Origin: Shigella phage PSD9
Reading direction: 5' to 3' (one strand)
Length of the DNA: 64,000 nucleotides
Sequence record: MZ561532
Shown here: positions 1 to 64,000 of the stretch, piece by piece
Layout of the letters: every line of letters begins with the position of its first letter
Position numbering within the stretch: position 1 is the first letter of the stretch
Program-made: the position numbers and the translations under genes
The notes under the pieces: model-generated
What the model saw: the letters and a program-made list of their open reading frames with translations, nothing else
Databases searched by the model: none
Told to the model about the DNA's origin: nothing

Positions 1-200
1 GTGTATTTATCACTCAATTTCTCAAAGAAATATTTGTCACGACGTTTTTGGTAAGCCGTATCAGAGATTCGCATGACCCAGTTGTATTTGATAACGTCGT
101 ATTTGGCATTGAAGTGATGTTTGAGCATTAAGTATAGTGAATATACGCTCTTACCATTCACCATACGGTTATTGTTTGGTGGCATGCGAATCTTAATCAT
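1..200 (-). CDS. 59: Helicase loading protein gp59, N-terminal part (gene continues beyond window start)
   Basis: Minus-strand ORF from ATG at 200..198 running off the window; translation MIKIRMPPNNNRMVNGKSVYSLYLMLKHHFNAKYDVIKYNWVMRISDTAYQKRRDKYFFEKLSDKY matches recalled T4 gp59 N-terminus; ATGA overlap with upstream gene stop; synteny 59-33-dsbA-rnh. Confidence 0.7.
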   Translation of the reverse strand, partial: MIKIRMPPNNNRMVNGKSVYSLYLMLKHHFNAKYDVIKYNWVMRISDTAYQKRRDKYFFEKLSDKY

Positions 201-499
201 AACAAGAAATCCAGAGTATTAGTTTTTTGCGTTCGGGCCATTGAAGGTCGAAGCAAGTTATCATCAATGGCTTCGTTCATAATTTTATCAATAATTCCTG
301 CAGGCAAATAACGAGCAAAGTTACCTTCAGGGATGCTATTCTCTTCCAACCATGCGGTAGCCGCTTCGAGGTAACTACAACCTTCAGCTTCAACAAAGGC
401 CTCAATATCAAGGCCATTCTGTTGTTTGTTTACGAGCACATGGACAGGTTCGGAAGCGGTATTAACCGCTCCATCAAAATCATTCAAAGATTGTGTCAT
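197..499 (-). CDS. 33: Late transcription co-activator gp33-like protein (assigned by position)
   Basis: 100-aa acidic ORF between dsbA and 59 as in T4; sequence identity to T4 gp33 not verifiable from memory. Confidence 0.5.
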   Translation of the reverse strand: MTQSLNDFDGAVNTASEPVHVLVNKQQNGLDIEAFVEAEGCSYLEAATAWLEENSIPEGNFARYLPAGIIDKIMNEAIDDNLLRPSMARTQKTNTLDFLL

Positions 500-749
500 A
501 CAGTTCTACCACTTCAGTTTTTTCGTCTTCGAAACGTTCACGAGTGCCTTTATGGTACAGTGAGAACAGCTGGTTAAACATTTTACCGTCTACACCAAGT
601 TCAGTCTTAGCACGGTCTTTGATATCTTTAATTTCGTCGCCATAAGCTTCCATTTTTAATTTAGTATCGGAAGCAGACTTAATCAGTTGTGCCAATGTGT
701 TACCATGTTCTTCTTGATTGAATTCAACTTTCACTTTTTCTTTAGCCAT
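480..749 (-). CDS. dsbA: dsDNA-binding protein DsbA (late transcription enhancer)
   Basis: Track ORF 480..758 begins at GTG; ATG at 749 gives MAKEKVKVEFNQEEHG...ELGVDGKMFNQLFSLYHK...EVVELYDTIFE, closely matching recalled T4 DsbA (89 aa). Confidence 0.8.
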   Translation of the reverse strand: MAKEKVKVEFNQEEHGNTLAQLIKSASDTKLKMEAYGDEIKDIKDRAKTELGVDGKMFNQLFSLYHKGTRERFEDEKTEVVELYDTIFE

Positions 750-759
750 TATATTCACC

Positions 760-1707
760 TTAATAAAAATCAGCTACTGTAGCGGTTAGTTTAGACAAAC
801 CAGATTTAACGAAATAAGGATAGACTTTAGATTTCGAAGGTTTGTTATACGTATTATATCTTTCAGTAATTAAAGCAACAATATCATCTGGAATAAAGTC
901 CATATCAATTAAGATTTGGTTTTCACAGAAACGTTCATATTGTTCTTCAGTAAGAAGTGTTTTAATTATATCATGGTCGTAATAATTCAGAGCAATCGCT
1001 TCAAGTTCCTTGGCACGAGTGCTAGGAGTACGTTCGCCTTCAACCATCGTCAACCAGTAATCACCACGAACTTTAATACTCGCGACGTTATCCTTGCGGT
1101 CGCCTTTAACAACCTTAGTTACACAATCTAATAATGAATCGCCAGATTTTGTTTTGACGAATTTTTTCTGCATTGGAGACCATTGTTTTACCCCAGGGAA
1201 TTTATGGAGTTGAGTAAAGTCGCCATCCGAAGAACCAATCATAACTGGATGGCCTAAAGCCGTGAGGATTCGGGTTAAAACAGCAATATGGTCATCGGCC
1301 TCGACAGTATCGATATTCATAACAATATAAGGCATGTTTTGTTCCAGTTCATCAACAATAATATGCATTGCTGTGAATAAACCTTCCCAATCAAATAATG
1401 ATTCTTCACGAGCCTTAGCACGGTTTTTCTTATAATAAGGTGAATAGCGACGACGCCAATAACCTGATTTAGAGTTGTCAACACAAATAACCAGTTGGCT
1501 GTAACCTTGTTTTTTAAAGTCTTTAATATTTTTCTTAATTGAATTCAGCACGAGGTGCCGAAGCATTGCTGTAGTTACTTTAGGAAATCCAGCATTCTCA
1601 CCAAACTCTTGGAAAGCTGCAGCCATAATGATTTGGCTGAAATCTAGGAGTAAAAATCCATCTTTTTGTTGGTCTTCTTCGGGAAGTAAAAAATCTAAAT
1701 CGTTCAT
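760..1707 (-). CDS. rnh: RNase H / 5'-3' flap exonuclease
   Basis: Track ORF 760..1740; start moved to ATG 1707 (MNDLDFLL...) matching T4 RNase H N-terminus; conserved LLLDFSQI and ICVDNSKSGYWRR...YYKKNR motifs. Confidence 0.85.
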   Translation of the reverse strand: MNDLDFLLPEEDQQKDGFLLLDFSQIIMAAAFQEFGENAGFPKVTTAMLRHLVLNSIKKNIKDFKKQGYSQLVICVDNSKSGYWRRRYSPYYKKNRAKAREESLFDWEGLFTAMHIIVDELEQNMPYIVMNIDTVEADDHIAVLTRILTALGHPVMIGSSDGDFTQLHKFPGVKQWSPMQKKFVKTKSGDSLLDCVTKVVKGDRKDNVASIKVRGDYWLTMVEGERTPSTRAKELEAIALNYYDHDIIKTLLTEEQYERFCENQILIDMDFIPDDIVALITERYNTYNKPSKSKVYPYFVKSGLSKLTATVADFY

Positions 1708-1738
1708 ATGAACCTCTGTCCAATTAGTGTAGAGGTTC

Positions 1739-1767
1739 ATTATATCACGACCCTAGAAGAAGTAAAC
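1739..1767 (-). promoter_or_regulatory. Early promoter (T4-type, GTTTAC -35 / TATAAT -10) for rnh
   Basis: Minus strand reads GTTTAC-N17-TATAAT; plus gtaaac 1762..1767 and attata 1739..1744; upstream of rnh ATG at 1707. Confidence 0.55.
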
Positions 1768-1774
1768 ACTTTGC

Positions 1775-1782
1775 TATAAATA
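1775..1782 (+). promoter_or_regulatory. Late promoter TATAAATA for gene 34
   Basis: Exact TATAAATA 33 nt upstream of the gene 34 ATG (1815); T4 late promoter consensus recognised by gp55. Confidence 0.6.
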
Positions 1783-1814
1783 GTTCTATACCCTGAAAAC
1801 GAAAAGGAAATAAA

Positions 1815-4800
1815 ATGGCCGATATTTTAAAACCTGCCTTCCGTGCTACATCCGGACTCGATGCTGCAGGCGAGAAAGTTATCAATGTTGCCAAAGCCGA
1901 TTACAATGTATTAGACGACGGCGTCAACGTTGAATTCTTTATAGATGAGAACACCATCCAGGCGTACGACGAGACGCGCGGATATAAGAAAGGGTTTGCC
2001 GTAATCCATGACCAACGTATCTGGGTTGCTCAACGTGATATCGATGCTCCAGCAGGAACCTTTGTACCGGGTTATTGGACTGCAACTCGTACTGACCCTA
2101 AATGGATTACCGTAGCATCTCCTACACGCCAGCTGGCTTCCGGTGAATATATTGCTGTGGATTCTGCTGCTAGCTTTACTACATTTACCCTGCCTCCGAA
2201 CCCTACTGATGGTGATACCATCGTAATCAAGGATATTGGTGGCCGTGTAGGTTATAATGAAATTAAGCTCCAGTCTAGTTCTGCTCCAGGTGGTGGTAAT
2301 CAGAAAATTGTCCGTTTCGGTAACCAGTTCACTGAGACCTTAATTACGAAGCCTTTTTCCTATAATATGATTATCTTTGCCAACCGTTTATGGCATTTCT
2401 GGGAAGCAGCTAATGAAGAACGTGGTATTCGTGTAGAACCGAACACTGCCCAGTTCCAATCACAAGCGGGTGATAACGTTTTACGTCGTTATACTTCAGG
2501 TGCAGTAATTAAGTTTACTCTTCCTAAGTATGCGAACCAAGGTGATATTATTAAAACCGTTGATATCGATGGTTTAGGAAGTAAATTCCACTTAATCGTT
2601 GAAACATTTGATGCGTCATCTTCATTAGGTAAGCCTGGCCAGCATAGCATGGAATTCCGTACTTCAGGTGATGGATTCTTTGTTTATAACTCTACCGAAA
2701 AATTATGGTATGTTTGGGACGGCGACCGACAAACTCGTTTACGTGTAATTCGTGACGATGTTGAACTCTTGGCTAACGAAAGTGTTATTGTTTTTGGTCC
2801 TAATAACACGACACCCCAGACAATTAATATCACATTACCTACCGGTGTGGCCCAGGGTGATGTCGTTAAGATTGCTCTGAACTATCTCCGTAAAGCTCAG
2901 ACGGTAAATATTAAGGCTGCCGTAGGAGATAAGATTGCTTCATCCGTCCAGTTGCTTCAATTCCCTAAACGTTCAGAATATCCACCAGAAACCGAATGGG
3001 TATTGAATGACGTACTGACCTTTAATGGCAATATAAGTTATACTCCGGTTATTGAACTGAGTTATATCGAAGACACCACTACAGGTGGCAAATATTGGGT
3101 TGTTGCTCAGAACGTTCCTACTATAGAACGTGTGGATTCTAAAGATGATTTAACTCGTGCTCGTCTCGGTGTTATTGCCCTTGCGTCGCAGACTCAGGCA
3201 AACGTTGACCATGAAAATAACCCTGAGAAAGAACTTGCAATTACTCCACAGACTTTAGCTAATCGTGTAGCGACTGAATCTCGTCGTGGTATTGCTCGTA
3301 TTGCTACTACTGCTCAGGTGAACCAGGACACAACCTTCGCATTCCAGGACGATTTGATTATTTCTCCTAAGAAATTAAACGAACGTACTGCAACCGAAAC
3401 TCGCCGTGGTGTTGCTGAAATTGCTACGCAAGTTGAAACTAACACGGGTACAGATGATACTACAATCATCACTCCTAAGAAGCTACAAGCGCGCCAGGGT
3501 TCGGAAAGTCTTTCAGGTATTGTAACATATACCTCTACTGTAGGAACCGCTCCTGCGACTGCTAGGGACACCGTAGGTACTAACGTTTATAATAAGAACG
3601 TAGGCAATTTGGTTATTTCTCCTAAAGCTCTTGACCAGTATAAAGCTACCCAAGTTCAACAGGGTACGGTATATCTTTCTAACCAATCTGAAGTTAACGC
3701 AGGCCAATCGGCAAGTGGATTTGCCAACAGTGCTGTTTCTCCGGAAACATTACATGCTCGTGTGGCTCTTGATACTCGTACAGGGTTAATTGAAATTGCT
3801 ACGCAACAGGAAACTGATACTGGAACAGATTATACTCGTGCGGTAACACCTAAGACGTTAAATGATAGGAAAGCTACGGAAGGATTGACTGGTATTGCTA
3901 GAATTGCAACACAGGTAGAATTTGATGCAGGTACGTTAGATAATGTTATTTCAACTCCGTTGAAAATTAAAACAAGATTTAATGATACTGCTAGAACTTC
4001 TGTCTCAGCAGCCAGTGGTTTGGTTGAATCAGGAACCTTATGGAACCATTATACACTAGATATTAGAGAAGCAAATGAGACACAACGTGGTACTGCTCGC
4101 CTGGCAACCCAGACCGAAGTCAACGTTGGTACTGATGACAAAACCATCATCACTCCTTTGAAATTACACTCTAAAAAATCTACTGAAAGTTCTGAAGGTA
4201 TTATTCGTGTTGCAACCAATACCGAAACAACCGCAGGAACTTCTAAAGTTTTGGCTGTAAGCCCTTCTGGTTTAAAATATGTAGTACAGACCGAAACTAC
4301 TTGGGAAGCTACTGCACTTCGTCGTGGATTTGTTAAACTAACCGAAGGTGCTTTAACCCATTCAGGAAATAAAGTTACTGGTTCTGGTGTTAAATTTAAC
4401 TCAGGTACAGGCCTTTACGAGAACGATGATACTGTTCTGAATGCAGCGAACTATCCTAAAACAGGTTATGCTGTTTCATCTTACGAGATGAATAAAACTT
4501 TACAGAACTTTTTACCTATAAATGCTACGGCTGTGAACTCCGAGAAATTGGATGGCCTAGATTCACTTCAGTTCATTCGTAGAGACGTTGACCAAACGGT
4601 TAATGGTTCTTTAACGTTGACAAAACAATTGAACCTGGCAGCTCCTCTAGTGTCTTCTAGTACTGCTAATATTACCGGCAATACTATTTTAGGTTCTCTG
4701 GAAGTAACCGGAAATTCTACTTTTAAAAATGATGTATCTGTTAGCTCAGGTAAATCTATTAAATTTGTAGGCCCTCAGTCAGGCGCTGGTACTTGGAACT

Positions 4801-5864
4801 CTCAAGGTGATACTTTAGCTCCGATTTTTGCCGAGATAAATTCGACCCCAGATGCCAAGTTCCATCCTATTGTTAAACAACGTTTAGGGCAAGGTACGTT
4901 CTCTTTAGGCACTGTAAATGATGGAACTCGTGATTTTAAAATACATTATCTTCCATCGCCGGGTTCTTTAGAATCTTTCTACTGGACCTTTAATACGACT
5001 GGTGACTTTGCTGTTAATAGTGGTTCCATTAGTATTTCTAAGAATGCTAATATCACAGGTATAACCACTTCTAACGGTGTTTCTACAACTACATTAAATG
5101 CTTCTGCTCTGTCTTCATTACAAAACGTAACTACTTCAGGTACTATCGTTTCCACCGGACAGGTATCGGCAAATAATGGTTTGGTTGCTCAAAAATACGT
5201 CCGCTCTGTTGGTGTTAAACCTACATTAGCATCGCAGGCCCCTACTGCAGAAACAGTTGGCTTCTGGTCTGTCGATATCAATGATTCGGCTACATTTAAC
5301 CTATTCCCAGGTTATTGGACGATGAAAACTAAACGTCAGGTTAATATTGATACGGTCCAAACTAAACCTGCCGGTGTTTCTGATGAGATATGGAATGCTT
5401 CTGGTTGGTTGACGGAAACGGGTGCATTTAGTTCTCCGGCTATTCGTTATCGTAACGAAGACGGTAGTTTTGGTGACGAAGTTCTCAGTACGACGGGTCA
5501 GAAATTACGTGGTACTTGGTTTGATTATTCTGTTCGTGATAAGGAAGTTAAATATCCTGGTACGTTAACTCAGTTTGGTAATACATTGGATTCATGTTAT
5601 CAGGATTGGGTGTGCTATCCTACAGGACTGAATGGTGGTACTATTCGTTATACACGTACCTGGCAGAAAAATAAAAACGCATGGACTACGTTCTCTATGG
5701 TCTATACGGCAGATAACCCTCCTTCTGCGGAAGAGGTTGGTGCATTGCCTGCTGATAACGCCACAATGGGTAACATTACAATCCTTGATTGGTTACGTAT
5801 TGGTAACGTTCGTATTATTCCTGACCCGGTCACTAAATCCGTTAAGTTTGAGTGGATTGAATAA
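1815..5864 (+). CDS. 34: Long tail fibre proximal subunit gp34
   Basis: 1349-aa ORF; extensive match to recalled T4 gp34 (N-terminus MADILKPAFRATSGLDAAGEKVINVA, repeated ...TETRRGIA(R/E)IAT... motifs, C-terminus GNVRIIPDPVTKSVKFEWIE). Confidence 0.95.
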   Translation: MADILKPAFRATSGLDAAGEKVINVAKADYNVLDDGVNVEFFIDENTIQAYDETRGYKKGFAVIHDQRIWVAQRDIDAPAGTFVPGYWTATRTDPKWITVASPTRQLASGEYIAVDSAASFTTFTLPPNPTDGDTIVIKDIGGRVGYNEIKLQSSSAPGGGNQKIVRFGNQFTETLITKPFSYNMIIFANRLWHFWEAANEERGIRVEPNTAQFQSQAGDNVLRRYTSGAVIKFTLPKYANQGDIIKTVDIDGLGSKFHLIVETFDASSSLGKPGQHSMEFRTSGDGFFVYNSTEKLWYVWDGDRQTRLRVIRDDVELLANESVIVFGPNNTTPQTINITLPTGVAQGDVVKIALNYLRKAQTVNIKAAVGDKIASSVQLLQFPKRSEYPPETEWVLNDVLTFNGNISYTPVIELSYIEDTTTGGKYWVVAQNVPTIERVDSKDDLTRARLGVIALASQTQANVDHENNPEKELAITPQTLANRVATESRRGIARIATTAQVNQDTTFAFQDDLIISPKKLNERTATETRRGVAEIATQVETNTGTDDTTIITPKKLQARQGSESLSGIVTYTSTVGTAPATARDTVGTNVYNKNVGNLVISPKALDQYKATQVQQGTVYLSNQSEVNAGQSASGFANSAVSPETLHARVALDTRTGLIEIATQQETDTGTDYTRAVTPKTLNDRKATEGLTGIARIATQVEFDAGTLDNVISTPLKIKTRFNDTARTSVSAASGLVESGTLWNHYTLDIREANETQRGTARLATQTEVNVGTDDKTIITPLKLHSKKSTESSEGIIRVATNTETTAGTSKVLAVSPSGLKYVVQTETTWEATALRRGFVKLTEGALTHSGNKVTGSGVKFNSGTGLYENDDTVLNAANYPKTGYAVSSYEMNKTLQNFLPINATAVNSEKLDGLDSLQFIRRDVDQTVNGSLTLTKQLNLAAPLVSSSTANITGNTILGSLEVTGNSTFKNDVSVSSGKSIKFVGPQSGAGTWNSQGDTLAPIFAEINSTPDAKFHPIVKQRLGQGTFSLGTVNDGTRDFKIHYLPSPGSLESFYWTFNTTGDFAVNSGSISISKNANITGITTSNGVSTTTLNASALSSLQNVTTSGTIVSTGQVSANNGLVAQKYVRSVGVKPTLASQAPTAETVGFWSVDINDSATFNLFPGYWTMKTKRQVNIDTVQTKPAGVSDEIWNASGWLTETGAFSSPAIRYRNEDGSFGDEVLSTTGQKLRGTWFDYSVRDKEVKYPGTLTQFGNTLDSCYQDWVCYPTGLNGGTIRYTRTWQKNKNAWTTFSMVYTADNPPSAEEVGALPADNATMGNITILDWLRIGNVRIIPDPVTKSVKFEWIE

Positions 5865-5872
5865 GAGGTATT

Positions 5873-6994
5873 ATGGAAAGATTTATGGCAGAATTTGGAC
5901 AAGGATATGTCCAGGTTCCTACATTATCTGAAAACAATGCTGTAAGGTATAAACTTAGTATAGCGGGTAGTTGTACTAAGTCTACCACAAAAGCATATGT
6001 TAAATTTCAAGATGGGAACTTCGGTTCCCAGAATTTTCAAAATGGATTAAACCTTATAGAAATTGATGTTAGTGCTGAACCTAAAATAGTGGCTAACAAA
6101 ACTTATAGTTTTACAAAAGATTTTGATGTTATTTCTGAAGCTTTTATAACGTATATAAATTCTATACCGGCCAATAGAATAGTTTGTTTAGTATCTTCTG
6201 GTAGATTAAATGCTTCACAAAAACTTATTGATTGGTTCCGTGCAGCAGGAAGTACCGCATTCCCGACTAAATGGTTAATAGACCGGTTTGAGCCATCTTA
6301 TTCTGCATTTTATGTTTCAGGAAGGAATGCCATAGTAATGGAACATGTGCTTTATAATGATGGGGTATTGGTCGAAGATGTTTCTACCCCATTAGAAGTG
6401 GTATTTGATGATATCAGCGACGTTGGTGGTACAGGATATCCTGTCAGAATTGTTGAAGACGAAAGCACTTATCTAAGCAATGATGGAGATGAAATTAAGC
6501 GATTTCCTACCGAATCTCCTACCACCCCATTAACAGATTATAATATGAAACCAGGTGAATTCTTTTACCTTAAGTTTCAATTAATGCGCGACCAAGCTTT
6601 AAAAGACGTAGGGACTTCTCAGATGTCTGTTAGATTTTTTAATGCCTCAGGTGCTTTAACTGGGACAGTTAATATGGACGTTCCTTCCAACGTTCCTGCT
6701 GGCGCATGGATGACATTTGAACGGGTAGTAATGGTTCCTGAAGGTACTACAGACTTTACTCTTTATGCCAGAAAAACAGCTTCGGCTGGCCAAGGCGGAG
6801 TTCGAAATGTTATGTTCGGTGAGATATCTGAATCAGAACCTCAGCCAAAACCTGCTGAATTTGGTGTTAACGGTATTCGTATGAACTTTGGTACGGAAAC
6901 TAAAAATATGGGTACTACCATAGCCCAGCTATATGATAAAACAGGCACTAAACCTGGTCAGGTTTGGGTCGCTGAATTTAGAGAAAAATATTAA
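5873..6994 (+). CDS. 35: Long tail fibre hinge connector gp35
   Basis: 373-aa ORF directly after gene 34 (T4 gp35 about 372 aa); synteny. Confidence 0.8.
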   Translation: MERFMAEFGQGYVQVPTLSENNAVRYKLSIAGSCTKSTTKAYVKFQDGNFGSQNFQNGLNLIEIDVSAEPKIVANKTYSFTKDFDVISEAFITYINSIPANRIVCLVSSGRLNASQKLIDWFRAAGSTAFPTKWLIDRFEPSYSAFYVSGRNAIVMEHVLYNDGVLVEDVSTPLEVVFDDISDVGGTGYPVRIVEDESTYLSNDGDEIKRFPTESPTTPLTDYNMKPGEFFYLKFQLMRDQALKDVGTSQMSVRFFNASGALTGTVNMDVPSNVPAGAWMTFERVVMVPEGTTDFTLYARKTASAGQGGVRNVMFGEISESEPQPKPAEFGVNGIRMNFGTETKNMGTTIAQLYDKTGTKPGQVWVAEFREKY

Positions 6995-7015
6995 GGAACC
7001 TTCGGGTTCCTTTTT
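6995..7015 (+). terminator. Intrinsic terminator, GGAACC-UUCG-GGUUCC hairpin plus U-tract
   Basis: ggaaccttcgggttcc followed by ttttt immediately after the gene 35 stop codon. Confidence 0.6.
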
Positions 7016-7028
7016 CGTTTTCTACGGC

Positions 7029-7036
7029 CATAAATA
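7029..7036 (+). promoter_or_regulatory. Late promoter-like element (cATAAATA) for gene 36
   Basis: Near-consensus TATAAATA 34 nt upstream of the gene 36 ATG, directly after the terminator. Confidence 0.4.
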
Positions 7037-7069
7037 TATAAAAGGCTATAACTCCCAAAGGAAACTCAA

Positions 7070-7717
7070 ATGGCAGATTTAAAATTAGGTTCTACAGCAG
7101 GAGGTTCAGTATTATGGCACCAAGGTAATTTTCCCTTAACGCCTGTATCAAATGACCTTCTTTACAAAACATATAAAGTTTATACCGAATATAATAAACC
7201 GCAAGCCACTGATAACGACTTTGTTTCAAAAGCAAATGGTGGTAATTATAAGAATAACGTGTATTTTGAAAAAGGGCTGACCTTTAATGATACTAATGGA
7301 TACGGTATTAAATTAGGAACAAGAACTGGTGGAGCACCGTTCACGGCTTCTTTCCGTATTAAAGGCGCTTTTGGATATGAAACGGAAGATGGTACTCCGT
7401 TCATGATATTCAACCCAAGTACAGTAGTAGGTGCTAAACGCCTCACAGTAATGGGTGATTCATTATTCAGACAAGTATATGACGAATCAGGTCGTGTATT
7501 CAGTCCAGGCAACACCCCTACTAAAGCTCAAGTAGGATTATCGTTAGTAGATAACGCAAAACAGGTCCAAATAAATAATACTAACATGCAAACAATGACC
7601 GGAGTACTTGCTGCTCCTAACTTTATTTCGCTGAATCCGGCCTCTGACGCAGGACACGTTCCTCGTTTTGACCAGATTGTTATTAAAGATTCTATTCAAG
7701 ATTTTGGTTATTATTAA
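7070..7717 (+). CDS. 36: Long tail fibre hinge protein gp36
   Basis: 215-aa ORF between gp35 and gp37 (T4 gp36 about 221 aa); synteny. Confidence 0.8.
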   Translation: MADLKLGSTAGGSVLWHQGNFPLTPVSNDLLYKTYKVYTEYNKPQATDNDFVSKANGGNYKNNVYFEKGLTFNDTNGYGIKLGTRTGGAPFTASFRIKGAFGYETEDGTPFMIFNPSTVVGAKRLTVMGDSLFRQVYDESGRVFSPGNTPTKAQVGLSLVDNAKQVQINNTNMQTMTGVLAAPNFISLNPASDAGHVPRFDQIVIKDSIQDFGYY

Positions 7718-7725
7718 GAGGCATT

Positions 7726-10700
7726 ATGGCTACTTTAAAGCAAATCCAATTTAAAAGAAGTAAAGTAGCCGGTGTACGTCCGACACCGGCCCAGTTGGCT
7801 GAAGGTGAACTGGCTATTAACTTAAAGGACCGATTACTTTTTACTAAAGACGATACTGGAGCGATTATCGACCTTGGCTTTGCTAAAGGTGGTAATATTG
7901 ACGGTAATGTTATTCATAACGGTAACTACAACCAGACTGGCGATTACACCCTAAATGGTACCTTTACCCAAACAGGTGATTTTAATTTAACCGGTATTGC
8001 TCGTGTAACTCGTGACATTATTGCCGCTGGCCAGATAATGACCGAAGGTGGCGAGCTTATTTCTAAGAGTGCATCGACGTCCCATTTGAGATTTTTTGAC
8101 GGCGCATCCCGCGAACGTGGCATTATCTTTTCGCCAAATAATGCTGGAGCGACCACTCAGGTAGTTAATATTCGCGTACAAGATTATGCGACAAGTGGCG
8201 AAAGCACTTATGCATTTTCAGGCAATGGACAATTTACTTCACCTGAAGTATCAGCATTGAAATCTATTTCGTCTCCACAAATTCTGACCGATAAAGTTAT
8301 TACAAACGGGAAGAAGACAGGCGATTATGATATCTATTCATTGGCAAATAATAATTCTAACACAGATAAAAATAATTTACGCGTTGTGCGTACTGATCCA
8401 GCGGCCGCAATGCTCCATGAAATTTGTGAAAATAACGGTATCAGTTGGTATTCCGGTTCAACCCCTACTGATTATATGATATCTTTTGCTTATTCCGGTG
8501 GTTTTCAAGCTGGACATTCGATTGCAGTAGGTATGGAATCAGGGCCTATGACCTATTCAACCTTAGGTAAAGGTTCTATTGTTTTAGGTGATAATGACAC
8601 TGGGCTAAAATGGCATCAGGATGGATATTATTTCAGCGTTAATAACGGCACAAGAACTTTCCTGTACGGCCCTGCAGAAACCACCAGTCTTAGAAAAATG
8701 GTTATGGGTTATTCTGTAAACGGTACCGATTTAACTACTCCTCCAACTGAAAACTATGCTTTGGCTACTGTTGTTACTTACCATGATAATAACGCATTTG
8801 GTGATGGTCAAACTCTTTTAGGTTATTACCAAGGTGGCAATTATCACCACTATTTCCGCGGTAAAGGTACTACAAACGTTAACACCGCTGGTGGTTTGTT
8901 AGTTACTCCTGGTAATATTGATGTTGTTGGTGGTTCTGTTAATATCGATGGTCGTAATAATGCTTCTACGCTGATGTTTAGAGGTAACACGACCGGAAGT
9001 AGTTCAGTTGATAATATGACTATCGCCGTTTGGGGTAATACCTTTACTAATGTTGATGGCGACCGTAAAAACGTAATGGAAATATCTGATGCCACTAGCT
9101 GGATTCAATATTATCAACGACTGTCTTCAGGTGCTATTCAAAGCCATTTAAATGGAACTTTGGGTGTAAACGAAAGTATAAATGTCGGCCAGGAAGTTAA
9201 CGTCTCCGGCACTATTGCTGGTAATGCGGTCAATGCTCTTAGAATTTGGAACGACGATTACGCCGCTATTTTCCGCCGTTCAGAAAACAGTCTTCATATT
9301 ATTCCTACCGCCTTTGGCGAAGGTAAAACTGGTGATATTGGTCCACTTCGCCCGTTTCGTATGGACCTTGATACAGGTAAAGTAAGTATTCCTAATATGG
9401 ATACTACTAATTTGACTATGAACCCAAATGGCTATATTAAATTTGCTGGTCATGGCTCAGGCGCTGGTGGTTATGATATTCAGTATGCACAAGCAGCTCC
9501 TGTTTTCCAGGAAATCGATGATGATGCTGTAAGTAAATATTATCCTATTGTTAAACAGAAGTTTTTAAACAGTAAAGCTGTTTGGTCTTTAGGTACTGAA
9601 ATTAATTCCGGGGATTTTGTTTTACACCATATGAAAGAAGATGGAACACAATCTCATCTCTCAAGATTTAATGCTGACGGTACAGTTAACTTCCCGGATA
9701 GCGTTAAAGTCGGTGGCGATAAAGCTACTATCGGCAAAGATGGTAACATCTGGTCTGATATCTGGAAAACGTTTACTTCTGCCGGTGACGTAACCAATCT
9801 TCTTGGTGCTGTCTATAGCCGGGTTTCTAAAGAAGGCGATACGTTGACAGGCCGCTTAACTCTTAAAACCAACTCAGACGCCGTTGTTATTGATTATCCA
9901 GCAGATGAAGCAGGTTATGTTAAGGGTAAAAAAGGTGGTGTTAATAACTGGTATGTTGGTAATGGCGGTGCTGATAATAACTTATCGTTTTATAGTTTCC
10001 AAACTAATTCAGGCGTTAATATTCATAATAGTGGAGAAATTGGTTTAGCTCCTCAAGGGTCGGATACTTTTTATTTTAATAGGGACCGACTTTATATAAA
10101 GGGTGCACAATGGACAGCTCATCAATCTGGTGCATGGGGTGACCAATGGGGTTTAGAAGCGCCTGTATTTGTGGATTTTGGCAATGTCAGTAATGACTGT
10201 TATTATCCAATTATCAAAGGAAGATCTGGTATTACTAACGAAGGATACATATCGGGTGTAGATTTTGGTATGCGACGCATTACTAATACCTGGGCACAAG
10301 GTATTATTCGTGTAGGTAACCAGGAAAATGGTCAAGACCCACAAGCTATATATGAATTCCACCATAATGGGGTTTTTTATGCTCCAAGCTTACTTAAGAG
10401 CGGCAGAGTATCGGCCGGTGGTGGTGACCCGGCATGGACTGGGCCATGTATTGTTATTGGTGATAATGATACTGGTTTAGTCCATGGCGGTGATGGTCGT
10501 ATTAACATGGTTGCCAATGGTGTGCATATTGCATCTTGGTCTGACTCTTACCATATCCATGAAGGTCTTTGGGATACCAATGGTGCTTTGTGGACTGAAC
10601 ACGGAAGAGCTATTATTTCTTTTGGCCATTTAGTCCAACAAAACGATAGCTATTCAACATTTGTTCGTGACGTTTATGTTCGTTCTGATATTCGTGTTAA

Positions 10701-11019
10701 AAAAGACCTTGTTAAATTTGAAAATGCTTCACAGACACTTTCAAAAATTAACGGTTACACTTATATGCAGAAACGTGGCCTGGATGAAGAAGGTAATCAG
10801 AAATGGGAACCTAATGCCGGTTTAATTGCTCAAGAAGTTCAAGCTATTTTACCGGAATTAGTTGAAGGTGACCCTGATGGTGAAGCTTTACTTCGTTTGA
10901 ACTATAACGGTGTAATTGGTTTAAATACGGCTGCAATCAATGAGCACACTGCAGAAATAGCAGAATTGAAATCAGAGATTGAAGAACTTAAAGCACTAAT
11001 TAAATCATTGTTAAAATAA
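7726..11019 (+). CDS. 37: Long tail fibre distal subunit gp37 with C-terminal intramolecular chaperone domain
   Basis: N-terminus [36 protein letters not shown] matches T4 gp37; C-terminal about 110 aa carries the S74-type auto-cleaving chaperone signature (SDIRVKK...[15 protein letters not shown]... then a coiled coil). Confidence 0.9.
10684..11016 (+). other. Intramolecular chaperone / auto-proteolytic domain (peptidase S74-like) at the gp37 C-terminus
   Basis: SDIRVKKDL...[17 protein letters not shown]...[18 protein letters not shown]; motif family of endosialidase and T5 pb1 C-terminal chaperones; consistent with reported proteolytic processing of T2 gp37. Confidence 0.6.
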
Positions 11020-11024
11020 TAAGA

Positions 11025-11038
11025 GGGGCTTCGGCCCC
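11025..11038 (+). other. GGGGC-UUCG-GCCCC stem-loop between genes 37 and 38 (no U-tract)
   Basis: Perfect 5-bp stem with UUCG tetraloop 5 nt after the gp37 stop and 12 nt before the gp38 ATG; followed by the SD ggagg rather than a U run. Confidence 0.45.
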
Positions 11039-11050
11039 TTGGAGGTTTAT

Positions 11051-11845
11051 ATGGCAGTAGTAGGACCATGGGTTGGAGGGTCTGCAGTAGCTAATACAGG
11101 ACAAAACTGGATGGGTGGCGCTGCCCAGCGATTGAGAATGGGTATTCCGTTTTGGATGAGTAATATGAACGGTCGGTCTGTTGAAGTAATTCATACTTTA
11201 GGTGGGGACCATAACTTTAATGGGCAATGGTTCCGCGACCGTTGCTTTGAAGCCGGTAGTGCGCCTATTGTGTTTAATCTTACAGGTACATTAGTATCTT
11301 ATACCCGTGATGTTCCATTGTTCTTTATGTATGGGGATACTCCAAACGAATATGTTCAATTGAATATTGGTGGTGGGGTTCATATATGGGGCCGAGGTGG
11401 TCAAGGTGGATGGACCCACTCGGGTGGCGATGGCAACGGCCAATGGGGTGGAACTTGTATTGTAAATGATATTGGCGGTCGTTTAAGAATTAATAATGGT
11501 GGGGTTATCTGTGGCGGTGGCGGTGGCGGTGGCGGCATTGCGTGGCGTCCTTACTCAGGTGCTAACTGGCAAGATATCGGTGGTGGTGGTGGACGTCCAT
11601 TTGGTCCTGATGGCGGTGGTAGATTCTCCGGTGGTGGTGCTTCTTATGAAAGCCCTGGCGGTGGATACGATTTGGATAGAGCCCACTCAGGACATGGCGG
11701 TGATGCTGGTGCCTCAGGCCAGAACGCATGGTCTTATGGTGGTAAAGTTCTTAAAGTTGGGGCTGGGGGCGGCGCAGGAGCTGCTGTTGCTGGAAGTTCT
11801 CCTACTTGGCATAATACAGGTGTTATCTACGGTTCCTGGCTATAG
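11051..11845 (+). CDS. 38: Tail fibre tip adhesin gp38 (T2-type, glycine-rich motifs)
   Basis: Track ORF starts at TTG 11039; ATG 11051 with SD ggagg gives [21 protein letters not shown]...[23 protein letters not shown]...[18 protein letters not shown]... then poly-Gly segments, matching the recalled T2-type gp38 adhesin architecture. Confidence 0.85.
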
Positions 11846-11856
11846 TGCATAAGCTC

Positions 11857-11864
11857 TATAAATA
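11857..11864 (+). promoter_or_regulatory. Late promoter TATAAATA for holin gene t
   Basis: Exact TATAAATA 19 nt upstream of ATG 11883, followed by SD aaaggag. Confidence 0.6.
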
Positions 11865-11882
11865 TCTTTAAAGGAGAAAAGT

Positions 11883-12536
11883 ATGGAACCAAAAGTAGGA
11901 TTTTCATTATCAGACCTACTTTTTGGACTTCTTGATAGAATTTTTAAAGATACTTCTTCCGGGAAAGTAGTTTTTTCCCGGGTCCTAGTCGTGATATTAT
12001 TGTTCTTTATGGCATTGGTTTGGTATAAAGGCGAGTATATTCTAAACTTTTATAAAGAGACTACTTATGCCTCTTATACTGAAATGATTAGACAAGACCA
12101 GGACAATAGATTTAAAATTGCGGCTATCGAGCAGCTCCGAATAGTGCATTCTTCTTCAGGCGCAGACTTCACAGCAATATATTCTTTTAGACCAACCAAC
12201 ATGAATTATTTTGTGGATATGGTGGCTTACGAGGGTAAATTACCGGAAACGGTAGACGCAAAAAACACGGGAGGGTTTCCAATTGACAAAACGTCAGTAG
12301 AATATATGGCGGGAGTTAACGGGAACTATTTTGAATCAAGTACCGAAACTGTATTCCTTCCTACAAAGAAGAAAACACAATTCACGTATATGTTTTCATG
12401 CCCGTTTTTTAATTTGGATAACGTCTACGCCGGCTCGATATCGTTGTACTGGTATGATATCAAACCGGATTTAGGATTTCCTAGACTTTCGTCTATGTGC
12501 GGTCAGGCTGGGAGGACATTAGGTCGAACACGTTAG
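11883..12536 (+). CDS. t: Holin T
   Basis: 217-aa ORF; strong match to recalled T4 holin T (SLSDLLFGLLDRIFKD, single N-terminal TMD, VDMVAYEGKLPETV, C-terminus CGQAGRTLGR). Confidence 0.9.
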   Translation: MEPKVGFSLSDLLFGLLDRIFKDTSSGKVVFSRVLVVILLFFMALVWYKGEYILNFYKETTYASYTEMIRQDQDNRFKIAAIEQLRIVHSSSGADFTAIYSFRPTNMNYFVDMVAYEGKLPETVDAKNTGGFPIDKTSVEYMAGVNGNYFESSTETVFLPTKKKTQFTYMFSCPFFNLDNVYAGSISLYWYDIKPDLGFPRLSSMCGQAGRTLGRTR

Positions 12537-12808
12537 AAATTGGAGGTATACATCATTAAGTAACGGTGTATATCTTCATACCCTTCATTAAATTGCTCAA
12601 TAAGAGTGTCACGTTCATCTTCAGTTAATGACTTAAATAATTTGTTATAAGACAAACCGTTAAGTTCCTTTCCGTGTTCATTACGAATACCTAACTCATT
12701 CAAAAAGGCAATAAACTCATCACGACGTTGCATGATGTCTTCACAATCCGTTTTAATCAAAATGGAAACAATAGTAGCAATTTCGGAAACAATTTCAATT
12801 TTAGTCAT
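12533..12808 (-). CDS. asiA: Anti-sigma70 factor AsiA
   Basis: 91-aa ORF; IATIVSILIK...FIAFLNELGI...LIEQFNEGYEDIHRYLMMYT matches recalled T4 AsiA. Confidence 0.85.
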   Translation of the reverse strand: MTKIEIVSEIATIVSILIKTDCEDIMQRRDEFIAFLNELGIRNEHGKELNGLSYNKLFKSLTEDERDTLIEQFNEGYEDIHRYLMMYTSNF

Positions 12809-12838
12809 AATATTCTCTTCAATTCAGTACGTCATTAT

Positions 12839-12878
12839 CTGATAGGGCTATACTAACATATCCTTAGGGATTGTAAAC
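12839..12878 (-). promoter_or_regulatory. Early promoter with downstream conserved box, upstream of asiA
   Basis: Minus strand GTTTAC-N17-TAGTAT-AGCCCTATCAG; about 40 nt upstream of the asiA ATG (12808). Confidence 0.5.
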
Positions 12879-13022
12879 ATGTTTTTCGTTCTTTTTAACA
12901 TATTCCTGATACATCTCTTCTATTGGTTCCTGGAACTTAAAATCAGCTCCCAGGAATTCCTCAAAGCACTCCTGCTCACGTGTACGCATGCCTGTTACGG
13001 TATTCTCTAAGTTATGACTCAT
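12864..13022 (-). CDS. Small hypothetical protein (52 aa, below the ORF-track cutoff)
   Basis: ATG at 13022 preceded by AAGGG/AAAGG; translation MSHNLENTVTGMRTREQECFEEFLGADFKFQEPIEEMYQEYVKKNEKHVYNP; ends inside the asiA promoter. Confidence 0.25.
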   Translation of the reverse strand: MSHNLENTVTGMRTREQECFEEFLGADFKFQEPIEEMYQEYVKKNEKHVYNP

Positions 13023-13111
13023 AGCCTTTACCCTTATGTTTCTGTTTACGTTTAGACTCTTTAAGGTTTTTCTTTTTGTCCTTGTGGACCGAAGCCTTAT
13101 TGAAATCGTGC

Positions 13112-13393
13112 TTAGCTACCAGATTGTTCACGTAATTTCCTTAATTGATATTCAAGAGAGCTGATAATTTCTTTATTAGTTGCAATATACATATCACGTA
13201 GGAACGGCTTCAACCCTTCCATATTACCATGGATTGTCTTAGAACTAATATTCTTTATATATTCGTGGTCTAAGGCATCCCAAGCCGGTTGGTTGACATA
13301 AGTTCCCCAGTTGTCTTCCACCATGACATTAAGACGTTTAACATGATTAATATGGGCTTCGATTGCATCAATCTGGAGTTGTTTAAGATTCAT
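13112..13393 (-). CDS. Hypothetical protein (93 aa) in the asiA-motA interval, where T4 carries arn
   Basis: Track ORF; co-oriented and tightly packed; no motif recognised. Confidence 0.45.
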   Translation of the reverse strand: MNLKQLQIDAIEAHINHVKRLNVMVEDNWGTYVNQPAWDALDHEYIKNISSKTIHGNMEGLKPFLRDMYIATNKEIISSLEYQLRKLREQSGS

Positions 13394-13881
13394 TAGTAAA
13401 GGTCCTCAGAGTAAAGTTCTTTTTCACTGCCACCACGTTCAATACGAACTTGATTAGCATAAGTCGCAATAATCATTGCTTCTTCGCGAGTCCAATAGTT
13501 TGAATATTGGTCAATAAATCCTTGGTCATCACCACAAACATGGTCTGATACAAGTTTATCACTTACCTGGTCGAGAACTTCAGCCATATCTTTAGAATAA
13601 TGACGAGCACCAGGAATAACCAGAGTCCCACCGTCTTTTAACTTAAAGCGGTTGGCAGCACACACAATCCTGCGCTGATATTTTTCATTGTTGTTCCAAT
13701 AGGCAATCTGCCAACATATTTCAGGAACCTCTTCTAAAACATCCTCTTCTGTATATTCGGTGTAATCACCATATGCCCGTAATTTAGCTGCTAGACTTTC
13801 AGGCGTCTCACGAGAAAGAGCTTTATCTAATAAAGCCATACGGTCTTTAAAGGATAATGCTTTACCTTTTAATAGATTCAT
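13393..13881 (-). CDS. Hypothetical protein (162 aa)
   Basis: Track ORF; start overlaps the upstream stop (translational coupling). Confidence 0.5.
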
Positions 13882-14225
13882 TTGAAAATCACCTTATGGC
13901 CGTTATCTTTAGCAAATTCTTGAATTTTGGTGGCAGTTTCAATTAAATCACCTTTATAATAGGATGATAATTTAATATTAACTGTTTGGCCCTCGCCATA
14001 CGAAGTTATATTTACCTTTTCAATAAAAATAATCTCAAGAAATCGTAATAACTGCATACCAAATTCAAGATAAACGTTATCAATCTGGAGATCGAGTTGG
14101 TAAATTTTCTTAATACCGCTTACCAAAGCTACACGCTCGTCCCAATCATTACGTTGTTCTTCAATCAATTTAAGGGAATGACCTTCACCGTCCCAGTTAA
14201 GTTCCATCGGAATCATTTGAACCAT
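13878..14225 (-). CDS. Hypothetical protein (115 aa)
   Basis: Track ORF; ATGA-type overlap with neighbour. Confidence 0.5.
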
Positions 14226-14542
14226 CCTTTAATACGCTGCCATAAAGATTTCTGTTGAGCTTTATTAACACCAATTGAACGGATAACCGGTTGTGATTCT
14301 TGGTATTCTTTGTAGTCCGCTTTATAGACTTCATAAGCCGCTGGGACAAAGGTGCTGATTGCCGCCATAAAGTTTTTGCGAATTCCCATAGAAGCTTCAG
14401 AACCACCACGGATGATTAAGTATTTACCTGCTTTAATCTTAACAATAGTGCCGAGATAAGCACCGTGGTACCAAATGTCCCAACCTTCTTGAGTAGGTTC
14501 TGCACAACGACGAAGTTCATTAACAATATTAAGCTTGTTCAT
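14213..14542 (-). CDS. Hypothetical protein (109 aa)
   Basis: Track ORF; tightly packed downstream of motA. Confidence 0.5.
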   Translation of the reverse strand: MNKLNIVNELRRCAEPTQEGWDIWYHGAYLGTIVKIKAGKYLIIRGGSEASMGIRKNFMAAISTFVPAAYEVYKADYKEYQESQPVIRSIGVNKAQQKSLWQRIKGWFK

Positions 14543-14560
14543 AATAATTTCCTCAGTCAG

Positions 14561-15193
14561 TTAAATTGCGTTGGTTACGGTTTTGATAACTTCAGATGAT
14601 ACGTTTTGGAAGTCGATATAAGTATTCTTACCACCAGTCTTAATCTTAACATCAAGATTCAAGGAAGTAAACACTTGTTTTTCTTTATCAGTCATATTAT
14701 AACCGAAGATGCGCATCATTCCGTCACGACGGACTTCAATTTGACGAATACCATTGGTACGTTTAGCGAATCGAACTTCAAGGTTGCTACGGTTTTCAGC
14801 AATTTCACGAATCTCGATACGGTCTTCTAATAAAGCTTTAACTTCATCAGCCAGTGTTACCATTTCAGGAGTAACACCACGTGAACTACGCGTTTTACGT
14901 TTTTCCAACATCTCTGGAGCATTTTCAGAAGCGAACAAGTCAGCAGCTTTTTGAACTAGGTCCATTGCTTCACCCGTAGCCACTAAACCATCACCGGATT
15001 TTTCGATGAATCCTTTCTTAATCAATACACCGATGTTAGAGTTAACTACCGCAGCACTAAATTGCTCACTCAGGGCTTCACGGACTTCGCCTGAAGTGAT
15101 GAAGTTATGCTTGATGATATGTACTAAGATCGAAGCAGTTTTTTCATTCAGGACGTCTTCAGAAGCTTTGATGATATAAGTAATTTTAGACAT
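14561..15193 (-). CDS. motA: Middle transcription activator MotA
   Basis: Track ORF starts at GTG 15211; ATG 15193 gives MSKITYIIKASEDVLNEKTASILVHI...NSNIGVLIKKGFIEKSGDGL, matching recalled T4 MotA. Confidence 0.85.
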   Translation of the reverse strand: MSKITYIIKASEDVLNEKTASILVHIIKHNFITSGEVREALSEQFSAAVVNSNIGVLIKKGFIEKSGDGLVATGEAMDLVQKAADLFASENAPEMLEKRKTRSSRGVTPEMVTLADEVKALLEDRIEIREIAENRSNLEVRFAKRTNGIRQIEVRRDGMMRIFGYNMTDKEKQVFTSLNLDVKIKTGGKNTYIDFQNVSSEVIKTVTNAI

Positions 15194-15220
15194 TTTGTAT
15201 CTCCATTTCACTCTGTTGTT

Positions 15221-15260
15221 TTGATAGGTCTATAGTATCATGTTTAAAGCAGATGTAAAC
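15221..15260 (-). promoter_or_regulatory. Early promoter with conserved box, upstream of motA
   Basis: Minus strand GTTTAC-N17-TACTAT-AGACCTATCAA. Confidence 0.55.
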
Positions 15261-15278
15261 TCTTTTTGCACTAAACCC

Positions 15279-15300
15279 AAAAAAGGAACCCGAAGGTTCC
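15279..15300 (-). terminator. Intrinsic terminator, GGAACC-UUCG-GGUUCC hairpin plus U6
   Basis: ggaacccgaaggttcc preceded on the plus strand by aaaaaa; on the minus transcript the hairpin follows the small ORF stop and is followed by UUUUUU. Confidence 0.6.
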
Positions 15301-15405
15301 TTACTTTTTAAAGTTGGCTGCTATTAAACCTATAGCTAAGCCTGTTGCCAGGCCTAGGATAACAGCAAAGATACAGAGTAACAAGAACTCGACTCCAAGG
15401 CTCAT
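15301..15405 (-). CDS. Small hydrophobic peptide (34 aa, single predicted TM helix)
   Basis: ATG 15405 overlaps the gp52 stop (ATGA); translation MSLGVEFLLLCIFAVILGLATGLAIGLIAANFKK; stop abuts the terminator hairpin. Confidence 0.35.
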   Translation of the reverse strand: MSLGVEFLLLCIFAVILGLATGLAIGLIAANFKK

Positions 15406-16781
15406 AGAGCCTCCAAATCTTTAACATACTCAGTTACAACATCAGTGGTTTTCCAATATTGATGCTCTTCTTTCTTAGCCTTGGCTTCCAAAGCCAGTTT
15501 CTTGGCTTCATCAGAAGTGATATGGAAAATGTTCATGGCCACTAGTTTATCAGCGTATTCGCCATAGACTTTATTACTAGCCAATTCTTCGGTTAAAACC
15601 TTGCGAGTCTTACCTTGGATAACCACTACACCATCAATAACATCTTTGATGAATGTGGCTTTAGCTAATGCCAGTTTGAAAGCTTCTTCGGTTTCGATGA
15701 TTTTACCATCAATACGTTTCTGTACAAAGGTCTTACGGACCTCAACGAAATCACGAATCAGTTCAACTGCATCTTCGTAAACCTTAAGTTTACCTTTCTC
15801 ATTAATGACGGTCAGGTTTTGTGAACGACGTTCGATTAACCCGAAGTCCTTCATGATTTTTTCATGCTTCTTGTTTTCATCAGTAGGCAATTCGTATTCT
15901 TTACGAATCTTAACCTTGAAGCCAAAACCGTTCTCGTCACAGTCATCATCATATGTGATGTACCCTTTGTCTTCCAGAGGGTCTAATACCTTAGCCACAT
16001 ATGTTTCACGGTCATATTTGTATGGGATTTCCGTGATATGCATTTGGGTTCGAGATGTGAACTTATACGTTCCACGAATCTCATAACTACCAGGTTCAAT
16101 CTCAACAACTTCACCACGGAATTCAGGATAAGCCACTTTGGGTTTGGTTACTCGTTTTTCCTGAAGAACTTGCAGTACAGCTTTCTTAACAGAATCAAAA
16201 CTATGAGGAAGAATATTAGTTGCATAACCAGTTGCAATACCGGAAACGCCATTAAGAAGAACAGTAGGAATAATAGGCAGATAAAAAGCCGGTGGCTTAT
16301 GTTCAACATCCGCATGAACCGGAGCATATTCTGTGTCCTTATAAACTTTTGCAAAGTTACTTCCAATACGAGCAAAAATATAACGAGAGGCTGCAGCCTT
16401 TTGAACCAATCGAGAACCGAAGTTACCTTGACCGTCTAACAATGGATAGTTGTTGTTCCATGTGTTAGCCATCAAAGCCCCTGCTTCCTGAGCAGAACCT
16501 TCACCGTGGTGATATCCGAGGTCGGCTACACCACCAGCGATAGAAGCCAGTTTGTGGAATTTTTCTTTATTACCACGAGCCATATCAAGACAACGAGCCA
16601 CTACAAAACGTTGTACAGGTTTAAAGCCATCAATCATATTTGGAATGGCTCGGTTTTCGACAGTATACATTGCATAAGCCAATGCTTCGTTGTCGATAAT
16701 ACTTTTTAAGTCACGACGAGTAAAAGTATCATCGTAAACATCTAAAGCCTGTTTAAAAAGGGTATCAATTACATCAGCCAT
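15402..16781 (-). CDS. 52: DNA topoisomerase II medium subunit gp52
   Basis: 459-aa ORF; GyrA-like N-terminal motifs (AMYTVENRAIPNMIDGFKPVQRF...) match recalled T4 gp52. Confidence 0.9.
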   Translation of the reverse strand: MADVIDTLFKQALDVYDDTFTRRDLKSIIDNEALAYAMYTVENRAIPNMIDGFKPVQRFVVARCLDMARGNKEKFHKLASIAGGVADLGYHHGEGSAQEAGALMANTWNNNYPLLDGQGNFGSRLVQKAAASRYIFARIGSNFAKVYKDTEYAPVHADVEHKPPAFYLPIIPTVLLNGVSGIATGYATNILPHSFDSVKKAVLQVLQEKRVTKPKVAYPEFRGEVVEIEPGSYEIRGTYKFTSRTQMHITEIPYKYDRETYVAKVLDPLEDKGYITYDDDCDENGFGFKVKIRKEYELPTDENKKHEKIMKDFGLIERRSQNLTVINEKGKLKVYEDAVELIRDFVEVRKTFVQKRIDGKIIETEEAFKLALAKATFIKDVIDGVVVIQGKTRKVLTEELASNKVYGEYADKLVAMNIFHITSDEAKKLALEAKAKKEEHQYWKTTDVVTEYVKDLEAL

Positions 16782-16785
16782 AATT

Positions 16786-16926
16786 TTACCATACTAGTGA
16801 ATGAATAGCCATAATAACATCGGAAATAAAAAGCACAACTTGGATAAGTCCGAACATTACTCCGTAATACAGCGCTACTAATAATGCAGCAAGGGCTAAA
16901 GAGTAGCCCAAGATTTTATTAATCAT
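16786..16926 (-). CDS. Small membrane protein (about 46 aa; start uncertain)
   Basis: Track ORF 16786..16974; internal ATG at 16926 (MINKILGYSLALAALLVALYYGVMFGLIQVVLF...) overlaps the stop of the upstream small ORF; two predicted TM segments; locus corresponds to the ac/stp region of T4. Confidence 0.35.
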   Translation of the reverse strand: MINKILGYSLALAALLVALYYGVMFGLIQVVLFISDVIMAIHSLVW

Positions 16927-17080
16927 TTTTAATCGTCTTAAGTAAACCGACAAAAGTAGAAAGAACCCAACCAATAAGCAGAAAACTTAAGAATATCGGA
17001 CCAGGGGCCCACACACCTAAAAAGAAGCAAACTGAACAGACTATAGCCATAATAAGTTCAATAAAAACTAGGATAACCAT
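16919..17080 (-). CDS. Small membrane protein (53 aa, below the ORF-track cutoff)
   Basis: ATG 17080 with SD GAGGA; translation MVILVFIELIMAIVCSVCFFLGVWAPGPIFLSFLLIGWVLSTFVGLLKTIKND. Confidence 0.35.
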   Translation of the reverse strand: MVILVFIELIMAIVCSVCFFLGVWAPGPIFLSFLLIGWVLSTFVGLLKTIKND

Positions 17081-17167
17081 ATTTTCCTCATTAGCGTCCG
17101 AAGACGCCTTTAGTTTTAAGATTGTTACTATAGAACTGCATCACATGCTCGTTATGGAAATTACTCA

Positions 17168-17617
17168 TTAGTAAGCCTGCAGGATGAATTTAAAGTTATC
17201 AGCCAACATACGGTTCATTTCTTCCAGTGTCTGGAGGTCGGAACTATGATTACGAGTGAAAGCCATTGCAATTTGACCCTTACCAAAACCTGTAGTCAGG
17301 GGTTTCATCTTAGAAGCCGGTACATAAAGAACTTCATACACAACACCGTTCACTGCCATAGTGCGAGCTGATTGAGAACGTTTCTTACGAATGTTAGCCA
17401 CGATACCGTCGAGCCCTTGGGCCGAACGTTGATTACCGACATAAAAACGAGCCGCTACGACACGAGAATCAGCGCCGCCTTTAACAAAGAAGTAGAAGCC
17501 TGGCTGAGCAGAGATTTCTTTAGAAGGTTTACCATTTTGGTATTCACCGTTCTTAACATAAGCAACAGTAGTAGCACCAGCAGACAGAACGTTACGGCGA
17601 GTCATATAAGTATTCAT
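17168..17617 (-). CDS. ndd: Nucleoid disruption protein Ndd
   Basis: 149-aa ORF; [10 protein letters not shown]...[15 protein letters not shown]...[30 protein letters not shown] closely matches recalled T4 Ndd. Confidence 0.85.
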
Positions 17618-17666
17618 ATCAATTTCCTCAGTAGATTAATGTTTTGTTATCCGGTCAACGAGAACC

Positions 17667-17695
17667 ATTATAACATGATTCTCGAGGTTGTAAAC
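17667..17695 (-). promoter_or_regulatory. Early promoter (GTTTAC-N17-TATAAT) upstream of ndd
   Basis: Plus gtaaac 17690..17695 and attata 17667..17672. Confidence 0.55.
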
Positions 17696-18063
17696 TATTT
17701 TTGTAGCTGTTCTAAAATAAATCCGCTGGTGTAAAGGCTTGCATTATACAGGCGGTCAAGAGACAACGAATCCAATCCATAAGCTTCGCGAATTGCATTG
17801 ATAACACTTTCATAACTTGTATAATAAACGTCACGATAATCGCGGTCCATAGTCATGCGGAACTTAATAAATTTGTAGAAACCAGTTTCAGGGTCCTGAT
17901 AGAATGCAAATTCTGCAGACGCTAAATTTTTAAGGTTAACAGCTTTTGAGTCACCCGAATAACTTAAATCAAATGTTTCTGACATGCTAATCTGTTTAAA
18001 GAACATAATGTTGCGATTACCAAAAAATAATTTAGACATAATATTTTCCTTATTCAGCGTCAA
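17695..18063 (-). CDS. Hypothetical protein (122 aa; start uncertain)
   Basis: Track ORF; co-oriented early-region gene. Confidence 0.45.
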   Translation of the reverse strand: MTLNKENIMSKLFFGNRNIMFFKQISMSETFDLSYSGDSKAVNLKNLASAEFAFYQDPETGFYKFIKFRMTMDRDYRDVYYTSYESVINAIREAYGLDSLSLDRLYNASLYTSGFILEQLQK

Positions 18064-18262
18064 CAGAAATAGCCATCAGTTCATCAACAGTAAGGCATTG
18101 CACACTAGGGCCTACACAAAAACGCTTAGTTGAATCATAAAGGTCTGTAGCATTAACAGGTTGTAATTCAGTCCCAACTTGCAAAGGAGAAATACGAATT
18201 AATTGTTGACCGTTATGTAATACAAAGCTCTCACCAACTGCAACATCTTTAAAAAGTTTCAT
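18050..18262 (-). CDS. Hypothetical protein (about 70 aa)
   Basis: Track ORF 18050..18304 starts at TTG; ATG 18262 (MKLFKDVAVGESF...) preceded by SD gaggaaaat. Confidence 0.5.
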   Translation of the reverse strand: MKLFKDVAVGESFVLHNGQQLIRISPLQVGTELQPVNATDLYDSTKRFCVGPSVQCLTVDELMAISVDAE

Positions 18263-18272
18263 AATATTTTCC

Positions 18273-18383
18273 TCAGAAGTTAAAGAATACACGTACATGG
18301 TCAATCATAAAAACGATTGGGAAAATGCTCAATACCAAAAATAACACAAACATGTTCCAAATTGCTTTAAGTAAGTTTTTCAT
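18273..18383 (-). CDS. Small hydrophobic peptide (36 aa)
   Basis: ATG 18383 with SD GGAG; translation MKNLLKAIWNMFVLFLVLSIFPIVFMIDHVRVFFNF; directly downstream of an early promoter. Confidence 0.3.
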   Translation of the reverse strand: MKNLLKAIWNMFVLFLVLSIFPIVFMIDHVRVFFNF

Positions 18384-18398
18384 AATCATCTCCATTAG

Positions 18399-18438
18399 TT
18401 GATAGGTCTATAATATCATGATTAATGGAGATGTATAC
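18399..18438 (-). promoter_or_regulatory. Early promoter with conserved box (variant -35 GTATAC)
   Basis: Minus strand GTATAC-N17-TATTAT-AGACCTATCAA. Confidence 0.45.
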
Positions 18439-18528
18439 TGATTTATGCCAATTTCCACAACAATAAACTAAAACATACGCAAATCACTGGGATACAGGCC
18501 ATCCAAATAAGGCACCACATTTTGCTAC

Positions 18529-18795
18529 TCAAAACACCACCTCTTTTATCTCAATTAATCCCCTGTGCAATGCAGTACGAAGGTCATAAAGAATATCTAT
18601 GCCGTCAACATTATCCAGTTTTCCATCAATAAGCTTTTCTAAATCTTCCTTGGATGCGATTAAGGGGCGGAGAAATTTACATTCAGAAAGAGATAACTCT
18701 GTAGTAACATCATCACCTTCACCTGATGCATCATACATAGCGGCAACAACCATACCTGTAACTTTGTGTTTAGCGTAATATAATTTGATATCCAT
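18529..18795 (-). CDS. Hypothetical protein (88 aa)
   Basis: Track ORF 18529..18855 starts at GTG inside the promoter; ATG 18795 (MDIKLYYAKHKV...) preceded by SD gaggagaacaaa. Confidence 0.5.
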   Translation of the reverse strand: MDIKLYYAKHKVTGMVVAAMYDASGEGDDVTTELSLSECKFLRPLIASKEDLEKLIDGKLDNVDGIDILYDLRTALHRGLIEIKEVVF

Positions 18796-18812
18796 TTTGT
18801 TCTCCTCATTAG

Positions 18813-18853
18813 TTGATAGGAAGATAGTAACACCATCCATGGCGTATGTAAAC
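18813..18853 (-). promoter_or_regulatory. Early promoter with conserved box
   Basis: Minus strand GTTTAC-N18-TACTAT-CTTCCTATCAA. Confidence 0.5.
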
Positions 18854-18868
18854 ACCTATTTTAAAAAA

Positions 18869-19450
18869 TTATAAGGCGAGATACCAGCCGTTGTAATTGC
18901 TCTTACGGACTAGCTTTGTGATGGCTTCTCTGTCACCAGAGAACTTAGGAGTGAACAGGACATCGCCTGCCTCATTTACCGAAGTGTCGAATATAATTAT
19001 ACAATCTGCAACTTTATGATTCAAGAGCGGGCCCAGGTTAATCCCTGTTCCATAAGGGAAGTCACCGGAGTATCCTGTAGTGCAGGAAATCCACTTAGAA
19101 TCCGACTGATGGGTCTTGACCTCTACGCGTAGTCCACAGTACATAGGATGAGCTAAAACATCCCATGCATAGGTATAAGGGTCGTCATGGTCTTCCAGAC
19201 CACTGTTAACATATCCTTTCAACCAATCAGCAACCATGTACTCGGCATACGTTGCAATGACACACCGAGTCAATACTTCTTTCTTATCTTGGGACGGGTC
19301 TTGGCTTAAGGAATACAATACGGTATCCTTAATCTTGACCTTCATTTCGCCTGTTAAATCAGATGTCTTCAGGGTAAATGTCGGCATCGCTGCCAATCGG
19401 AGTAGTCCCGGGTTCGTCTTCACCATAAATGCCTCGAATATGAAGTTCAC
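18869..19450 (-). CDS. Hypothetical protein at the position of T4 denB (endonuclease IV); identity unverified, start uncertain
   Basis: 193-aa track ORF between ndd-side genes and rIIB; assignment by synteny only. Confidence 0.4.
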   Translation of the reverse strand: MNFIFEAFMVKTNPGLLRLAAMPTFTLKTSDLTGEMKVKIKDTVLYSLSQDPSQDKKEVLTRCVIATYAEYMVADWLKGYVNSGLEDHDDPYTYAWDVLAHPMYCGLRVEVKTHQSDSKWISCTTGYSGDFPYGTGINLGPLLNHKVADCIIIFDTSVNEAGDVLFTPKFSGDREAITKLVRKSNYNGWYLAL

Positions 19451-19658
19451 CGTAATAAATTCGGTCGTCGGGTTCTAAAGTATCAGAATCTGCTAAAGGA
19501 AATTCGCCTTCGACCACCTCATCGCATTCTAGAAAAGCGTAATGAACATCACCCGGGTGTTTAACGAGCTTAGCACAATAAACAGTACCTGCTTTATGGA
19601 ATCCACGCAAATTAGAAATCTTGATACCACGTTCACCGACATTCAGGTAATTAATCAT
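19359..19658 (-). CDS. Hypothetical protein (about 99 aa)
   Basis: Track ORF 19359..19667 starts at GTG; ATG 19658 directly follows the upstream gene stop. Confidence 0.45.
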   Translation of the reverse strand: MINYLNVGERGIKISNLRGFHKAGTVYCAKLVKHPGDVHYAFLECDEVVEGEFPLADSDTLEPDDRIYYGELHIRGIYGEDEPGTTPIGSDADIYPEDI

Positions 19659-19659
19659 T

Positions 19660-19857
19660 TTACTCACCGAAATAAGAAATACGAACCTCTAAACAATGAG
19701 CATAAGCGCCCATCGCATCCAGTTGTGCAATCAGTAACCCTTGTTGACGGATATCAAGAGTTTCAAAAACACCACCTTCAATAAAGGTTTCTAGTGCGTT
19801 AATTTTAAGAACCAACTGGTCGTATTCTTCAACTACACGTGCTTGGTAACCTAACAT
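19660..19857 (-). CDS. Hypothetical protein (65 aa)
   Basis: Track ORF; SD gagga then ATG immediately downstream of the stem-loop at 19870..19885. Confidence 0.5.
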   Translation of the reverse strand: MLGYQARVVEEYDQLVLKINALETFIEGGVFETLDIRQQGLLIAQLDAMGAYAHCLEVRISYFGE

Positions 19858-19869
19858 AATTCCTCATTA

Positions 19870-19885
19870 GGAGGCCGAAGCCTCC
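19870..19885 (-). other. GGAGGC-UUCG-GCCUCC stem-loop between rIIB and the downstream gene (no U-tract)
   Basis: Perfect 6-bp stem with UUCG loop; followed on the minus strand by an SD and start codon rather than a U run. Confidence 0.45.
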
Positions 19886-19894
19886 ATTATTGAT

Positions 19895-20863
19895 TTAGTA
19901 TTTGTATTCGTTTGCGAACTGTTCGGTGACGTCTTCTAGAACTTCATAATAACATACACGCATTTTAGCATCACCGTAATCGACCGGAATACTAACAACA
20001 TCACGTGGGTTAACTTTACATGAAACCACTTTACAGCTTGAGTTACCAAAATGACCGATATAACTACGAGAGCAAACGTGCAGACCACTTGAACAGGTTA
20101 CTTCATCATCGTCATTTACACGAGAACGAGGCATTTTAACCGGTTTGCCTGGTGAGTTATCAAACGTACCGGTACGGCAGTCGGTGTAATCGGAGTTAAC
20201 CACCTTCCACGTAATAAAGTGACCATCTTCAGTAATTTTGATGTCGTTTGCCACCAAGAAGTCGAACAAACGTTGTACAGCTTTTTCGCTTGGGTTTTCT
20301 AACAGGTTCTCAAGGAACGGCAGGTAGAATTCAAAGTCTTCACCATTTTCCATTGAAGTAATAATACGGTCAATCAATCCTGAACGCAATTCAATGCCTT
20401 GGTAAACCAGACGTCCACCTTCAATACGAACGTTACCTTTGACGAAGGCCTTAACGGCTTCTTTAATGGAAATCAGTTTAATCGCGTCATCGAAACGAGA
20501 TTCTTTAAGAGCCTGTACGATGGCATCAAAATGTTTGTTCTTATTAGTGGTGTTCCATACTGTACGACCTTCAGTGATGGATACGAATTTAGAACTCGCG
20601 TTCCAGATAATTTCAGGGCGAGAGCCGCCAATAGTAACTTCAACGGGAACTTCACGAGGCTCGTTAGGAACTGTTACTTTGATATTTCCGGTAATAACTA
20701 CCTGGGCCCGTCCAGCTCCTTTAGCATTTTTCAGGACTTTACGGATTGTATCAACTGATACACTGTACCAGTCAGCCAACTCATTCTGAGTATAATTACC
20801 AGAAATATATAACTTAACGATTTCAACTTGCTCAGCGGAGGTCAAACACTTAATATTGTACAT
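19895..20863 (-). CDS. rIIB: rIIB protein
   Basis: 322-aa ORF; N-terminus MYNIKCLTSAEQVEIVKLYISGNYTQNELADW and C-terminal region (KMPRSRVNDDDEVTCSSGLHVCSRSYIGHFG...YEVLEDVTEQF) match recalled T4 rIIB. Confidence 0.9.
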   Translation of the reverse strand: MYNIKCLTSAEQVEIVKLYISGNYTQNELADWYSVSVDTIRKVLKNAKGAGRAQVVITGNIKVTVPNEPREVPVEVTIGGSRPEIIWNASSKFVSITEGRTVWNTTNKNKHFDAIVQALKESRFDDAIKLISIKEAVKAFVKGNVRIEGGRLVYQGIELRSGLIDRIITSMENGEDFEFYLPFLENLLENPSEKAVQRLFDFLVANDIKITEDGHFITWKVVNSDYTDCRTGTFDNSPGKPVKMPRSRVNDDDEVTCSSGLHVCSRSYIGHFGNSSCKVVSCKVNPRDVVSIPVDYGDAKMRVCYYEVLEDVTEQFANEYKY

Positions 20864-20877
20864 AATATTTCCTTAGA

Positions 20878-23088
20878 TTAAGCCGCTTCCACGGCTTTCA
20901 TGAATTTAACAATTTGAGCTACAGAAGCCTCGGTAATGGATGTTCCACGACGATACATGTAGTCCGAAACTAAATGGTAATCAGATTCAAACTGTACAGT
21001 CATTTTATCATTGTTGCTTGAAGCATTATCAGTCAACTTAAAAAAAGTATTGTTACAAATTTTCTTGATAACGGAAAGCTTATCATCAGTGATATAACCA
21101 TGGAAATTCATATAACGGAATATATCATAGAAATTACTCAGACGAGTATATGCTTCAGTTACCGGCTTATCACTGAAATACTTGGTCATGAAATTAAGCT
21201 GAGGGAACTTAGCAATGATTTCAAGGTAATACCGAGCTCGAGTATTGCTACCAAGGTAGTCATCAACATCTACCGCGTCTAAGGCTTCAGCATAGGCTTC
21301 TAATGTAGCTTCCATCAAGCATTCGCACTGGCCTAACTTTTTAATCTTTTTGGCAATCTGAGGGCGAATGATATGGAATTCGGTAGCACCAATCAAATTA
21401 GCCATACGACACATGGTAGTGGTATTGATGTCAAAGATACCATAAGCTTCATCCATTCCCATGATATCAGAACGACTGCCAAACAGAACATAACCTGTAA
21501 TTTCTTCTGCTTCGGCAGCAGTCAAATACATGGTCTCTTGTTGCCAGCGCCCGTCTTTAATGAACCAACGATAAGCACTCGGTGTTTTAGGACGCGGTTC
21601 TGATGAACGGACAGTAACCGGAATCCATGGCTTAACAATTTTATTCAGTTCAGAGACTTTATAAAAATGAATTGTGTCACCTTTAAAAAGTTCTTTAACC
21701 TTTTCAAGTTGTTGCATTTGCAACATTGAATTTGGGTCGACAAAAATAAGGTCAGTTCCGTATTTAGGAATATTGTTCTCTTTAACAATTTTCTTAGCCG
21801 AAGCACTGTTGTCCATTGCCAGAGCCCAAAGACCTCGAACTAATGGCACACGACCTTTTTCATCATCATAAACAACATGGATTTCTTTCTTATTAATGCC
21901 TAATAAATTACTAAGTCCTGCTACCGAAGAAGTATTACCACTTGACTTAATTCGTTTCAAACGTGGGTCTGAAACGACTTCGTAAACCACACCTAAATTA
22001 ATAAGGTCGTTTTGAAGGGTATAACGCTGGTATAATTTCTCATATGTCAATTTTTCTGTAGTAAACAGGCTAGTTCCACCTTTTTTGGTAAGATAGTCAC
22101 GAGCACTGTAACCAAGGTTAGAAAGGTCACGATAAACATGGCGTGGATTATCAGATTCAACCCATTCCTGTGTATCGTTTTTAAAGACCACTGCATCCAG
22201 TGCTTCGATACGGGTTGCAATATTTTCCATCGTACGTTTATCAAGAGACAACACTTCACGAGAAGGAGCAATATCCAGTGAACCCATAGGGAACTTAATA
22301 TAAACTACATCATGGCGAGTACGCATCCACGTGCCTTTATTATAGGCGGAATCCAATGGATAAACAATACCACCATAAACTGCATAAAGTCCTGAACGTT
22401 CGAAGCTGCCATAATTTGTAGTGGTTACAGGATGGTAATCGTCAAATTCAGGGAAATAATCAACTTCAACACCGTCTACATCACCAAGACCAATGAAAGG
22501 CCGCATGATATAACGAACTTCAGTTTCAAACTTACGGAAATCTTCTTCATCAACAGGAACCGTGATTTCGATACCTGTTTTATCACCTGGCTGCATAGGT
22601 TCTACGAAAGTAGGTTTAATCTGCGGGCCATCACCATCCATATATGCTACATAACCGCGAACTTCGCCATTGTGCCATGAGGTAATATTAAACGTTTCGG
22701 TATAACTGAACGGAGATTTTGAACCAAGGCCAAAGCCGCCGATGAAATCGTTAGAAGCGGTTTTGGACGACGCGAAATAAGAGTTATACAAACCTGTTTC
22801 GTTTTCATCACCACGAATTTGGAAATCACTCATACCCGGCCCGAAGTCACGGCATACAAAGCGAGGGTCCAGTTTACCAGGAACCTGTACTTTCCAACGT
22901 TCTTTATTACCATTTAGAATATGGGCATCAATCATGTTAGTAATCAGTTCACGAACTACGGCACGTACTTTATTACTATAAAGGTCTGATGACAAAATTT
23001 TAAAGACCTTAGGCGATGCCTGAATAGTAAAGCCTGTGGACTTAGCACCATTACCAATGATTTGTTCTTTTTCGGTTTCAATAATCAT
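20878..23088 (-). CDS. rIIA: rIIA protein
   Basis: 736-aa ORF; N-terminal ATPase-like region (MIIETEKEQIIGNGAKSTGFTIQASPKVFKILSSDLYSNKVRAVVRELITNMIDAH) as in T4 rIIA. Confidence 0.9.
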   Translation of the reverse strand: MIIETEKEQIIGNGAKSTGFTIQASPKVFKILSSDLYSNKVRAVVRELITNMIDAHILNGNKERWKVQVPGKLDPRFVCRDFGPGMSDFQIRGDENETGLYNSYFASSKTASNDFIGGFGLGSKSPFSYTETFNITSWHNGEVRGYVAYMDGDGPQIKPTFVEPMQPGDKTGIEITVPVDEEDFRKFETEVRYIMRPFIGLGDVDGVEVDYFPEFDDYHPVTTTNYGSFERSGLYAVYGGIVYPLDSAYNKGTWMRTRHDVVYIKFPMGSLDIAPSREVLSLDKRTMENIATRIEALDAVVFKNDTQEWVESDNPRHVYRDLSNLGYSARDYLTKKGGTSLFTTEKLTYEKLYQRYTLQNDLINLGVVYEVVSDPRLKRIKSSGNTSSVAGLSNLLGINKKEIHVVYDDEKGRVPLVRGLWALAMDNSASAKKIVKENNIPKYGTDLIFVDPNSMLQMQQLEKVKELFKGDTIHFYKVSELNKIVKPWIPVTVRSSEPRPKTPSAYRWFIKDGRWQQETMYLTAAEAEEITGYVLFGSRSDIMGMDEAYGIFDINTTTMCRMANLIGATEFHIIRPQIAKKIKKLGQCECLMEATLEAYAEALDAVDVDDYLGSNTRARYYLEIIAKFPQLNFMTKYFSDKPVTEAYTRLSNFYDIFRYMNFHGYITDDKLSVIKKICNNTFFKLTDNASSNNDKMTVQFESDYHLVSDYMYRRGTSITEASVAQIVKFMKAVEAA

Positions 23089-23095
23089 ATTTTTC

Positions 23096-23299
23096 TCAAT
23101 TCAGGTTACGTTTAAAAATGTCTGCCACTTCAAGGAGCTCGTCCTTAGTAGCGATGTCGTTGAGTATTTTATATCTGATTTCTTTAAAGCGTTCTTTAAA
23201 ATCCTCAGCCGCATTGATATCAAAAAATCGTTGGATTAACCGGAATTCTTTATGGACAGCTTTATCGAACAAATCAATATTCACTTTAAAGTTTGTCAT
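23096..23299 (-). CDS. Hypothetical protein (67 aa)
   Basis: Track ORF immediately upstream of rIIA. Confidence 0.5.
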   Translation of the reverse strand: MTNFKVNIDLFDKAVHKEFRLIQRFFDINAAEDFKERFKEIRYKILNDIATKDELLEVADIFKRNLN

Positions 23300-23609
23300 T
23301 TTTAACTACCTCATGTTGAACATATTCTCTGGTAGAACCTAGTTCAGCCAGAATTCTTCTCATAGAACCCATTGTACTTTTGTGCTCTCTGTGGCGATAC
23401 ATTATCTCTAAAACCTTTTCCTGGACCACAGGAGAGAGCGCCTGGTTATCTTTAATCTTTAAGGCAATAGATTTTACAGCCTTAAGGTATTCAAGTCCCT
23501 TACCGCTTGTAGTCACTACTCCTTCATCTTTACAGTTACGAATGGCCGTTTCCATAAAGGATAAAGCTAGATTGTCAGTGTTCACTATACTGTTATCTTG
23601 CATAATCAT
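23286..23609 (-). CDS. Hypothetical protein (about 107 aa; start uncertain)
   Basis: Track ORF 23286..23642 starts at GTG; ATG 23609 (MIMQDNSIVN...) preceded by SD GAGGTGA. Confidence 0.45.
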   Translation of the reverse strand: MIMQDNSIVNTDNLALSFMETAIRNCKDEGVVTTSGKGLEYLKAVKSIALKIKDNQALSPVVQEKVLEIMYRHREHKSTMGSMRRILAELGSTREYVQHEVVKNDKL

Positions 23610-23660
23610 ATTCTCACCTCTAGATAATCCTATCATAACCACAGGTCTTTGTAAACCCCG

Positions 23661-23678
23661 AAAAGGGCCCGAAGGCCC
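23661..23678 (-). terminator. Intrinsic terminator GGGCC-UUCG-GGCCC plus U4
   Basis: gggcccgaaggccc preceded by aaaa on the plus strand; on the minus transcript it follows the small ORF stop. Confidence 0.55.
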
Positions 23679-23686
23679 TTATTAGT

Positions 23687-23848
23687 TTAGTTACTTGAAT
23701 CGACCTTATAGACTTGTCCGCGGGTTTGGTAAACTTCGCCGTCCCATGTCTCGACTGTAATAGTCACGTATTCTGCAAACTGAGGTCTAGTATCAGTCCA
23801 GATATAACCGTATTCACCGGTGACGAGCGTAACCCAGTACTTTCTCAT
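23687..23848 (-). CDS. Small hypothetical protein (53 aa, below the ORF-track cutoff)
   Basis: ATG 23848 with strong SD AAAGGAG; translation MRKYWVTLVTGEYGYIWTDTRPQFAEYVTITVETWDGEVYQTRGQVYKVDSSN; frame cross-checked against the overlapping plus-strand track ORF. Confidence 0.4.
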   Translation of the reverse strand: MRKYWVTLVTGEYGYIWTDTRPQFAEYVTITVETWDGEVYQTRGQVYKVDSSN

Positions 23849-23892
23849 AAAGTCTCCTTTTGTATGGCACCAATTAGTACCATACGTATTTA

Positions 23893-25710
23893 TTACGACA
23901 TCCAGGCCTTACGGAGTTGTGGGTCATTACCAAGGAGCATTTCGAACTGTTCTTTCCAATCTTCAGGTAATTGAACCACATCAAATTTAGGGTCTTGAAT
24001 CATTCGACGGTATTCAGCTTTCTCAAGAGAACCTAGTCCTTTGATATACCGAATAGAATGTTTTGGTAGAGAGTCCTTAGCTTTGGTATAACTAGGAACA
24101 TCATAGAACCATTCTTGTTCTTTACCAACCTGGGCAATAATTACAGGTGTTTTACAGAAACGTACTCGGCCTTGTTCGAACAATTCAGGCCATTGGCTAA
24201 AGAAGGCTAGCAATGATGGATAAATCGAGCCAGTACCATCCACATCGGCATCAGTCATAATAGCAATATTACGATAGTTAGTTTTCTCTGCAGGTTCACC
24301 AATAACCAATCCAGTGATTGCACAGATATCAAATAGTTCTTTGTTCTTCATGATATCTGTTGCTGTCATTCCCCAGGTATTCATAACCTTACCACGTAAT
24401 GGGTAACCGCCTTGAAGGTCTTTATTACGGACTTCAATGAAAGGACCCATAGCGGAATCACCTTCGGTTAGGAACAGGGTTGTATCAGCATCTTTGCCGT
24501 ATAGGTTAGCTTTAATATGCTTATGGACCTTGGCTTTAGAAGCTTTCTTAGCGGCTTTAGTTTCGGCAGCCTTTTCAGCTGCCAATTTACGTGCTAAAGC
24601 AGCTTCAACGATAGGCATAATCAACCCATCAACTTTAAGAATGGCTTGAGCAATTTTCTTAGCATCAATTTGGATATGATTGCGAATCTCACCAAAAGGA
24701 GAGGTCAAACGTTCTTTAGTCTGTGAATCAAAACGCATGTTGCTCATATCACGAATGAACATCACCATCGTAAGGCATTCTTTAACACGAGCTTTAGTTA
24801 CTTCAATTCCACGGTATTTCTTTTTAATGCCTGGCAGAAGGTGTTCACAAATATCATCGAATACACATTCAACGTGGTGGCCACCATTCTTGGTGTGGAT
24901 ATTGTTTACATAAGTCAGTTGACGGAATCCATCCGGAGAAGGAGTAAATGCCATCGAAACATTATCGGTTTCTTGGATTACAAAGTCTTCACCAAATTGC
25001 TTAGCATACTTTTTAAAGTTGCCATCTACTTTTTTACCATTAAAAGTAAATTGAATATCAGGATAAACTACGGCCAGAGTTTGCAATCGGTCTAATGTAA
25101 TATCCAGATAAATTTGTGACAGGCTATTTTCTTCGAAATGATTAAAGTCTGGGGTGAATATAACCGAAGTACCCTTACCTTTAGATTTCTTAGTAGACCA
25201 ACCTTTGTTTTCCATTCCGTTTGAACAGTTAACAGTAATCTCATTCTCACCATCAGAGGTGATGCCTGTGAACAAAACAGAGAAGATATTAGTTAAACTA
25301 CTACCGACACCATTCATGCCGCCTGTCTTACGCTCAGCGTCATCTCCAAAGTTACCACCTGCCTTTGGAATAGTCCATGCAGCTACAGGACCTGGAATCT
25401 GTTCACCATTTTGGTCGGTGACCATTGCTTGTGGAATACCACGACCATTATCAGAAACTGAAACCTGGTTATTCTTAATTTGAACATCAATTTTATTTGC
25501 GAATTTAAAATTGGTACGAATAGCTTCATCGACAGAGTTATCAATGATTTCGTCAATTAATTTAACCAGTCCAGGAACATAGTTTACCTGTGTAAAATTG
25601 CCAAACAGGAATCGACCGTGAGCTTCATTAGCACTGGAGCCAATATACATCCCACTACGTTTTTTGATATGTTCAATGTCGGACAGTACTTTAATTTCAT
25701 TCTTAATCAT
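23893..25710 (-). CDS. 39: DNA topoisomerase II large (ATPase) subunit, genes 39 and 60 fused
   Basis: 605-aa continuous ORF; GyrB-like N-terminus (MIKNEIKVLSDIEHIKKRSGMYIGS...); longer than T4 gp39, consistent with a C-terminal gp60-equivalent segment and no separate gene 60. Confidence 0.9.
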   Translation of the reverse strand: MIKNEIKVLSDIEHIKKRSGMYIGSSANEAHGRFLFGNFTQVNYVPGLVKLIDEIIDNSVDEAIRTNFKFANKIDVQIKNNQVSVSDNGRGIPQAMVTDQNGEQIPGPVAAWTIPKAGGNFGDDAERKTGGMNGVGSSLTNIFSVLFTGITSDGENEITVNCSNGMENKGWSTKKSKGKGTSVIFTPDFNHFEENSLSQIYLDITLDRLQTLAVVYPDIQFTFNGKKVDGNFKKYAKQFGEDFVIQETDNVSMAFTPSPDGFRQLTYVNNIHTKNGGHHVECVFDDICEHLLPGIKKKYRGIEVTKARVKECLTMVMFIRDMSNMRFDSQTKERLTSPFGEIRNHIQIDAKKIAQAILKVDGLIMPIVEAALARKLAAEKAAETKAAKKASKAKVHKHIKANLYGKDADTTLFLTEGDSAMGPFIEVRNKDLQGGYPLRGKVMNTWGMTATDIMKNKELFDICAITGLVIGEPAEKTNYRNIAIMTDADVDGTGSIYPSLLAFFSQWPELFEQGRVRFCKTPVIIAQVGKEQEWFYDVPSYTKAKDSLPKHSIRYIKGLGSLEKAEYRRMIQDPKFDVVQLPEDWKEQFEMLLGNDPQLRKAWMS

Positions 25711-25734
25711 GTTATTTCCTCATGTAGTAGGAGA

Positions 25735-25759
25735 ATATTATCCCATTTCACTTAAAGCA
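25735..25759 (-). promoter_or_regulatory. Candidate MotA-dependent middle promoter for gene 39
   Basis: Minus strand aTGCTTTA (MotA-box consensus) then 12 nt then TAATAT, 25 nt upstream of the gene 39 ATG. Confidence 0.4.
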
Positions 25760-25777
25760 TAAAAGGGCCGAAGCCCT
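25760..25777 (-). terminator. Intrinsic terminator GGGC-UUCG-GCCC plus U4
   Basis: gggccgaagccc immediately 3' of the lipoprotein stop on the minus strand, followed by UUUU. Confidence 0.5.
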
Positions 25778-26037
25778 TAATCAAATCGAATGGTCGACTT
25801 TTTAAAGAATAACCCAGAACAAACGGTTCCTTCAACCCTTTTACCCGTCGGACCGACAGCAATAAAGCCTGTACGTTGGAAATCATCTTCAGAGCAGCCA
25901 AATAGGTTGTATCCTGTGATTTGAATTTGTTCGTAGCCATTTGCATCCAATACACGGGTAGCATTATCGGCATCAGTACAACCAACCAACGAAACGGCTA
26001 GTACAAGAGCTGCAATAGAACGATTAATATATTTCAT
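25777..26037 (-). CDS. Predicted lipoprotein (86 aa)
   Basis: Signal peptide with lipobox MKYINRSIAALVLAVSLVGC; ends at the terminator hairpin. Confidence 0.6.
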   Translation of the reverse strand: MKYINRSIAALVLAVSLVGCTDADNATRVLDANGYEQIQITGYNLFGCSEDDFQRTGFIAVGPTGKRVEGTVCSGLFFKKSTIRFD

Positions 26038-26043
26038 AATTTC

Positions 26044-26220
26044 TCACTTAGTCAGCAGGTCGTAAAAACCGCCATTAACATGTTTAGGAGCCGAGACTAA
26101 CCGAACAGCCAGCCGATGGCAATCAGGGCAAACATCATTATCTCTTTCAGAGATTTTCTTGATTTTTTCGTATTCTTTTGCACAGTCTTCAGATTGGCAT
26201 TTGTAATCATAAAGTGGCAT
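26044..26220 (-). CDS. Small zinc-ribbon protein (58 aa, FmdB-like CxxC...CxxC; below the ORF-track cutoff)
   Basis: ATG 26220 with SD AAGGA; translation MPLYDYKCQSEDCAKEYEKIKKISERDNDVCPDCHRLAVRLVSAPKHVNGGFYDLLTK. Confidence 0.45.
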   Translation of the reverse strand: MPLYDYKCQSEDCAKEYEKIKKISERDNDVCPDCHRLAVRLVSAPKHVNGGFYDLLTK

Positions 26221-26221
26221 A

Positions 26222-26617
26222 TTATTCCTTAAAGTGGGCTTTCAACATCTGGTAAACGGTCCAGGCTTCAGAATTATTAGAGATAGTGATTTTAGTCAAA
26301 GGGAAATCACTTGGTTCGGACGGTTCATCACTATCATCGTAGTCATAATCACGGTCTTCGTCGCACTCAACTTCAACCATTTCGGTAAAAAATTTCCTCT
26401 CACTAGCGTATATAACCATATCTTTATTATCGCCGTAAACCAGGTCGAAGTTGATTACACATCCATTTGAAATTTTAACCGGGGAAAAACCTTCACCTTC
26501 AATAATAACATCGGCTACAATATTATTGATATCTCTACGACGGAATTCAGCTTCTGCCGCATCATCTTTAAAATAATACCATTTACCTTTTTCAAATTCA
26601 AGTTCTTGATTAAGCAT
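26222..26617 (-). CDS. Hypothetical acidic protein (about 131 aa; start uncertain)
   Basis: Track ORF 26222..26710; start placed at ATG 26617 to minimise overlap with the upstream gene. Confidence 0.45.
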   Translation of the reverse strand: MLNQELEFEKGKWYYFKDDAAEAEFRRRDINNIVADVIIEGEGFSPVKISNGCVINFDLVYGDNKDMVIYASERKFFTEMVEVECDEDRDYDYDDSDEPSEPSDFPLTKITISNNSEAWTVYQMLKAHFKE

Positions 26618-26828
26618 TATAAGTTTCCTTCCAGAAGTCGGTGCCTTCAGCAGTGATTTCACGGAACACCGCATAGATAGGGTTTTCATCACCTTGGTTT
26701 TCGTATACATAAACCGACGATAAATGAGAAAACGTATCAGAATGTTCCTTTTGAACCACGATTAAATCAGGGTTGAACAGAACATCTTCAAATTCTTCAC
26801 GAGTCGAGTTCACAGTAACTTTAGCCAT
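26610..26828 (-). CDS. Hypothetical protein (72 aa)
   Basis: Track ORF; ATG 26828 downstream of an early promoter. Confidence 0.5.
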   Translation of the reverse strand: MAKVTVNSTREEFEDVLFNPDLIVVQKEHSDTFSHLSSVYVYENQGDENPIYAVFREITAEGTDFWKETYNA

Positions 26829-26847
26829 TTTATTTTCCTCTCATTTG

Positions 26848-26888
26848 TTGATAGGGTAATAGTATCACACTACTACCCTGTTGTATAC
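26848..26888 (-). promoter_or_regulatory. Early promoter with conserved box (variant -35 GTATAC)
   Basis: Minus strand GTATAC-N18-TACTAT-TACCCTATCAA. Confidence 0.45.
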
Positions 26889-26900
26889 TGTTTTTAAACT

Positions 26901-27452
26901 TTATGCAAAATGAATATCAGCGTACTCAACAATAAAACTTTCAGGAACTACTTTAAAGGTGCCAAGGAACACGATGTTATACAGCTTACCACCTTCTTCA
27001 ACCCATTGGTCTGTGATGTAACCGGACATACTAGTGGTTTCATAAGTCGGACCGTACTTGCACTTGTATTCAAACGGTTTAGGTGAAACGAAAAAGACAC
27101 CTTTACCTAATTTCCATTTGAAATCAACACCAACATGAGATTGGTCAATAGTTTCAACGTCTTGAGCTACTACGCCACGGATATCATTGCTTTCACACAC
27201 ATACCCATCATGGGATTCAACTTCTTCAACTACAGGAGCGATGTATCCGGTAAATTCAGTCGATTCCAAGAATTTAGGATGCACATAGGCAAATTCGGTT
27301 TCGGTATGGCCATTTTTAGGAATGATACGCACTTTAACTTCTTTAATTCCACCTACTAAATTAGTACGAATACCTGCAACTTCAACAAAACGACCCGCGG
27401 CTTTTGAGCGAGATTCTTTGGATACACGAACAATTTCACCGATAGTAATCAT
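26901..27452 (-). CDS. Hypothetical protein, paralog A of a tandem pair (183 aa)
   Basis: C-terminal about 45 aa (ITDQWVEEGGKLYNIVFLGTFKVVPESF) is clearly related to the C-terminus of the adjacent ORF 27526..28074. Confidence 0.55.
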   Translation of the reverse strand: MITIGEIVRVSKESRSKAAGRFVEVAGIRTNLVGGIKEVKVRIIPKNGHTETEFAYVHPKFLESTEFTGYIAPVVEEVESHDGYVCESNDIRGVVAQDVETIDQSHVGVDFKWKLGKGVFFVSPKPFEYKCKYGPTYETTSMSGYITDQWVEEGGKLYNIVFLGTFKVVPESFIVEYADIHFA

Positions 27453-27494
27453 AATTTTTCTCTCTTGGTTAAAGGTTTATTCTCCATGAGAGCC

Positions 27495-27523
27495 ATTATA
27501 ACATGGCCCTCGATAAAGTAAAC
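27495..27523 (-). promoter_or_regulatory. Early promoter (GTTTAC-N17-TATAAT)
   Basis: Plus gtaaac 27518..27523 and attata 27495..27500. Confidence 0.5.
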
Positions 27524-27525
27524 TA

Positions 27526-28074
27526 TTAATTCAATACATTAACCACTGCACTACGAGGTACTACACTAAAATCACCAGCATGTACAACGTTCAACAGCTC
27601 AACCCCATCTTCAACCCATTGGTCTGTTACCCATCCACAGATAGGATTATCAAAAGGACGACGGATAGACACAGCACGAGTTAGAAGGTCGGTAGGGCCT
27701 TGTTCTTCAACTTCTTGGAACAGGATGAACTCTGCTTCATAAACCAGGGTTTGCTCAATTTTGTTATTGTCTAAACGACGGCCGTGGAGAATATAGGCTT
27801 TAGAGAACCACTCACTTTTGGCAAATTCTTCAACAATAAATTCGCCTTCGCCAAAAACATCAGTCAGGGTTTTATGGCCGGAAATCAAGGCCTTAGTTTT
27901 AATTTCAGGTTCAACCAGTTTGTAGGTTTTGCCGATTTCGATAGTCTGAGTAGTCATAGTAGGTTCCTTAATTTCCAGTGGTTTAACAGGGCATACATAA
28001 GTGCTTAAAACATCAAAATCAATCAGTTTAGCTGCAGGATTTGGTGTATATTCAGGGTTATAATTAAATTTCAT
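27526..28074 (-). CDS. Hypothetical protein, paralog B of a tandem pair (182 aa)
   Basis: C-terminus VTDQWVEDGVELLNVVHAGDFSVVPRSA shares a domain with ORF 26901..27452. Confidence 0.55.
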   Translation of the reverse strand: MKFNYNPEYTPNPAAKLIDFDVLSTYVCPVKPLEIKEPTMTTQTIEIGKTYKLVEPEIKTKALISGHKTLTDVFGEGEFIVEEFAKSEWFSKAYILHGRRLDNNKIEQTLVYEAEFILFQEVEEQGPTDLLTRAVSIRRPFDNPICGWVTDQWVEDGVELLNVVHAGDFSVVPRSAVVNVLN

Positions 28075-28580
28075 AATTTTCTCATTTCAATAAAATCTAC
28101 GAGTTCGGCATAGGATTTGCGGAACATTAATTGTCGGCCACCGATGACAACCTCATCTTCTGGTATTTCGTAAACAGCAAGATAGAATCCTTTAGAAGAT
28201 AATTCTTCACGCTCTTCACGAGTGAACCAGCGCATCATATCATACTCGCTGGCAAAAGCAAAATGGTAAAGATTAACAAACCAACCTGGAATATAATCAT
28301 CACAGCCTTCATAATCAGGCTGGTCCCACTTAGTTCGAATGGTTTTATTAGAATTTTCCACCAACAACTTGTCTTGACCTGGTAGCGGAATATTTTTATT
28401 ATTGGTATGGTGGTGTCTAAAATTAGGTTTGTCGAAACCTACTTCTAATAACCAACCTTCGCTCCATTCATCAAACGAGCCTCTATACGGTGTTAATTGG
28501 CGGCACTGTTGGTGAGTGATTGCTATAACATCGCTGTTATCTAAGATACTGAACGATGACTCCACTCGATAAATTTTCAT
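28071..28580 (-). CDS. Hypothetical protein (about 169 aa)
   Basis: Track ORF 28071..28622; ATG 28580 (MKIYRVESS...) with SD gaggagaacaaa. Confidence 0.5.
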   Translation of the reverse strand: MKIYRVESSFSILDNSDVIAITHQQCRQLTPYRGSFDEWSEGWLLEVGFDKPNFRHHHTNNKNIPLPGQDKLLVENSNKTIRTKWDQPDYEGCDDYIPGWFVNLYHFAFASEYDMMRWFTREEREELSSKGFYLAVYEIPEDEVVIGGRQLMFRKSYAELVDFIEMRKL

Positions 28581-28596
28581 TTTGTTCTCCTCATGT

Positions 28597-28636
28597 TGAT
28601 AGGGTAGATAATAACATGTCATGAGGAGAAGTAAAC
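28597..28636 (-). promoter_or_regulatory. Early promoter with conserved box
   Basis: Minus strand GTTTAC-N17-TATTAT-CTACCCTATCAA. Confidence 0.5.
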
Positions 28637-28640
28637 ACTT

Positions 28641-29315
28641 TTATCTATTTTTTATACTTAATGGGTCCGGATTCTCAGGGACATCTTCCAGGCCTAAGGC
28701 ATAACGTTGGGCATATTTCAGCATCAAGATATCCTTAGCACAGTCATGGATGGAGTCATGAGCAACAAAGCCATTCAATGTTCCGTTAGGCAGAGGACAC
28801 ATGCTCAATCCACGAGTTAGTGAATATGCTTCAATAGCTGTACGGATGTCACGTTGGTTCCAGAATTTAACCGGTTCTAATTTACTGGTATCGATTTCAT
28901 TCTCAGGAACCCCTTCAGAACGATAAGCATCACGAATAAGGTCGACTAAGATAGGAAAGTCAAAGGACATTCCACGACACCACATCTGGGATTTCCATTG
29001 GTCTACTTCGTTTTTACGGCAGTATTCCAGGAAATTACCGAGACCAATAGAAGTGGACACATCAATTTCAGATGGAGCCAGGTTTTTACGCGCTTCAGGC
29101 CCTTGCTCTTTCCACCACTGCAACGTGCTTTTAGAAAACAGTCGTTTATCACGTTGAGAAGCGAGGTCAAATTTAATACGAAGGCCTCGTTGAGTAAGCT
29201 CTTCAAACGTTTCTACAACCTCTGGATTAGGGTCGTAAGCAATTACGGCTAGGTCGATAACCGCTGCATTTTGAGTAGTGGCAAAGGTTTCAAAGTCAAT
29301 AATTATATCTTTCAT
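28641..29315 (-). CDS. dexA: Exonuclease A (DexA, DnaQ-like 3'-5' exonuclease)
   Basis: 224-aa ORF; N-terminal IIDFETF...AVIDLAVIAYDPNPEVVETFEEL resembles recalled T4 DexA; position next to dda. Confidence 0.75.
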   Translation of the reverse strand: MKDIIIDFETFATTQNAAVIDLAVIAYDPNPEVVETFEELTQRGLRIKFDLASQRDKRLFSKSTLQWWKEQGPEARKNLAPSEIDVSTSIGLGNFLEYCRKNEVDQWKSQMWCRGMSFDFPILVDLIRDAYRSEGVPENEIDTSKLEPVKFWNQRDIRTAIEAYSLTRGLSMCPLPNGTLNGFVAHDSIHDCAKDILMLKYAQRYALGLEDVPENPDPLSIKNR

Positions 29316-29602
29316 TTAACGTACCTCATAAGGTCTCGGATTTGACCGACGGTGTAGTCTTCAATATAAACTGAAGAGATATTGTCGTCCAATAGACGCT
29401 GTACAGCAATAAAATCACTCTCAATCTCTTTAAGAGAGTTCAGGACAGTATGGGCCTTTTGCCTAATGCTGATATTATTTTGGTTGACTTTAATAATATG
29501 TTCGGTTTCAAATTTCAACTTATAAAATTGGTCTTTAGTTACTTTAATCATATTTTCCTCAAACGTAGTAGGCGTCAGTACGAGCACGAGTAATACTAAC
29601 AT
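29312..29602 (-). CDS. Hypothetical protein (96 aa)
   Basis: Track ORF; overlaps the dexA start. Confidence 0.5.
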   Translation of the reverse strand: MLVLLVLVLTPTTFEENMIKVTKDQFYKLKFETEHIIKVNQNNISIRQKAHTVLNSLKEIESDFIAVQRLLDDNISSVYIEDYTVGQIRDLMRYVK

Positions 29603-30890
29603 AAGCCAGCTGTGAAGCTAAATTCGCATCAGCCATATGCATGCATGGAGTATAGATGAAACTGTTTTGGACTGTAAGTCCTTGGGATTTATGAACAGTG
29701 CTCACAGGAAGAGCTCGAACCTTACTGAACATTCGCTTGGCTTTCCAGAAATCAGCCCACTTAGGTTTCTTACCACTACCACGCATGGCTTTGTATTCAG
29801 TAGCAACCTTAGCCAAGAAATAATGGAACTTCTCGACTGAAGCCTCGTCAATAACCTTTAAATGCTCTACGTAATACTCATCGTCTTCATCGATAGATTC
29901 TACTTGCAGGTCCCAGTAATTAATCATTTGTCGAGTGCCTACATCCTTGGCAGACAAGAACAATGAGGTGTGGTTCACATCCAGAATACGAACCATTTGT
30001 CCATTATTAAAAATGGTTTCAGAGAATTTCTTACCATCGTATTCAAGTTCCTTCATAAAAGGCTCTTGCATCACTAGGATTTCGCCCTTGATATAAGGTG
30101 CATCGGTTTCATAAAGCTTTTTACGAATAATGCTATTCAGCTTTTCAACCGATTTATTGGTATAAGCAAACATCCTATTCTCAAACAGGGCATCAGCATC
30201 TTTTACAATGGAAAAATAATTCATCATAAAATCTTTTAATGCTGTTTGGGATTTAAAACCATGGACACCATGTCCTTCGAATACACAATCTCTAAACCAC
30301 CCACCATTACGGATTTCAGTAGCCACCTCAATGATAGGAGCATTACTACGCATCACTTCAGTCAAATGTAATTGTTTGATTTTTGGATGTGTAAAGAATG
30401 GAGACAACTGAGGGCTACCATCACTTCCAGGTTCCACTGGCTGTAGCTGAGCTCTGTCGCCAATCCCTAATACAGTACACCATGGTGGCACGGAGGATTC
30501 AATAATCTTAAACAGCTTACCGTCAATCATCGAGCCTTCATCAACAACTAGCACATTACATTTACTCAAATCAGGAGCTTCGCGTTGTTCAAAGATGTCC
30601 TGGTCTTCGTATGTAGTAGGGTTAATTTTTAGAATTCTGTGGATTGTTGATGCTTCTTGACCTGCGAGTTTCGACAACACCTTTTTGGCCGCATGGGTGG
30701 GTGCAGTCAAAATAACTCCGAGTTCACCATTCTTGACTAGATGGTCAAGAATAAATTTGGTAAGGGTTGTTTTACCTGTACCGGCAGGACCGTTCAATGT
30801 AATCCATTCGCCCTTACGTCGTTTAATAGCTTCAATGATTTCTTTAAAAGCCGTCCTCTGGCCGATGTTCAAGTCTTCAAATGTAATCAT
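29559..30890 (-). CDS. dda: DNA helicase Dda (SF1)
   Basis: 443-aa ORF; Walker A NGPAGTGKTT and extensive match to recalled T4 Dda (ILTAPTHAAKKVLSKL..., C-terminus ITRARTDAYYV). Confidence 0.9.
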   Translation of the reverse strand: MITFEDLNIGQRTAFKEIIEAIKRRKGEWITLNGPAGTGKTTLTKFILDHLVKNGELGVILTAPTHAAKKVLSKLAGQEASTIHRILKINPTTYEDQDIFEQREAPDLSKCNVLVVDEGSMIDGKLFKIIESSVPPWCTVLGIGDRAQLQPVEPGSDGSPQLSPFFTHPKIKQLHLTEVMRSNAPIIEVATEIRNGGWFRDCVFEGHGVHGFKSQTALKDFMMNYFSIVKDADALFENRMFAYTNKSVEKLNSIIRKKLYETDAPYIKGEILVMQEPFMKELEYDGKKFSETIFNNGQMVRILDVNHTSLFLSAKDVGTRQMINYWDLQVESIDEDDEYYVEHLKVIDEASVEKFHYFLAKVATEYKAMRGSGKKPKWADFWKAKRMFSKVRALPVSTVHKSQGLTVQNSFIYTPCMHMADANLASQLAYVSITRARTDAYYV

Positions 30891-31186
30891 GCCAATTTTA
30901 CTCGCTTAACATATAAAGTGTCTAAAACCAATTTAAGTTCTCGAGCCCGTTCTTCAGTAGGATATACGGTTTTTGTTTCCCTCTTATCAAACCACCATTT
31001 TCTAGGCGTGTACACTGTTTCAATGCGTCCCTTACTTAAATATTGTTTTGTAGTGTATGAATACCCAGCACATTCGAAATCAGCAGCGGCTTTTGTGGAA
31101 TATAAGGTCACCTTTCCTTCATATTCCAATGGAATTTCATACCCATCTTTGTCCTTGTGAACTAATACGTATGCATAGTACATCAC
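30887..31186 (-). CDS. Hypothetical protein (99 aa)
   Basis: Track ORF; ATGA overlap with the dda start. Confidence 0.5.
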   Translation of the reverse strand: MMYYAYVLVHKDKDGYEIPLEYEGKVTLYSTKAAADFECAGYSYTTKQYLSKGRIETVYTPRKWWFDKRETKTVYPTEERARELKLVLDTLYVKRVKLA

Positions 31187-31187
31187 G

Positions 31188-31922
31188 TTAACCTCTAATC
31201 AGTGAAAAAATTGAAGCATTCAGTGGAAGACCTTTTTTCAACTTCATTTTGTCAATAAAAGAAAGGTGTTCTAAACGCTCCAGACCTTGAATAATTTTAT
31301 CATACATATCGTAACGCGTTTCTGCTTCAGACAATTTAAACTTGACACGCCAATCAGGCCCACCAATTAAAGATTTAAGACCCTTTTCCATAGTACCGAT
31401 TGAAGCGTTAGAACCATGGATACGGGCCTTAACCGCGATGACAGAAGGGGTGTTATCAGTGGCTCCTGATTTAATAAGGTCCTTAAGACGTTTTTCACGC
31501 TTTTTAAGACCTCTTTGGGTATCTTTAATATTTTTAACTATTTTACGAATTTTATAATAATTATCGGGAGTAACTTTAAAACTATTAGGCATTTTAGAAC
31601 CACCTGAAATACGGGTCGCCAAACGGGTCTGGGCCCGCTTCAATTCATCTAGAGACAAATCGGCACGTAAGCTATTGTACTTGACTTTAACTGGGATTAC
31701 ATTACCTTCGATATAACCAATATCATTGTTAAAACGTTCAAATGAAATCTTATCACTAACTGAATTCTCATCAAAGCGCTCGCCTGAATAAGCACACACT
31801 TTTTGTTCGAGAAGTCTACGAACATAATTACTAGACAGATTGAAGTCCTTACCACGTTTATAAGCAGAAGCTTTGGTATGTTTGCGGCGGTTGTAAACCT
31901 TTAATTCAAATTCAGGGGTCAT
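31188..31922 (-). CDS. Hypothetical basic protein (244 aa) at the position of T4 srd
   Basis: Track ORF between dda and the modA/modB pair; identity to Srd unverified. Confidence 0.45.
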   Translation of the reverse strand: MTPEFELKVYNRRKHTKASAYKRGKDFNLSSNYVRRLLEQKVCAYSGERFDENSVSDKISFERFNNDIGYIEGNVIPVKVKYNSLRADLSLDELKRAQTRLATRISGGSKMPNSFKVTPDNYYKIRKIVKNIKDTQRGLKKREKRLKDLIKSGATDNTPSVIAVKARIHGSNASIGTMEKGLKSLIGGPDWRVKFKLSEAETRYDMYDKIIQGLERLEHLSFIDKMKLKKGLPLNASIFSLIRG

Positions 31923-31951
31923 GATATTTTTCTCATCTTACGGACGATTAG

Positions 31952-31991
31952 CTGATAGGTCTATAGTATCATGTTGCTCGGTAAAGTAAAC
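31952..31991 (-). promoter_or_regulatory. Early promoter with conserved box
   Basis: Minus strand GTTTAC-N17-TACTAT-AGACCTATCAG. Confidence 0.5.
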
Positions 31992-32060
31992 ACTTTTTTG
32001 CTTTAAATTTTCGACGGTATAATGAATCAAGGACTTTGCCTTTCAATTAAACCGGGTGGT

Positions 32061-32675
32061 TCAGTAAGAAAGAACGGAAAGATTCCAAATGGTGTAATTA
32101 TTCCATTTAGGATTTCTCTCAATAGAGTCTACGCGCAGCGTAGTTCCCGCAGGGAACATCATCTCATCTTCATCATTTATTAATTGTAAGTTTGCTACAC
32201 GGGTAGATTCAGGAAATGCGCCAGGGAACTCTTCAGGGGGTGCAGCACATAACATTTTAAAGATTTCTTCCTGATAATTGTACACAAACGGTGCATCATT
32301 AATACAAAAGATATTAAATGTGCCGTAGAAGTTATAAGATGCGAAGTTACGAGCTACATTGAAATCTTTTGAGAAGCTCATTACTCGGTCGAATTCAATT
32401 ACGGCACCTACACACATTGTGGACTCTAGATACTTCATAGTCTTTTTAGATATGCCGCGATAGAGCTTATCAGGCACTACAGAAGTCAGGTTCTTACGGA
32501 TGATTTTGTTCAGAGTTTCCTGGATAGTATCTGGTTTATTTTCCATACACTGCCAGAGCGTGCTCTGTTCTAAATCAGAATACACCTCATCAATTTCTAT
32601 CTGAGTATTCTCACGGAAATCATCGCATTTGGCATTGTTGATAAATTCTGCTAATTTATGGCTTGGATATAACAT
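32061..32675 (-). CDS. modB: ADP-ribosyltransferase ModB-like
   Basis: 204-aa ORF with an R-S-EXE toxin-type triad (LYRGIS, MSFSKD, DEDEMMF); paralogous to the upstream ORF; position as T4 modB. Confidence 0.65.
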   Translation of the reverse strand: MLYPSHKLAEFINNAKCDDFRENTQIEIDEVYSDLEQSTLWQCMENKPDTIQETLNKIIRKNLTSVVPDKLYRGISKKTMKYLESTMCVGAVIEFDRVMSFSKDFNVARNFASYNFYGTFNIFCINDAPFVYNYQEEIFKMLCAAPPEEFPGAFPESTRVANLQLINDEDEMMFPAGTTLRVDSIERNPKWNNYTIWNLSVLSY

Positions 32676-32689
32676 ATTATTCTCCTCAG

Positions 32690-32730
32690 TTGATAGAAAG
32701 ATAGTACCACAAGCTTCCTTGCCTGTAAAC
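32690..32730 (-). promoter_or_regulatory. Early promoter with conserved box, upstream of modB
   Basis: Minus strand GTTTAC-N18-TACTAT-CTTTCTATCAA. Confidence 0.5.
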
Positions 32731-33299
32731 TAAAAATCCAACATTTTTAAATGAATTGTTTTGTACTCGATTTCGTACGGGTCCCTTTTGACGGTTTCGA
32801 TTTCAACAATCTCAAATCTTGATAGGCTGGAGACCATGAACTCACATTCAGTTTCAACCATATCATAGAGGTCAATACGGGTTTCATCTATTTCAAGCTC
32901 ATCCACATTCCCTGCAAGAACAAGGTCGATAGCATGATTGTAGTAGTCGAAAATGAACGGTGCATTCCTGAGACTTAAAATGGTTTTGGTTCCATATTCC
33001 CATGCCCCTGCGAATTGACGAGCCTGAGAGTATTGTGTACTAAAAGAAGTAACTCGACCAGGAGACCATTGACAACCTACTGAAAGGAGCTCTAATTGCT
33101 CAAGTTCTCTGGTGGTAATCCCACGATACAACTCTACTGGAACCGCTGAAGTAACATGCTTGCGAACCAGTTTGTCAAGGTCGTAATGGAAGTTAGGGTC
33201 TTTTTTAGCATCCAGACATTTTTCTAAAAGATTCTGTTCGTGTTTTGAGAATTTGGAATTGATTCGGTCTTGATAAAGACATTTTTGTTCGATGTTCAT
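32730..33299 (-). CDS. modA: ADP-ribosyltransferase ModA-like
   Basis: 189-aa ORF with an R-S-EXE triad (LYRGIT, TSFSTQ, ECEFMV); position as T4 modA. Confidence 0.65.
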   Translation of the reverse strand: MNIEQKCLYQDRINSKFSKHEQNLLEKCLDAKKDPNFHYDLDKLVRKHVTSAVPVELYRGITTRELEQLELLSVGCQWSPGRVTSFSTQYSQARQFAGAWEYGTKTILSLRNAPFIFDYYNHAIDLVLAGNVDELEIDETRIDLYDMVETECEFMVSSLSRFEIVEIETVKRDPYEIEYKTIHLKMLDF

Positions 33300-33323
33300 A
33301 TGACCTCCGGTGATTTAGAGGTC

Positions 33324-33353
33324 ATTATAACATGAAGGGAGGAGGTGTAAAAC
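33324..33353 (-). promoter_or_regulatory. Early promoter (GTTTTAC / TATAAT) upstream of modA
   Basis: Plus attata 33324..33329 and gtaaaac 33347..33353. Confidence 0.45.
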
Positions 33354-33354
33354 T

Positions 33355-33543
33355 TTATTTTACCCAAGGGGCCCAGGGTGGAGGGTCTAAGTAATAAGAA
33401 GCAAGGTCGCTAAGAGCATCTTTAGGCAACTTAAAACCGTGCTTCTGTATAATCATATCAAGTTCATTGACAAGGTCAACAGGCGGCTCCTGAGTTGTTT
33501 CAGGCTCAGGGTCCGGAATGACAAACATATCAAATAAGTCCAT
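33355..33543 (-). CDS. Hypothetical protein (62 aa)
   Basis: Track ORF. Confidence 0.45.
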   Translation of the reverse strand: MDLFDMFVIPDPEPETTQEPPVDLVNELDMIIQKHGFKLPKDALSDLASYYLDPPPWAPWVK

Positions 33544-34031
33544 TAGTAACCACCGATAGGACCGTACTCGTACATACGAGCTCGTACCTTAGCATCACGA
33601 ATAGCGTCTTCAGTCATGGTAAAGCGCAATCCAATATCAAAGTGCTTCCAAATCTGACGTTCAACTTCAATAAGGTCTTCGGTAGCGGAAATAAGATAAG
33701 TACGACCTTTAAGACGTTCGTTGGACATTCTATCGGTATCTTTATAGAAAATGTCCATTGTTCCTTCGCCATACGGGTCCGGATGGCGATAACCCTTGAT
33801 ATGTAATGCTTCAGCCAGGCTAAAAGGACAATCTTCAGCAACATCAACATTTTTGTTATGGTAAGCCTTCATCATAATATTTTCTGGAAGCTTAATATCT
33901 TTTAATCGTGTTTCTAACTGGGTTATAGAATTCGTACCATTGTCGACAAAGATAAGACACACTGTAGCATCATAAGGACGTGTCTGTCCAGATGAATCAC
34001 GTACATGGAATTCTAGTTCATAAACTTTCAT
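33543..34031 (-). CDS. Hypothetical protein (162 aa)
   Basis: Track ORF. Confidence 0.5.
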
Positions 34032-34181
34032 TATGATTTCCTCTTCTTAGTTTACCTACTAAAGGACCATCCGGAATTTTATTTTCTTGGATGTATTTCT
34101 CGTTTTCTTCCATCATTTTACTACCAATTTTAAGAAGCAAATCCAGTGCCTCTTTAGCTTGTTTTTCGGCCTCTTCAGTAG

Positions 34182-34382
34182 TCATGATTTATCCCCATAG
34201 ATGTCACGCATAATTCTAAGAGCTTCGCGTTCTAATTTCTTTTCGCGTTCTTCACGGATACCTTTAAGAATCCATTCTTCGGACTCGCGTTTCATTTCTG
34301 CATTAGCTTGGTCCAACCACCCGTCATCAAGATAATCACCAGGACGGTCCAGCCAATCTTTAAGCCATGATAAAGGTTTCAT
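34182..34382 (-). CDS. Hypothetical protein (66 aa)
   Basis: Track ORF. Confidence 0.45.
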
Positions 34383-34705
34383 TAATCACACGAGCCGGAC
34401 GATGAGTCACAGCTTCCTGAGTCATAAGACGAATAAGAAGAATCACCAGTCCAAGAACTGACAGCAGCCGCAACCATAATAGGAGTACTATCAATATGGC
34501 TTGTGCGACGAGCTTCTAAATGTTCTTTAAACTTTTTAGAATTCAAAGGAAGGGCACCCGGGCCTACATTACCGGCTTTTTCAGGTTGACGGATAACTTC
34601 TTCCATCATACCATCGCCCACATAAACATATTCCTTCAGACCTGAGATAGGAACCACCCCTTCACCAGGTTTGGTCTTGAAAAAATTCTTAAGCCAACGA
34701 ATCAT
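34382..34705 (-). CDS. Hypothetical protein (107 aa)
   Basis: Track ORF; ATGA overlaps with both neighbours. Confidence 0.5.
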   Translation of the reverse strand: MIRWLKNFFKTKPGEGVVPISGLKEYVYVGDGMMEEVIRQPEKAGNVGPGALPLNSKKFKEHLEARRTSHIDSTPIMVAAAVSSWTGDSSYSSYDSGSCDSSSGSCD

Positions 34706-34947
34706 AGGAAACCTCGTTTAAATTCAACTTTATCGATATCATCAGTCTCGTGACGGATTTCGGCATTAAATTCGATAGAACCGTCTTCATGCATCATAAA
34801 TGAATGGACAATAACTTCGGTATACCAAGGAGTATAAAAGTACTTTTTCAATACATGATTAGCGATAATTTCATCCAAAGTTTTATTTGGTTTAATCCAA
34901 CGATTTAACATAGTGTTCTCCTCTATAAGATAAGACCATCTTAACAC
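34702..34947 (-). CDS. Hypothetical protein (81 aa; start uncertain)
   Basis: Track ORF. Confidence 0.45.
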   Translation of the reverse strand: MLRWSYLIEENTMLNRWIKPNKTLDEIIANHVLKKYFYTPWYTEVIVHSFMMHEDGSIEFNAEIRHETDDIDKVEFKRGFL

Positions 34948-34977
34948 GGCCTTCCTAGAAAGTAAACCCTTAAAACC

Positions 34978-35000
34978 AAAAAAAGGAACCCGAAGGTTCC
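34978..35000 (-). terminator. Intrinsic terminator GGAACC-UUCG-GGUUCC plus U7, after soc
   Basis: ggaacccgaaggttcc immediately 3' of the soc stop on the minus strand, followed by a U run. Confidence 0.6.
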
Positions 35001-35006
35001 TTATAA

Positions 35007-35240
35007 TTAAACTACTGGGGTCGGCGTGAACATTGCTGCGTTCTTAGTTCGCCAATCGGCTGCATCAGTCACTACAGTAGTATAGGCTGCAACGGCCGAA
35101 GGGAAAGTCTGATAATGAGAGTCTGCAATACGGTGCTCGTTTGAATAAATCTCAAACGGGACCGAAACCTCAGTACCTTTAACTTCTTTACCTTCACCAG
35201 CTGGATGTGTAAAGGTTTTGATATTAACGAAACCACCCAT
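35007..35240 (-). CDS. soc: Small outer capsid protein Soc
   Basis: 77-aa ORF; GFVNIKTF...KEVKGTEVSVPFEIYSNEHRIADSHYQTFPSAVAAYTTV matches recalled T4 Soc; has its own late promoter and terminator. Confidence 0.8.
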   Translation of the reverse strand: MGGFVNIKTFTHPAGEGKEVKGTEVSVPFEIYSNEHRIADSHYQTFPSAVAAYTTVVTDAADWRTKNAAMFTPTPVV

Positions 35241-35271
35241 AATTAACTCCTTTGTTGTTTAATTACAGGTG

Positions 35272-35279
35272 TATTTATA
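35272..35279 (-). promoter_or_regulatory. Late promoter TATAAATA for soc
   Basis: Minus-strand TATAAATA 32 nt upstream of the soc ATG. Confidence 0.55.
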
Positions 35280-35281
35280 AC

Positions 35282-35803
35282 TTAATAACCTCGGTCCTGG
35301 CGAGCAAAGTTCTCGGCATTTTTCAGGTAATACAATTTAAAGATTTCTTCAGCAGTCAGACCAAGACCCTGGAACATATTCAGAACGAAATGGAGAATAT
35401 CAATCATTTCAAATTTAATTTCGAGCTGGTCTTCAGGAGACAAATCGTTAATCAAGGTTTCACGACGTTCAGCATGTTGAGCTTTCCAAGGCTTCCATAC
35501 TGCTGATGCATCTTTTTCACCATTGCTCATACCGCCAAGAGAAGTCAGAAGTTCACGGAATTCATCATCAATATAATCTTTCTGATTACGCAGCCAATCA
35601 ACAACTTCACCTGCAGTAGCCAAATCATCAGGATGACGGTTATATTCAGGTTTATCTTTAGATAAACGAACCTGTAATGATTTCTGCATATCAAGCATAA
35701 CCTGCAGAGGGTCTTTATCTTCATGAATCAGAGCATTAAAATAAGCTTCCTCAGCTTTATCAACACCATCAATCAGGTTTGCGCATTCGTTAAAGTGTGC
35801 CAT
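35282..35803 (-). CDS. 56: dCTP pyrophosphatase (dCTPase/dUTPase) gp56
   Basis: 173-aa ORF; MAHFNECANLIDGVDKA...DPLQVMLDMQ...DDEFRELLTSLG...IFKLYYLKNAENFARQDRGY closely matches recalled T4 gp56. Confidence 0.9.
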   Translation of the reverse strand: MAHFNECANLIDGVDKAEEAYFNALIHEDKDPLQVMLDMQKSLQVRLSKDKPEYNRHPDDLATAGEVVDWLRNQKDYIDDEFRELLTSLGGMSNGEKDASAVWKPWKAQHAERRETLINDLSPEDQLEIKFEMIDILHFVLNMFQGLGLTAEEIFKLYYLKNAENFARQDRGY

Positions 35804-35867
35804 TATATTTTTCCTTTTTCAATTCATTAATAAGTTAGATAATTATAACATTAAAATTTGTAAGCAA

Positions 35868-36236
35868 TTAGGAAGACCAGCCGGTAAATTTACGTTGTCC
35901 TGAATCCCAGTGAACACCTACGTCAGGAGAATACCTATAATTAAAATCACCGTAGGATTCCGAAATTTCTAAAATATATCTTACAAAATATTCACAAAGC
36001 TCATTAGACCATGAATCAGAATACACCACGAAGTGGAAAGATGATTGGTCCTCATCATCGACATCAATCCATACCCGTTTTAATTTACCTTCCGGCGAAT
36101 CATAAACACCTGAAATATATTCACCTTTAACCGAAAGGCTTCCTTCTTCAAAAGCAGTATTCAAAACAAGCCCTAATTCTCCAGGGCTAGATTCTTCTAC
36201 CCAATCATCATGGGTATTCAATAAAATCTTAATCAT
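35868..36236 (-). CDS. Hypothetical strongly acidic protein (122 aa)
   Basis: Track ORF; 23 D/E versus 9 K/R residues. Confidence 0.5.
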   Translation of the reverse strand: MIKILLNTHDDWVEESSPGELGLVLNTAFEEGSLSVKGEYISGVYDSPEGKLKRVWIDVDDEDQSSFHFVVYSDSWSNELCEYFVRYILEISESYGDFNYRYSPDVGVHWDSGQRKFTGWSS

Positions 36237-36245
36237 AATATTTCC

Positions 36246-36728
36246 TTAAAAATCAAATATGTCTAATAACGAATTAGTGGTATTAATATGAACTACTGGG
36301 GCTACATAATCATCCATCCATTCGGGATATCTGCGCCCTTCAGATCGGTCATTAGGGTCTAATGTATTTGCATATGCAAAGTTATATGAAATTATATCTC
36401 GATGTTCTTTAGTGTCACCGACAATATTTAAGATACGTTGGCATAAAAAATCATAGTTATCTTTCATATACTCAATACAATACATATCCTTTAAAGCTTG
36501 GGTTGGCGATACTCCTATTTCCAATTTCTTACGGATAACGGCTTCAACAAGATTACCATCTCCTGCTGAAGGTTCAAAGAATGTATTACCGGCCTTAAAG
36601 GATTCTTCACCACAAAGCTTTAAAAGAATTTTTGTACAGTACTCATTAGTGAATACCTCGTCAGTAGATTGTTGACGCTCACGAGATATTTCACCGTTTT
36701 TTCTTGAATTATCAATTGCTAATTTCAT
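36246..36728 (-). CDS. Hypothetical protein with SAM-binding-like motif (FFEPSAGDGNLV), about 160 aa
   Basis: Track ORF 36246..36731; ATG 36728 lies inside the 3' end of the upstream 499-aa ORF (17-nt overlap); motif resembles MTase motif I. Confidence 0.45.
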   Translation of the reverse strand: MKLAIDNSRKNGEISRERQQSTDEVFTNEYCTKILLKLCGEESFKAGNTFFEPSAGDGNLVEAVIRKKLEIGVSPTQALKDMYCIEYMKDNYDFLCQRILNIVGDTKEHRDIISYNFAYANTLDPNDRSEGRRYPEWMDDYVAPVVHINTTNSLLDIFDF

Positions 36729-38211
36729 CAAGACTTACCCCATTCACAACATTTTCTGCATACTGCCATTCTAAATCGGTAATGTTGAAGCGTTCTTGAA
36801 TCATTTCACGGGTCCACTTCTTGGTAAAATCAACTACAGGAGCGTTTTGAACCATTTTTTTACCGCCGGTACCACCGCCAAGTCCTAAAAAATATTGACA
36901 TGCTACTTTAATAGGGGCGTATGAATAAAATTCAATAGCATTTTCGGCTTCTTCAAAAGTATCAAAAGAGGCCCAAGCCTGTAAAGGTGGCTTTTCTTTT
37001 GTAATACGGGTTTTGGTGTTTGTCATAGCACTATAAAATAACTTGCCCATAATAATTTCAGAATTATCAGATGTAGTTGATGAAGGACCCAATTTCCTAA
37101 TAAAGTTCACATAGTATTCTTTTTCTACACCTTCATAATTATTAAGTTTTTCTTTAGTTCGGGTTTTATCTGCTATAGATTTTGCACTTTTATTATTCAA
37201 AATAATAGAAACAAAATCGTCATTATTATAATTATATTTAGCTTTTGTTCTTCCATTAATTAGGGTAAATCCTTGGGTTTCATTTTTAGAAAATTTTGAT
37301 ATCGCCAAAGCTGTTGTCGGTGAAGCAGAAAAGTACTTATTACCGCCATTGCAATCTATAATAGCATAATTTAGCCTTTTTTTAGCTTCAGGCCTGTGAG
37401 ATATAACTCCCATTGAATATAAAAAAGATGCTGGGGTGATAGATATTACATTATCTGCACATTCCAAGGCTTTATCTAAAAATTTCACATCACTCGTAAA
37501 TGGAGGATTCATGATAACTGTATTAAATTTCATTTTCTTAGGGGCCTTAATGAATTCAAATCCAGAGAAACATCCGAAAGTATCAAATACATATCGAGCT
37601 TTATCTGAATCAGTTGAAATGAATAAGATATCGGAAGTATCGTATCCGATAAGAGATAATAATGAAACAATTTCAAGGGATTCAATAACACAAATACGCT
37701 GAGACCAACCCATTGAATATGCAACCATTATATCACTCATTTCAATAAGCGTTTTTGCTGCTTCAAAAGTCATTACATTAGAGGTTTCCGCTGTTTGGGT
37801 GAATTTACCATCCATGGAGTGGATATAACGGTCATAATGGATTTTGGTATCAGGTTCAGATAAATCAAATTTAACAAAGCAGCGTTTTTCTTCAGAAAGA
37901 CCACGGACGCGGTTTGTTATAGAATCCCAATACTCATCAATGTAAATACCTTCAAGAGAAAAAGCTTCATGCTCATTAAGATTTGATTTAATAATTTCAA
38001 TCATGTCTGAAGGCTTAAGGCCTGATTCAAGAAGCTCTTGGATTTTAGCCAATTTTTCAGCATTACCTTGAGGGTCGGCCTTATTGAATTTTTTAGCTTC
38101 TTCAAAATGTTGCTCAGGCCGAGCACTTACACCTTTACCAAAGTAGAAAGGTTTTTTGTCTTGGTCTACTAAGCGATATACCTGATAAATTGTTTCCTGA
38201 TTGTAAGCCAT
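36712..38211 (-). CDS. GIY-YIG nuclease-like domain fused to an amino-methyltransferase-like domain (NPPF motif), 499 aa
   Basis: N-terminus IYQVYRLVDQDKKPFYFGKGVSARPEQHF resembles the GIY-YIG signature (UvrC/I-TevI type); central FNTVIMNPPF resembles MTase motif IV; occupies the 56-61 interval where T4 has dam. Confidence 0.55.
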   Translation of the reverse strand: MAYNQETIYQVYRLVDQDKKPFYFGKGVSARPEQHFEEAKKFNKADPQGNAEKLAKIQELLESGLKPSDMIEIIKSNLNEHEAFSLEGIYIDEYWDSITNRVRGLSEEKRCFVKFDLSEPDTKIHYDRYIHSMDGKFTQTAETSNVMTFEAAKTLIEMSDIMVAYSMGWSQRICVIESLEIVSLLSLIGYDTSDILFISTDSDKARYVFDTFGCFSGFEFIKAPKKMKFNTVIMNPPFTSDVKFLDKALECADNVISITPASFLYSMGVISHRPEAKKRLNYAIIDCNGGNKYFSASPTTALAISKFSKNETQGFTLINGRTKAKYNYNNDDFVSIILNNKSAKSIADKTRTKEKLNNYEGVEKEYYVNFIRKLGPSSTTSDNSEIIMGKLFYSAMTNTKTRITKEKPPLQAWASFDTFEEAENAIEFYSYAPIKVACQYFLGLGGGTGGKKMVQNAPVVDFTKKWTREMIQERFNITDLEWQYAENVVNGVSLDEISN

Positions 38212-38228
38212 TTTTGTATCTCCAGTAG

Positions 38229-38268
38229 TTGATATGTCTATAGTATCATATCTAGCAGGGATGTAAAC
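38229..38268 (-). promoter_or_regulatory. Early promoter with conserved box, upstream of the 499-aa ORF
   Basis: Minus strand GTTTAC-N17-TACTAT-AGACATATCAA. Confidence 0.5.
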
Positions 38269-38275
38269 TGATTTT

Positions 38276-38283
38276 TATAAATA
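38276..38283 (+). promoter_or_regulatory. Late promoter TATAAATA on the plus strand
   Basis: Exact TATAAATA 21 nt upstream of the plus-strand ATG 38305, followed by SD aggagga. Confidence 0.5.
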
Positions 38284-38304
38284 ATAATTTAACAGGAGGA
38301 TAAC

Positions 38305-38505
38305 ATGGGCAGTATTTTTTACCAAATCTGGAAATTGGCTGAAAAGAAAGACAAGAAAATGATGTTAGGTTTTCTTGCACTAGATGTGTTCCTTTGGAAT
38401 CTTCTGGTAGTCCCTGTAGCCGCCAGCCAAGGGATAATTTTACCAGCGGTTACAATGGAGCACGTGTTAAGCATAATTGGATTCTTTAGCGGAATTCCTG
38501 CCTAA
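38305..38505 (+). CDS. Small membrane protein (66 aa), late-promoter driven, opposite strand to neighbours
   Basis: ATG with strong SD aggagga; hydrophobic segments (LGFLALDVFLWNLLVVPVAA, LSIIGFFSGIPA); TATAAATA upstream. Confidence 0.5.
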   Translation: MGSIFYQIWKLAEKKDKKMMLGFLALDVFLWNLLVVPVAASQGIILPAVTMEHVLSIIGFFSGIPA

Positions 38506-39530
38506 ATCTTGGAATATTTTGAAAGTCTCATTTTTGCCATTAAACCTTGGGCTATATTAGCTTTCATATATGCCAGTACATCATTTATATCAGCTTTATC
38601 TTTCATAATCATATCATTTATATCTTTAGAAGGCCATGGAGCCTTGTCCCAGAATAGAACCCTTTCGCCAGCATCAACTAATCGTTGCATACGCTTAATT
38701 GTGTCAGGATGGCGGGGTTCATTGTCCATTACCCAGGCACGAGTTTCTTTACACGGAACCATAGCCAAGTCCAACGACCCGCCAGTAATTGCTATTGCAT
38801 TCGGTACGAATAATGAATCGATAGGACCTTCCATTACCCACACCAACTGACGTTCGTCGACAGTATCCATTCCATATATTTTTGTAGCTTGGTCATGAGC
38901 TTTTATTGTAATATATTTTTGTGGAGCATCTTTACGTAAGGCTCGACCCTGAAAACTTTCAATTTGTTTATTCTTATTGAAAATTGGAATAACCAAACGA
39001 GGCTCAGGCATTTCTTTAGAATAGGTCCCTGGATTGACAGAGTTCACCAATGCCGGCCATTCTTTAGTAAACCATAAGCGATTCCATTTGTTTTCAGGAA
39101 TGCAACGTAGTGTTACATATTTGATAATAGGATGGTCCTTTGGCATTCTATCCAGACGTTCACAGAAATTAAGCTTTTCGATGACAGGCATCTTGGCTTT
39201 AATCTTTTCTGATATCTCCACCTTAGGTGCAGCTTGTCTCCCGAACGATTGCTCTTTATGTTTCTCAAGAATATATTCTCGATATAAATCAGGCTCATAT
39301 TCGTATAGATACTTCTTAATTCCTGCTGAATAGTCACAGTTAAAACAGTGCAGCATTACGGAGCCGTCATTGGCCGGATAGGCCCAAAAACGAGCTTTGT
39401 TCTCATCTTTTAGGGAGTCGCCACATACACGACAACGACAGTTTAATTTAAAATCACTACCAGTTACTTGTCTGAATTTAGGTTGATAATTCAAGGCACG
39501 TACAGCAAATTCTCTATCGACATATGACAT
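38502..39530 (-). CDS. 61: DNA primase gp61
   Basis: 342-aa ORF, same length as T4 gp61; zinc-binding CRCRVCGD...CFNC motif; position next to gene 41. Confidence 0.85.
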   Translation of the reverse strand: MSYVDREFAVRALNYQPKFRQVTGSDFKLNCRCRVCGDSLKDENKARFWAYPANDGSVMLHCFNCDYSAGIKKYLYEYEPDLYREYILEKHKEQSFGRQAAPKVEISEKIKAKMPVIEKLNFCERLDRMPKDHPIIKYVTLRCIPENKWNRLWFTKEWPALVNSVNPGTYSKEMPEPRLVIPIFNKNKQIESFQGRALRKDAPQKYITIKAHDQATKIYGMDTVDERQLVWVMEGPIDSLFVPNAIAITGGSLDLAMVPCKETRAWVMDNEPRHPDTIKRMQRLVDAGERVLFWDKAPWPSKDINDMIMKDKADINDVLAYMKANIAQGLMAKMRLSKYSKI

Positions 39531-39746
39531 TATTTTTCCTTGGGCTCTAAATTAATAGAGCCATTATATCATTCGTTTTCGGATTTTTCTTTACGCTTTT
39601 TAGATGGGATTTGTTCAGGCCCTTTGTTGACGACCGCGCCTGAGGTAGTTCCGGAGGCAATATTAGATGGGTTACCACCTGCATCGCCTGCGACCATATC
39701 TTCGTTCATAACTTCTTTAAAAGATTTCATAGGCTCCTGGCCTTAT

Positions 39747-39938
39747 TTATATTACGAAAATAGCTTTATCACCATTCGCATCAGTGACTTCATAGGTATC
39801 TTCATGATACAGTGGGATAATCCAAGTCACACCATCACCGGCAATAATATGGATAGCTTCTTGGTCCTTTGATACGATTTCATACTCTTCGAATAATTCG
39901 AATACAGAAATCTTAGAGCCCGTACACATTGCACTCAT
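39747..39938 (-). CDS. Hypothetical protein (about 63 aa; start uncertain)
   Basis: Track ORF 39747..39956. Confidence 0.4.
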   Translation of the reverse strand: MSAMCTGSKISVFELFEEYEIVSKDQEAIHIIAGDGVTWIIPLYHEDTYEVTDANGDKAIFVI

Positions 39939-40134
39939 ATTGTTCCCTTCTCTCAATCAGTTGGCGATGGGCCTTTTTAAGTTTACGAAGCTGGCGCTTA
40001 GTTGGCCGTGCAACATAAGCTTGAGTAGTTACTCGACCAAAAACACCGTACTTAGGTGAAGGAGAATCGATAAAGACTTCCCACTGACAAGAGTAACTAT
40101 ACACCGCTTTAGAGAATTGAGTTAAGACAAACAT
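39913..40134 (-). CDS. Small basic protein (73 aa), paralog of ORF 40922..41161
   Basis: Shared C-terminal motif ...(V)ARPTKRQLRKLKK... versus ...VKPTKRQIRQTKRK... Confidence 0.45.
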   Translation of the reverse strand: MFVLTQFSKAVYSYSCQWEVFIDSPSPKYGVFGRVTTQAYVARPTKRQLRKLKKAHRQLIERREQYECNVYGL

Positions 40135-40135
40135 A

Positions 40136-40576
40136 TTAACCTCGATTCATAAAGGCATTAAAAATCTGGTCATCTATTGAATAAACCGGAGCTTCCAGAA
40201 TTTTCAACAGACTGTTTTTGATATACTTGCTAGGGATGTCCATATTAACGCGGTCGTTCAATTCGTTGTCTGGGAGGATGTCTTTAAATTCGAATCCATC
40301 AAACTCAACCTTGTCAGGAATACCTTCAGCGAAAAAATAAACCAATTGGTGCATTGTATTGCACGAAAATAATTTAGACCTCACCGCGATAAGTTCTTGC
40401 CAATGGTTTAATTCTCTGTTAAGAAGTTTATGAGCCATTGTAATTCGATCATCGCTATCAACAAGAAAATAACCCAGGTATTGGTGGTCGTCGCTCCAAA
40501 ACATCCTGTATGCTTGTGCATTTGGATTTTTACAACGAAGTTTTTTGATAACTAAATTTCTGTTAATCTTATTCAC
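40136..40576 (-). CDS. Hypothetical protein (146 aa)
   Basis: Track ORF. Confidence 0.5.
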   Translation of the reverse strand: MNKINRNLVIKKLRCKNPNAQAYRMFWSDDHQYLGYFLVDSDDRITMAHKLLNRELNHWQELIAVRSKLFSCNTMHQLVYFFAEGIPDKVEFDGFEFKDILPDNELNDRVNMDIPSKYIKNSLLKILEAPVYSIDDQIFNAFMNRG

Positions 40577-40862
40577 CTGTCACCTCTTTAACGATATTTT
40601 TGTTATCGAAATTGGCATCACAATACAAATTCCAGTTATATTGCATAACACCACCTGAAGCTAATTGGTCTGACACTTCTTTAGCCATGTCAGGACGGTC
40701 GCGTTTAGTGATGTTCATGATATCAGCATAAATCTGATGCTCAACCGCTTCTTGATCGGCAGTCATAGACCATTCACAAAGGTCTTTATCCAATCCAGCC
40801 GTAACTGGAGCCGTGCCACATGACGCTACTGTAAGGATTGCTGCGATTAATAACTTTTTCAT
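40569..40862 (-). CDS. Predicted lipoprotein (about 97 aa)
   Basis: Track ORF 40569..40892; ATG 40862 gives MKKLLIAAILTVASCG (signal peptide plus lipobox); directly downstream of an early promoter. Confidence 0.55.
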   Translation of the reverse strand: MKKLLIAAILTVASCGTAPVTAGLDKDLCEWSMTADQEAVEHQIYADIMNITKRDRPDMAKEVSDQLASGGVMQYNWNLYCDANFDNKNIVKEVTGE

Positions 40863-40879
40863 AATGTTCTCCTCGGTAG

Positions 40880-40920
40880 TTGATAGGTCCATAGTATCAC
40901 TACCATAGACCGTTGTAAAC
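40880..40920 (-). promoter_or_regulatory. Early promoter with conserved box
   Basis: Minus strand GTTTAC-N18-TACTAT-GGACCTATCAA. Confidence 0.5.
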
Positions 40921-40921
40921 T

Positions 40922-41161
40922 TTATTTTAATGAATCTTCCAAAGAAATTTTACGGAATTTACGTTTTGTCTGACGAATCTGACGCTTAGTGGGCTTCACA
41001 GGAAATTCGAAGAACTCTACGTATTCTTGTTCATAATCGTTGTGGCCCACTGAAAGAACTAGTTCCCAGTTGTTTACGGTACGTTGGATAAACATATTAT
41101 GCTTACCGAAAGATTTATTCCAAAAAGAGCTAGGAGTTGGTTTCATTAGTACGATATTCAT
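40922..41161 (-). CDS. Small basic protein (79 aa), paralog of ORF 39913..40134
   Basis: Track ORF; shared PTKRQ(I/L)R motif. Confidence 0.45.
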   Translation of the reverse strand: MNIVLMKPTPSSFWNKSFGKHNMFIQRTVNNWELVLSVGHNDYEQEYVEFFEFPVKPTKRQIRQTKRKFRKISLEDSLK

Positions 41162-41302
41162 TTATTCCTCGCCTTCATGTTTATGAGCAATTTCTTCGAA
41201 TTCGCTGTCACAGTCTAAACAGGTTGCGTTGTCCCAAGCATCAAATACCGCCTGGTCTTCACAGACCGAACAACCACATACTACACATTCAAATTCTTCC
41301 AT
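41162..41302 (-). CDS. Small zinc-ribbon protein (46 aa, below the ORF-track cutoff)
   Basis: ATG 41302 abuts the upstream stop, and its stop abuts the downstream ATG; translation MEEFECVVCGCSVCEDQAVFDAWDNATCLDCDSEFEEIAHKHEGEE. Confidence 0.45.
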   Translation of the reverse strand: MEEFECVVCGCSVCEDQAVFDAWDNATCLDCDSEFEEIAHKHEGEE

Positions 41303-41497
41303 TTAGATTTCCTCAATGCGAGCATCATGTTCATAAACTTCTACGTCGTCGACATAGGCCTTGACTAGAATACTATTGACTTCAGCGAATTGGGTAGCCA
41401 CCCACACAATATCGTTTTCACGCACTGAAGCTTCTTTGGTAGCGGTATCACCGTTGGCGAAATGGCCGACAAATTTTACTTTAATTGATTCAGACAT
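41303..41497 (-). CDS. Hypothetical protein (64 aa)
   Basis: Track ORF. Confidence 0.5.
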   Translation of the reverse strand: MSESIKVKFVGHFANGDTATKEASVRENDIVWVATQFAEVNSILVKAYVDDVEVYEHDARIEEI

Positions 41498-41815
41498 TTA
41501 GATTTCCTCACAGAAGGCCCATTCAGCATGATAAACCGTAGCGCCTTTAGTATCATTTAAACAAACCACATCCACCGGAGCAATTACACGATAAAGACGA
41601 GGTTCTCCTCCCACTGAACGAGCTGCACGTCCAGCATAAATCTTAGCCAAACCGATATCTTCAGTAAAGAACACACGATTTAGGTTTTTCTTACGACCGG
41701 TTTCAGACAGAACTCCTGTTTCCTCAGGAGGACAAAGCATATTACCGATATTAGCGACACTACAACTTCCATGGTAATACACTTTATATTCTGCTTTACA
41801 GTCGATGGTTTTCAT
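41498..41815 (-). CDS. Hypothetical protein (about 105 aa)
   Basis: Track ORF 41498..41827 starts at TTG; ATG 41815 (MKTIDCKAEYKV...) downstream of an early promoter. Confidence 0.5.
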   Translation of the reverse strand: MKTIDCKAEYKVYYHGSCSVANIGNMLCPPEETGVLSETGRKKNLNRVFFTEDIGLAKIYAGRAARSVGGEPRLYRVIAPVDVVCLNDTKGATVYHAEWAFCEEI

Positions 41816-41828
41816 TTTGTTCTCCAAG

Positions 41829-41868
41829 TTGATAGGTCTATAGTATCACGCCTACAGGAGATGTAAAC
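41829..41868 (-). promoter_or_regulatory. Early promoter with conserved box
   Basis: Minus strand GTTTAC-N17-TACTAT-AGACCTATCAA. Confidence 0.5.
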
Positions 41869-41878
41869 CCTTAAAAAC

Positions 41879-41898
41879 AAAAAAGGAGCCGAAGCTCC
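41879..41898 (-). terminator. Intrinsic terminator GGAGC-UUCG-GCUCC plus U6, after gene 41
   Basis: ggagccgaagctcc immediately 3' of the gp41 stop on the minus strand, followed by UUUUUU. Confidence 0.6.
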
Positions 41899-43338
41899 TT
41901 AAAATTTGATAGATGCTGCTAAATCGTCCAAATCACTTCTATTAACACGCGTCTGTCGATTGACCTCGGCCTGGCGATTCATCTCACCTGTAGCCTCACG
42001 AACAGTGTTCACTGGGCCTGGGTTGGAATCATCTTCAACTTCGTACCAACGTTGATTTCCTTTCTTAACGCCAATCTTAAATTTGTTGTAGTAGCTCTTA
42101 TCGCCATAACGAGATTTAAGCTGCTTAACCATCTGCATACCCATCTGAGCGAACTCTTCTGTCTCGACCACACCCAACATGAAGTCTGCAGTATGTGCAA
42201 TACCAAAGGATTCAGCAATATCGGCCATATCGATTTCGGCTGCAACGTTCGCACCACGAGTAGTCTGGGCTGCAGTCCACAACAGTAATTTCTTCTCTAC
42301 TGCAAGTCCACGTAGTTCTTCAGCAACCATCTTAATCAATCCGTAACTGTTTTCAGAGAAAACTTTCGTACGAGACGATGCACAGATAGCCAAGTAGTCA
42401 ACGATAACGACCTGTGGGACAAAGTTTTGTTTGAGCTTGTATTCGTTTAATAATGCACGGAATGTATCGGCATTAGCACCGCCAGTAGGATACTGTTTAA
42501 TCTTTAAACGACCTAAAGTAGCAGTTGAACGCCATTTATCCATCTTAGCTTTATATTCAGGCCACGAGACGTGACCATCATCGATATCATCCAGCGACAC
42601 GTCCAGAAGGTTGGCATCGATACGCTTAGCACATACTTCCTCTGCCATCTCCATGGAGATATAAAGAACATCGTAACCAGATTGAAGGTAATCAGCAGCC
42701 AATGAACAAAGACCAAGAGACTTACCTACGTTTGTTCCTGCCAACAATACGTTTTCAGTACCAAACTCAGCACCACCCTTGGTAATCTTATTCAGAATAT
42801 TAAGACGGAATGGAACCTTACGTGCTTTATCAGAATAACTTTTGAAACGTTCTTCATAGTCATCCATCCAGTCATGACCTAATTCAGAATCGAAACAAAT
42901 CGATAATGCATCACGCATGATATCCGGAATAGCACCAATACCTGGAAGTTTTCTATTTTGTTGCTCAACCGGAAGGTCGGCATTAGTTTGGATTTCAATG
43001 ATTTTTGAAGTTGCATTATACATCGCTGCTTTCTGAACGTATTTCTCCGTCTCTTTAACCAACCATTCTTGGTCTTCAGGTCCGGCATTCAGCGAACTTA
43101 AAAGCTCTTTAGCGCCTTGGTGTTCAACTTCTGAAAGCGTACTGTTATCTAATGCAATGCTCAATGCGTTCTTAGAAGGCACTGCATTATATTCATTGAC
43201 ATGTTTTTTAATTTCTTTGAAAAGGGTCTTTGCAGGACCCTGGTCAAAATAAGAATCATTCATATAAGGCCAGACCTTAGTGAAATAATCACTATTGCCT
43301 AGCAGTTGAGCCAAAATAGTTTCTACCACTTCCACCAC
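41899..43338 (-). CDS. 41: Replicative DNA helicase gp41 (DnaB-like)
   Basis: 479-aa ORF; Walker A LLAGTNVGKS and RecA-fold motifs; N-terminus resembles recalled T4 gp41; adjacent to primase and gene 40. Confidence 0.9.
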   Translation of the reverse strand: MVEVVETILAQLLGNSDYFTKVWPYMNDSYFDQGPAKTLFKEIKKHVNEYNAVPSKNALSIALDNSTLSEVEHQGAKELLSSLNAGPEDQEWLVKETEKYVQKAAMYNATSKIIEIQTNADLPVEQQNRKLPGIGAIPDIMRDALSICFDSELGHDWMDDYEERFKSYSDKARKVPFRLNILNKITKGGAEFGTENVLLAGTNVGKSLGLCSLAADYLQSGYDVLYISMEMAEEVCAKRIDANLLDVSLDDIDDGHVSWPEYKAKMDKWRSTATLGRLKIKQYPTGGANADTFRALLNEYKLKQNFVPQVVIVDYLAICASSRTKVFSENSYGLIKMVAEELRGLAVEKKLLLWTAAQTTRGANVAAEIDMADIAESFGIAHTADFMLGVVETEEFAQMGMQMVKQLKSRYGDKSYYNKFKIGVKKGNQRWYEVEDDSNPGPVNTVREATGEMNRQAEVNRQTRVNRSDLDDLAASIKF

Positions 43339-43652
43339 CTCTTAGATTTAATTTTATCCAGTTCTTCTTGTATTTGCATTGTAACACATTTTTCTACATG
43401 AAGCGCCAGCTCTTCTTTTCGGTCTTCGGAAGGTGTTCCGAAATCAACCGACACTTTTCCATCTTTCTCAATAACAATATTCATCACATAAACGATGTGA
43501 GCAGTGCCATCGGGTAAAGTAAGCATAATTTCCTGCTTAACCGATCCCATTGACTTACGGATTATATCTAATGATTTCTCATAATAACGAGGGTCACTAG
43601 GACCCTCTTCGGTATCTTTAACGAAATTATCTAAATCAGATAAATCAGTCAT
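43323..43652 (-). CDS. 40: gp40-like protein (assigned by position between uvsX and 41)
   Basis: 109-aa ORF; synteny 41-40-uvsX as in T4; sequence identity unverified. Confidence 0.5.
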   Translation of the reverse strand: MTDLSDLDNFVKDTEEGPSDPRYYEKSLDIIRKSMGSVKQEIMLTLPDGTAHIVYVMNIVIEKDGKVSVDFGTPSEDRKEELALHVEKCVTMQIQEELDKIKSKRWWKW

Positions 43653-44817
43653 CTAAATCCATCTCTTCCAAATCGTTTTCGATATCAGCGGCGCTTTGGG
43701 CATTACCACCTAATTTAACAGCAACGTTCTTAGAGACACGAGAGTTAATAAGGTCGTTCACTGCATCGTCAACTTCTTTAATAGAATTAATTGCACCGAG
43801 CTTATACTTATTCTCGATTGCTTCACGGAACGGGGCATGTTTAAACAGCGGTCCCCAGAACTCGACACAATCGGTAGCTTTAGCACGCCATGCTTTTTCT
43901 TCTTGAACCATTTCGCCTGTGGTTTCGTCAAGGAATGCACGATTATACCAGCCAGCTTTAGGTTTCACGACAAAGCCAATATCAGTAGCCATTTCAAGCA
44001 ATCCACTGAATGGGTCGATACCACCTTCGAAGTTCACTGTAATCGGGAACGTTGATTTCTCTTTAACCGTACGAGATTTCTCGGCCTTCAGTGTGAAGTC
44101 ATAACCAGTGAGCTCAGTACCATCTTTAACCTGACGTTTAGAGATAAAGAACACGGTAGAAGCAGAGTACAGAATACCAGTACCACCACCCATAATCTCT
44201 TTAGGGTACATTCCACCAATTTCCATAGCCGTGTGGTTAATTGCTACACAAGGGATATCTTTGATAGTCAGATAAGGTGTTACGATACGGAACAGAGATT
44301 TCAGTGACTTAGCACGGGTCATATCACCTACAACTTTCTCGTTCAAAGCATCTTCGGTTTCTTTCTTAGAAGCAGTGTTACCAATGGAGTCGATAAAGAT
44401 AATAACCTTTTCGCCACGAGTAATTTCTTCTAACTGGTTGGTCATATCAACTTTAAGCTGTTCGACTGACTGGATTGGTGTATGAACCACACGTTCCAAA
44501 TCAACACCCATCGAACGGAAATAAGATTCTGAAGCACCAAACTCAGAGTCATAGAACAAACAAATTGCGTCTGGATATTTCTTCATATATGCCGCAACCA
44601 TGGTAAGTCCAAACAACGTTTTAAAGTGTTTAGATGGAGCAGCAAAGATTGTCAAACCTGATTGTAAGCCTGCATTCAACGCACCGCCTAATGCAATATT
44701 CAGCATAGGGATACGAGTAGGAACTTCGTCACGACCATTAAACAATTTAGATTTGGTCAGGTCGGCGGTCATTTTAGAAGTAGAAGCTTTAATCAAACGG
44801 GATTTTAAATCAGACAT
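43645..44817 (-). CDS. uvsX: Recombinase UvsX (RecA-like)
   Basis: 390-aa ORF; N-terminus MSDLKSRLIKASTSKMTADL and much of the body match recalled T4 UvsX. Confidence 0.9.
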   Translation of the reverse strand: MSDLKSRLIKASTSKMTADLTKSKLFNGRDEVPTRIPMLNIALGGALNAGLQSGLTIFAAPSKHFKTLFGLTMVAAYMKKYPDAICLFYDSEFGASESYFRSMGVDLERVVHTPIQSVEQLKVDMTNQLEEITRGEKVIIFIDSIGNTASKKETEDALNEKVVGDMTRAKSLKSLFRIVTPYLTIKDIPCVAINHTAMEIGGMYPKEIMGGGTGILYSASTVFFISKRQVKDGTELTGYDFTLKAEKSRTVKEKSTFPITVNFEGGIDPFSGLLEMATDIGFVVKPKAGWYNRAFLDETTGEMVQEEKAWRAKATDCVEFWGPLFKHAPFREAIENKYKLGAINSIKEVDDAVNDLINSRVSKNVAVKLGGNAQSAADIENDLEEMDLDD

Positions 44818-44894
44818 TATATTTTTCCATAGGCATCATTATATTTTACTCACGTTTTAAGATAGGGTAATTATATCACTTCACATTTACAGCG

Positions 44895-45788
44895 TTAAAG
44901 GACCACGTCCTCATAACTTGGCATTTCGTGCTCAGAATGGATGTGGGCACCGAAATAAATGAATTCAGCCAGACCAGGATGAAATACTAAACTGGGATTC
45001 TCATGATAAATGATATGAGGTCTTGATTTCAGAATCTGATAATATTCAACCTTACTCGGTTTGAATTTAATAATCTCTACATCAGGACGATAGTCTTCAC
45101 GCTTAAATGAATCATTCGGATCGGTGATATAAAGGCGAGAACCTTCAGCCGCAGCTTGGTCTACAACTCTTTCGAATTGATAACATTTATCAGAGATACG
45201 GAATGGATGGAAAATACCATCAATTTTAATAGGCGCTAGACCTTCAGAGTAACGCTCAATTACTGCGGGATTAATTACCTTTTGGTCTACAAAAATCTTA
45301 TCAGAGGACGCACCTCGTGACACCAGGACGTCTTTCTGACATTGATTCAAGACTGTAGTATAAATCGAACGTTCAACTGAACCCACGTCGGTATCAATAA
45401 ACTCATCGATGTAATAACGAGGAACTTCAGGGTCCATTGTAATGTTAAAGTTGAATTGTACGGTATGAGCACCATCATAACCTGTGATATCGGTTACCAA
45501 TCCTGAGCAGTCATAGTATTCGATTAACGAATCAACAACGAACTCATTTTCAGACCAAAAATGTTTACGAGTTTCATAAGCATTTTCTTTATACCAAAGA
45601 GGTACAAAATTCAGTTCAGGAAATAATTCAATGCATTCTTTGATATCGCTCGAATTTCTAGGATAAGCCAGATAATCACCTGGGCAAGCACGGTTTAAAT
45701 GGAGTTGAAAATTACCGTCCTTAAGGACGGCATATTCACCTGTTTCGTAACTACGCATACTGAAAATAGGAACGATAAACAAACTCAT
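44895..45788 (-). CDS. Hypothetical protein (297 aa) occupying the T4 beta-glucosyltransferase position; candidate DNA-modification enzyme
   Basis: Lies between uvsX and gene 42 where T4 encodes beta-gt; no similarity to recalled beta-gt; start overlaps the gp42 stop (ATGA coupling). Confidence 0.5.
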   Translation of the reverse strand: MSLFIVPIFSMRSYETGEYAVLKDGNFQLHLNRACPGDYLAYPRNSSDIKECIELFPELNFVPLWYKENAYETRKHFWSENEFVVDSLIEYYDCSGLVTDITGYDGAHTVQFNFNITMDPEVPRYYIDEFIDTDVGSVERSIYTTVLNQCQKDVLVSRGASSDKIFVDQKVINPAVIERYSEGLAPIKIDGIFHPFRISDKCYQFERVVDQAAAEGSRLYITDPNDSFKREDYRPDVEIIKFKPSKVEYYQILKSRPHIIYHENPSLVFHPGLAEFIYFGAHIHSEHEMPSYEDVVL

Positions 45789-46483
45789 TTCAGGAATCCT
45801 CGAACGTAGTCAAAATCACGTTCAAATACGTGTGCACTAACCATAGTATGGGAATACGTACCCAGACCAACACCACACTGTTCAGCAATAAAGGCCATCA
45901 GTTTACCCTGCAGATAGAAATCCAGCTGCATAACAATAGCACAGTTCTGTGAACGCATATGGGTATGTGCATAAAGACGTCCATCACGAATATAATATGT
46001 CACTGAATCAGTACATGGATATTCTAAGGATTCGTCAGAATCAAGGAGGGCTTGGTCTTGTTCTTGGAGAATTTGGAACACAACTCGTCTTGAGTTAGGC
46101 TTCTCTTTAAGCTCTTTAAGTAAGGCTGGGAGTTGGGCCACAATTCTAGGTCCATAGAAAGTGTTGAAGTTTGCAGGCAATACGTCACTTTTCGGCTTAT
46201 CAATGAACTTAGCAACATTAGGGTATTCCTTAAATGCTTCGGCGGCGTCAGTACCACCAGAAATCATAAACTTCCAGAAAGATTCGGCATAATCATAGCT
46301 GATACGATTAATACGAGGGTCGGTGAATTTATAGGTGCTTGCATCCAGTACTTCTACCGAAGCAGAACCAATTTCATAACAACGGCCGATACGAGAATCA
46401 ACTGCAAACTGTGGAGCTTCCAGGATTTCTTCGTTCATTTGCTTAAACGCGTTTTCAAAACTAACAGCGGTAATGTGTTTCAT
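45785..46483 (-). CDS. 42: dCMP hydroxymethylase gp42 (thymidylate-synthase fold)
   Basis: 232-aa ORF; KPNSRRVVF, CTDSVTYYIRDGRLYAHTHMRSQNCAIVM and SAHVFERDF align with recalled T4 gp42 (NPDSRRGIM, CTNTVQYLIRDKKINAVVNMRSNDVVFG, GSLHVYSRHF). Confidence 0.8.
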   Translation of the reverse strand: MKHITAVSFENAFKQMNEEILEAPQFAVDSRIGRCYEIGSASVEVLDASTYKFTDPRINRISYDYAESFWKFMISGGTDAAEAFKEYPNVAKFIDKPKSDVLPANFNTFYGPRIVAQLPALLKELKEKPNSRRVVFQILQEQDQALLDSDESLEYPCTDSVTYYIRDGRLYAHTHMRSQNCAIVMQLDFYLQGKLMAFIAEQCGVGLGTYSHTMVSAHVFERDFDYVRGFLK

Positions 46484-47016
46484 TTATTCACCTTATTTTC
46501 AATATATTCATTCAGACGTTTTAATTCTACCATATCGACGTTAAGCAAGTTATTATGGCCGTCGTGATTTAAGATTTTAAACACGTTTTCAAAACATGTT
46601 TCGTATTGGCGGATAGTTAGGTTGAACTCATCTTTGGTTAATTTAATAAGGTCATCTTCAAAGTCTTTATCCAGTGGATTACGGGTTAAAATAACCTCAA
46701 TAATATTGAATTCAGATTTAAACCTTTTCCAATCTTCCAGTTCTACATAAGGGTCCATTTCACCGCGAAGGAATCCCGAGTAAACAATATTACTTGGATA
46801 ACCACGGTCAAGGATGTAAACGAAATTAGGGTCTAAAAACTTATACAACGTCTCGACTAAAGCCTTGTCATTATCGGTCCCTAATGAAATGCATTTGCCA
46901 TTAATCTTTTTAGGGAAATCAATAAGACGATATTTCTTATCAGATAAAAGTGATTCAATTAAAGTAGACTTCCCGGAATTATCCGGGCCGTCGATAACAA
47001 TGATTTTTGGTTTCAC
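46480..47016 (-). CDS. P-loop nucleotide/nucleoside kinase-like protein (thymidylate-kinase fold)
   Basis: Walker A IVIDGPDNSGKSTL at the N-terminus and a downstream LDRGYPS (DR motif); ATGA coupling to gene 42. Confidence 0.6.
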   Translation of the reverse strand: MKPKIIVIDGPDNSGKSTLIESLLSDKKYRLIDFPKKINGKCISLGTDNDKALVETLYKFLDPNFVYILDRGYPSNIVYSGFLRGEMDPYVELEDWKRFKSEFNIIEVILTRNPLDKDFEDDLIKLTKDEFNLTIRQYETCFENVFKILNHDGHNNLLNVDMVELKRLNEYIENKVNK

Positions 47017-47387
47017 GGATGATATGCCTTATAGGTTTCAAGAGTTCCTTCACGAACCATTTCTTTAAAGTGGTCAGGACGGATTGCTCGGTCATCGATG
47101 ATAAAAGTATAACTCGGCTTATGTGTAAGCAGATTGTGATATTTCAATCCAATCTTTTCAAGGTTCTTAACTAATGCAGGAACTACTTCAACCAAGATTC
47201 GACCCGGGCCGCATGAAGTCATACCACGGGCAGTGAACAAGGTAATCTCGTACCCTTCATCATAAAGCTTATTAATCATGGACACCATTTCGGTGTCCGG
47301 TTTAAAGTTTTCGTAATCACGGTCATCTTGCCAGTGAGTAATGGTATTATCGATATCAAAACACAGATGCATTAAATTTTCTTCCAT
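47013..47387 (-). CDS. HAD-superfamily phosphatase-like protein
   Basis: HAD motif I CFDIDNTIT (DxDxT), motif II LFTARG, motif IV FIIDDRA; ATGA coupling to the kinase gene. Confidence 0.6.
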   Translation of the reverse strand: MEENLMHLCFDIDNTITHWQDDRDYENFKPDTEMVSMINKLYDEGYEITLFTARGMTSCGPGRILVEVVPALVKNLEKIGLKYHNLLTHKPSYTFIIDDRAIRPDHFKEMVREGTLETYKAYHP

Positions 47388-49045
47388 TGTTTGTGGAGTT
47401 CGGTAGAACCTGTAGGTTTATATTTTACACCAGTTTCCTGGTCAAGCAAAACCCACTTATCAGGACAACGAGTGATAATTTGAGCCGTGATAGGGTCGCG
47501 AACTTCATCAACGAATTCACCTGTGATAAGCTTACGCTTACGAGGATGCCGCTTCAGCAGCACACTCAGTTGATATAGCCCATTGTAATAAGCGCCCAGA
47601 GCTTTCAGAGGGTTATTTTTAAAGTAACCTGCCAATGCCATCCAAATAACGGCAATCCAGAGCTTGTGCTTAAATGTACACATCGGAATATCATCTAAAG
47701 GCATAACCTTTTCAATATCAACGAATACACGAGTTCCGTTACGAGTTAAGCCACCCCATAGAGGGTCAGAGTTAAATTTGTCATAACCATCGATAGAATA
47801 AAGCACCTTAGCTTCATCATAAATCGCAGGGCCTTTAGAACTATTACCAAAATAACCACGTGGGTCGATGATTTTAATATTACCTTCGTCCGACAACATA
47901 ATATTACTGTAGTGCGGGTCGCCATGAATAAGTTGGTACGGTTCTTTATGTTCAGACAGAATTTCTAGTGCATGACGAAGAAGTTTTTCAGGGTCGCCTA
48001 CCTTAAAGTCATTGACATGGGTAATGCCCTGTGGAGCAAAGCCTTCAATCAATCCGGCAATAGAAGCATTACGAATAAGGACCTTGTCCAATACTTCTTT
48101 CTTAACATCAGAATACCATTGCTCATCGGACGGATTATCGATAGTCCCACCGAACGAACGTAATGCACTAATAACCTTATAAACCATTAGGACTTTAGTT
48201 TCTTTAGACATAAACCGGTAGGCATCTGCCATGGTTCGACCAAAGATACGTTCCATTTTAATGAATTCGCCTGGAGCAAAGTCTACAATGCTAGGAACGA
48301 ATTCGGAATCAATAGAATTATACCAATTGATTTCTTTAGATTGGATTTCTTTACCCAATTCGTTAGTTGGTACTTTAATAGCTAGATTCTCGGTGAACTC
48401 TAATTTATTAAATTCACGGTTAATTTCAGAATCTTCATGCGCCTTAGCCAGTTTCAGTTTGTCACCAACATCAACTACAAAGTCTAACTTACGTTCAGTC
48501 AAATGGACCATTGAATCCAGGTTGTCAGCAAGGTCTTCACCATAATTAGAACGGTCGAAACCTGTCCAATTAGCCACCTGATACAAGCCAACTACGCCAC
48601 CACCGGTACCAATTTCACGCAAGTACGGTTCTTCAAATGTAAAACGACAGTCAGTCCCATAGGTATAACAGTAGTCGTTATCCCACTCAACTTTATGACC
48701 TTCAGGAATAATATCACACCAGTTAAACAAGACATTGTGCCCAATGATATCTTCGGCAATGCAATCGATAGCATGAGCCGAACCATTGGCAACATCAACG
48801 TTACGAATAGTGAATTTAGGCTTATCACTATTAATCATGTTAATGGATTTAATATAGCCTTTAACGAGGTCGTTAAATTTGCTGTGAATAACCAGAATAA
48901 TTTCATCTGATTGATTACTATACAAATCATACAAATGTTTTAATACAGTATGTTGTTTGTAGTTAACCAGTACCTTCGGGATTTCGTTGGTAATTGGATA
49001 CAACCGTGAGCCAAGACCCGCGCCTAAAATAACAACCTTTTTCAT
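47372..49045 (-). CDS. Bifunctional sugar-1-phosphate nucleotidyltransferase / APH-type anomeric sugar kinase-like protein
   Basis: Track ORF 47372..49075; ATG 49045 with SD GAGGAAC gives MKKVVILGAGLGSRLYPITNEIPKVLV (nucleotidyltransferase G-x-G-x-R-L motif); C-terminal HGDPHYSNIML and IDPRGYFG are kinase catalytic and metal-binding motifs of the aminoglycoside-phosphotransferase fold. Confidence 0.6.
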   Translation of the reverse strand: MKKVVILGAGLGSRLYPITNEIPKVLVNYKQHTVLKHLYDLYSNQSDEIILVIHSKFNDLVKGYIKSINMINSDKPKFTIRNVDVANGSAHAIDCIAEDIIGHNVLFNWCDIIPEGHKVEWDNDYCYTYGTDCRFTFEEPYLREIGTGGGVVGLYQVANWTGFDRSNYGEDLADNLDSMVHLTERKLDFVVDVGDKLKLAKAHEDSEINREFNKLEFTENLAIKVPTNELGKEIQSKEINWYNSIDSEFVPSIVDFAPGEFIKMERIFGRTMADAYRFMSKETKVLMVYKVISALRSFGGTIDNPSDEQWYSDVKKEVLDKVLIRNASIAGLIEGFAPQGITHVNDFKVGDPEKLLRHALEILSEHKEPYQLIHGDPHYSNIMLSDEGNIKIIDPRGYFGNSSKGPAIYDEAKVLYSIDGYDKFNSDPLWGGLTRNGTRVFVDIEKVMPLDDIPMCTFKHKLWIAVIWMALAGYFKNNPLKALGAYYNGLYQLSVLLKRHPRKRKLITGEFVDEVRDPITAQIITRCPDKWVLLDQETGVKYKPTGSTELHKQWKKI

Positions 49046-49105
49046 TATCTGTTCCTCAAGTGAATGTAGGTACATTATACACTATTTTTAATAAATTGGT
49101 ATTGC

Positions 49106-49606
49106 TTAAATCTTATCTTTACCGATTTCAATACACTGTTCTATTGCCGCCGGTACTTTGGTCTTGAGCTTATCGATTTGTTTCTTATAATCACGAGCTT
49201 TACCGAAGCTCTCGGTTTCGAGCATTTCGTAATAACGAGCCTCGTGGATGGAAATCTGTAGATTGATATGGTTTACGCACATCGCATACAGTTTCTGCTT
49301 TTTGTACAAATCATCTTGACGCTTCATTTCTGCCTGGTGTTTGGCTAGTACCGCTTCACGCTTGGACTCTTGTTCACGTTGGAATTCGATTTCTTGTTGA
49401 GCATATTTTGCACAGTTATTACCGCATTGATTATTAGCTCGGGTGTACACAAGTCCAGAACCTGCACGGAATTTCATTTCGCCATCGAATTGTTTCTGTT
49501 CAGCTGCGATACGAGCTTTACCAACTTCATCGGCCGAAACTGTATCACCATATTGGACCGCGCAACCTGATAGGAGCATACTCATTGCGATAATTAACTT
49601 TTTCAT
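49106..49606 (-). CDS. Predicted lipoprotein (166 aa)
   Basis: Signal peptide and lipobox MKKLIIAMSMLLSGC; downstream of the imm-like genes. Confidence 0.55.
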   Translation of the reverse strand: MKKLIIAMSMLLSGCAVQYGDTVSADEVGKARIAAEQKQFDGEMKFRAGSGLVYTRANNQCGNNCAKYAQQEIEFQREQESKREAVLAKHQAEMKRQDDLYKKQKLYAMCVNHINLQISIHEARYYEMLETESFGKARDYKKQIDKLKTKVPAAIEQCIEIGKDKI

Positions 49607-49613
49607 AATATCC

Positions 49614-49751
49614 TCAATTAAAACAGTTATACTTAATTTGTGCTATAAGAATAATCCATCCAATGATGAGTGTCGGAATCATTGGCGGAATTGCCACTGC
49701 CCAATAAACGGTAAAGGCAGCCATTATAAGAAATAAAACAATTATTTTCAT
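49614..49751 (-). CDS. Small membrane peptide (45 aa), imm.1-like by position
   Basis: ATG 49751 overlaps the imm stop (ATGA); translation MKIIVLFLIMAAFTVYWAVAIPPMIPTLIIGWIILIAQIKYNCFN. Confidence 0.35.
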   Translation of the reverse strand: MKIIVLFLIMAAFTVYWAVAIPPMIPTLIIGWIILIAQIKYNCFN

Positions 49752-49984
49752 TGTTTAACAATAATGATTTGTGCGTTTGATTTACGTTCAGCGACGATAG
49801 CCCAGATTAAAGCCACTACCCAACCAATCATCGTCCAGCCTAACAGGAGATTAAGGAAGAAAATTCCTACATTACTACGAGTGCCTCGCAGAAGAGCCAG
49901 AATCCATGGTAAAAAGTAACCGATGAACATAATAACCAGAGAACCGAATCCTAAAACACCAGCACTAACGATTAAAGCTTCCAT
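49748..49984 (-). CDS. imm: Superinfection immunity protein Imm-like (two TM helices)
   Basis: 78-aa membrane ORF immediately downstream of gene 43 as in T4; assignment by position and topology. Confidence 0.55.
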   Translation of the reverse strand: MEALIVSAGVLGFGSLVIMFIGYFLPWILALLRGTRSNVGIFFLNLLLGWTMIGWVVALIWAIVAERKSNAQIIIVKQ

Positions 49985-50002
49985 TGTAATTTCCTCATGT
50001 AG

Positions 50003-50044
50003 TTGATAGGAAGGATACTACCACGTTCCTTGTGGTATGTAAAC
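50003..50044 (-). promoter_or_regulatory. Early promoter with conserved box, upstream of imm
   Basis: Minus strand GTTTAC-N18-TAGTAT-CCTTCCTATCAA. Confidence 0.5.
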
Positions 50045-50046
50045 AC

Positions 50047-52758
50047 TTAAAAGTCGAACATATCAAATAATGTTGCTTTTTTCTCGTAGTCGATTTTAGC
50101 AGACTCAGTAAAACCGGTCAGAGGTTTGATAAAGGTCTTTTGGAACAGTACGTTGTAGTCCATCCAACGGAGGACTTGGTCACGAATCTGAACCGGAAGT
50201 TCAATACCTGACGGCCATGCCATACAAGCTTCACCAAACGGGTTGCCTTCTTTAAGTGGCAGTACATATACCTTTTCACCATCAACGATACGAGGCATAG
50301 TCAAATCACCTGCAGAAGCACGCATGTAAGCTAAGCAACCTTTGATGTGGTATGGACATTTAGAACCCGGGAATCCACCTTCATTATATTTCTCGATGTT
50401 GTTAGCACTGGATACTGCTGCAATGCTTACATAATCGAGTTCGTTAAATTCCTTATTAAACTGTTTGAAATATTCTTGCAAAGATGCCTCGCCTTCCTGA
50501 AGCATACGACGGATACATTCCTTCAGAGCTTTCTGAACTGCTTTAGGTGTACTTGATTTCTGAGTTTCGAGACCCATGATTTTCAAGTGTGGTTCAGCAT
50601 AACGAGTACCTTCCATGTCCCAAACGTTAAGTGCATAACGTTTCTTGCCTGTCCAGAATCCACCAAGGCCTTTAGAACCAAGTGGAGGACCTGCGATAGC
50701 TTCTCGGTCCATGAACATCAAGTGTTGTTTGTTGTTCATGTATTCGCACATCTCACGGAAGCCTGCATCAATAGCTGGTTCCATACGTTCACGTGCAAAT
50801 TTATCTAAGAAGTCGACCCAGTGGTTAGTATCACGGAATTTATCTTCGCCTACTTTATTGATGATTGCATCTGCCTTAACATAAATGGAGTCAGTATCAC
50901 CGTAGAGCACGAACTTCTGGTTTTCAGTCTTACACACACTATTCAGATATTCGTTAACCTTACGTTCAATCCATTGGAGGGCCATTTGACCAAACAATGT
51001 GATTGCAGTTGCGTTCCTGAGGTCATAGTAACGGAACCATACGTTACCAAGTGCACCATAAAGGGAGTTGATAAGCAACTTACGGTTAATCTGAGCAGTG
51101 TTACCTGCAACTTCAGTGAGCTCGGCTTTCTTCAACATTTCTCTTAAAGAAGGCGCTGACAGTGCTTTAATCTGGGCTTTGATTTCGTCAGAGAAGTCAA
51201 AACGATAATCGATATCCAGTGGACTATCAACTGAGAGATTAGGATTTTCCAATGCTTCTTTAATTAACTCGCCATTACGTTGAGCTGCAAGCATGTAACC
51301 TTTATGTTCTTTACGCTGCAAGAATACCTTTGTGATTTCTGTCGGAATCACACCTTCACGGTCTTTATAATACATCATGCCGTTAGGAGAGCAACTGTAG
51401 GTGTCGCTAGGACGCGGAGCTGTTCCGGCAATATATTCATGTATCGGTGCGTTAGCGAATGTCCCTGCGATGGTCTCTGGGCTTATATTCACTTGTCGAA
51501 TGATACTCGGATACAGAGATGTAAGGTCGAAACTCATTACATATTTGTAAGCGTTAGGAATCGGTTCCTTAACGAAAGCACCAGGATAAGGTTGGACCAC
51601 GTGTGAGCGAGCTTGTGGAATTACCTTGCCTTGTTCTTTAAGGCTATTAAAGATAATAGCGTCCCAAGTCTTAATTGGGCTGAACACCGACTGAATCTGC
51701 ATCTTGGCATAATAACCCATGTCCAAACTCAGAAGAATGAACTGACGCTTCATATCAATCTGCACTACACGATATACGTCGATAATGTTATAGGAAATAT
51801 ATCGTTGGTGGTTCGTCTCACGTAACTTAGAGATTGGACCATCATATTTCAACTTACCCACTTTCAATTCATATTCAGAAACATAATCCAGAGAATAAGA
51901 AGGCTGGTTGGTGAAGCTGAATTTTTTATAGAGGTCGATATAATCCAGAACAGAGATACCGAACAATGTAATGATTTCACGAGCACCGTACATGTTCTCA
52001 ATAACTTTAACACGAGTTTTACGATGTGGGCTTAATCGCTTAGCAGTGTTCTCACCGAACAGATTTTTCAGACGGTTATAAACGTACGGTACGTCAAACG
52101 ACTCAACGTTCCATCCAGTCAAAATCACAGGAGTTTTCTGTTGCCAGAAATTCAAGTACTCAAGCATCATTTCTTCTTCAGAATTAAACGGAAGATAAAC
52201 GATTTTGTCAATGATTTCCTGTGGAACTTCGTCACCGCCTTCGTCTTGGAGTTTCTCAGCGATTTTAATCGACCACTCTTCGACAGTACCATAAGGCGAA
52301 ACTAAAAGGTCGAATACATAGAATTTATCGTCAATCGAGTCGTAGTGGGTAATGGCATCGATAGGATGTTTAGCCTGAGCTGGTTCAGGGAATCCATCAG
52401 GAGATGTTACCTCGATGTCGAAGTTAGCAATACGAATCTTAGAAGAATCATATCTGATTTCTTTACGATAGGTATCAGACAAATAGGCTAATTTATAGTC
52501 GTCCATACCCAGGGCTTCGAGACCCATATCGTCCATACGTTTCATCCATTGGGATGCATCACGCATAGAGTCGAATTCTTTCTTAACACAACCCTTACCA
52601 TAGATATCAATGTATTTTACGGCTTGCTCTGGATTAGCATGCATAAACATTGTAGGCTTGTAAGGAACTTCACGACTACGTTCGTTACCATTTTTATCGA
52701 TGTAACGTTCGAGAATATTATCACCGATTTGTTCGACTGTCAAATAGAATTCTTGCAT
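50047..52758 (-). CDS. 43: DNA polymerase gp43 (family B)
   Basis: Track ORF 50047..52818; ATG 52758 gives MQEFYLTVEQIGDNILERYIDKNGNERSREV..., matching the recalled T4 gp43 N-terminus (MKEFY...); exonuclease and polymerase motifs (e.g. YGDTDS) conserved throughout. Confidence 0.95.
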   Translation of the reverse strand: MQEFYLTVEQIGDNILERYIDKNGNERSREVPYKPTMFMHANPEQAVKYIDIYGKGCVKKEFDSMRDASQWMKRMDDMGLEALGMDDYKLAYLSDTYRKEIRYDSSKIRIANFDIEVTSPDGFPEPAQAKHPIDAITHYDSIDDKFYVFDLLVSPYGTVEEWSIKIAEKLQDEGGDEVPQEIIDKIVYLPFNSEEEMMLEYLNFWQQKTPVILTGWNVESFDVPYVYNRLKNLFGENTAKRLSPHRKTRVKVIENMYGAREIITLFGISVLDYIDLYKKFSFTNQPSYSLDYVSEYELKVGKLKYDGPISKLRETNHQRYISYNIIDVYRVVQIDMKRQFILLSLDMGYYAKMQIQSVFSPIKTWDAIIFNSLKEQGKVIPQARSHVVQPYPGAFVKEPIPNAYKYVMSFDLTSLYPSIIRQVNISPETIAGTFANAPIHEYIAGTAPRPSDTYSCSPNGMMYYKDREGVIPTEITKVFLQRKEHKGYMLAAQRNGELIKEALENPNLSVDSPLDIDYRFDFSDEIKAQIKALSAPSLREMLKKAELTEVAGNTAQINRKLLINSLYGALGNVWFRYYDLRNATAITLFGQMALQWIERKVNEYLNSVCKTENQKFVLYGDTDSIYVKADAIINKVGEDKFRDTNHWVDFLDKFARERMEPAIDAGFREMCEYMNNKQHLMFMDREAIAGPPLGSKGLGGFWTGKKRYALNVWDMEGTRYAEPHLKIMGLETQKSSTPKAVQKALKECIRRMLQEGEASLQEYFKQFNKEFNELDYVSIAAVSSANNIEKYNEGGFPGSKCPYHIKGCLAYMRASAGDLTMPRIVDGEKVYVLPLKEGNPFGEACMAWPSGIELPVQIRDQVLRWMDYNVLFQKTFIKPLTGFTESAKIDYEKKATLFDMFDF

Positions 52759-52814
52759 TTCATTTCCTTTATAGACGAGTGATTGTCTTTTGTTTGTTGA
52801 TGAATCATTATACT

Positions 52815-52834
52815 CCAAAAGGGACCGAAGTCCC
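52815..52834 (-). terminator. GGGAC-UUCG-GUCCC hairpin plus U4 between regA-side genes and gene 43
   Basis: gggaccgaagtccc followed on the minus strand by UUUU, then a TATAAT-like hexamer (plus 52807..52812) upstream of the gene 43 leader. Confidence 0.5.
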
Positions 52835-52839
52835 TTTGC

Positions 52840-53055
52840 TTAAATTTCTATTGTAAAACGTTTAATGGATGGATTGCCATATTCGTCTTTAGTTCTAATC
52901 ATAACCTGGAAGACTTGCTGTCCGGGATGTAATAACTTATGGAGGTCCTTTTGAAATTCTATTTGGAGCTCTTCGGAAAGGTCAAAAACAGTTTGAGTTG
53001 GAGAAAGTCCGTATACCTCTTTAAGACGTTCACATGTTTCAATTTCAAGAATCAT
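52840..53055 (-). CDS. Hypothetical protein (about 71 aa; start uncertain)
   Basis: Track ORF 52840..53121; ATG 53055 (MILEIETCERLKEV...) just downstream of the regA stop. Confidence 0.4.
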   Translation of the reverse strand: MILEIETCERLKEVYGLSPTQTVFDLSEELQIEFQKDLHKLLHPGQQVFQVMIRTKDEYGNPSIKRFTIEI

Positions 53056-53056
53056 A

Positions 53057-53419
53057 TTAATTACCAATGGTGTACTTAGACAGTAGTTCCCAGTCATTTT
53101 TCTGCTTAAAGGAAATGACACGGAAGTTATTGGTGATTTCGAACAGTTCAGAGTCGTCTACGATATCAATCAGTCCCCACTCCTTAAGAAGCTGGGCAAT
53201 TGAATCACGACGTTGGTAGTCTTCACCATCGATATCAACTTGGCGGCCATCCATACGCAACATCTCTTTAAAGTGGACGATATAGTATAGCCCTTGCTTT
53301 TGCAGAATGTGGCAGGATTGATATAGTTTCTTTTCTTTATTATTAGCGATACCCATACGAGTTAGGGTCTCTTTCACTTTCAAGAAGTCTTCAGGTTGTT
53401 TCAGAGTAATTTCAATCAT
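53057..53419 (-). CDS. regA: Translational repressor RegA
   Basis: 120-aa ORF; N-terminal 60 residues nearly identical to recalled T4 RegA (MIEITLKQPEDFLKVKETLTRMGIANNKEKKLYQSCHILQK...). Confidence 0.9.
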   Translation of the reverse strand: MIEITLKQPEDFLKVKETLTRMGIANNKEKKLYQSCHILQKQGLYYIVHFKEMLRMDGRQVDIDGEDYQRRDSIAQLLKEWGLIDIVDDSELFEITNNFRVISFKQKNDWELLSKYTIGN

Positions 53420-53425
53420 TTTAAT

Positions 53426-53998
53426 TTACCATTCCAATGCTTTCTTTTTCAAGTCTTTTTGTTCTTTAACATTTTTAGTTACGGATTTCAGGAACTCGTC
53501 AGTAACCAGCCCTTTCATCTTCTTAAGAACCGCTGGAAGATGTCCTTTAATTTTATAAGTCTCGAGATAACGATAAGCGTCATCATTATTAATTGAATGG
53601 TATTTCATCAATAAACGAGTAATAAAAACTACACTAACTTCATCATCATGGGCCTTAGCCCATTTACCAAATCTCTTACCCTTAGGAACTGTGTGTAAAA
53701 GATAGTTGAAATGACTTTGGTCATCAAGTTTCAAACAGTTAACCATTGCAGCTTGCATAATGCAATCCACATGTTGGCTCAAACTATTATCGAGCCAAAA
53801 TTGATTATAGTTTTCCGATTGAGCCAGGTTACGTTGGTTCTTACCATACGTGATATCGTTCATAATAGCGAACAGTTCGTTTTCAGCCTTTTCTTTAAAT
53901 GAATCGGCCAAGGCTTGAATTGCAGCGTCATTACGTGATTTCCAAGCAACTTCATGTTCGTTCAGTTCGACGTCATCATCAAAAAGACTTATAGCCAT
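53426..53998 (-). CDS. 62: Clamp loader small subunit gp62
   Basis: 190-aa ORF between regA and gene 44, overlapping the gene 44 3' end as in T4. Confidence 0.8.
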   Translation of the reverse strand: MAISLFDDDVELNEHEVAWKSRNDAAIQALADSFKEKAENELFAIMNDITYGKNQRNLAQSENYNQFWLDNSLSQHVDCIMQAAMVNCLKLDDQSHFNYLLHTVPKGKRFGKWAKAHDDEVSVVFITRLLMKYHSINNDDAYRYLETYKIKGHLPAVLKKMKGLVTDEFLKSVTKNVKEQKDLKKKALEW

Positions 53999-54948
53999 TG
54001 GAGCTCCAGAGCAAGTTGGATGAACAGATAAGTCATGTGAATTTCTGGGTTAGCCGCAATACCATGGTATTGGTTATTTTCACCGACAATTTCGTACATT
54101 CTAACAATGCTTGGCCCAGGCAATTTACCATAGAGTTCGTTAGCCAGCGACATAATAAAGTTGGAATAATCGTTGACATGACGTGGAGCTAACGCACGGA
54201 GTTCTTTAAAGTTTTTATCTTTAAGTGCAGCCACTACTTCATCAATAGGCGAATTGGTATTCATTACAATACTCAAAATGCCTGTATCGATTTTACCACT
54301 GGATGAGTAACGGTCTAGTTGGTTAACTGTTTTACGGAAGTCAGGAAAGTTTTGTTTAACTAAGGCAGCAATAACTTTAAGGTCTTCGACTTCGATATTT
54401 TCGTTTTTACAGATTGCTACAGCACGATGAATCATTTCTTTCATCATGGATGTTTGGTCGGCCGGAGTGGCTTCACCAAATTTAATAACACGACAACGGG
54501 ATTGAAGTGGGCCGATAATACCATCAATATTGTTTGCTGTAATAATTACAGAACAGTTTGAGGAATAGGCTTCTAAGAACGAACGAAGGTGACGTTGAGC
54601 TTCAGCAACACCGGCGCGGTCGAATTCGTCGATAACAATTACCTTACGCTTACCTTCGATAGATTTAGAAGATGCAAAACGAGTAAGTTCATTACGAACG
54701 AAATCAATACGGCAGTCAGAACCGTTAACAAACAGCATATCTGAATTTGTATCAGCACACAATGCTTTAGCTACGGTAGTTTTACCTGTGCCTGGTGAAG
54801 CAGAGACTAGGATAATGTTAGGGATTAGACCCTTATTAACAATGGCTTGGAGGGTTTCTTTATCATGCGCAGGCAGAATACACTCAGATAAAGTACCTGG
54901 ACGATATTTCTGTTCCCACATGAATTCATTATTGTTTACTGTAAGCAT
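53989..54948 (-). CDS. 44: Clamp loader large subunit gp44 (AAA+)
   Basis: 319-aa ORF (T4 gp44 is 319 aa); Walker A SPGTGKTT and an AAA+ sensor region. Confidence 0.9.
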   Translation of the reverse strand: MLTVNNNEFMWEQKYRPGTLSECILPAHDKETLQAIVNKGLIPNIILVSASPGTGKTTVAKALCADTNSDMLFVNGSDCRIDFVRNELTRFASSKSIEGKRKVIVIDEFDRAGVAEAQRHLRSFLEAYSSNCSVIITANNIDGIIGPLQSRCRVIKFGEATPADQTSMMKEMIHRAVAICKNENIEVEDLKVIAALVKQNFPDFRKTVNQLDRYSSSGKIDTGILSIVMNTNSPIDEVVAALKDKNFKELRALAPRHVNDYSNFIMSLANELYGKLPGPSIVRMYEIVGENNQYHGIAANPEIHMTYLFIQLALELQWL

Positions 54949-55009
54949 ATTAATTTCCTCAGGTTTGTTTTTACATTATACTCCAAGGGAGGAATTTCCT
55001 CCCTATGCT

Positions 55010-55708
55010 TTAGAACGAGTGGCTTGAGCCTGCTTCCATAGCCAATACATAAGAAGCTTGTGAACCTTCAAACTTGGCTGCGAAACGAGCGTCCTGGCCT
55101 TCACCACGGGCCCATAACAATACATGGTAATCGGCAGGCATCATTTTCATATTAGTTTTGTTGATAATGAATTTGAATTCAGGGCCATCATGGTCTGCAA
55201 CCACTAAGGAATACAATGGACGTGCCAGGTCCTTATCATCAACTTGTTTGTAGCCATTGATTACAATTTTACCATTGTCTACAGTAATAGCAAATGTATC
55301 AATACTCAGTCCAGAGGACACACGCATCAACTGTTGGTAATCTTCGGCTTTAAGGTCAAAAATAACTTCAGCCACCGGGAACGGAATAGCTTTGCTTGGG
55401 AATGCAATTGTACTTGGGTCGGCAATAGGCCACTTAATAGTTGAACGTTGGTCTTTAATAATTAGAGTGGTTTGGTCTTCACTTACCGAAACTTCAGCAC
55501 TTTCAGATACCAATGACAGAATACTTAAGAAGCCGTTCAAATCATAGATTGCGGCTTCGATATCAAAGGTATCACTTACAGTAGCTTCACCATAACTTGC
55601 ACCCGTTACTGAACGAGTTAGAATAGTGTTACCAGGCTTAAGCATGATACCTGGGTTAATACTGGAGAAGTTTTTCAGAATGTTCAGAGTTTCTTTAGAG
55701 AATTTCAT
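55010..55708 (-). CDS. 45: Sliding clamp gp45
   Basis: 232-aa ORF; MKFSKETLNILKNFSSINPGIML...IYDLNGFLSILSLV...FKFIINKTNMKMMPADYHVLLWA matches recalled T4 gp45. Confidence 0.9.
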   Translation of the reverse strand: MKFSKETLNILKNFSSINPGIMLKPGNTILTRSVTGASYGEATVSDTFDIEAAIYDLNGFLSILSLVSESAEVSVSEDQTTLIIKDQRSTIKWPIADPSTIAFPSKAIPFPVAEVIFDLKAEDYQQLMRVSSGLSIDTFAITVDNGKIVINGYKQVDDKDLARPLYSLVVADHDGPEFKFIINKTNMKMMPADYHVLLWARGEGQDARFAAKFEGSQASYVLAMEAGSSHSF

Positions 55709-55736
55709 AATGTTTCCTTATCAAGTCAAAAATTAA

Positions 55737-56150
55737 TTAAGCAATAACGATCATTTGTTTACGAATGGATTCAGGCAGAGATTCAATATACTCTGGAATC
55801 TGGGAAGCAACAATAGCACCGGCTTCAAGCAGTTGTTCGTCAAAATCTACGCAATAATCATCTTCGAGACGTTCAGAACCATCACGGTCGATAACCAGTT
55901 TAGCACCTGCGGCCAATGAATCATTATAATGGCGACGCATAATTTCTACCCACTTATCAGATACGTCGTTATCAATGATACCGTAGAGCATGAACTTAGT
56001 TTCTTGTGGAAGAGACTGCAGACGACGTGCAGAGTCGGTATCAATATTCAGTACCCATGATTTACGGATACGGTTTTGATTATGTGGGTTGGAATCAGTA
56101 CGAATGGTTTTAACTTGGATATCTTTAACAGTAATAGCGTTAGCAAACAT
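55737..56150 (-). CDS. rpbA: RNA polymerase-binding protein RpbA-like (assigned by position; start uncertain)
   Basis: Track ORF 55737..56192; ATG 56150 preceded by SD GAGAGAAAA; lies between genes 45 and 46 as in T4. Confidence 0.5.
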   Translation of the reverse strand: MFANAITVKDIQVKTIRTDSNPHNQNRIRKSWVLNIDTDSARRLQSLPQETKFMLYGIIDNDVSDKWVEIMRRHYNDSLAAGAKLVIDRDGSERLEDDYCVDFDEQLLEAGAIVASQIPEYIESLPESIRKQMIVIA

Positions 56151-56210
56151 AATATTTTCTCTCATTTGGTTGGTAGATGTATTATAAATCAATATTTTAA
56201 AGCACTTAAT

Positions 56211-56402
56211 TTAATCAAAGTATTCATAAACGAACCAGGCAGGATTCCTGTTCGACATGATTCTATCATACTCTGACTTAAAAGCATTTCGGAGATAATC
56301 TTCAGTAACAAGATGTTCGTCTCCAGAGAAGTTATTAACTAAAACATACCGCTTTAGTTCAGGAACGGCCAACAAATGCTGGCCTGTTATAAAATCACTC
56401 AT
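56211..56402 (-). CDS. Hypothetical protein (63 aa)
   Basis: Track ORF; ATGA overlap with the gene 46 stop. Confidence 0.5.
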   Translation of the reverse strand: MSDFITGQHLLAVPELKRYVLVNNFSGDEHLVTEDYLRNAFKSEYDRIMSNRNPAWFVYEYFD

Positions 56403-58081
56403 TCCATCACCGTGAATCGTCCAACTTTCTTCATTTGAAGATGTTGGCCATAAGCTTGTGGGTCATGGTCTCGGTGAGAGATAATGAACACGTTCGTATC
56501 CTCAAGGCTATTCAAGATGGTTGCAATGGTCTTAACGCCTTCAGCGTCAGTAGCACTGTCAAATACCTCATCAAGAATTAACGTGCTGATATTAACACCT
56601 GATACCTTAGAAGCAATATCGCGCCATGTAAAAAGTAGTGCGATATCAATACGTGCTTTCTCACCCTGTGAAAATGAAGCATAACTAAAGTCTTCACGTC
56701 CACGTGATTTAATCGTCTCATTGAACTCTTCGTCTAGTGTAAAGACGTAGTCCGCTTCCATAATCTTCAAATAAGAATTTATCTGCTTATTAAAGATAGG
56801 AATGTATTTCTTAATAATGGAACCTTTAATACCGGTATCCTTCAACATTTCTGTTAGAATTCCACGATGATATTTTTCCATTACCAATGTGGATTTGGTA
56901 GAGACGATTTTATCAAGCTCTGCTTGAAGCGCGGCAATCTCTTCGGCATTACTTACGAACTCAGCAGCTGCTTGGTCGATTAATACTTTAACTTTTTTAG
57001 CTTTCTCTACGGCAGTAATGGCTTGTTGCTTATGAGTAGCTATCTGAGATTTAATAGCCAGCGCTTTATTACGTTGTTCGGTTACTTGGTCCTTAATGAG
57101 CTTGAGTTCTTGGTACTGTTCGTTAATCTTATCCAAAGATTTTTGAAGCTCAAAGTTCTTATCCTTAATTTTAGTAAGGATATTTCCATGCTCTTCCAGT
57201 CCTTGCATACATGTAGGACAACTACCACCGGTTTCGTATAATTTCACGACCTTAGTAAAGGTTGCCATATCATTCTTGATTGCAAATCCTTTATTGCTCA
57301 GGTCACTCATAGAGTTGCTAGGGTCATCATCGACGATGACATTGAGTAATTCATCAGTCAGTTTTTCTATATTGCCCTTCGCAGTCCTGGCTTCTTTAAC
57401 TAGCTCGTCATACATTACTTGTAGACGTGCTGCGTTCTCGCCGGATAATTTACGCTGACGTTCTTCGTTGTCATTATAAATTTTAATCTGTTGGGTAATA
57501 GAATCCTGTTTAACGTCGATTACTTGGATTTGGCTATTAGTCTCACGAATCAAAGATTTGTTCAACTTATCCATATCCGCTAATACAGAAACCTCTAAAA
57601 GGTCTTCCACCAGCTTTCGACGCGCTGGGGTTGACAAACCCATGAAAGGGGTATACCCTGCCGTGCCAAGAACGACAATCTGTTTGAAGCTTGCATAGGA
57701 CATTCCGATAAGCTGTTCAAATTCTGCTTGGAAGTCTTTACTGCTGGCAGATTCATCAAGACGTTCACCGCCACAAGAGATTTCAAAAATATTGGGTTTT
57801 TGCCCGCGCTTGATATAGTATTCTTTGCCATCATATTCCATCCACAGTTCGACCAAAAGGTCTTTCTTATTACTTGAGTTAATCAACTGCCCTTTCTTAA
57901 CATCACGAAAAGGCTTACCGAACAGAGCAAATGTAACGGCTTCAAGGAACGTAGATTTACCAGCGCCGTTTTTACCGGTGACTAAGGTCTTTTGGACCTT
58001 ATCAAGTTGGATTGTAATAGGTTGCTGGCCTACCGACATAATATTTTTATACGTTACTTTCTTTAACTTAAAAGTCTTCAT
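56399..58081 (-). CDS. 46: Recombination endonuclease subunit gp46 (SbcC/Rad50-like ATPase)
   Basis: Track ORF 56399..58093; ATG 58081 gives MKTFKLKKVTYKNIMSVGQQP as in T4 gp46; Walker A GKNGAGKST; long coiled-coil middle; C-terminal LILDEVFDS (Walker B/D-loop). Confidence 0.9.
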   Translation of the reverse strand: MKTFKLKKVTYKNIMSVGQQPITIQLDKVQKTLVTGKNGAGKSTFLEAVTFALFGKPFRDVKKGQLINSSNKKDLLVELWMEYDGKEYYIKRGQKPNIFEISCGGERLDESASSKDFQAEFEQLIGMSYASFKQIVVLGTAGYTPFMGLSTPARRKLVEDLLEVSVLADMDKLNKSLIRETNSQIQVIDVKQDSITQQIKIYNDNEERQRKLSGENAARLQVMYDELVKEARTAKGNIEKLTDELLNVIVDDDPSNSMSDLSNKGFAIKNDMATFTKVVKLYETGGSCPTCMQGLEEHGNILTKIKDKNFELQKSLDKINEQYQELKLIKDQVTEQRNKALAIKSQIATHKQQAITAVEKAKKVKVLIDQAAAEFVSNAEEIAALQAELDKIVSTKSTLVMEKYHRGILTEMLKDTGIKGSIIKKYIPIFNKQINSYLKIMEADYVFTLDEEFNETIKSRGREDFSYASFSQGEKARIDIALLFTWRDIASKVSGVNISTLILDEVFDSATDAEGVKTIATILNSLEDTNVFIISHRDHDPQAYGQHLQMKKVGRFTVME

Positions 58082-58331
58082 CGTTATAAGCATCCTTGAT
58101 GCATGATTCGGCCATATGGATTAATGTTTCTGGAGTATCATCTACCATTACATTAAAGCTAAATTCCACAGCCCAATCAGTAGCAACATAAACTTTAATA
58201 AGCTCGTTGGTGTCGCGAGTGCTCACGGCTTCAAACCAGAACTTAATGATATTCGTTTGGTTATCGTCATCAATAACGATGCAGTCGTGTTCTAGTTCAA
58301 GGCCTGATTTTTTGAATTCATCTAAAGTCAT
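58068..58331 (-). CDS. Hypothetical protein (87 aa)
   Basis: Track ORF between genes 47 and 46. Confidence 0.5.
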   Translation of the reverse strand: MTLDEFKKSGLELEHDCIVIDDDNQTNIIKFWFEAVSTRDTNELIKVYVATDWAVEFSFNVMVDDTPETLIHMAESCIKDAYNDEDF

Positions 58332-59350
58332 CGTGTAACCTCATTATAAAGTTGTGCGGCCATAGTCTTAAGGGCTTTAACATCGTCTTCAGTGTGGCCA
58401 TCAGGAAGGGCATCGATATAATCATACATCATATCCAAGAGGGACTTAACTTCATCTTCCTCTTCAGAATCATCGATATCAACACTGTTATCTACCTTAG
58501 ACACAATACGTAAAGAGTGAACAACCTTTTCAAGTTCAGATTCGAACTTGGTAAGCCCGTCATCAATTTTATCGACTATAACACGAACCGCAATATTTGT
58601 AAAATCTTTGTAATCGATAGTCGCATTCGGATAATGAATCTTACGATGCCAACAAGTTTCATTGATGATGAAATCCATTTTATGGGTTTCTGTATCGAAA
58701 ATCCAGAAGCCACGAGGGTCGTTCTCATCACCTGCAGTCAGGGTCCATGGCGTACCAATATACTTGACGTTTGCTGCATCAGAAATGGTGTGGAAGTGAC
58801 CAGACCATACTTGCTTATACTTCTTAAGGAAATCAGGTTCTAAACCATGTGATTTCATTCCTTTATAGAAATAGAAACCATTTAATTCCCAGTGGCCAAT
58901 GCAGAAATCTGCTGTAGTATTTTTGATATGGTCCATGATATCGGTCGTGTTTTCTTCACACATCCATGGAATCAAATCAATTTCGGTGCCATCAAAGTTA
59001 ACAGTAGTAGGTTTCTCGTAAACAGTAAAATTTTCATACTGAGTAAGAAGTTCAGAAACCGCATTAGGAGTTATGCTATTTTTAAACGTTGCATCATGGT
59101 TACCAATTATAACATGGACTTTAATACCTGCATCGCTGATAATTTCCACCAGACCACGATTAAATTCCATACATTTATGGGTGATAGCCTTGCGTACATC
59201 GAACCAATCACCATATTGAATCCATGTATCAATATTGTTTGCTTTAGAATATTCTACAGCCTGTTTAATACCGTTAAGCTGGATTTCCTGAATCCAAGGG
59301 TCATCGGCTTTTACTCCGATATGCAAATCACCTATATTCAAAATTTTCAT
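58328..59350 (-). CDS. 47: Recombination endonuclease subunit gp47 (SbcD/Mre11-like)
   Basis: 340-aa ORF; calcineurin-like phosphoesterase motifs (MKILNIGDLHIG, GNHD, GHWE/GHFH). Confidence 0.9.
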   Translation of the reverse strand: MKILNIGDLHIGVKADDPWIQEIQLNGIKQAVEYSKANNIDTWIQYGDWFDVRKAITHKCMEFNRGLVEIISDAGIKVHVIIGNHDATFKNSITPNAVSELLTQYENFTVYEKPTTVNFDGTEIDLIPWMCEENTTDIMDHIKNTTADFCIGHWELNGFYFYKGMKSHGLEPDFLKKYKQVWSGHFHTISDAANVKYIGTPWTLTAGDENDPRGFWIFDTETHKMDFIINETCWHRKIHYPNATIDYKDFTNIAVRVIVDKIDDGLTKFESELEKVVHSLRIVSKVDNSVDIDDSEEEDEVKSLLDMMYDYIDALPDGHTEDDVKALKTMAAQLYNEVTR

Positions 59351-59404
59351 AATCTACCTTTATAATGTATTTCATAGATTCATTTTATCATCCAAATATA
59401 AAGC

Positions 59405-59424
59405 AAAAAAGGAGCCTAAGCTCC
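59405..59424 (-). terminator. GGAGC-UUAG-GCUCC hairpin plus U6
   Basis: ggagcctaagctcc preceded by aaaaaa on the plus strand; on the minus transcript it overlaps the stop of the small ORF. Confidence 0.5.
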
Positions 59425-59589
59425 TTTACCAACTAATACACCGTACAGAGGTTCGTGATTAGACCTGAACTTGATAGGCTTATAGGTAATAGTACCTTCA
59501 TTTTCTGCTTTAATACGAGCGGCTTCAAATTGAAGTATCATCTCATTTTTGTCAGATTTAATCTTATCAAAATCCATCGAATTCGTCAT
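59416..59589 (-). CDS. Small hypothetical protein (57 aa, below the ORF-track cutoff)
   Basis: ATG 59589 with SD AGAGG; translation MTNSMDFDKIKSDKNEMILQFEAARIKAENEGTITYKPIKFRSNHEPLYGVLVGKGA; stop codon sits inside the terminator loop. Confidence 0.35.
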   Translation of the reverse strand: MTNSMDFDKIKSDKNEMILQFEAARIKAENEGTITYKPIKFRSNHEPLYGVLVGKGA

Positions 59590-59647
59590 TCATACAACCT
59601 CTTAAACTTTTTCGTATTCGTCTTTCATTAGCCGCCTGTCCACGTTA

Positions 59648-59848
59648 TCATCGTTGCCACCATTTCTTAAGTTGATGAGAATCTACCCAAACCTTGGCTA
59701 CGGGCTCAATCCGAAAAATTCCATCGGAATACTGGCCGACCATTTTATATTCGGTTTCGGACTGCTTAATACAGATATTACCGTATGAGCGAAGTCTAAA
59801 GGCGGCTCCAATAAGAAGCCGTTTAAAGGGTTTATTTACTAGGGCCAT
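59648..59848 (-). CDS. Hypothetical protein (66 aa)
   Basis: Track ORF. Confidence 0.45.
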   Translation of the reverse strand: MALVNKPFKRLLIGAAFRLRSYGNICIKQSETEYKMVGQYSDGIFRIEPVAKVWVDSHQLKKWWQR

Positions 59849-60143
59849 TGACGATTTCCCAAATTTGTTTGCGGGTAGATTCCCACATCAATTGAACAAG
59901 TTCATCAGTAACAGGTTGACGGTAAATACCACGTAATTTAATTAAAGCGTACTTATATGCTTCAAAGTTGTTTTCAAGTACAGCGCCTTGGGCATGGAGA
60001 TTTAAACGACGGATTTCACGAGCATTCTTCTTAAGAATCTTAGCCGCTTGAGAATTAGCTTCTTTAATATTGTGCTCTTCTAAACGTTGCTGGGCTTCTT
60101 CAATTTGCTCATCAGTCAATTGAGAAATGTCATGGCTTTGCAT
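59832..60143 (-). CDS. Hypothetical protein (103 aa)
   Basis: Track ORF. Confidence 0.5.
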   Translation of the reverse strand: MQSHDISQLTDEQIEEAQQRLEEHNIKEANSQAAKILKKNAREIRRLNLHAQGAVLENNFEAYKYALIKLRGIYRQPVTDELVQLMWESTRKQIWEIVNGPSK

Positions 60144-60144
60144 A

Positions 60145-60336
60145 TTAATCCTTTGGAGTCAATTCAATAGTGAAGTAGAAATTAGCGTTCTCAACATGAT
60201 AACGGTAATCTACGTTATTGTCAGGAGAAGTGAATTCAATATTCCTGACGTTAAGTGGGTCAATATCAATAGGAAGGCCTTTAACATCCCGTAATATCAA
60301 TTTAATAAAATAAGGGAGTGCTTCGAAGTCTTCCAT
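60145..60336 (-). CDS. Hypothetical protein (start uncertain)
   Basis: Track ORF 60145..60411 would overlap the gene 55 3' end; an internal ATG at 60336 avoids this. Confidence 0.4.
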   Translation of the reverse strand: MEDFEALPYFIKLILRDVKGLPIDIDPLNVRNIEFTSPDNNVDYRYHVENANFYFTIELTPKD

Positions 60337-60358
60337 TCCATCTAAAAGTGGAGTGATA

Positions 60359-60916
60359 TTAATCTGATGTTCCATATAAAAAATCCAGTTCACCGACTTT
60401 AGGTTCGGCACTCTTATCAGACCCTGGTGCTTTAGTTAAAGAGGTTTCATACTGAGTCATTTTGTCGTAGATATCTTGGATAAAGGTTTCATCTGCAATA
60501 CCTACCATGTCGTCATCATTACTGTCATAGACATTATGGACGAAGTAGCTATATTTCTTTGCCATTTCTTTACGTTCTTTTTTGATACGCTGAACGAAGG
60601 CATTAAAACAAGCCATAGTGATATATGCATGTGGGTTGTCGTATTTTGTTTCGTCGAAGTTGTGAAGACCTTTAATCGAAGCTTCGATTCCATCAGCAAT
60701 CATTTCTTGCTTCCAAGATTGGGTATATCCTGAGAAGTTGAAACGTTTACTTAGTCCTTCAGCAATGAGCATAATAGCCAAGCCGATAACGTCGTTCTGG
60801 CGAACTATTTTATTAGGATCGGTATTTTCTCTGAGTTCTGTTTTCCATTGGGTGATAGCTTTCAGAAGCTCCTTATTATTTACATAGTTATTTTTAGTCA
60901 GTTTAATTTCGGTCAT
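60359..60916 (-). CDS. 55: Late-promoter sigma factor gp55
   Basis: 185-aa ORF; [19 protein letters not shown]...[58 protein letters not shown]... nearly identical to recalled T4 gp55. Confidence 0.9.
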
Positions 60917-60982
60917 TGTTACCTCAGATAACTCAAATCATAGGTCTATTATATCATAGTATTTGAAGACCCTTTTAAAGCA

Positions 60983-61246
60983 TCAACGGAGTAAGCAATA
61001 AGCCTGAAATACGGTTTCAAGGATTTGTGTGAACTCGGAATAAGAAATTGTATCAGTACATCCATGTTCAGACATATATCCACAAAATTCTTTAAAAAGA
61101 CCTGGATATTCGCGATGGTTGTATTTGGAAATATGAGACTTCCATACTAAAGAAGTCTCACCACAAACAAACTCAACATCCATACAGTTATCTATTAAGA
61201 AAAATCCGAGACCTTCGTAGGCGAGGGTGGTGGATATGGGTTTCAT
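60983..61246 (-). CDS. Hypothetical protein (87 aa)
   Basis: Track ORF. Confidence 0.5.
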   Translation of the reverse strand: MKPISTTLAYEGLGFFLIDNCMDVEFVCGETSLVWKSHISKYNHREYPGLFKEFCGYMSEHGCTDTISYSEFTQILETVFQAYCLLR

Positions 61247-61509
61247 TGTAGGAATCGAGCTCCTTCCAATGCGTCATCTAGGTTATCGAACTCGTCGACG
61301 TAATCAACACCGCCAACCTCATCTTTTGCATACAGCCAATACTGTTTAAACTCGTATTCAATAATAAAGTGGTCGCCTTCAATTTGAAGAACCCCATCAC
61401 CATTAAATTGAACTGCATAACCTGTAAAGCGGACATCATTCAAGAGTTCTTCTTTCATAGCAATCATTTCCAAGTTTTTATCGTAATTAGAGAGTTTTAT
61501 TTTAATCAT
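61243..61509 (-). CDS. Hypothetical protein (88 aa)
   Basis: Track ORF; ATGA overlaps with neighbours. Confidence 0.5.
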   Translation of the reverse strand: MIKIKLSNYDKNLEMIAMKEELLNDVRFTGYAVQFNGDGVLQIEGDHFIIEYEFKQYWLYAKDEVGGVDYVDEFDNLDDALEGARFLQ

Positions 61510-61835
61510 TTCGCTGCCTTAACAATTTTCAGGTCAACGAATTTTTTCTTACGTTGGTTTTTCATACGACGGATAGTTTTATCAGAGATTTCACCAGGGG
61601 CCCAAGCTTTAGATTCTACACCAAAGGCAGCGACATCGAATTCATCGAGGATATATTGAACCAGAATTTCACGAATACCGTTCTTACCAATTTTCTGGTC
61701 TTTAGAGTGCATGATAGGTAACAGTTCAGCAACCCATTGGTCAAGAACCTGAGGAGTTACAAAACCTGTTTTCATCAGTTCGTTTACTTTATCGAAAGCG
61801 AAAGAGTTCAGTACGTTTTTAATAGCTTGTGACAT
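61506..61835 (-). CDS. Hypothetical protein (about 109 aa)
   Basis: Track ORF 61506..61997; ATG 61835 (MSQAIKNVLN...) preceded by SD gaggaaatt. Confidence 0.45.
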   Translation of the reverse strand: MSQAIKNVLNSFAFDKVNELMKTGFVTPQVLDQWVAELLPIMHSKDQKIGKNGIREILVQYILDEFDVAAFGVESKAWAPGEISDKTIRRMKNQRKKKFVDLKIVKAAK

Positions 61836-61903
61836 AATAATTTCCTCAGTTTTAAAGTTATAATCCGTAGGACCATTATACTCTGGTCCCAAGAGTTTGT
61901 AAA

Positions 61904-62104
61904 CTATTTTTGACTCATTGCACCTTTCCAGCCTTCGTACATAGATGCAGCTGAAATTAATAAAGCGCCTGAACAACTTGAATATTTGTGGTTCCAAAAC
62001 CAGTTCAGAAAAACTTCGTCATCAATACCTTGGGCTATCATATTTTCAAAGAACTGACGACGAGCTTCAGCAATTCGCTGTGATAATTTAGATTCAGGAT
62101 TCAT
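61904..62104 (-). CDS. Hypothetical protein (66 aa)
   Basis: Track ORF. Confidence 0.45.
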   Translation of the reverse strand: MNPESKLSQRIAEARRQFFENMIAQGIDDEVFLNWFWNHKYSSCSGALLISAASMYEGWKGAMSQK

Positions 62105-62236
62105 TTAAATTTTCCAGTTTCCGTGTTTATCAATGAATTTAATCCAGTCATTTACTGACCACGTGGTTGTATCGCCCTTTGGACTAACATTTAAAGTGTA
62201 TAGTCCTTGCTTAAAAAGCATTCGTTTGATATTCAT
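62105..62236 (-). CDS. Small hypothetical protein (about 43 aa)
   Basis: Track ORF 62105..62329; ATG 62236 preceded by SD GAGGAAAAT. Confidence 0.4.
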   Translation of the reverse strand: MNIKRMLFKQGLYTLNVSPKGDTTTWSVNDWIKFIDKHGNWKI

Positions 62237-62243
62237 ATTTTCC

Positions 62244-62537
62244 TCAGCTATAACGATAACATTCGTTTGATTTACGTTTTGCAACTCGATGAGAAGTATT
62301 GTAATCAGGTTCATCGTCATTGTAAACATCTTTTTTCAGCTTTCTCACTTCTTTACGAAGCTGGCGGTTCATTTCGTTCTTAACTTCAGAATCAACACCG
62401 CGCATACGTTTCCACTTGTCGGAACGGAAGATATTTTCTTCAACCAGTTCCTGACTTACTCCGTCCGGTGCTTTACGACGTCCGGAATAATAAAAATCTT
62501 TTACAGACAATTCTTTACGACGAATAGTTTTACCCAT
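62244..62537 (-). CDS. Hypothetical basic protein (97 aa)
   Basis: Track ORF; lysine/arginine-rich. Confidence 0.5.
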   Translation of the reverse strand: MGKTIRRKELSVKDFYYSGRRKAPDGVSQELVEENIFRSDKWKRMRGVDSEVKNEMNRQLRKEVRKLKKDVYNDDEPDYNTSHRVAKRKSNECYRYS

Positions 62538-62539
62538 AG

Positions 62540-62794
62540 TTACCTCAGCAGTTTGTATCCAATAAGATTTTTAATGTATTGGACATCTTTGACATCCAAA
62601 TCTAACTTAATATCTTTCAGACGGTCGCACAGGGTCAAAAAGGTTACATGTTTCCAATTCTTCACTGGGCAACAATAAGTCTTAGGACCATTTGCAATTT
62701 CAATATTCTTATCAGTGACGGTGAGAAAAATCAGGCGCTCATCATCCAGATTAAGGGTAACGATATTTTTCATTGAATGTAATTTCAGACTCAT
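62540..62794 (-). CDS. Hypothetical protein (84 aa)
   Basis: Track ORF. Confidence 0.5.
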   Translation of the reverse strand: MSLKLHSMKNIVTLNLDDERLIFLTVTDKNIEIANGPKTYCCPVKNWKHVTFLTLCDRLKDIKLDLDVKDVQYIKNLIGYKLLR

Positions 62795-62973
62795 GATTTA
62801 ATTTCCTTAGCTACTGAACAAAATAAAGAACGGTCGCACACCATCAATGGAGCATCAGGGTGAGTCAAAGGTTGATACCATACATCGAGATTTGTTACCT
62901 TTGTTACTTGAACAGGGTAGCCATTTACTGAATAATACTGGTCGGCTTTAATTTCTTTATCTTGGATAGTCAT
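62791..62973 (-). CDS. Hypothetical protein (60 aa)
   Basis: Track ORF downstream of an early promoter. Confidence 0.5.
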   Translation of the reverse strand: MTIQDKEIKADQYYSVNGYPVQVTKVTNLDVWYQPLTHPDAPLMVCDRSLFCSVAKEIKS

Positions 62974-62990
62974 AATGTTCTCCTCATGTG

Positions 62991-63031
62991 TTGATAGGAT
63001 AGACTATAACACGTGAGGAGAGGAAGTAAAT
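62991..63031 (-). promoter_or_regulatory. Early promoter with conserved box (variant -35 ATTTAC)
   Basis: Minus strand (GT)ATTTAC-N17-TATAGT-CTATCCTATCAA. Confidence 0.45.
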
Positions 63032-63032
63032 A

Positions 63033-63350
63033 CTAATCTTCAATTAAATCTTGGTCATAACCAAGTTCAATCAAAAGCGATTTGAAGGCAGGAATATTTT
63101 CTATTTTCTTATTATCGACAAATATGACAGGATAGCGTATCGCTAAGCTCTTGAAGCCTGCACGTTTGGCCAATGATACTATAAGAGGCTTGTCGTATAC
63201 TGCGCCTGACGGCGTCTGGTTAATCACAGGATAGAAAGTATGTGGGATAGAAAGGGAATTTAGGAGCGATAGAACAGCAATGCACCCTGGACAGCGCATG
63301 ACTGTCTCAGGGATACCGTAAATCTCAATTTTAGTTAACTTTTGGTCCAC
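63033..63350 (-). CDS. Glutaredoxin/thioredoxin-like protein (CPGC active site)
   Basis: 105-aa ORF; KIEIYGIPETVMRCPGCIAV is a typical redoxin N-terminus with a CxxC motif. Confidence 0.55.
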   Translation of the reverse strand: MDQKLTKIEIYGIPETVMRCPGCIAVLSLLNSLSIPHTFYPVINQTPSGAVYDKPLIVSLAKRAGFKSLAIRYPVIFVDNKKIENIPAFKSLLIELGYDQDLIED

Positions 63351-63627
63351 AGGAAATAACTCCTTGGTAGTCCCAAGTTTTTAGAACTTCGTCTTCATTA
63401 GTTCCGTATGGGACGTAAATCTGGATAAGGAACCCGGTATCATCAAAAGAGAAATAGACAGTAGGTTTAATACCATGAATCTCTGACAGAGCATAGATGT
63501 CCTTGAGGTCGTCTTCCTTACCTTTAAAGAATTCAGGGTTCAGGTCACAGTCATGGAAGTACCAATCATCACCAAACTTGTCCCAAGCGGTCCAATTCAA
63601 AGCTACATATTCTTCAAAACGTTTCAT
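63331..63627 (-). CDS. Hypothetical protein (98 aa)
   Basis: Track ORF. Confidence 0.5.
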   Translation of the reverse strand: MKRFEEYVALNWTAWDKFGDDWYFHDCDLNPEFFKGKEDDLKDIYALSEIHGIKPTVYFSFDDTGFLIQIYVPYGTNEDEVLKTWDYQGVISCGPKVN

Positions 63628-63851
63628 TCTTTCACCTTCATCATTTTTGCAATAACACTATGAACAGCCTGGATTCGTTTGTCGAACTCGGACCCTTCAA
63701 GACCTTTTTCAGTACTCAGAGCACCAATAATCATGAACAGCAATCCAAACGGAATAGCCAGGATTAAAAGGCATACGATAAACAGAACCAATGTTATATT
63801 AGCCAGGATATCAGAAACAGCATTACGAAATTTATTCATTAAAGAACCCAC
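63624..63851 (-). CDS. Hypothetical membrane protein (75 aa)
   Basis: Track ORF; central hydrophobic segment ITLVLFIVCLLILAIPFGLLFMIIGAL. Confidence 0.5.
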   Translation of the reverse strand: MGSLMNKFRNAVSDILANITLVLFIVCLLILAIPFGLLFMIIGALSTEKGLEGSEFDKRIQAVHSVIAKMMKVKE

Positions 63852-64000
63852 ATGTTAGTTACAACAAATAACCATTGAGCAGGATACTCAACACCCATGC
63901 GCCGGATAATATCATTCATAGATTCGGTTAAAGCATAAAATGTGTAGCCATAAAAATTAATCATTTAAGCGATTTCCTCATTAAGATTTCAAATAAGTTA

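Follow-up and report, generated by a model that had tools for sequence, protein, structure and literature searches.

The open reading frame of 66 codons that runs against the primase gene in the window (the whole 64,000-nucleotide stretch of Shigella phage PSD9 DNA analysed here, record MZ561532) is, judged by the conservation of its coding sequence, a genuine gene. Its product is probably made late in infection from a gp55-type promoter and is most likely a single-pass inner-membrane protein, as its hydropathy and charge suggest. Based on these data we propose, with moderate confidence, that it represents a solitary late accessory gene of T-even phages, whose product would serve a dispensable envelope function late in infection.

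A conserved gene convergent with primase

The window comes from a Dhakavirus, i.e., a JS98-like T-even phage. Late tail-fibre genes and holin t stand at its beginning on the plus strand (1815-12536), and from about 12.5 kb to its end it is an early block read from the minus strand, within which the 66-codon frame lies on the plus strand (Table 1). As the other plus-strand frames of this block (at 19542, 39540, 41137, 59455, 60127 and 62289) have no PHROG match, the description of the frame in the first-pass annotation as the only convincing plus-strand gene there stands. The same annotation placed it between the dam-locus gene and primase. The primase is indeed its neighbour, with a protein 100% identical to gp61 of IME08; the left neighbour, however, is not dam but a 499-aa protein with a GIY-YIG domain, encoded within a cassette that fills the dam locus.

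Table 1. Coordinates of the features at the locus (positions in the window)
Feature	Position	Strand	Remarks
Early-type promoter of the 499-aa gene	38240-38267	-	TTTACA 38267-38262, 16-nt spacer with TG, TACTAT ending at 38240
T4-type late promoter element TATAAATA, positions -13 to -6	38276-38283	+	Exact match
Predicted 5' leader, 16 nt	38289-38304	+	Start predicted at ~38289, 6 nt past the motif, from the published promoter definition
Shine-Dalgarno AGGAGGA	38294-38300	+	Direct reading; 4 nt before the ATG
66-aa ORF, coding sequence	38305-38505	+	ATG 38305, TAA 38503-38505; member of PHROG 2024, subtype A
Predicted transmembrane helix, codons 19-41	38359-38427	+	Invariant W31-N32 and P37; single robust transmembrane helix
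Tail, codons 42-66	38428-38502	+	G43-x3-P47-x-V-x-[LM]-[ED] loop and short hydrophobic helix 51-62
Stop-to-stop overlap, 4 nt	38502-38505	both	TAA of the ORF and TAG of primase (minus strand), tail-to-tail
Primase gene 61, convergent neighbour	38502-39530	-	phrog_47 DNA primase, E=1e-95
Second exact TATAAATA	39744-39751	-	Precedes gene 61.1 by 13 nt; faces the plus-strand late promoter

The frame matches PHROG 2024, a family without assigned function, from residue 1 to 64 against profile positions 1-64 of 65 (E=4.8e-28), and its translation is 100% identical to the annotated ORF29 of phage MX01 (YP_009323926.1). Since ORF29 is annotated and its family is catalogued, the gene is already known as a sequence feature, listed as hypothetical. 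In comparisons between genera pN ranges from 0.14 to 0.33 and pS from 0.73 to 0.91, at which synonymous sites are saturated, and dN/dS against other genera, where dS could be estimated, is 0.05-0.11. The variable alignment columns are distributed over the three codon positions as 37/21/61, and all other reading frames over the ORF carry stop codons. Strong purifying selection on the amino acids together with saturated synonymous sites indicates that the protein is the selected product, which upholds the initial call of a protein-coding frame of 66 aa. The alternative, that the frame is open by chance within a regulatory spacer holding the gene 61 terminator and an early promoter, could draw on the fact that the ORF is annotated neither in the T4 reference (NC_000866) nor in JS98 or the original 1984 T4 record, on a weak AU-rich hairpin with a U-rich run on the minus strand inside the 5' half of the ORF, and on one relative with a predicted terminator at that place. 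It is at odds with the low dN/dS, the full-length profile match and the stops in every other frame, as well as with the 62-74 codons kept by nearly all intact homologues in three subtypes less than 30% identical and with the homologues in unrelated genomic contexts. For practical purposes the chance-frame reading is already refuted, and we assign it next to no probability.

A profile search over 5.8 billion proteins recovered family members in 123 clusters at 90% identity, in which nearly all intact members measure 62-74 aa. The only functional names among these clusters are three that were assigned automatically ('Holin', 'DNA packaging ATPase' and 'dCTP pyrophosphatase'), the rest being hypothetical. 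When 1.84 billion representatives were searched exhaustively with HMMER, only 19 clusters at 50% identity came up, and scans with single family proteins added only close relatives. The family falls into three subtypes which share a common signature: subtype A comprises the window, the Marfa-like Klebsiella phages and Kanagawavirus, subtype B comprises T4 and other Tequatrovirus, and subtype C comprises Moonvirus, Gelderlandvirus and Jiaodavirus. In Gaprivervirus and Mosigvirus A and B paralogs stand in tandem, in opposite order in the two genera. The T4 subtype is present in 693 phage records; the T4 ortholog itself (NC_000866, 17738-17938) overlaps the stop of gene 61 as in the window.

The convergent overlap with gene 61 extends over at least eight genera, and the convergent layout was seen in T4, MX01, VR25, Merlin, STP4-a, Biddle and metagenomic T4-like contigs. 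Absence of the ORF from close relatives would have spoken against the gene, and we looked for it; the convergent gene is present in all Dhakavirus matches and in most Tevenvirinae genera, T4 included. It is absent from RB43, KP15, Krischvirus ECD7, phiAS4, ZZ1 and Muldoon, where a same-strand gene follows within a few bases of gene 61, and likewise from Tegunavirus phiR1-RT, where a same-strand gene comes directly after gene 61. As outside Tevenvirinae gene 61 is followed by a same-strand gene, we place the ORF among the accessory genes, outside the T4 core.

Distant homologues reside in other surroundings. Four metagenomic contigs carry a tail fibre or tail tip gene, a gene for a 94-98-aa protein with an N-terminal transmembrane helix and a coiled coil, endonuclease VII and then, as the last gene, the family member. 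Stops and starts overlap within this block, which closes a plus-strand late operon just before the strand switch. The corresponding position in the window, at the end of the tail-fibre genes, is held by holin t. No counterpart of the tail-fibre/endonuclease VII module was found in cultured phages. On a prophage-like contig another distant homologue stands at the end of the phage genes, and host genes come next.

Newer records, in the hundreds, annotate the ORF as hypothetical. As it is missing from the annotation of NC_000866, omics studies that rely on this record are blind to it, and, left out of the T4 reference annotation, the gene seems to have been missed by most T4 omics analyses too. 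It is unmentioned in the full-text literature we searched on T4 late and antisense promoters, unannotated small ORFs and essentiality screens, and the locus is not taken up in two transposon/essentiality preprints, HIDEN-SEQ and a genome-wide transposon study.

A probable late promoter, the hypervariable border and possible convergent transcription

The first-pass annotation read an exact late promoter and a strong Shine-Dalgarno sequence before the ORF, and both are present where Table 1 gives them, with TATAAATA 21 nt before the ATG on the strand of the ORF. The T4 late promoter is defined as positions -13 to -6, and within T4-like phages conservation of its T at -13 is poor (PMC1524935). 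In T4 the start equivalent to the one predicted at ~38289 would lie at about 17722 of NC_000866. The number of exact TATAAATA copies is not above chance, with five in the window compared with 6.9 +/- 2.5 in shuffles. All five lie 13-32 nt upstream of a start codon on the same strand, and three of them head the genes of gp34 (proximal tail fibre), holin t and soc, which are canonical T4 late genes; it is the placement of the motif, rather than its number, that is non-random in the window. The 7-mer ATAAATA occurs only nine times in the 64-kb window, the two strands taken together, far below our estimate for an AT-rich sequence of such size, and this scarcity is consistent with selection against stray late promoters.

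The position of the motif is likewise conserved across genera. In every T4-like lineage examined, the ATG of the promoter-proximal member is preceded at 12-22 nt by nATAAATA or ATTAAATA, while the DNA further upstream is unrelated and cannot be aligned between genera, and AGGAG is kept upstream of nearly all promoter-proximal members in T4-like contexts. Such a constant position, together with exact copies of TATAAATA that are specific to gene starts and include those of known late genes, bears out the late-promoter reading. The first base of the promoter is T in the window, MX01, the Marfa-like phages and ZX14, and C in VR25, ESCO47, KP1079 and three metagenomic T4-like contigs; it is A in JS98-like phages and G in T4-like phages, which makes promoter strength uncertain in those two. 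In non-T4 contexts the motif is missing upstream of three of the four homologues, and the fourth has ATTAAATA about 32 nt upstream, beyond the 12-22 nt range. A point mutant of the late-promoter element TATAAATA would read TATGAATA. A T4 dRNA-seq preprint reports 150 phage start sites, 22 of which are antisense.

Back-to-back with the late promoter stands an early-type promoter (sigma-70/T4-early-type) on the minus strand, and the 8 nt that had been reported to separate its -35 element from the late promoter proved correct. The stretch with the early promoter is common to MX01, where the alignment begins at window position 38209. From 38275 rightwards the window is 95-98% identical to JS98-like phages; this homology stops exactly at the late-promoter motif, and the promoter thus forms the border of a hypervariable locus that lies between gene 56 and gene 61. 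Homologues of spackle and dmd are among the near neighbours on the other side of the ORF.

The convergent arrangement invites the thought of a role at the level of RNA, in which a late read-through transcript would silence primase mRNA or collide with transcription from the 61.1 promoter, the peptide being secondary. Different genera keep the overlap between the stops of the ORF and gene 61, a search behind the ORF turned up no intrinsic terminator, and the second exact TATAAATA at 39751-39744 directs 61.1 and 61 towards the ORF (the frame at 39569-39730 downstream of it matches phrog_1823, 61.1-like); read-through into gene 61, towards that late promoter, is possible. Yet selection acts on the protein, with synonymous sites saturated, and this disfavours a purely antisense role. 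Distant homologues, moreover, retain the protein without a primase neighbour. The region folds no more stably than shuffled controls on either strand (z = -0.78 and -0.29), Rfam holds no match for the locus, and Rho would be liable to terminate an antisense tail that is not translated. We therefore regard an RNA-level function as very unlikely.

A predicted membrane protein and its possible roles

The protein starts with a basic stretch, predicted to be helical (residues 1-18), and continues with the hydrophobic residues 19-41. Taking a Kyte-Doolittle mean above 1.6 over 19 residues as the criterion for a transmembrane segment, the values for residues 19-41 are 1.9-2.05 in the window, 1.85-1.87 in T4, 2.04 in Merlin and 1.65 in KP1079, and this is the only segment above the threshold in every subtype. 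An AlphaFold2 model of moderate overall confidence (pLDDT 73) has a helix at 17-41 (block pLDDT 82-87), a loop at 42-50 and a helix of 12 residues at 51-62, which starts with a conserved acidic residue. The window protein carries the family signature W-N-x4-P ... G-x3-P-x-V-x-[LM]-[ED], with W31, N32 and P37 as invariant positions; G43, P47 and G63 occur in at least 90% of 36 diverse sequences. Trypsin would yield no useful peptide beyond residue 18. The net charge is +1 to +5 in the N-terminus and 0 to -2 in the tail, the latter in all four subtype representatives scored, a split that favours an N-in/C-out orientation, and from hydropathy and charge together codons 42-66 would probably encode a tail in the periplasm or at the membrane interface.

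The basic N-terminus, the acidic tail, the single hydrophobic helix shared by all subtypes and the helix of the model all agree with the original suggestion of a membrane protein. The suggestion of two hydrophobic segments is only partly right: the first is a robust transmembrane helix, whereas the second (residues 43-62) exceeds the threshold in the window (1.72) and in T4 (1.86) but reaches at most ~1.2 in subtype C, where it is too short and too proline-rich. Re-entry into the membrane would be conceivable for the second segment in subtypes A and B. A signal-anchor-release (SAR) helix was considered and set aside, as the Gly/Ala/Ser/Thr content, counted by hand, is inconsistent across subtypes.

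Searches for characterised relatives gave no lead to function, and the roles put forward in the first-pass annotation (lysis timing, superinfection exclusion or envelope remodelling) are speculative. Pfam and NCBIfam returned no match, the best being a meaningless one to SspI at E=0.12; a profile search of the PDB returned only noise (E>=0.1), and Foldseek against viral structures found only family members.

Being small, with a hydrophobic helix and signals for late expression, the protein might also be taken for a holin or pinholin, i.e., a protein that itself forms the holes at lysis. Two database records name homologues 'putative holin' or 'Holin', and the distant relatives at the end of tail-fibre operons sit where the window phage keeps t. 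Those labels are automatic, however, with no evidence attached, and several defining features of holins that we looked for are missing. The protein has one consistent transmembrane helix only; its C-terminus (...SIIGFFSGIPA) is hydrophobic with no charged residue after His53, whereas class I and II holins have a charged cytoplasmic tail; and a dual start of the Met-Lys-Met type is absent. An endolysin is never adjacent in the T4-like or distant contexts examined, the nearest lysozyme genes of the distant contexts being 1.5-3.5 kb off on the opposite strand. The family matches no Pfam holin family, and hhalign finds no relation to the holin T of the window. T4 t mutants fail to lyse, so the 66-aa gene cannot replace t, and related genera with a T-type lysis system lack the 66-aa gene at the position beside gene 61. 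Given these missing features, holin activity is improbable. An apparent 'lysis cassette' around one of the distant homologues was rejected, as the 179-aa protein downstream is no recognisable endolysin.

The locus itself is of the kind in which one might look for a 'moron-like' accessory membrane protein that blocks competing phages or neutralises a membrane-based abortive-infection system of the host. It is hypervariable and accessory, with JS98-type homology breaking at the promoter and a unique cassette to the left; spackle and dmd homologues are nearby, some genera keep tandem paralog subtypes, the gene is limited to one subfamily, and one distant homologue, as mentioned, borders host genes. 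Exclusion by Imm and Sp is in place before late expression begins in T4, and a protein made only from a late promoter would arrive after it is established. Purifying selection is strong and uniform, and diversification of the arms-race type is not seen. The family shows no similarity to Imm, and no PADLOC model was hit at E<=1 by any of four family members. Most distant homologues, moreover, lie inside late structural operons rather than at positions expressed in lysogeny. On balance we consider exclusion or counter-defence rather unlikely.

The reading we favour is a late, accessory envelope function. Within the early region the gene would form a solitary plus-strand unit, transcribed from a gp55-type late promoter of its own and equipped with a 16-nt leader and a strong ribosome-binding site. 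The basic amphipathic N-terminal helix would stay in the cytoplasm, one transmembrane helix would cross the inner membrane, and a weakly hydrophobic, mildly acidic tail of 25 residues would lie on the periplasmic face. Asparagine in mid-membrane is a classic driver of helix association, and the invariant Trp-Asn pair at mid-membrane, the proline five residues on and the Gly/Pro loop with its acidic residue suggest that the protein would act by helix association rather than by catalysis, its partner being either another copy of itself or a different membrane protein.

It is the late timing, the membrane location, the accessory distribution and the duplication into paralogs that point to a dispensable late envelope function. 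A structural or assembly role was set aside as unlikely, since the gene is missing from related genera that build the same virion. Modulation of lysis or of lysis inhibition is a tentative candidate for that function, somewhat more likely than late superinfection exclusion, and a large share is left for some other membrane role. The gene has no physical linkage to endolysin, t, rI or rIII, and to our knowledge the lysis genetics of T4 is considered complete without it. A more specific version, in which an overlooked late T4 gene encodes a membrane protein that modulates the timing of holin T and antiholin RI or forms a late block to superinfection, with a transcript that possibly doubles as an antisense brake on primase, is in our view doubtful.

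Significance and comparison with known systems

Work on phage lysis control, on superinfection exclusion and on late transcription takes T4 as its reference organism. What the T4 reference annotation leaves as a 309-bp 'gap' between dam and gene 61 holds a gene which most Tevenvirinae genera have conserved together with its late-promoter motif. Should the protein affect lysis timing, lysis inhibition or exclusion, it would be a new component of systems usually deemed genetically complete; if it has no phenotype, it would be one more among the many small hydrophobic ORFs of T-even phages. Existing T4 dRNA-seq, Ribo-seq and transposon data can now be revisited at exact coordinates.

With lambda S, S21, T7 gp17.5 and T4 T the 66-aa protein has in common that it is small, hydrophobic and by its signals late, and that it carries a polar residue within the helix (Asn32, and in subtype A also Asp27). 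It differs from them in its single transmembrane helix and in having no charged tail, dual start, endolysin neighbour or homology, and the window phage already carries holin T besides it. Small transmembrane inhibitors of host membrane enzymes, of the phiX174 E type, offer an analogy of mechanism only: E is a single-gene lysis protein with an essential transmembrane proline, and the 66-aa protein is likewise short, with conserved in-helix residues that include an invariant proline and hint at a mode of action by helix-helix binding. We know of no reliance of T-even phages on an E-type protein for lysis.

Two further small envelope proteins of T-even phages, Imm and Sp, have their genes in the part of the early region where the 66-aa frame lies. 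Unlike that frame, both genes are early and read from the minus strand, and the family has no sequence similarity to the Imm of the window (hhalign probability 0.4%).

Within PHROG 2024 the likeness is complete as regards length, strand, position at gene 61 and upstream signals (MX01 ORF29, RB32ORF030w, the T4-clone T73t3_32 and Merlin gp33). The gene also resembles the T4 late genes that depend on gp55, gp33 and gp45, with an exact TATAAATA upstream of the start, as at gp34, t and soc in the window, a short leader and a strong ribosome-binding site. It differs from them in forming a unit by itself, read from the opposite strand within the early region; its dependence on gp55 is predicted.

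Late-promoter motifs and predicted transcription around gene 61

The 7-mer ATAAATA occurs nine times in the 128 kb of strand sequence that make up the window on both strands, far below our estimate from base composition, and at least six of the nine occurrences lie closely upstream of a start codon, namely the five exact late-promoter sites and CATAAATA. The scarcity of the motif and its placement before start codons suggest that stray late promoters are avoided genome-wide.

An exact TATAAATA on the minus strand shortly before gene 61.1 (see table), a predicted promoter, implies that 61.1 and primase are transcribed late, and such transcription would meet the plus-strand late unit of the 66-codon ORF head-on. 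Within the 5' half of this ORF the minus strand carries a weak hairpin, rich in A and U, and behind it a U-rich run (about 38345-38375); together they may serve as a leaky terminator of gene 61 transcripts. Yersinia phage fPS-65 has a predicted terminator at a comparable position.

The dam-locus cassette and gaps in the early block

A cassette of ~2.4 kb (35850-38275) spans the region from gene 56 to the late promoter of the PHROG 2024 gene and had no megablast match among the 50,697 phage records searched. It holds three ORFs, all on the minus strand; the C-terminal half of the largest product matches phrog_314 'homing endonuclease' (E=2e-50). The cassette has the appearance of a new mobile insertion, with nuclease and methyltransferase genes, at the dam locus. 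Elsewhere in the minus-strand early block, we saw no convincing ORF in either 19450-19895 or 61997-62791, and the plus-strand ORFs in these intervals (80 aa, 129 aa) found no match in a PHROG search.

Coordinates of features in the PSD9 window and in related phage sequences
Feature	Sequence	Coordinates	Strand	Remarks
CATAAATA	window	7029		contains ATAAATA; before gp36, just 5' of the start codon
ORF, 122 aa	window	within 35850-38275	-	no family match
ORF, 161 aa	window	within 35850-38275	-	phrog_21201 DNA methyltransferase, E=4e-64
ORF, 499 aa	window	within 35850-38275	-	N-terminal LEM-3-like GIY-YIG domain (PF22945) and NPPF motif
Exact TATAAATA	window	39744-39751	-	13 nt 5' of gene 61.1 (39569-39730)
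Tail fibre/endonuclease VII module	L012	3260-4210
Same module	L014	4279-5213
Same module	L041	4272-5159
Same module	L042	4263-5153
P0127 and RelA/SpoT-domain gene	L015	129-1383		short metagenomic contig
Tandem A/B paralogs	L006 (VR25)	1295-1701
Tandem A/B paralogs	L008 (ESCO47)	1501-1894

Distant members, tandem paralogs and the T4 ortholog

On four metagenomic contigs of uncultured phages a PHROG 2024 member closes a recurring module, in which tail fibre/tip, a 94-98-aa protein that combines an N-terminal TM helix with a coiled coil, and endonuclease VII precede it, the stops and starts of neighbouring genes overlapping. No counterpart of this module was found in cultured phages. Next to another distant member, P0127, the gene of a RelA/SpoT-domain protein (352 aa) starts 16 nt 3'.

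In Gaprivervirus and Mosigvirus the gene is present as two tandem paralogs of subtypes A and B, the order of which is reversed between the two genera, and the late-promoter motif is found at the first copy only. The T4 reference genome carries an unannotated 66-codon ortholog (NC_000866 17738-17938, equivalent to 3239-3439 of L005, the T4 locus), which sits within the 309-bp dam-61 gap and is preceded by GATAAATA and AGGAGG.

Follow-up and report, generated by a model that had tools for sequence, protein, structure and literature searches.

The window analysed here, a stretch of 64,000 nucleotides from Shigella phage PSD9 (record MZ561532), belongs to a Dhakavirus, with 99.3% identity to E33 and LHE83 and 99.2% to WG01. 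Five ORFs on its minus strand (Table 1) are all present where the initial annotation had placed them, and reading of all four junctions bears out its description of overlapping stop and start codons. The ThyA homolog gene overlaps both the gene of the 297-aa protein and the kinase gene by ATGA, and the HAD/kinase junction is GTGA. The fusion and HAD genes meet in TAATG (1 nt) if the HAD gene begins at 47372, which is its annotated start in WG01; a start at 47387 gives an overlap of 16 nt. The fusion gene most likely starts at 49045, as had been proposed, with a GAGGAA Shine-Dalgarno upstream and the same start annotated in WG01. An alternative ATG at 49075 is overlapped by a TATAAT hexamer, a candidate −10 element that might serve a five-gene transcript. 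A consensus scan called no full sigma-70 promoter at this hexamer and no terminators beyond chance within the cluster. Overlapping junctions are common in the 1–50 kb region of WG01 (37 of 92), where overlap runs of 5 and 6 are also found elsewhere and a run of at least four occurs in 81% of shuffles. The run in the cluster is within chance for this genome and carries no evidential weight. The module had also been thought more AT-rich than its flanks, but its GC is 0.391 versus 0.3925 for the window, and only the kinase gene is lower (0.341). As for the T4 interval between uvsX and gene 43, which was said to hold only beta-gt, 42 and imm, these three are indeed present but segA and imm.1 are there as well, so that it reads segA, b-gt, 42, imm and imm.1.

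Table 1. Coordinates of the five cluster genes and of two further features in the PSD9 window
Feature	Coordinates	Strand	Remarks
Bifunctional sugar-activating fusion	47372..49045	-	557 aa; sugar-1-phosphate nucleotidyltransferase N-terminal, APH-type kinase C-terminal
HAD-family phosphatase	47013..47372	-	119 aa; 124 aa if start is 47387
P-loop thymidylate-kinase-like nucleotide kinase	46480..47016	-	178 aa; GTG start
ThyA homolog, thymidylate-synthase superfamily	45785..46483	-	232 aa; predicted 5-hydroxy-dCMP synthase
GT-B fold glycosyltransferase	44895..45788	-	297 aa; predicted arabinosyltransferase
gp56 dCTPase/dUTPase homolog	35282..35803	-	173 aa; ORF and Pfam dUTPase_2
TATAAT hexamer upstream of fusion gene	49074..49079	-	Direct sequence reading

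Mosigvirus RB69 (gp45–gp55 and gp3) and HY126 (Afh proteins) possess an arabinosyl-5-hydroxycytosine (5hoC) pathway (Lee et al. NAR 2026), and its proteins are among the closest known counterparts of the cluster. The earlier domain calls are all recovered: NTP_transferase (Pfam, 2.5e-8) and APH (9e-6) in the 557-aa fusion, a P-loop in the kinase, Thymidylat_synt (Pfam) in the 232-aa protein, and a weak HAD match in the phosphatase, which weakly matches NCBIfam TIGR01689, capsule biosynthesis phosphatase. Catalytic motifs are intact in the fusion (LGAGLGSRLYPIT, HGDPHYSN and IIDPRG), in the HAD protein (motif I, DIDNT) and in the kinase, whose Walker A is GPDNSGKS. The fusion is collinear with RB69 gp53 (44% identity, 1e-54) followed by gp52 (41%, 1e-76), is 80% identical to its homolog in Klebsiella phage Marfa and 44% to Thanatos TH1_060, and is covered over its full length by phrog_4098. 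These alignments identify it as the ortholog of RB69 gp53:52, DLP3 gp82 and HY126 AfhE. It also carries the canonical G-x-G-x-R pyrophosphorylase signature, and a passage in PMC13326640 reports pyrophosphorylase activity for AfhE. From AfhE as reported there, the fusion is predicted to act as arabinose-5-phosphate 1-kinase and UDP-arabinofuranose pyrophosphorylase. The HAD protein is 62% identical to RB69 gp51 (8e-61), and matches PDB 9iqw (E 1.6e-51) and 1xpj (3.5e-12). It is orthologous to RB69 gp51, DLP3 gp81 and HY126 AfhF, and would remove the 5-phosphate of arabinose-1,5-bisphosphate. Its RefSeq name, 'phosphoheptose isomerase', is a misnomer.

The ThyA homolog had been annotated as gp42, the dCMP hydroxymethylase. 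It is not the ortholog of T4 gp42, to which it is only 25% identical over 159 residues (7e-11), compared with 79% (4e-145) to RB69 gp48, a 5-hydroxy-dCMP (5hodCMP) synthase verified experimentally. It matches PDB entries 9iqu, 9iqc and 9ir2 at E 6e-126 and the T4 hydroxymethylase 1b49 at E 1.3e-5. In the alignment C146 is retained and L143E, N177D and D169N are present, while T4 gp42 has D169. D169N is the published diagnostic residue of flavin/O2-dependent 5hodCMP synthases (PMC13326640), and nine out of nine diverse D169N homologs tested by Lee et al. made 5hoC. We predict that the ThyA homolog is such a synthase and not a dCMP hydroxymethylase. With the protein in the D169N branch, the predicted base is 5-hydroxycytosine in place of the hydroxymethylcytosine acceptor originally proposed. 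It is extremely improbable that the protein is nevertheless a true gp42-type enzyme and that the module puts a non-glucose sugar on hydroxymethylcytosine, giving arabinosyl-hmC as described for RB69 in 2018. The gene does occupy the gp42 position between uvsX and gene 43, N177D and L143E are common to it and the hydroxymethylases, and dCMP hydroxymethylase is the name used in older literature and many GenBank records. However, both the identities and residue 169 side with RB69 gp48, and RB69 DNA has itself been re-determined as an arabosyl ether of 5hoC.

The Pfam search with the 297-aa protein gave no match, but its model (pLDDT 95) is a confident GT-B glycosyltransferase fold. The protein is 51.5% identical to Thanatos TH1_063. 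PDB entries 9iqz and 9ir0, titled 'phage HY126 glycosyltransferase', come from the same series of depositions as 9iqu/9iqc/9ir2 and 9iqw. Sequence comparison makes the 297-aa protein the ortholog of RB69 gp46:47 ('arabinosyltransferase 1'), DLP3 gp79 and TH1_063. Together with the fold, this supports its earlier designation as candidate transferase, and its predicted role is to link the base-proximal arabinose to 5-hydroxycytosine. Purified TH1_063, on the other hand, produced UDP-xylose from xylose-1-phosphate and UTP, and TH1_060 was proposed as the transferase (Brandt et al.). This counts against our preferred explanation and would make the 297-aa protein a UDP-pentose pyrophosphorylase, the sugar xylose or a deoxypentose, and the 557-aa fusion or another protein the transferring enzyme. 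We consider such a division of labour very unlikely. The modelled fold is not that of a nucleotidyltransferase; the G-x-G-x-R signature sits in the fusion, whose HY126 homolog is reported with that activity; the sugar of RB69 and DLP3 is arabinose by NMR; and xylose transfer to DNA, dCMP, dCTP or cytosine was seen with neither of the Thanatos proteins.

The P-loop kinase is 37% identical to RB69 gp45 (9e-35) and 84% to its Marfa homolog, and matches phrog_761 'thymidylate kinase' at 9e-40. It is orthologous to RB69 gp45 and DLP3 gp78. Since fusion and kinase are only 37–44% identical to their RB69 counterparts, sugar and nucleotide specificity could differ. Kinase and transferase co-occur, with 344 versus 354 phage records and matching genus counts. 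According to Lee et al., phosphorylation of 5hodCMP is already done by the RB69 gp1-type dNMP kinase, which counts against our explanation and leaves no role for the additional kinase. One answer would be the same pathway with different timing: 5hodCMP would receive its first arabinose before replication, the P-loop kinase would phosphorylate the resulting arabinosyl-5hodCMP, possibly no substrate for the general gp1 kinase, and the glycosylated nucleotide would then be incorporated by the polymerase. The kinase, hydroxylase and transferase genes adjoin and are translationally coupled here, and the trio also adjoins in RB69 (gp45-48), DLP3 (gp78-80) and the unrelated Rhizobium phage RL38J1 (gp214-216), in addition to the co-occurrence of kinase and transferase across about 350 phage genomes. 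Lee et al. saw no activity of single DLP3 glycosyltransferases on 5hoC-DNA, which also weighs against our preferred explanation, and their data fit a nucleotide or a DNA acceptor alike. Furthermore, the 297-aa transferase has an unusually low pI of 4.9 (family median 5.2) and a net charge of −19, compared with a pI of 9.05 for T4 beta-gt. Charge is weak evidence, however, since T4 alpha-gt is mildly acidic too (pI 6.1). All characterised phage DNA glycosyltransferases act post-replication, and the later arabinoses of DLP3 go on at the DNA level. We therefore judge glycosylation of the nucleotide unlikely.

Very probably, the five-gene cluster represents the arabinosyl-5hoC pathway of T4-like phages in its Dhakavirus form. 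The orthology of the five proteins to the RB69/HY126/DLP3 pathway upholds the earlier proposal of a phage-encoded, non-glucose cytosine hypermodification, and likewise that of a phage-activated pentose, for which arabinose had been named. The phenomenon is real but already explained, the pathway having been published in 2025–2026 in related phages. The RB69/HY126 pathway is reportedly also treated by He et al. (Nat Chem Biol 2026) and Mahler et al. (Cell Host Microbe 2025). Lee et al. 2026 list Dhakaviruses among the genera with a syntenic cluster, so the Dhakavirus cluster is already known; we found no chemical analysis of Dhakavirus virion DNA in the literature. Database names (HAD 'capsule biosynthesis protein/phosphatase') and MurU-/heptose-pathway-like matches of the nucleotidyltransferase domain would suit an activated sugar for capsule, lipopolysaccharide or cell wall, without effect on DNA. 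We give this next to no probability, as in about 350 T4-like phages the module is strictly linked to the dCMP-modifying ThyA homolog and to a dCTPase, relatives with analysed DNA have pentosylated cytosine, and TH1_060, the fusion ortholog, is essential for growth of Thanatos (Brandt et al.).

The dCTPase gp56 is retained as presumed, about 9 kb away from the cluster (Pfam dUTPase_2, 2e-6; named gp56 dCTPase in WG01). The pathway is less self-contained than had been supposed: the arabinose-5-phosphate isomerase of RB69 and DLP3 is absent. RB69 gp55, gp50, gp49 and gp3 had no match in WG01 or the window (tblastn, E ≤ 1), nor had T4 alpha-gt and beta-gt in the same search; these glucosyltransferase genes, whose presence elsewhere had been considered as a counter-argument, are lacking in the nearest complete genome. 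Homologs of RB69 gp3 are confined to Mosigvirus, Acinetobacter phages and one Tegunavirus. Without isomerase, U32 protein and second transferase, the cluster is a reduced version. Our own data extend to the orthology of all five proteins, the signature residues, the fold of the transferase and the lack of these other genes.

We infer all enzymatic activities, which sugar and nucleotide are used, and what the final nucleoside is from the work on RB69, HY126, DLP3 and Thanatos. In the proposed scheme gp56 would convert dCTP to dCMP, thereby removing dCTP, and the ThyA homolog would hydroxylate dCMP at C5 with flavin and O2. Kinases would raise 5-hydroxy-dCMP to the triphosphate, which the phage polymerase would build in, replacing dC. 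The initial annotation had the sugar route start from a free sugar, but characterised homologs start from arabinose-5-phosphate; a passage in PMC13326640, citing He et al., gives Ara5P, Ara-1,5-bisphosphate, Ara-1-phosphate and UDP-Araf in that order. Passage through arabinose-5-phosphate and Ara-1,5-bisphosphate explains the presence of the HAD phosphatase. In parallel, then, the kinase domain of the fusion would phosphorylate arabinose-5-phosphate at C1, the HAD protein would take off the 5-phosphate, the nucleotidyltransferase domain would make UDP-arabinofuranose, and the 297-aa GT-B enzyme would transfer arabinose to the 5-hydroxyl. As the phage itself carries no isomerase, its arabinose-5-phosphate must be supplied by host KdsD/GutQ. 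With the 297-aa protein as the genome's sole transferase, mono-arabinosyl-5hoC is the expected product. The predicted DNA thus contains mono-arabinosyl-5hoC made from host arabinose-5-phosphate.

A comparison with T4 (gp42, gp56, gp1, alpha-gt, beta-gt) shows folate-dependent hydroxymethylation there versus predicted flavin/O2 hydroxylation in PSD9, host UDP-glucose versus phage-made UDP-arabinofuranose as donor, and transferases without sequence-level orthology. The sugar module follows the logic of AmgK/MurU and GmhB at the fold and family level only, with an anomeric kinase, a uridylyltransferase and a HAD phosphatase whose substrate is a sugar bisphosphate; in PSD9 kinase and nucleotidyltransferase are fused, the predicted substrate is arabinose-5-phosphate, and the product would go to DNA modification. 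With RB69 and HY126 the cluster shares five orthologs (synthase 79%, transferase 1 about 68%, HAD 62%, fusion 41–44%, kinase 37%), the locus from uvsX to DNA polymerase, the signature residues and the gp56 dCTPase. RB69 differs in having the isomerase (gp55), the U32 protein (gp50), gp49 and the second transferase (gp3), and its kinase gene lies after the transferase gene, whereas that of PSD9 lies between the HAD and hydroxylase genes. PSD9 has imm and a lipoprotein gene between cluster and polymerase gene, and its predicted mono-arabosylation contrasts with di-arabosylation in RB69. Shewanella phage Thanatos (TH1_060 to TH1_065) has, like PSD9, one syntenic GT-B gene adjoining the hydroxylase, and its DNA carries a single pentose O-linked directly on cytosine (Brandt et al.). 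It is the best model for a one-transferase cluster and a precedent for mono-pentosylation, although identity to PSD9 is 44–71%, its kinase gene comes after the transferase gene, it has a U32 gene, and its authors took the sugar to be xylose or a deoxypentose and regarded the GT-B protein as a pyrophosphorylase. The nearest cluster in sequence and gene order is that of Klebsiella phage Marfa (Marfavirus), with 80% identity for the fusion, 84% for both HAD protein and kinase, and 86% for the hydroxylase. Its order, fusion-HAD-kinase-...-hydroxylase-transferase, is that of PSD9, and it likewise lacks an isomerase gene in the interval from uvsX to the polymerase gene. Marfa differs in a U32 gene (89% identical to RB69 gp50) between kinase and hydroxylase, and its transferase shares only 69% identity with the 297-aa protein.

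The 232-aa ThyA homolog of the five-gene minus-strand cluster was initially annotated as the gene 42 dCMP hydroxymethylase, an assignment that we abandon because the protein falls outside the T4 gp42 family. It shares 79% identity with RB69 gp48 versus 25% with T4 gp42 (159 residues, E 7e-11). It matches PDB entries 9iqu, 9iqc and 9ir2 with an E value of 6e-126, whereas the T4 hydroxymethylase structure (1b49) is matched with only 1.3e-5. An alignment (A1) was built from this protein, E. coli ThyA, the td product of the phage itself, T4 gp42 and RB69 gp48. At the folate-site residue Asp169 of E. coli ThyA (RSCD), the aspartate is kept in T4 gp42 (RSND) and in both true thymidylate synthases, while the window protein and RB69 gp48 carry an asparagine (both RSQN). 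The catalytic Cys146 is kept (PCT, Cys at residue 157), and N177D, associated with dCMP preference, and an acidic L143E are present. D169N is the residue proposed as diagnostic by Lee et al. (NAR 2026, PMC13326640), who obtained 5-hydroxycytosine (5hoC) with nine out of nine diverse D169N homologs. In the same work, RB69 gp48 converts dCMP to 5-hydroxy-dCMP (5hodCMP) with O2 and flavin. Given D169N and the activity of those homologs, the window protein is best read as a 5-hydroxy-dCMP synthase, predicted to be flavin- and O2-dependent, and the acceptor base is best read as 5hoC.

The DNA of RB69 and of Acinetobacter phage DLP3 carries arabinose ether-linked to 5hoC, not to hydroxymethylcytosine, and Dhakaviruses are named explicitly in that study as sharing the syntenic cluster (PMC13326640). 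All five window proteins have orthologs within RB69 gp45–gp53. The motifs G-x-G-x-R, H-x-D-x4-N, DxDxT and Walker A and the catalytic Cys are intact, and the computable membership features of the arabinosyl-5hoC family are found for four of the five enzymes. The cluster very probably belongs to this pathway. Of the earlier proposal of a non-glucose hydroxymethylcytosine hypermodification, the phage-encoded sugar pathway is retained, as an arabinosyl one, while the predicted acceptor changes from hydroxymethylcytosine to 5hoC on account of D169N. The nearest cluster in sequence and order is that of Klebsiella phage Marfa (four genes at 80–86%, the transferase at 69%), from which the window differs in lacking an inserted Peptidase_U32 (U32) gene. 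The pathway itself is already known, its discovery being work published in 2018 and 2025–2026, and the reduced gene set is the sole local twist. A question raised in 2010, how RB69 and JS98-type phages manage with no glucosyltransferases, now has a published answer.

Sugar activation is the predicted role of the fusion protein and the HAD phosphatase, both of which were recognized as such at the outset. In the 557-aa fusion, Pfam places an NTP_transferase domain at residues 3–100 and an APH domain at 346–417 (13–110 and 356–427 in the numbering of the 567-aa ORF), with the motifs G-x-G-x-R and H-x-D-x4-N. The protein is collinear with RB69 gp53:52: residues 1–215 correspond to gp53 (44%) and residues 214–557 to gp52 (41%); in RB69 a sequencing error has divided a single gene into these two. 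The HAD phosphatase has DIDNT as motif I (DxDxT), 62% identity to RB69 gp51 and a match to PDB 9iqw (E 1.6e-51). In phage HY126, the fusion AfhE phosphorylates arabinose-5-phosphate (Ara5P) at C1, the HAD protein AfhF takes off the 5-phosphate, and AfhE then forms UDP-arabinofuranose (UDP-Araf), as summarized by Lee et al. from He et al. (Nat Chem Biol 2026; PMC13326640). Since the window fusion shares only 41–44% identity with its RB69 counterparts, we infer, rather than assign, its specificity for Ara5P and UTP.

By analogy with these homologs, the dCTPase gp56, which is retained in the window as initially annotated, would convert dCTP to dCMP, and the ThyA homolog would turn dCMP into 5hodCMP. 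The latter would be raised to the triphosphate and incorporated by the polymerase. The fusion and the HAD phosphatase would convert Ara5P via Ara-1,5-bisphosphate and Ara-1-phosphate to UDP-Araf, from which the GT-B enzyme would transfer arabinose to the 5-hydroxyl.

The 297-aa protein has no match in Pfam, NCBIfam or PDB sequence searches, its PHROGs family is of unknown function, and its 117 homolog clusters in a large protein collection all lack both functional names and Pfam domains. The GT-B fold becomes visible by structure prediction only, with a Foldseek match to MshA (3c4q). The protein is 70% identical to RB69 gp47 and 63% to gp46, which are also one split gene, and in RB69, Marfa and Thanatos, as here, its gene directly follows that of the hydroxylase. 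This agrees with the GT-B result of Lee et al. for RB69 gp46:47 (PMC13326640). The suggestion that this protein is the transferase thus holds up, and predicted fold and orthology support its role as the putative base-proximal arabinosyltransferase. The DLP3 glycosyltransferases, tested singly, were inactive on 5hoC-DNA, and the accessible portions of the literature report transfer of arabinose from UDP-Araf to 5hoC for no member of the RB69 gp46:47/DLP3 gp79 family. PDB entries 9iqz and 9ir0, of the same deposition series as 9iqu and 9iqw, are titled "phage HY126 glycosyltransferase". The Thanatos ortholog TH1_063 (L011:6995-7897 in our Thanatos sequence) was found by Brandt et al. to form UDP-xylose in vitro, a result which conflicts with the predicted fold and the assignment of Lee et al.; the UDP-xylose may stem from catalysis in reverse, from a side reaction or from a host enzyme carried through the purification.

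Genes missing from the cluster were sought by tblastn (E<=1), both in the window and in the full-length genome of the related Dhakavirus WG01. Neither contains RB69 gp55 (Ara5P isomerase), gp50 (Peptidase_U32), gp49 or gp3 (second arabinosyltransferase). The glucosyltransferase check raised by the initial annotation was made in the same way, and no T4 alpha-gt or beta-gt was found in the window or WG01. Homologs of RB69 gp3 are limited to Mosigvirus, Acinetobacter phages and one Tegunavirus, and the matches listed for gp3 and gp50 showed no sign of a Dhakavirus. Compared with the complete RB69-type cluster, which includes the gp55 isomerase, gp3 and gp50, the window cluster amounts to a minimal form of the pathway, with five genes. 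With no gp55 isomerase, the phage must draw its Ara5P from the host; in E. coli, KdsD and GutQ produce this sugar phosphate for Kdo synthesis. In Thanatos, a single syntenic transferase goes with DNA that bears one pentose O-linked to cytosine. With this precedent, the one transferase of the window suggests a single arabinose on the DNA, and we lean towards mono-arabinosyl DNA in this phage. Our literature search found no chemical data on Dhakavirus DNA.

The 178-aa P-loop kinase is placed by sequence in its family and associated with the cluster. It is 37% identical to RB69 gp45, with the Walker A motif intact. Its homologs occur in 344 phage records versus 354 for the transferase, with matching genus counts, and its gene stands beside the hydroxylase and transferase genes in RB69, DLP3 and the unrelated Rhizobium phage RL38J1. 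Because 5hodCMP is already phosphorylated by the gp1-type kinase of RB69 (PMC13326640), the additional kinase of the cluster is left without an assigned role. The acceptor of the first arabinose is explicitly left open by Lee et al. (PMC13326640). With a pI of 4.88 and a net charge of -19, the transferase is very acidic, as is its family (median pI 5.2), compared with T4 beta-gt (pI 9.05). Kinase, hydroxylase and transferase could therefore be imagined as a nucleotide-level unit, in which 5hodCMP would be arabinosylated before replication, the kinase would phosphorylate the product and the polymerase would incorporate an arabinosyl-dCTP analogue. The adjacency of the three genes across three unrelated groups of phages, the co-occurrence of kinase and transferase in about 350 genomes, the redundancy of the kinase for 5hodCMP and the acidity of the transferase are compatible with such a unit without proving it, and we regard it as unlikely. 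If true, this would be the first case of DNA glycosylation ahead of replication.

The absence of the U32 gene may bear on the oxygen requirement. Among the members of the Peptidase_U32 family are hydroxylases that work independently of oxygen, namely UbiU/UbiV, RlhA (5-hydroxycytidine in 23S rRNA) and TrhP. RB69 gp50 (L002:6837-8006 in our RB69 sequence) is a member that is absent from the window and WG01, and it is labelled only 'sugar or heterocycle reductase' by Lee et al. (PMC13326640). Across RB69, Marfa and Thanatos the U32 protein is 79–89% identical, far above the neighbour genes, with 13 invariant cysteines. The hosts named among the matches listed are all facultative anaerobes, and no Acinetobacter phage is among them. 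The anaerobic ribonucleotide reductase NrdD/NrdG is carried by RB69 and T4 and has no homolog in the window or the whole of WG01; the loci concerned are window 59379-63980, which maps to WG01 36774-41375, and, in WG01, the stretch between nrdH and gene 49. RB69 thus has both the U32 gene and NrdD/NrdG, whereas Dhakavirus has neither. We speculate, from few genomes, that the U32 protein provides a back-up route to 5hoC under anaerobic conditions, one missing from Dhakaviruses. With neither U32 nor NrdD/NrdG, Dhakavirus DNA modification may be strictly oxygen-dependent, and the double absence suggests that these phages depend on oxygen to supply dNTPs as well as to modify their DNA.

The window belongs to Dhakavirus (Straboviridae, Tevenvirinae) and is collinear with WG01 over its entire length. 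The 4.2-kb interval of the cluster is 99.3% identical to E33 and LHE83 and 99.2% to WG01, and it is nearly complete in 51 phage records. All five minus-strand ORFs proposed earlier were found in the ORF calls.

Coordinates of the cluster genes, their flanks and gp56 in the window
Feature	Coordinates	Strand	Remark
uvsX	43645..44817		cluster flank, one side
297-aa protein gene	44895..45788	-	ORF
232-aa ThyA homolog gene	45785..46483	-	ORF
178-aa P-loop kinase gene	46480..47016	-	ORF, GTG start
HAD phosphatase gene, 119 or 124 aa	47013..47372 or ..47387	-	ORF
557-aa fusion gene	47372..49045	-	ORF
DNA polymerase gene	50047..52818		other flank, along with lipoprotein-like ORF, 45-aa membrane ORF and imm
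gp56 dCTPase	35282..35803		

The junctions of the five genes read ATGA, ATGA, GTGA and TAATG. The overlapping stops and starts described for a coupled operon are therefore present; as special evidence they fail, being ordinary for this genome. In WG01 1–50 kb, 37 of the 92 junctions overlap (40%), with runs of five and six at other places, and shuffling these junctions gives a run of at least four overlaps in 81% of cases. The run as the mark of an unusual operon was dropped, and the case for joint working of the genes rests on cross-genus synteny instead. A promoter and terminator scan gave no signal exceeding the shuffled expectation. Nor is the module AT-rich as claimed: its GC content is 0.391 versus 0.3925 in the window, lower only in the kinase gene (0.341), so AT-richness as a mark of recent acquisition was dropped too.

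Most Dhakavirus records listed name the five genes hypothetical, thymidylate synthase, dCMP hydroxymethylase, thymidylate kinase or phosphoheptose isomerase. In RefSeq and many GenBank entries (WG01 gp043–gp045), the HAD phosphatase is a 'phosphoheptose isomerase', the hydroxylase a 'thymidylate synthase' or 'dCMP hydroxymethylase', and the transferase 'hypothetical' or an 'RNA polymerase binding protein'. For these three proteins the database names are misleading in roughly 50 Dhakavirus genomes. The window's modest addition is this annotation correction together with the minimal five-gene version of the pathway, which predicts mono-arabinosylation and reliance on host Ara5P and on oxygen. 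It also offers a simpler genetic background for two published gaps, namely what accepts the first arabinose and what the extra kinase does. Arabinosyl-5hoC DNA is resistant to restriction enzymes and CRISPR nucleases, and Dhakaviruses are phage therapy candidates.

Two small minus-strand ORFs lie near the cluster. A 166-aa ORF (49106-49606) has a lipoprotein signal, MKKLIIAMSMLLSGC, with lipobox LSGC, and belongs to phrog_1754 (function unknown). It sits between the modification cluster and imm, an interval with no RB69 or T4 counterpart of it, and its product may be a superinfection-exclusion lipoprotein. A 45-aa hydrophobic ORF (49614-49751), which shares 4 nt with the end of imm and is unannotated in WG01, is 56% identical to RB69 gp54, annotated 'similar to T4 42-imm intercistronic region'. 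Identity to WG01 is lowest at 8575-10228 (82.5%) and 33355-35848 (92.7%), with 96–99% elsewhere in the window; the divergence at 8575-10228, in the distal tail-fibre region, is consistent with host-range variation.

Follow-up and report, generated by a model that had tools for sequence, protein, structure and literature searches.

Organization of the imm locus in Shigella phage PSD9

The stretch of DNA analysed here, hereafter the window, comprises 64,000 nt from Shigella phage PSD9 (MZ561532). Three short open reading frames follow one another on its minus strand downstream of gene 43, which encodes the DNA polymerase and ends at position 50047, directly upstream of the first of them. This first frame, imm (49748-49984), encodes 78 residues and carries a GAGG Shine-Dalgarno sequence upstream of its ATG. 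The second (49614-49751) encodes a hydrophobic peptide of 45 residues. Its ATG overlaps the TGA of imm, as the plus-strand letters TCAT at 49748-49751 read ATGA on the minus strand and combine the imm stop with the peptide start. The third frame (49106-49606) starts 7 nt behind the peptide stop, is preceded by GAGGA and encodes a lipoprotein of 166 residues with an LSGC lipobox. The gene order thus reads 43, imm, peptide, lipoprotein, arabinosylation genes, and the surroundings of the locus consist of replication and nucleotide-metabolism genes. An earlier note on this DNA had described three genes downstream of gene 43, namely those of a two-TM Imm-like protein, of a small membrane peptide translationally coupled to it through an ATGA overlap and of a lipobox protein. 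All three frames lie where it had placed them, and each of these descriptions was borne out by our analysis.

Across the 1.3 kb that were compared, the sequence of the window shows 100% identity to that of Dhakavirus vB_EcoM-E33, whose record (OL780484) annotates imm as Imm and leaves the 45-residue peptide unannotated. Comparison with Dhakavirus Bp7 gave dN/dS values of 0 (imm), 0.095 (peptide) and 0.051 (lipoprotein). Moreover, each product matched a phage protein family, i.e., phrog_1039 for Imm (E = 3e-32), phrog_3610 for the peptide (E = 1.7e-21) and phrog_1754 for the lipoprotein (E = 3.5e-52). Judging from the low dN/dS values and these family matches, all three open reading frames are more than chance. 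The three genes make up the superinfection-immunity (imm) locus, already known, of a T4-like phage of the genus Dhakavirus.

Between gene 43 and imm, a promoter-like site is found on the minus strand (50015..50043), composed of GTTTACA, a spacer of 17 nt and TG-n-TAGTAT. A consensus scan gave 9 of 12 consensus matches together with the TG extension, and we take the site to resemble the early promoter type of T4. No terminator-like site was detected within 46300-50300, and an Rfam scan of 46000-53000 gave no match. A repeat scan returned only short repeats at chance level and similar 'ATGAAAAAG' gene starts.

The first gene encodes an orthologue of T4 Imm

Imm of T4 resides in the inner membrane and keeps the DNA of superinfecting T-even phages from passing through it. 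The 78-residue protein of the window matched the Pfam model PF14373 (Imm_superinfect) with 65.1 bits at a gathering score of 27.9 (E = 5.1e-18), and phrog_1039 carries the description 'immunity to superinfection'. BLASTP aligned it to T4 Imm with 43% identity, R33 and W50 occupying the same positions in both proteins. Its hydropathy profile contains two hydrophobic segments; the hydrophobic profile of T4 Imm is the same, and the two proteins are of similar length (83 residues in T4). Both genes occupy the same neighbourhood downstream of gene 43, with a promoter-like site preceding imm. The gene orders differ, however, and read 43, imm.1, imm, peptide, 42 in T4 and 43, imm, peptide, lipoprotein in the window. 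As judged from these sequence comparisons, the 78-residue protein is a genuine orthologue of T4 Imm.

The mode of action of T4 Imm has been addressed in a recent preprint (10.64898/2026.03.06.709160, 2026), according to which the protein blocks DNA passage by binding the tape-measure protein gp29, with which it co-purifies. Mutation of R33, positioned in the helical core, or of W50, positioned in a loop that faces the tape-measure protein, lowers exclusion (10.64898/2026.03.06.709160). The same study reports that T4 Imm alone, expressed from a plasmid, excludes T4, and partners are therefore not required.

A conserved membrane peptide overlaps the stop codon of the preceding gene

A word-indexed homologue search with the 45-residue peptide returned 2 sequences, and close homologues of the peptide carry a precomputed match to the Pfam family PF26865. 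In total, homologues were identified in SP18, PM2, PEi20, CHI14, EcS1, Q7622, CIP9, pEB20 and T4, and the family includes members from Dhakavirus, Gaprivervirus, Tequatrovirus, Mosigvirus, Kanagawavirus, Winklervirus, Mosugukvirus and Kagamiyamavirus. The conserved core reads YW..(I/V)..P.MIPT(L/I)I..W....Q.KY.CFN, and its elements P-x-M-I-P-T and Q-x-K-[YF]-x-C are present in all members of the alignment. The peptide probably consists of two hydrophobic segments joined by a turn at P-x-M-I-P-T. In every case that we read, its start overlaps the stop of the upstream gene, and SP18, T4 and a metagenomic Dhakavirus-like contig share the ATGA-type overlap of the window. Conservation and overlap identify the peptide as a real conserved gene, the translation of which is coupled to whatever gene precedes it.

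The T4 member is an open reading frame of 49 residues in the gap between imm and gene 42, which matched phrog_3610 (E = 1.2e-25) as well as the HMM built from the peptide family (E = 8e-19). It is absent from the RefSeq annotation of T4 and is annotated as '42.1' in phage T4T; the peptide is likewise annotated in the record of Bp7. The T4 frame overlaps the stop of imm in the same way (ATGA) as the window peptide and has its MIPT...Q.KY.C motif as well, but is longer (49 versus 45 residues) and is followed by gene 42 instead of a lipoprotein gene.

The third gene encodes a predicted periplasmic lipoprotein

On direct reading, the N-terminus of the 166-residue protein, MKKLIIAMSMLLSGC, satisfies the PROSITE lipobox rule PS00013, with K2/K3, uncharged positions 5-10 and the sequence L-L-S-G-C with its Cys at position 15. 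The +2 residue is Ala. The protein would face the periplasm, and its anchor probably lies in the outer membrane, since the Asp(+2) signal for inner-membrane retention is absent. Almost all members of the family possess a lipobox, and two have an ordinary signal peptide instead, which argues for the periplasm as the site of action.

The AlphaFold2 model (pLDDT 79) predicts a conserved N-terminal motif, a β-hairpin containing G49, G51 and Y54, a CGNNC motif, a helix of ~70 residues and, at the C-terminus, a helical bundle. Within this bundle, C110 and C158 form a Cys pair that is invariant across the alignment and consistent with a periplasmic disulfide.

The match to phrog_1754 aligns residues 1-163 with profile positions 2-147 of 148. 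A word-indexed homologue search yielded 11 sequences, and an exhaustive profile search of 1.84 billion proteins yielded 18 cluster representatives; the family is therefore small. It spans phages of Escherichia, Salmonella, Klebsiella, Edwardsiella, Serratia and Pectobacterium, and one homologue resides in an enterobacterial integrative element, beside ybiT. In the Dhakavirus-like metagenomic contig, an allele of 26% identity has taken the place of the body of the lipoprotein gene. The replacement is confined to the gene body, and the flanks are 89% identical.

Neither Pfam nor NCBIfam contained a model above threshold that would name the lipoprotein, and fold searches returned only generic helical matches. 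Hits to MTBP_mid, to FlgB and to a T6SS immunity lipoprotein model were discarded because they fell below threshold or covered only the signal peptide. A two-component spanin was also considered and rejected: Rz-like matches of relatives reached only E values of 0.17-0.25, which is not significant, and the locus is surrounded by genes of replication and nucleotide metabolism instead of being part of a lysis cassette.

Relationship of the lipoprotein to T4 Imm.1

In T4, the gene between gene 43 and imm encodes the predicted lipoprotein Imm.1, which matched phrog_1754 over its full length (E = 6.1e-43). Further matches to this family were obtained for S16 (E = 5.2e-46), MM02 (E = 5.1e-29) and KP1 (E = 1.9e-15). 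The window protein and Imm.1 share a lipobox, a similar mature N-terminus of the form QGxxVxxx[DE]VGK, two Cys in C-terminal helices in the same order, the full-length phrog_1754 match and a gene position adjoining imm/gene 43. In contrast, the window lipoprotein is 41 residues longer, and its CGNNC motif and long charged helix are not found in Imm.1.

Direct comparison of the two proteins gave weaker signals. The DUF5481 model (PF17578) recognized T4 Imm.1 with 239 bits and the protein of Mosigvirus MM02 with 37 bits, and at E values up to 10 gave no match for the lipoproteins of the window, SP18, PM2, CHI14, S16 and Ursula. Aligning mature sequences to T4 Imm.1 by hhalign gave P values of 4e-4 to 9e-4 at a probability of 23-35%, and for the subfamily of the window the alignment covers only the first 14-15 N-terminal residues of the mature protein. 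Under relaxed settings, the hhalign alignment is collinear and includes both Cys. Comparisons of the window lipoprotein family with T4 Imm.1 by hmmsearch (E = 0.86) and by phmmer were not significant. When full-length T4 Imm.1 was searched against 3705 open reading frames by phmmer, the only non-self matches were members of the lipoprotein family, with E values of 0.009-0.18 to which the signal peptide contributes. A word-indexed search with T4 Imm.1 returned 3 sequences. What suggests kinship between the window lipoprotein and T4 Imm.1 is thus confined to the shared PHROG, collinear motifs and synteny. In the full-text literature that we found naming Imm.1, a role in exclusion is only speculated upon.

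Gene neighbourhood across T-even phages

Mosigvirus excepted, all T-even genera examined have the lipoprotein gene as a neighbour of gene 43. In Mosigvirus, an Imm.1-type lipoprotein gene and imm lie adjacent to each other next to spackle, at a locus other than that of T4. The lipoprotein gene adjoins imm in T4, S16, KM16, Ursula, KP1, Phi_KR1, MHG19 and MM02. This adjacency extends over at least eight genera, and in Dhakavirus and Gaprivervirus the two genes are one gene apart. The clustering claimed by the earlier note is therefore a recurrent one, as all three genes, or at least those of the lipoprotein and Imm, occur together in many T-even genera.

The gene content of the locus nevertheless varies from genus to genus, and each pair among imm, peptide and lipoprotein is separated in some genus. 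In PM2, CHI14, EcS1, CIP9 and Q7622, no imm is present at the locus, and the lipoprotein and the peptide are kept. In Edwardsiella phage PEi20, a search of 150 of the 177.6 kb, covering the genome outside 100001-127699 (structural genes from wac to gene 54), detected no Imm homologue; both lipoprotein and peptide are present in this phage. Separate spanin genes, pseT.2/pseT.3, are located elsewhere in the PEi20 genome. In Mosigvirus, the peptide gene lies ~10 kb from imm. Here, as well as in Kanagawavirus, Winklervirus, Mosugukvirus and Kagamiyamavirus, the peptide is coupled to the gene of an arabinose-5-phosphate isomerase and directly precedes a nucleotidyltransferase/kinase gene.

The window also contains a spackle (sp) gene at about 40569-40862. 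Spackle (Sp) of T4 acts in the periplasm, where it inhibits the tail lysozyme gp5. It resembles the predicted lipoprotein in being an early secreted periplasmic protein, it acts in T-even superinfection exclusion, and in Mosigvirus its gene directly follows those of Imm.1 and Imm. Sp is not lipidated, however, and the window lipoprotein shows neither sequence nor fold similarity to it.

A model for the imm locus and its alternatives

Taken together, we favour, with some confidence, a reading of the imm locus as a cluster of envelope genes, in which the Imm orthologue is accompanied by a lipoprotein and a peptide of accessory function. This small cluster, immediately 3' of gene 43, is preceded by a promoter-like site that resembles T4 early promoters. 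By analogy to T4, Imm would halt superinfecting T-even DNA at the inner membrane by binding gp29. The lipoprotein and the peptide may be accessory envelope factors that come into play once a phage has adsorbed, in the periplasm or inner membrane of the infected cell. Catching the arriving tail tip or shielding the envelope are conceivable tasks, which they would carry out alongside Imm and Spackle, without strict dependence on Imm and without masking an outer-membrane receptor. For these two proteins, it is the gene neighbourhood that points to a part in exclusion. The superinfection-exclusion cassette proposed in the earlier note accordingly stands in part: the Imm orthologue and the clustering speak for it, and the retention of lipoprotein and peptide without Imm in PEi20, as far as searched (150 of 177.6 kb), speaks against it.

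Because the gene content of the locus varies, the genes may lie side by side through common ancestry and joint early transcription and not through a shared function. It is possible, if unlikely in our judgement, that the three genes are neighbours by descent that merely share an early transcription unit downstream of gene 43. Imm would then be the sole exclusion gene, and the lipoprotein and the peptide would serve another task in the envelope, such as its stabilisation, the timing of lysis or the countering of a host periplasmic factor. The genomes that keep both genes without imm at the locus (PM2, CHI14, EcS1, CIP9 and Q7622) or in the searched part of PEi20 agree with this explanation, as do the splitting of each gene pair in some genus and the sufficiency of T4 Imm for exclusion (10.64898/2026.03.06.709160). 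Furthermore, neither of the other two genes is retained as widely as that of the lipoprotein, and this suggests a function broader than backing Imm. Common descent accounts less readily for Mosigvirus, where imm.1 and imm are still adjacent, beside spackle, at a locus that is not that of T4, nor for the adjacency of lipoprotein and imm in at least eight genera with a distance of one gene in two more. The allele swap restricted to the lipoprotein and the copy in an integrative element are likewise patterns frequent among genes involved in phage-phage or phage-host conflict.

A bolder version of the exclusion hypothesis, which we regard as doubtful, would join the outer-membrane lipoprotein with its long helical stalk, Imm and the micro-protein, both of the inner membrane, into an apparatus that spans the envelope and catches the tail tip. 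The alleles of the lipoprotein would set which competitors are excluded, and the apparatus would also exist, so far overlooked, in T4.

The earlier note had further drawn an analogy to T5 Llp, by which the lipoprotein, like Llp or Cor of T1 and phi80, would mask an outer-membrane receptor, block the adsorption or triggering of later phages and keep progeny from wasteful binding to debris. Llp and Cor are phage-encoded outer-membrane lipoproteins made during infection, and the predicted lipoprotein of the window lacks Asp(+2) and is hence probably located in the outer membrane. T5 Llp provides a precedent (PMC9586334), and the strongly divergent allele in one Dhakavirus-like contig might be expected if the target varies. 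The analogy is improbable nonetheless, as the lipoprotein resembles Llp and Cor neither in sequence nor in fold. Its match to the Cor family (phrog_1119) is limited to residues 1-18, that is, the signal peptide (E = 0.015), Pfam gave no match and fold searches gave generic helical ones only. The N-terminal motif, the GxGxxY hairpin and the Cys pair are kept in phages of six host genera, for which one common receptor is impossible. Strong purifying selection within Dhakavirus (dN/dS 0.05) and the missing lipid anchor in two members also fit poorly with receptor masking.

Finally, it is most improbable that the peptide belongs with the following cytosine-arabinosylation cluster (described in PMC13326640), for example as a membrane tether or regulator of sugar-nucleotide enzymes, and not with Imm: it does overlap the isomerase stop and precede the nucleotidyltransferase/kinase gene in five genera, but in T4 and SP18 it directly follows imm at loci devoid of arabinosylation genes, and it is hard to see what a hydrophobic peptide of 45 residues would do in a soluble pathway of nucleotide sugars.

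Implications for superinfection exclusion in T-even phages

Imm is a textbook exclusion protein and already annotated at this locus, and the core finding as such adds nothing new. More useful is the observation that in all T-even genera examined a lipoprotein of the Imm.1 group accompanies gene 43 or, in Mosigvirus, imm next to spackle. In addition, a membrane peptide of 45-49 residues is conserved from T4 to Dhakavirus and often unannotated, including in RefSeq T4; the gaps in the annotations of T4 and E33 are easily corrected. Within our preferred reading of the locus as an envelope-gene cluster, the swapped lipoprotein allele, the homologue in the integrative element beside ybiT and the Spackle gene of the window hint at an involvement in competition between phages. 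If either neighbour of Imm does aid exclusion or envelope protection, it would be a new component in a model system that has been studied for decades, and would bear on the design of T-even phage cocktails, whose members exclude one another.

Results

Directly downstream of the DNA polymerase gene, which ends at 50047, the window carries three minus-strand open reading frames exactly as the earlier note had described them: imm (78 aa; 49748-49984), a 45-aa peptide (49614-49751) and a 166-aa lipoprotein (49106-49606). The plus-strand bases 49748-49751 read TCAT and bear out the proposed ATGA, in which the ATG of the peptide overlaps the TGA of imm. The lipoprotein frame starts 7 nt past the peptide stop with GAGGA in front, and direct reading of its N-terminus, MKKLIIAMSMLLSGC, agrees with the PROSITE lipobox rule, so that its description as a lipobox protein holds as well. 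Comparison to phage Bp7 yielded dN/dS values of 0, 0.095 and 0.051 for imm, peptide and lipoprotein, respectively, and thus indicates purifying selection on all three. The interval between gene 43 and imm holds a promoter-like sequence, GTTTACA-17-TAGTAT extended by TG (50043-50015), that resembles T4 early promoters, and no terminator-like sites were found in 46300-50300.

Over the 1.3 kb compared, the window shares 100% identity with Escherichia phage vB_EcoM-E33, and most of ~50 other phages, mainly of the genus Dhakavirus (Tevenvirinae) and including JS98, JS10, Bp7, QL01 and WG01, reach 95-99%. These records annotate the first gene as 'immunity to superinfection membrane protein' and the lipoprotein as 'hypothetical'. 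The 45-aa frame is annotated in Bp7, JS98 and JS10 and left unannotated in E33 (OL780484) and many other Dhakavirus records.

For Imm, gene and type of mechanism are both known, and the annotation is already in place. The window protein matches Pfam PF14373 (65 bits; cut-off 27.9) and phrog_1039 (3e-32) and shares 43% identity with T4 Imm over the whole length. According to a 2026 preprint (10.64898/2026.03.06.709160), the tape-measure protein gp29 and T4 Imm co-purify, Imm excludes T4 by itself when expressed from a plasmid, and exclusion is weaker with the R33A or W50A mutation; R33 and W50 occupy identical positions in the window protein. Judging from this homology, Imm would be placed in the inner membrane and would keep superinfecting T-even phages from translocating their genomes, most likely through binding their tape-measure protein.

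The 45-aa peptide matches phrog_3610 (1.7e-21), and its close homologues have a precomputed match to Pfam PF26865. Eight further phages encode homologues of 46-47 aa, i.e., Gaprivervirus SP18, Mosugukvirus PM2, Winklervirus CHI14, Kanagawavirus PEi20, Q7622 and CIP9 (the CIP9 copy being unannotated), Kagamiyamavirus EcS1 and Mosigvirus pEB20, and a P-x-M-I-P-T turn and a Q-x-K-[YF]-x-C tail are invariant across them. An HMM of these peptides matched T4 (E 8e-19) at a 49-aa frame, MKSKIIAALLLILMIIISIYYSVTVPLMIPTIILGWSLLLLQVKYECIN, located at 5231-5377 (minus strand) of our T4 stretch L003, about 26230-26376 of NC_000866.4. It occupies the 'gap' separating imm from gene 42, for which RefSeq T4 (NC_000866.4) lists no feature, and its start codon shares an ATGA with the imm stop. 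Phage T4T names this frame '42.1', and it is absent from many Tequatrovirus records. In every case read, the start of the peptide overlaps with the stop of the preceding gene, namely imm in Dhakavirus, Gaprivervirus and T4 and an arabinose-5-phosphate isomerase (SIS) gene in five other genera. The coupling therefore belongs to the peptide gene and not to an Imm-peptide pair: the overlap on which the earlier note had based translational coupling to Imm is present, but it is not specific to Imm.

The lipoprotein matches phrog_1754 over its full length (3.5e-52). Its family is small: 1.84 billion cluster representatives, searched exhaustively with a profile, yielded only 18 members. tblastn placed it in 126 phage records, all T4-like among the matches listed. 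G49, G51, Y54, C110 and C158 are invariant in a 26-sequence alignment, and a QCGxNC motif is nearly so. The AlphaFold2 model (pLDDT 79) consists of a short helix, a β-hairpin (42-56), a helix of ~70 residues (62-131) and two more helices packing C-terminally; of the C-terminal helices, the first and the last each carry one of the two invariant cysteines, a predicted arrangement consistent with a periplasmic disulfide. Asp at +2 was seen in no member read, and by the Lol sorting rule outer-membrane sorting would therefore be expected. The MHG19 and P0026 members have an ordinary signal peptide in place of the lipobox, which argues that the function is placed in the periplasm and not at the lipid anchor. 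Fold searches with the lipoprotein returned nothing specific.

Between 43 and imm, T4 has imm.1, whose product (MKIAILVIALGLAGC...) is likewise a lipoprotein and belongs to Pfam DUF5481. Full-length matches to phrog_1754 were obtained for T4 Imm.1 (6e-43) and its Mosigvirus relative (5e-29), the mature N-termini of the window lipoprotein and T4 Imm.1 are alike (QGPVVNQSDVGK vs QYGDTVSADEVGK), and a relaxed profile alignment of the window family with T4 Imm.1 is collinear, both C-terminal cysteines included. Moreover, clear members of the window family sit exactly at the Imm.1 position (43, lipoprotein, imm, 42) in S16, KM16, Ursula and KP1. The window lipoprotein gave no match to DUF5481, and direct HMM and hhalign tests against T4 Imm.1 were not significant. 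We treat it as a putative member of the Imm.1 group at the PHROG level, not of Pfam DUF5481.

The gene order differs among genera. T4 (Tequatrovirus) has 43, lipoprotein, imm, peptide, 42, and Dhakavirus and Gaprivervirus have 43, imm, peptide, lipoprotein. The order 43, lipoprotein, imm, 42 is found in Gelderlandvirus (S16), Moonvirus (KM16), Ursula, Jiaodavirus (KP1) and Phi_KR1, and in Yersinia phage MHG19 with a secreted, non-lipidated variant. In Kanagawavirus, Winklervirus, Mosugukvirus and Kagamiyamavirus, imm is absent from the locus, which reads 43, lipoprotein, isomerase, peptide, nucleotidyltransferase/kinase. In Mosigvirus, Imm.1, imm and spackle form a group flanked by genes 41 and 61, and the peptide is still near gene 43. 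Pairing of the lipoprotein with Imm is thus frequent and is kept at a different locus in Mosigvirus. A 6-frame HMM search of Edwardsiella phage PEi20 (NC_028683; 150 of 177.6 kb) found lipoprotein and peptide and no Imm (best E 0.2), so that within this range neither needs Imm for its retention. PEi20 also keeps Spackle and may achieve exclusion by other means.

In Mosigvirus MM02 (L009, 3495-4530), the consecutive genes for an Imm.1-type lipoprotein, Imm and Spackle are all annotated merely 'hypothetical'. Spackle (Sp) is the second classical T-even exclusion protein, and a homologue is encoded in the window at about 40569-40862 (minus strand), ~9 kb from imm (phmmer E 2.8e-45 against Mosigvirus Sp); the frame as listed carries 10 extra codons ahead of MKKLLIAA, where the protein probably starts.

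A Dhakavirus-like metagenomic contig from Logan (SRR14039959; L022, 1-1519) shows ~89% identity to the window over imm, peptide and the downstream nucleotidyltransferase gene and no DNA similarity over the lipoprotein gene body. The replacement encodes 135 aa (26% identity) with an ordinary signal peptide and without a lipobox; the lipoprotein gene alone has been swapped in a cassette-like manner. Another member of the family, a lipoprotein of 152 aa, adjoins ybiT on an enterobacterial chromosome (Logan contigs L023, 4001-4459, and L024, 1633-2091; 31% identity to a T4-like phage member, E 2e-17). Its neighbours, a large serine recombinase, an acetyltransferase, an HTH regulator and a small secreted protein, suggest an integrative element carrying a phage-type lipoprotein.

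Past the lipoprotein, a minus-strand gene run (46480-49075) extends toward uvsX and encodes a nucleotidyltransferase-kinase fusion (567 aa; 47372-49075), a HAD-like phosphatase (124 aa; 47013-47387) and a P-loop kinase-like protein (178 aa; 46480-47016). This set matches the cluster for cytosine arabinosylation (arabinosyl-5-hydroxycytosine) that PMC13326640 describes in RB69 and infers in Dhakaviruses. Immediately upstream of the gene 42 homologue, arabinosylating T4-like phages encode a further protein, of 79 aa in PEi20 (L018, 25733-25972, minus strand) and of 119 aa in contig L026 (9644-10003); the latter matches chorismate mutase type 2 (PF01817), an odd domain at this locus.

Discussion

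Lipoprotein and peptide are catalogued families without an assigned function. The lipoprotein would be exported, lipidated and anchored toward the periplasm, and the micro-protein would sit in the inner membrane; both would have their effect on the envelope once adsorption has taken place, possibly as part of exclusion. Involvement of either one in superinfection exclusion appears rather unlikely to us. The allele swap and the bacterial copy are patterns common for competition genes; they serve as hints only and prove nothing. The analogy drawn in the earlier note, by which the lipoprotein would mask a receptor as T5 Llp does, is poorly supported, as no homology to Llp was found, conservation of the family extends over phages of six host genera, and purifying selection on it within the genus is strong.

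What is new is modest: the peptide family includes a frame absent from RefSeq T4, the JS98-type lipoprotein would correspond to T4 Imm.1 in position and at the PHROG level, and the comparison shows how retention of the three genes varies among genera.
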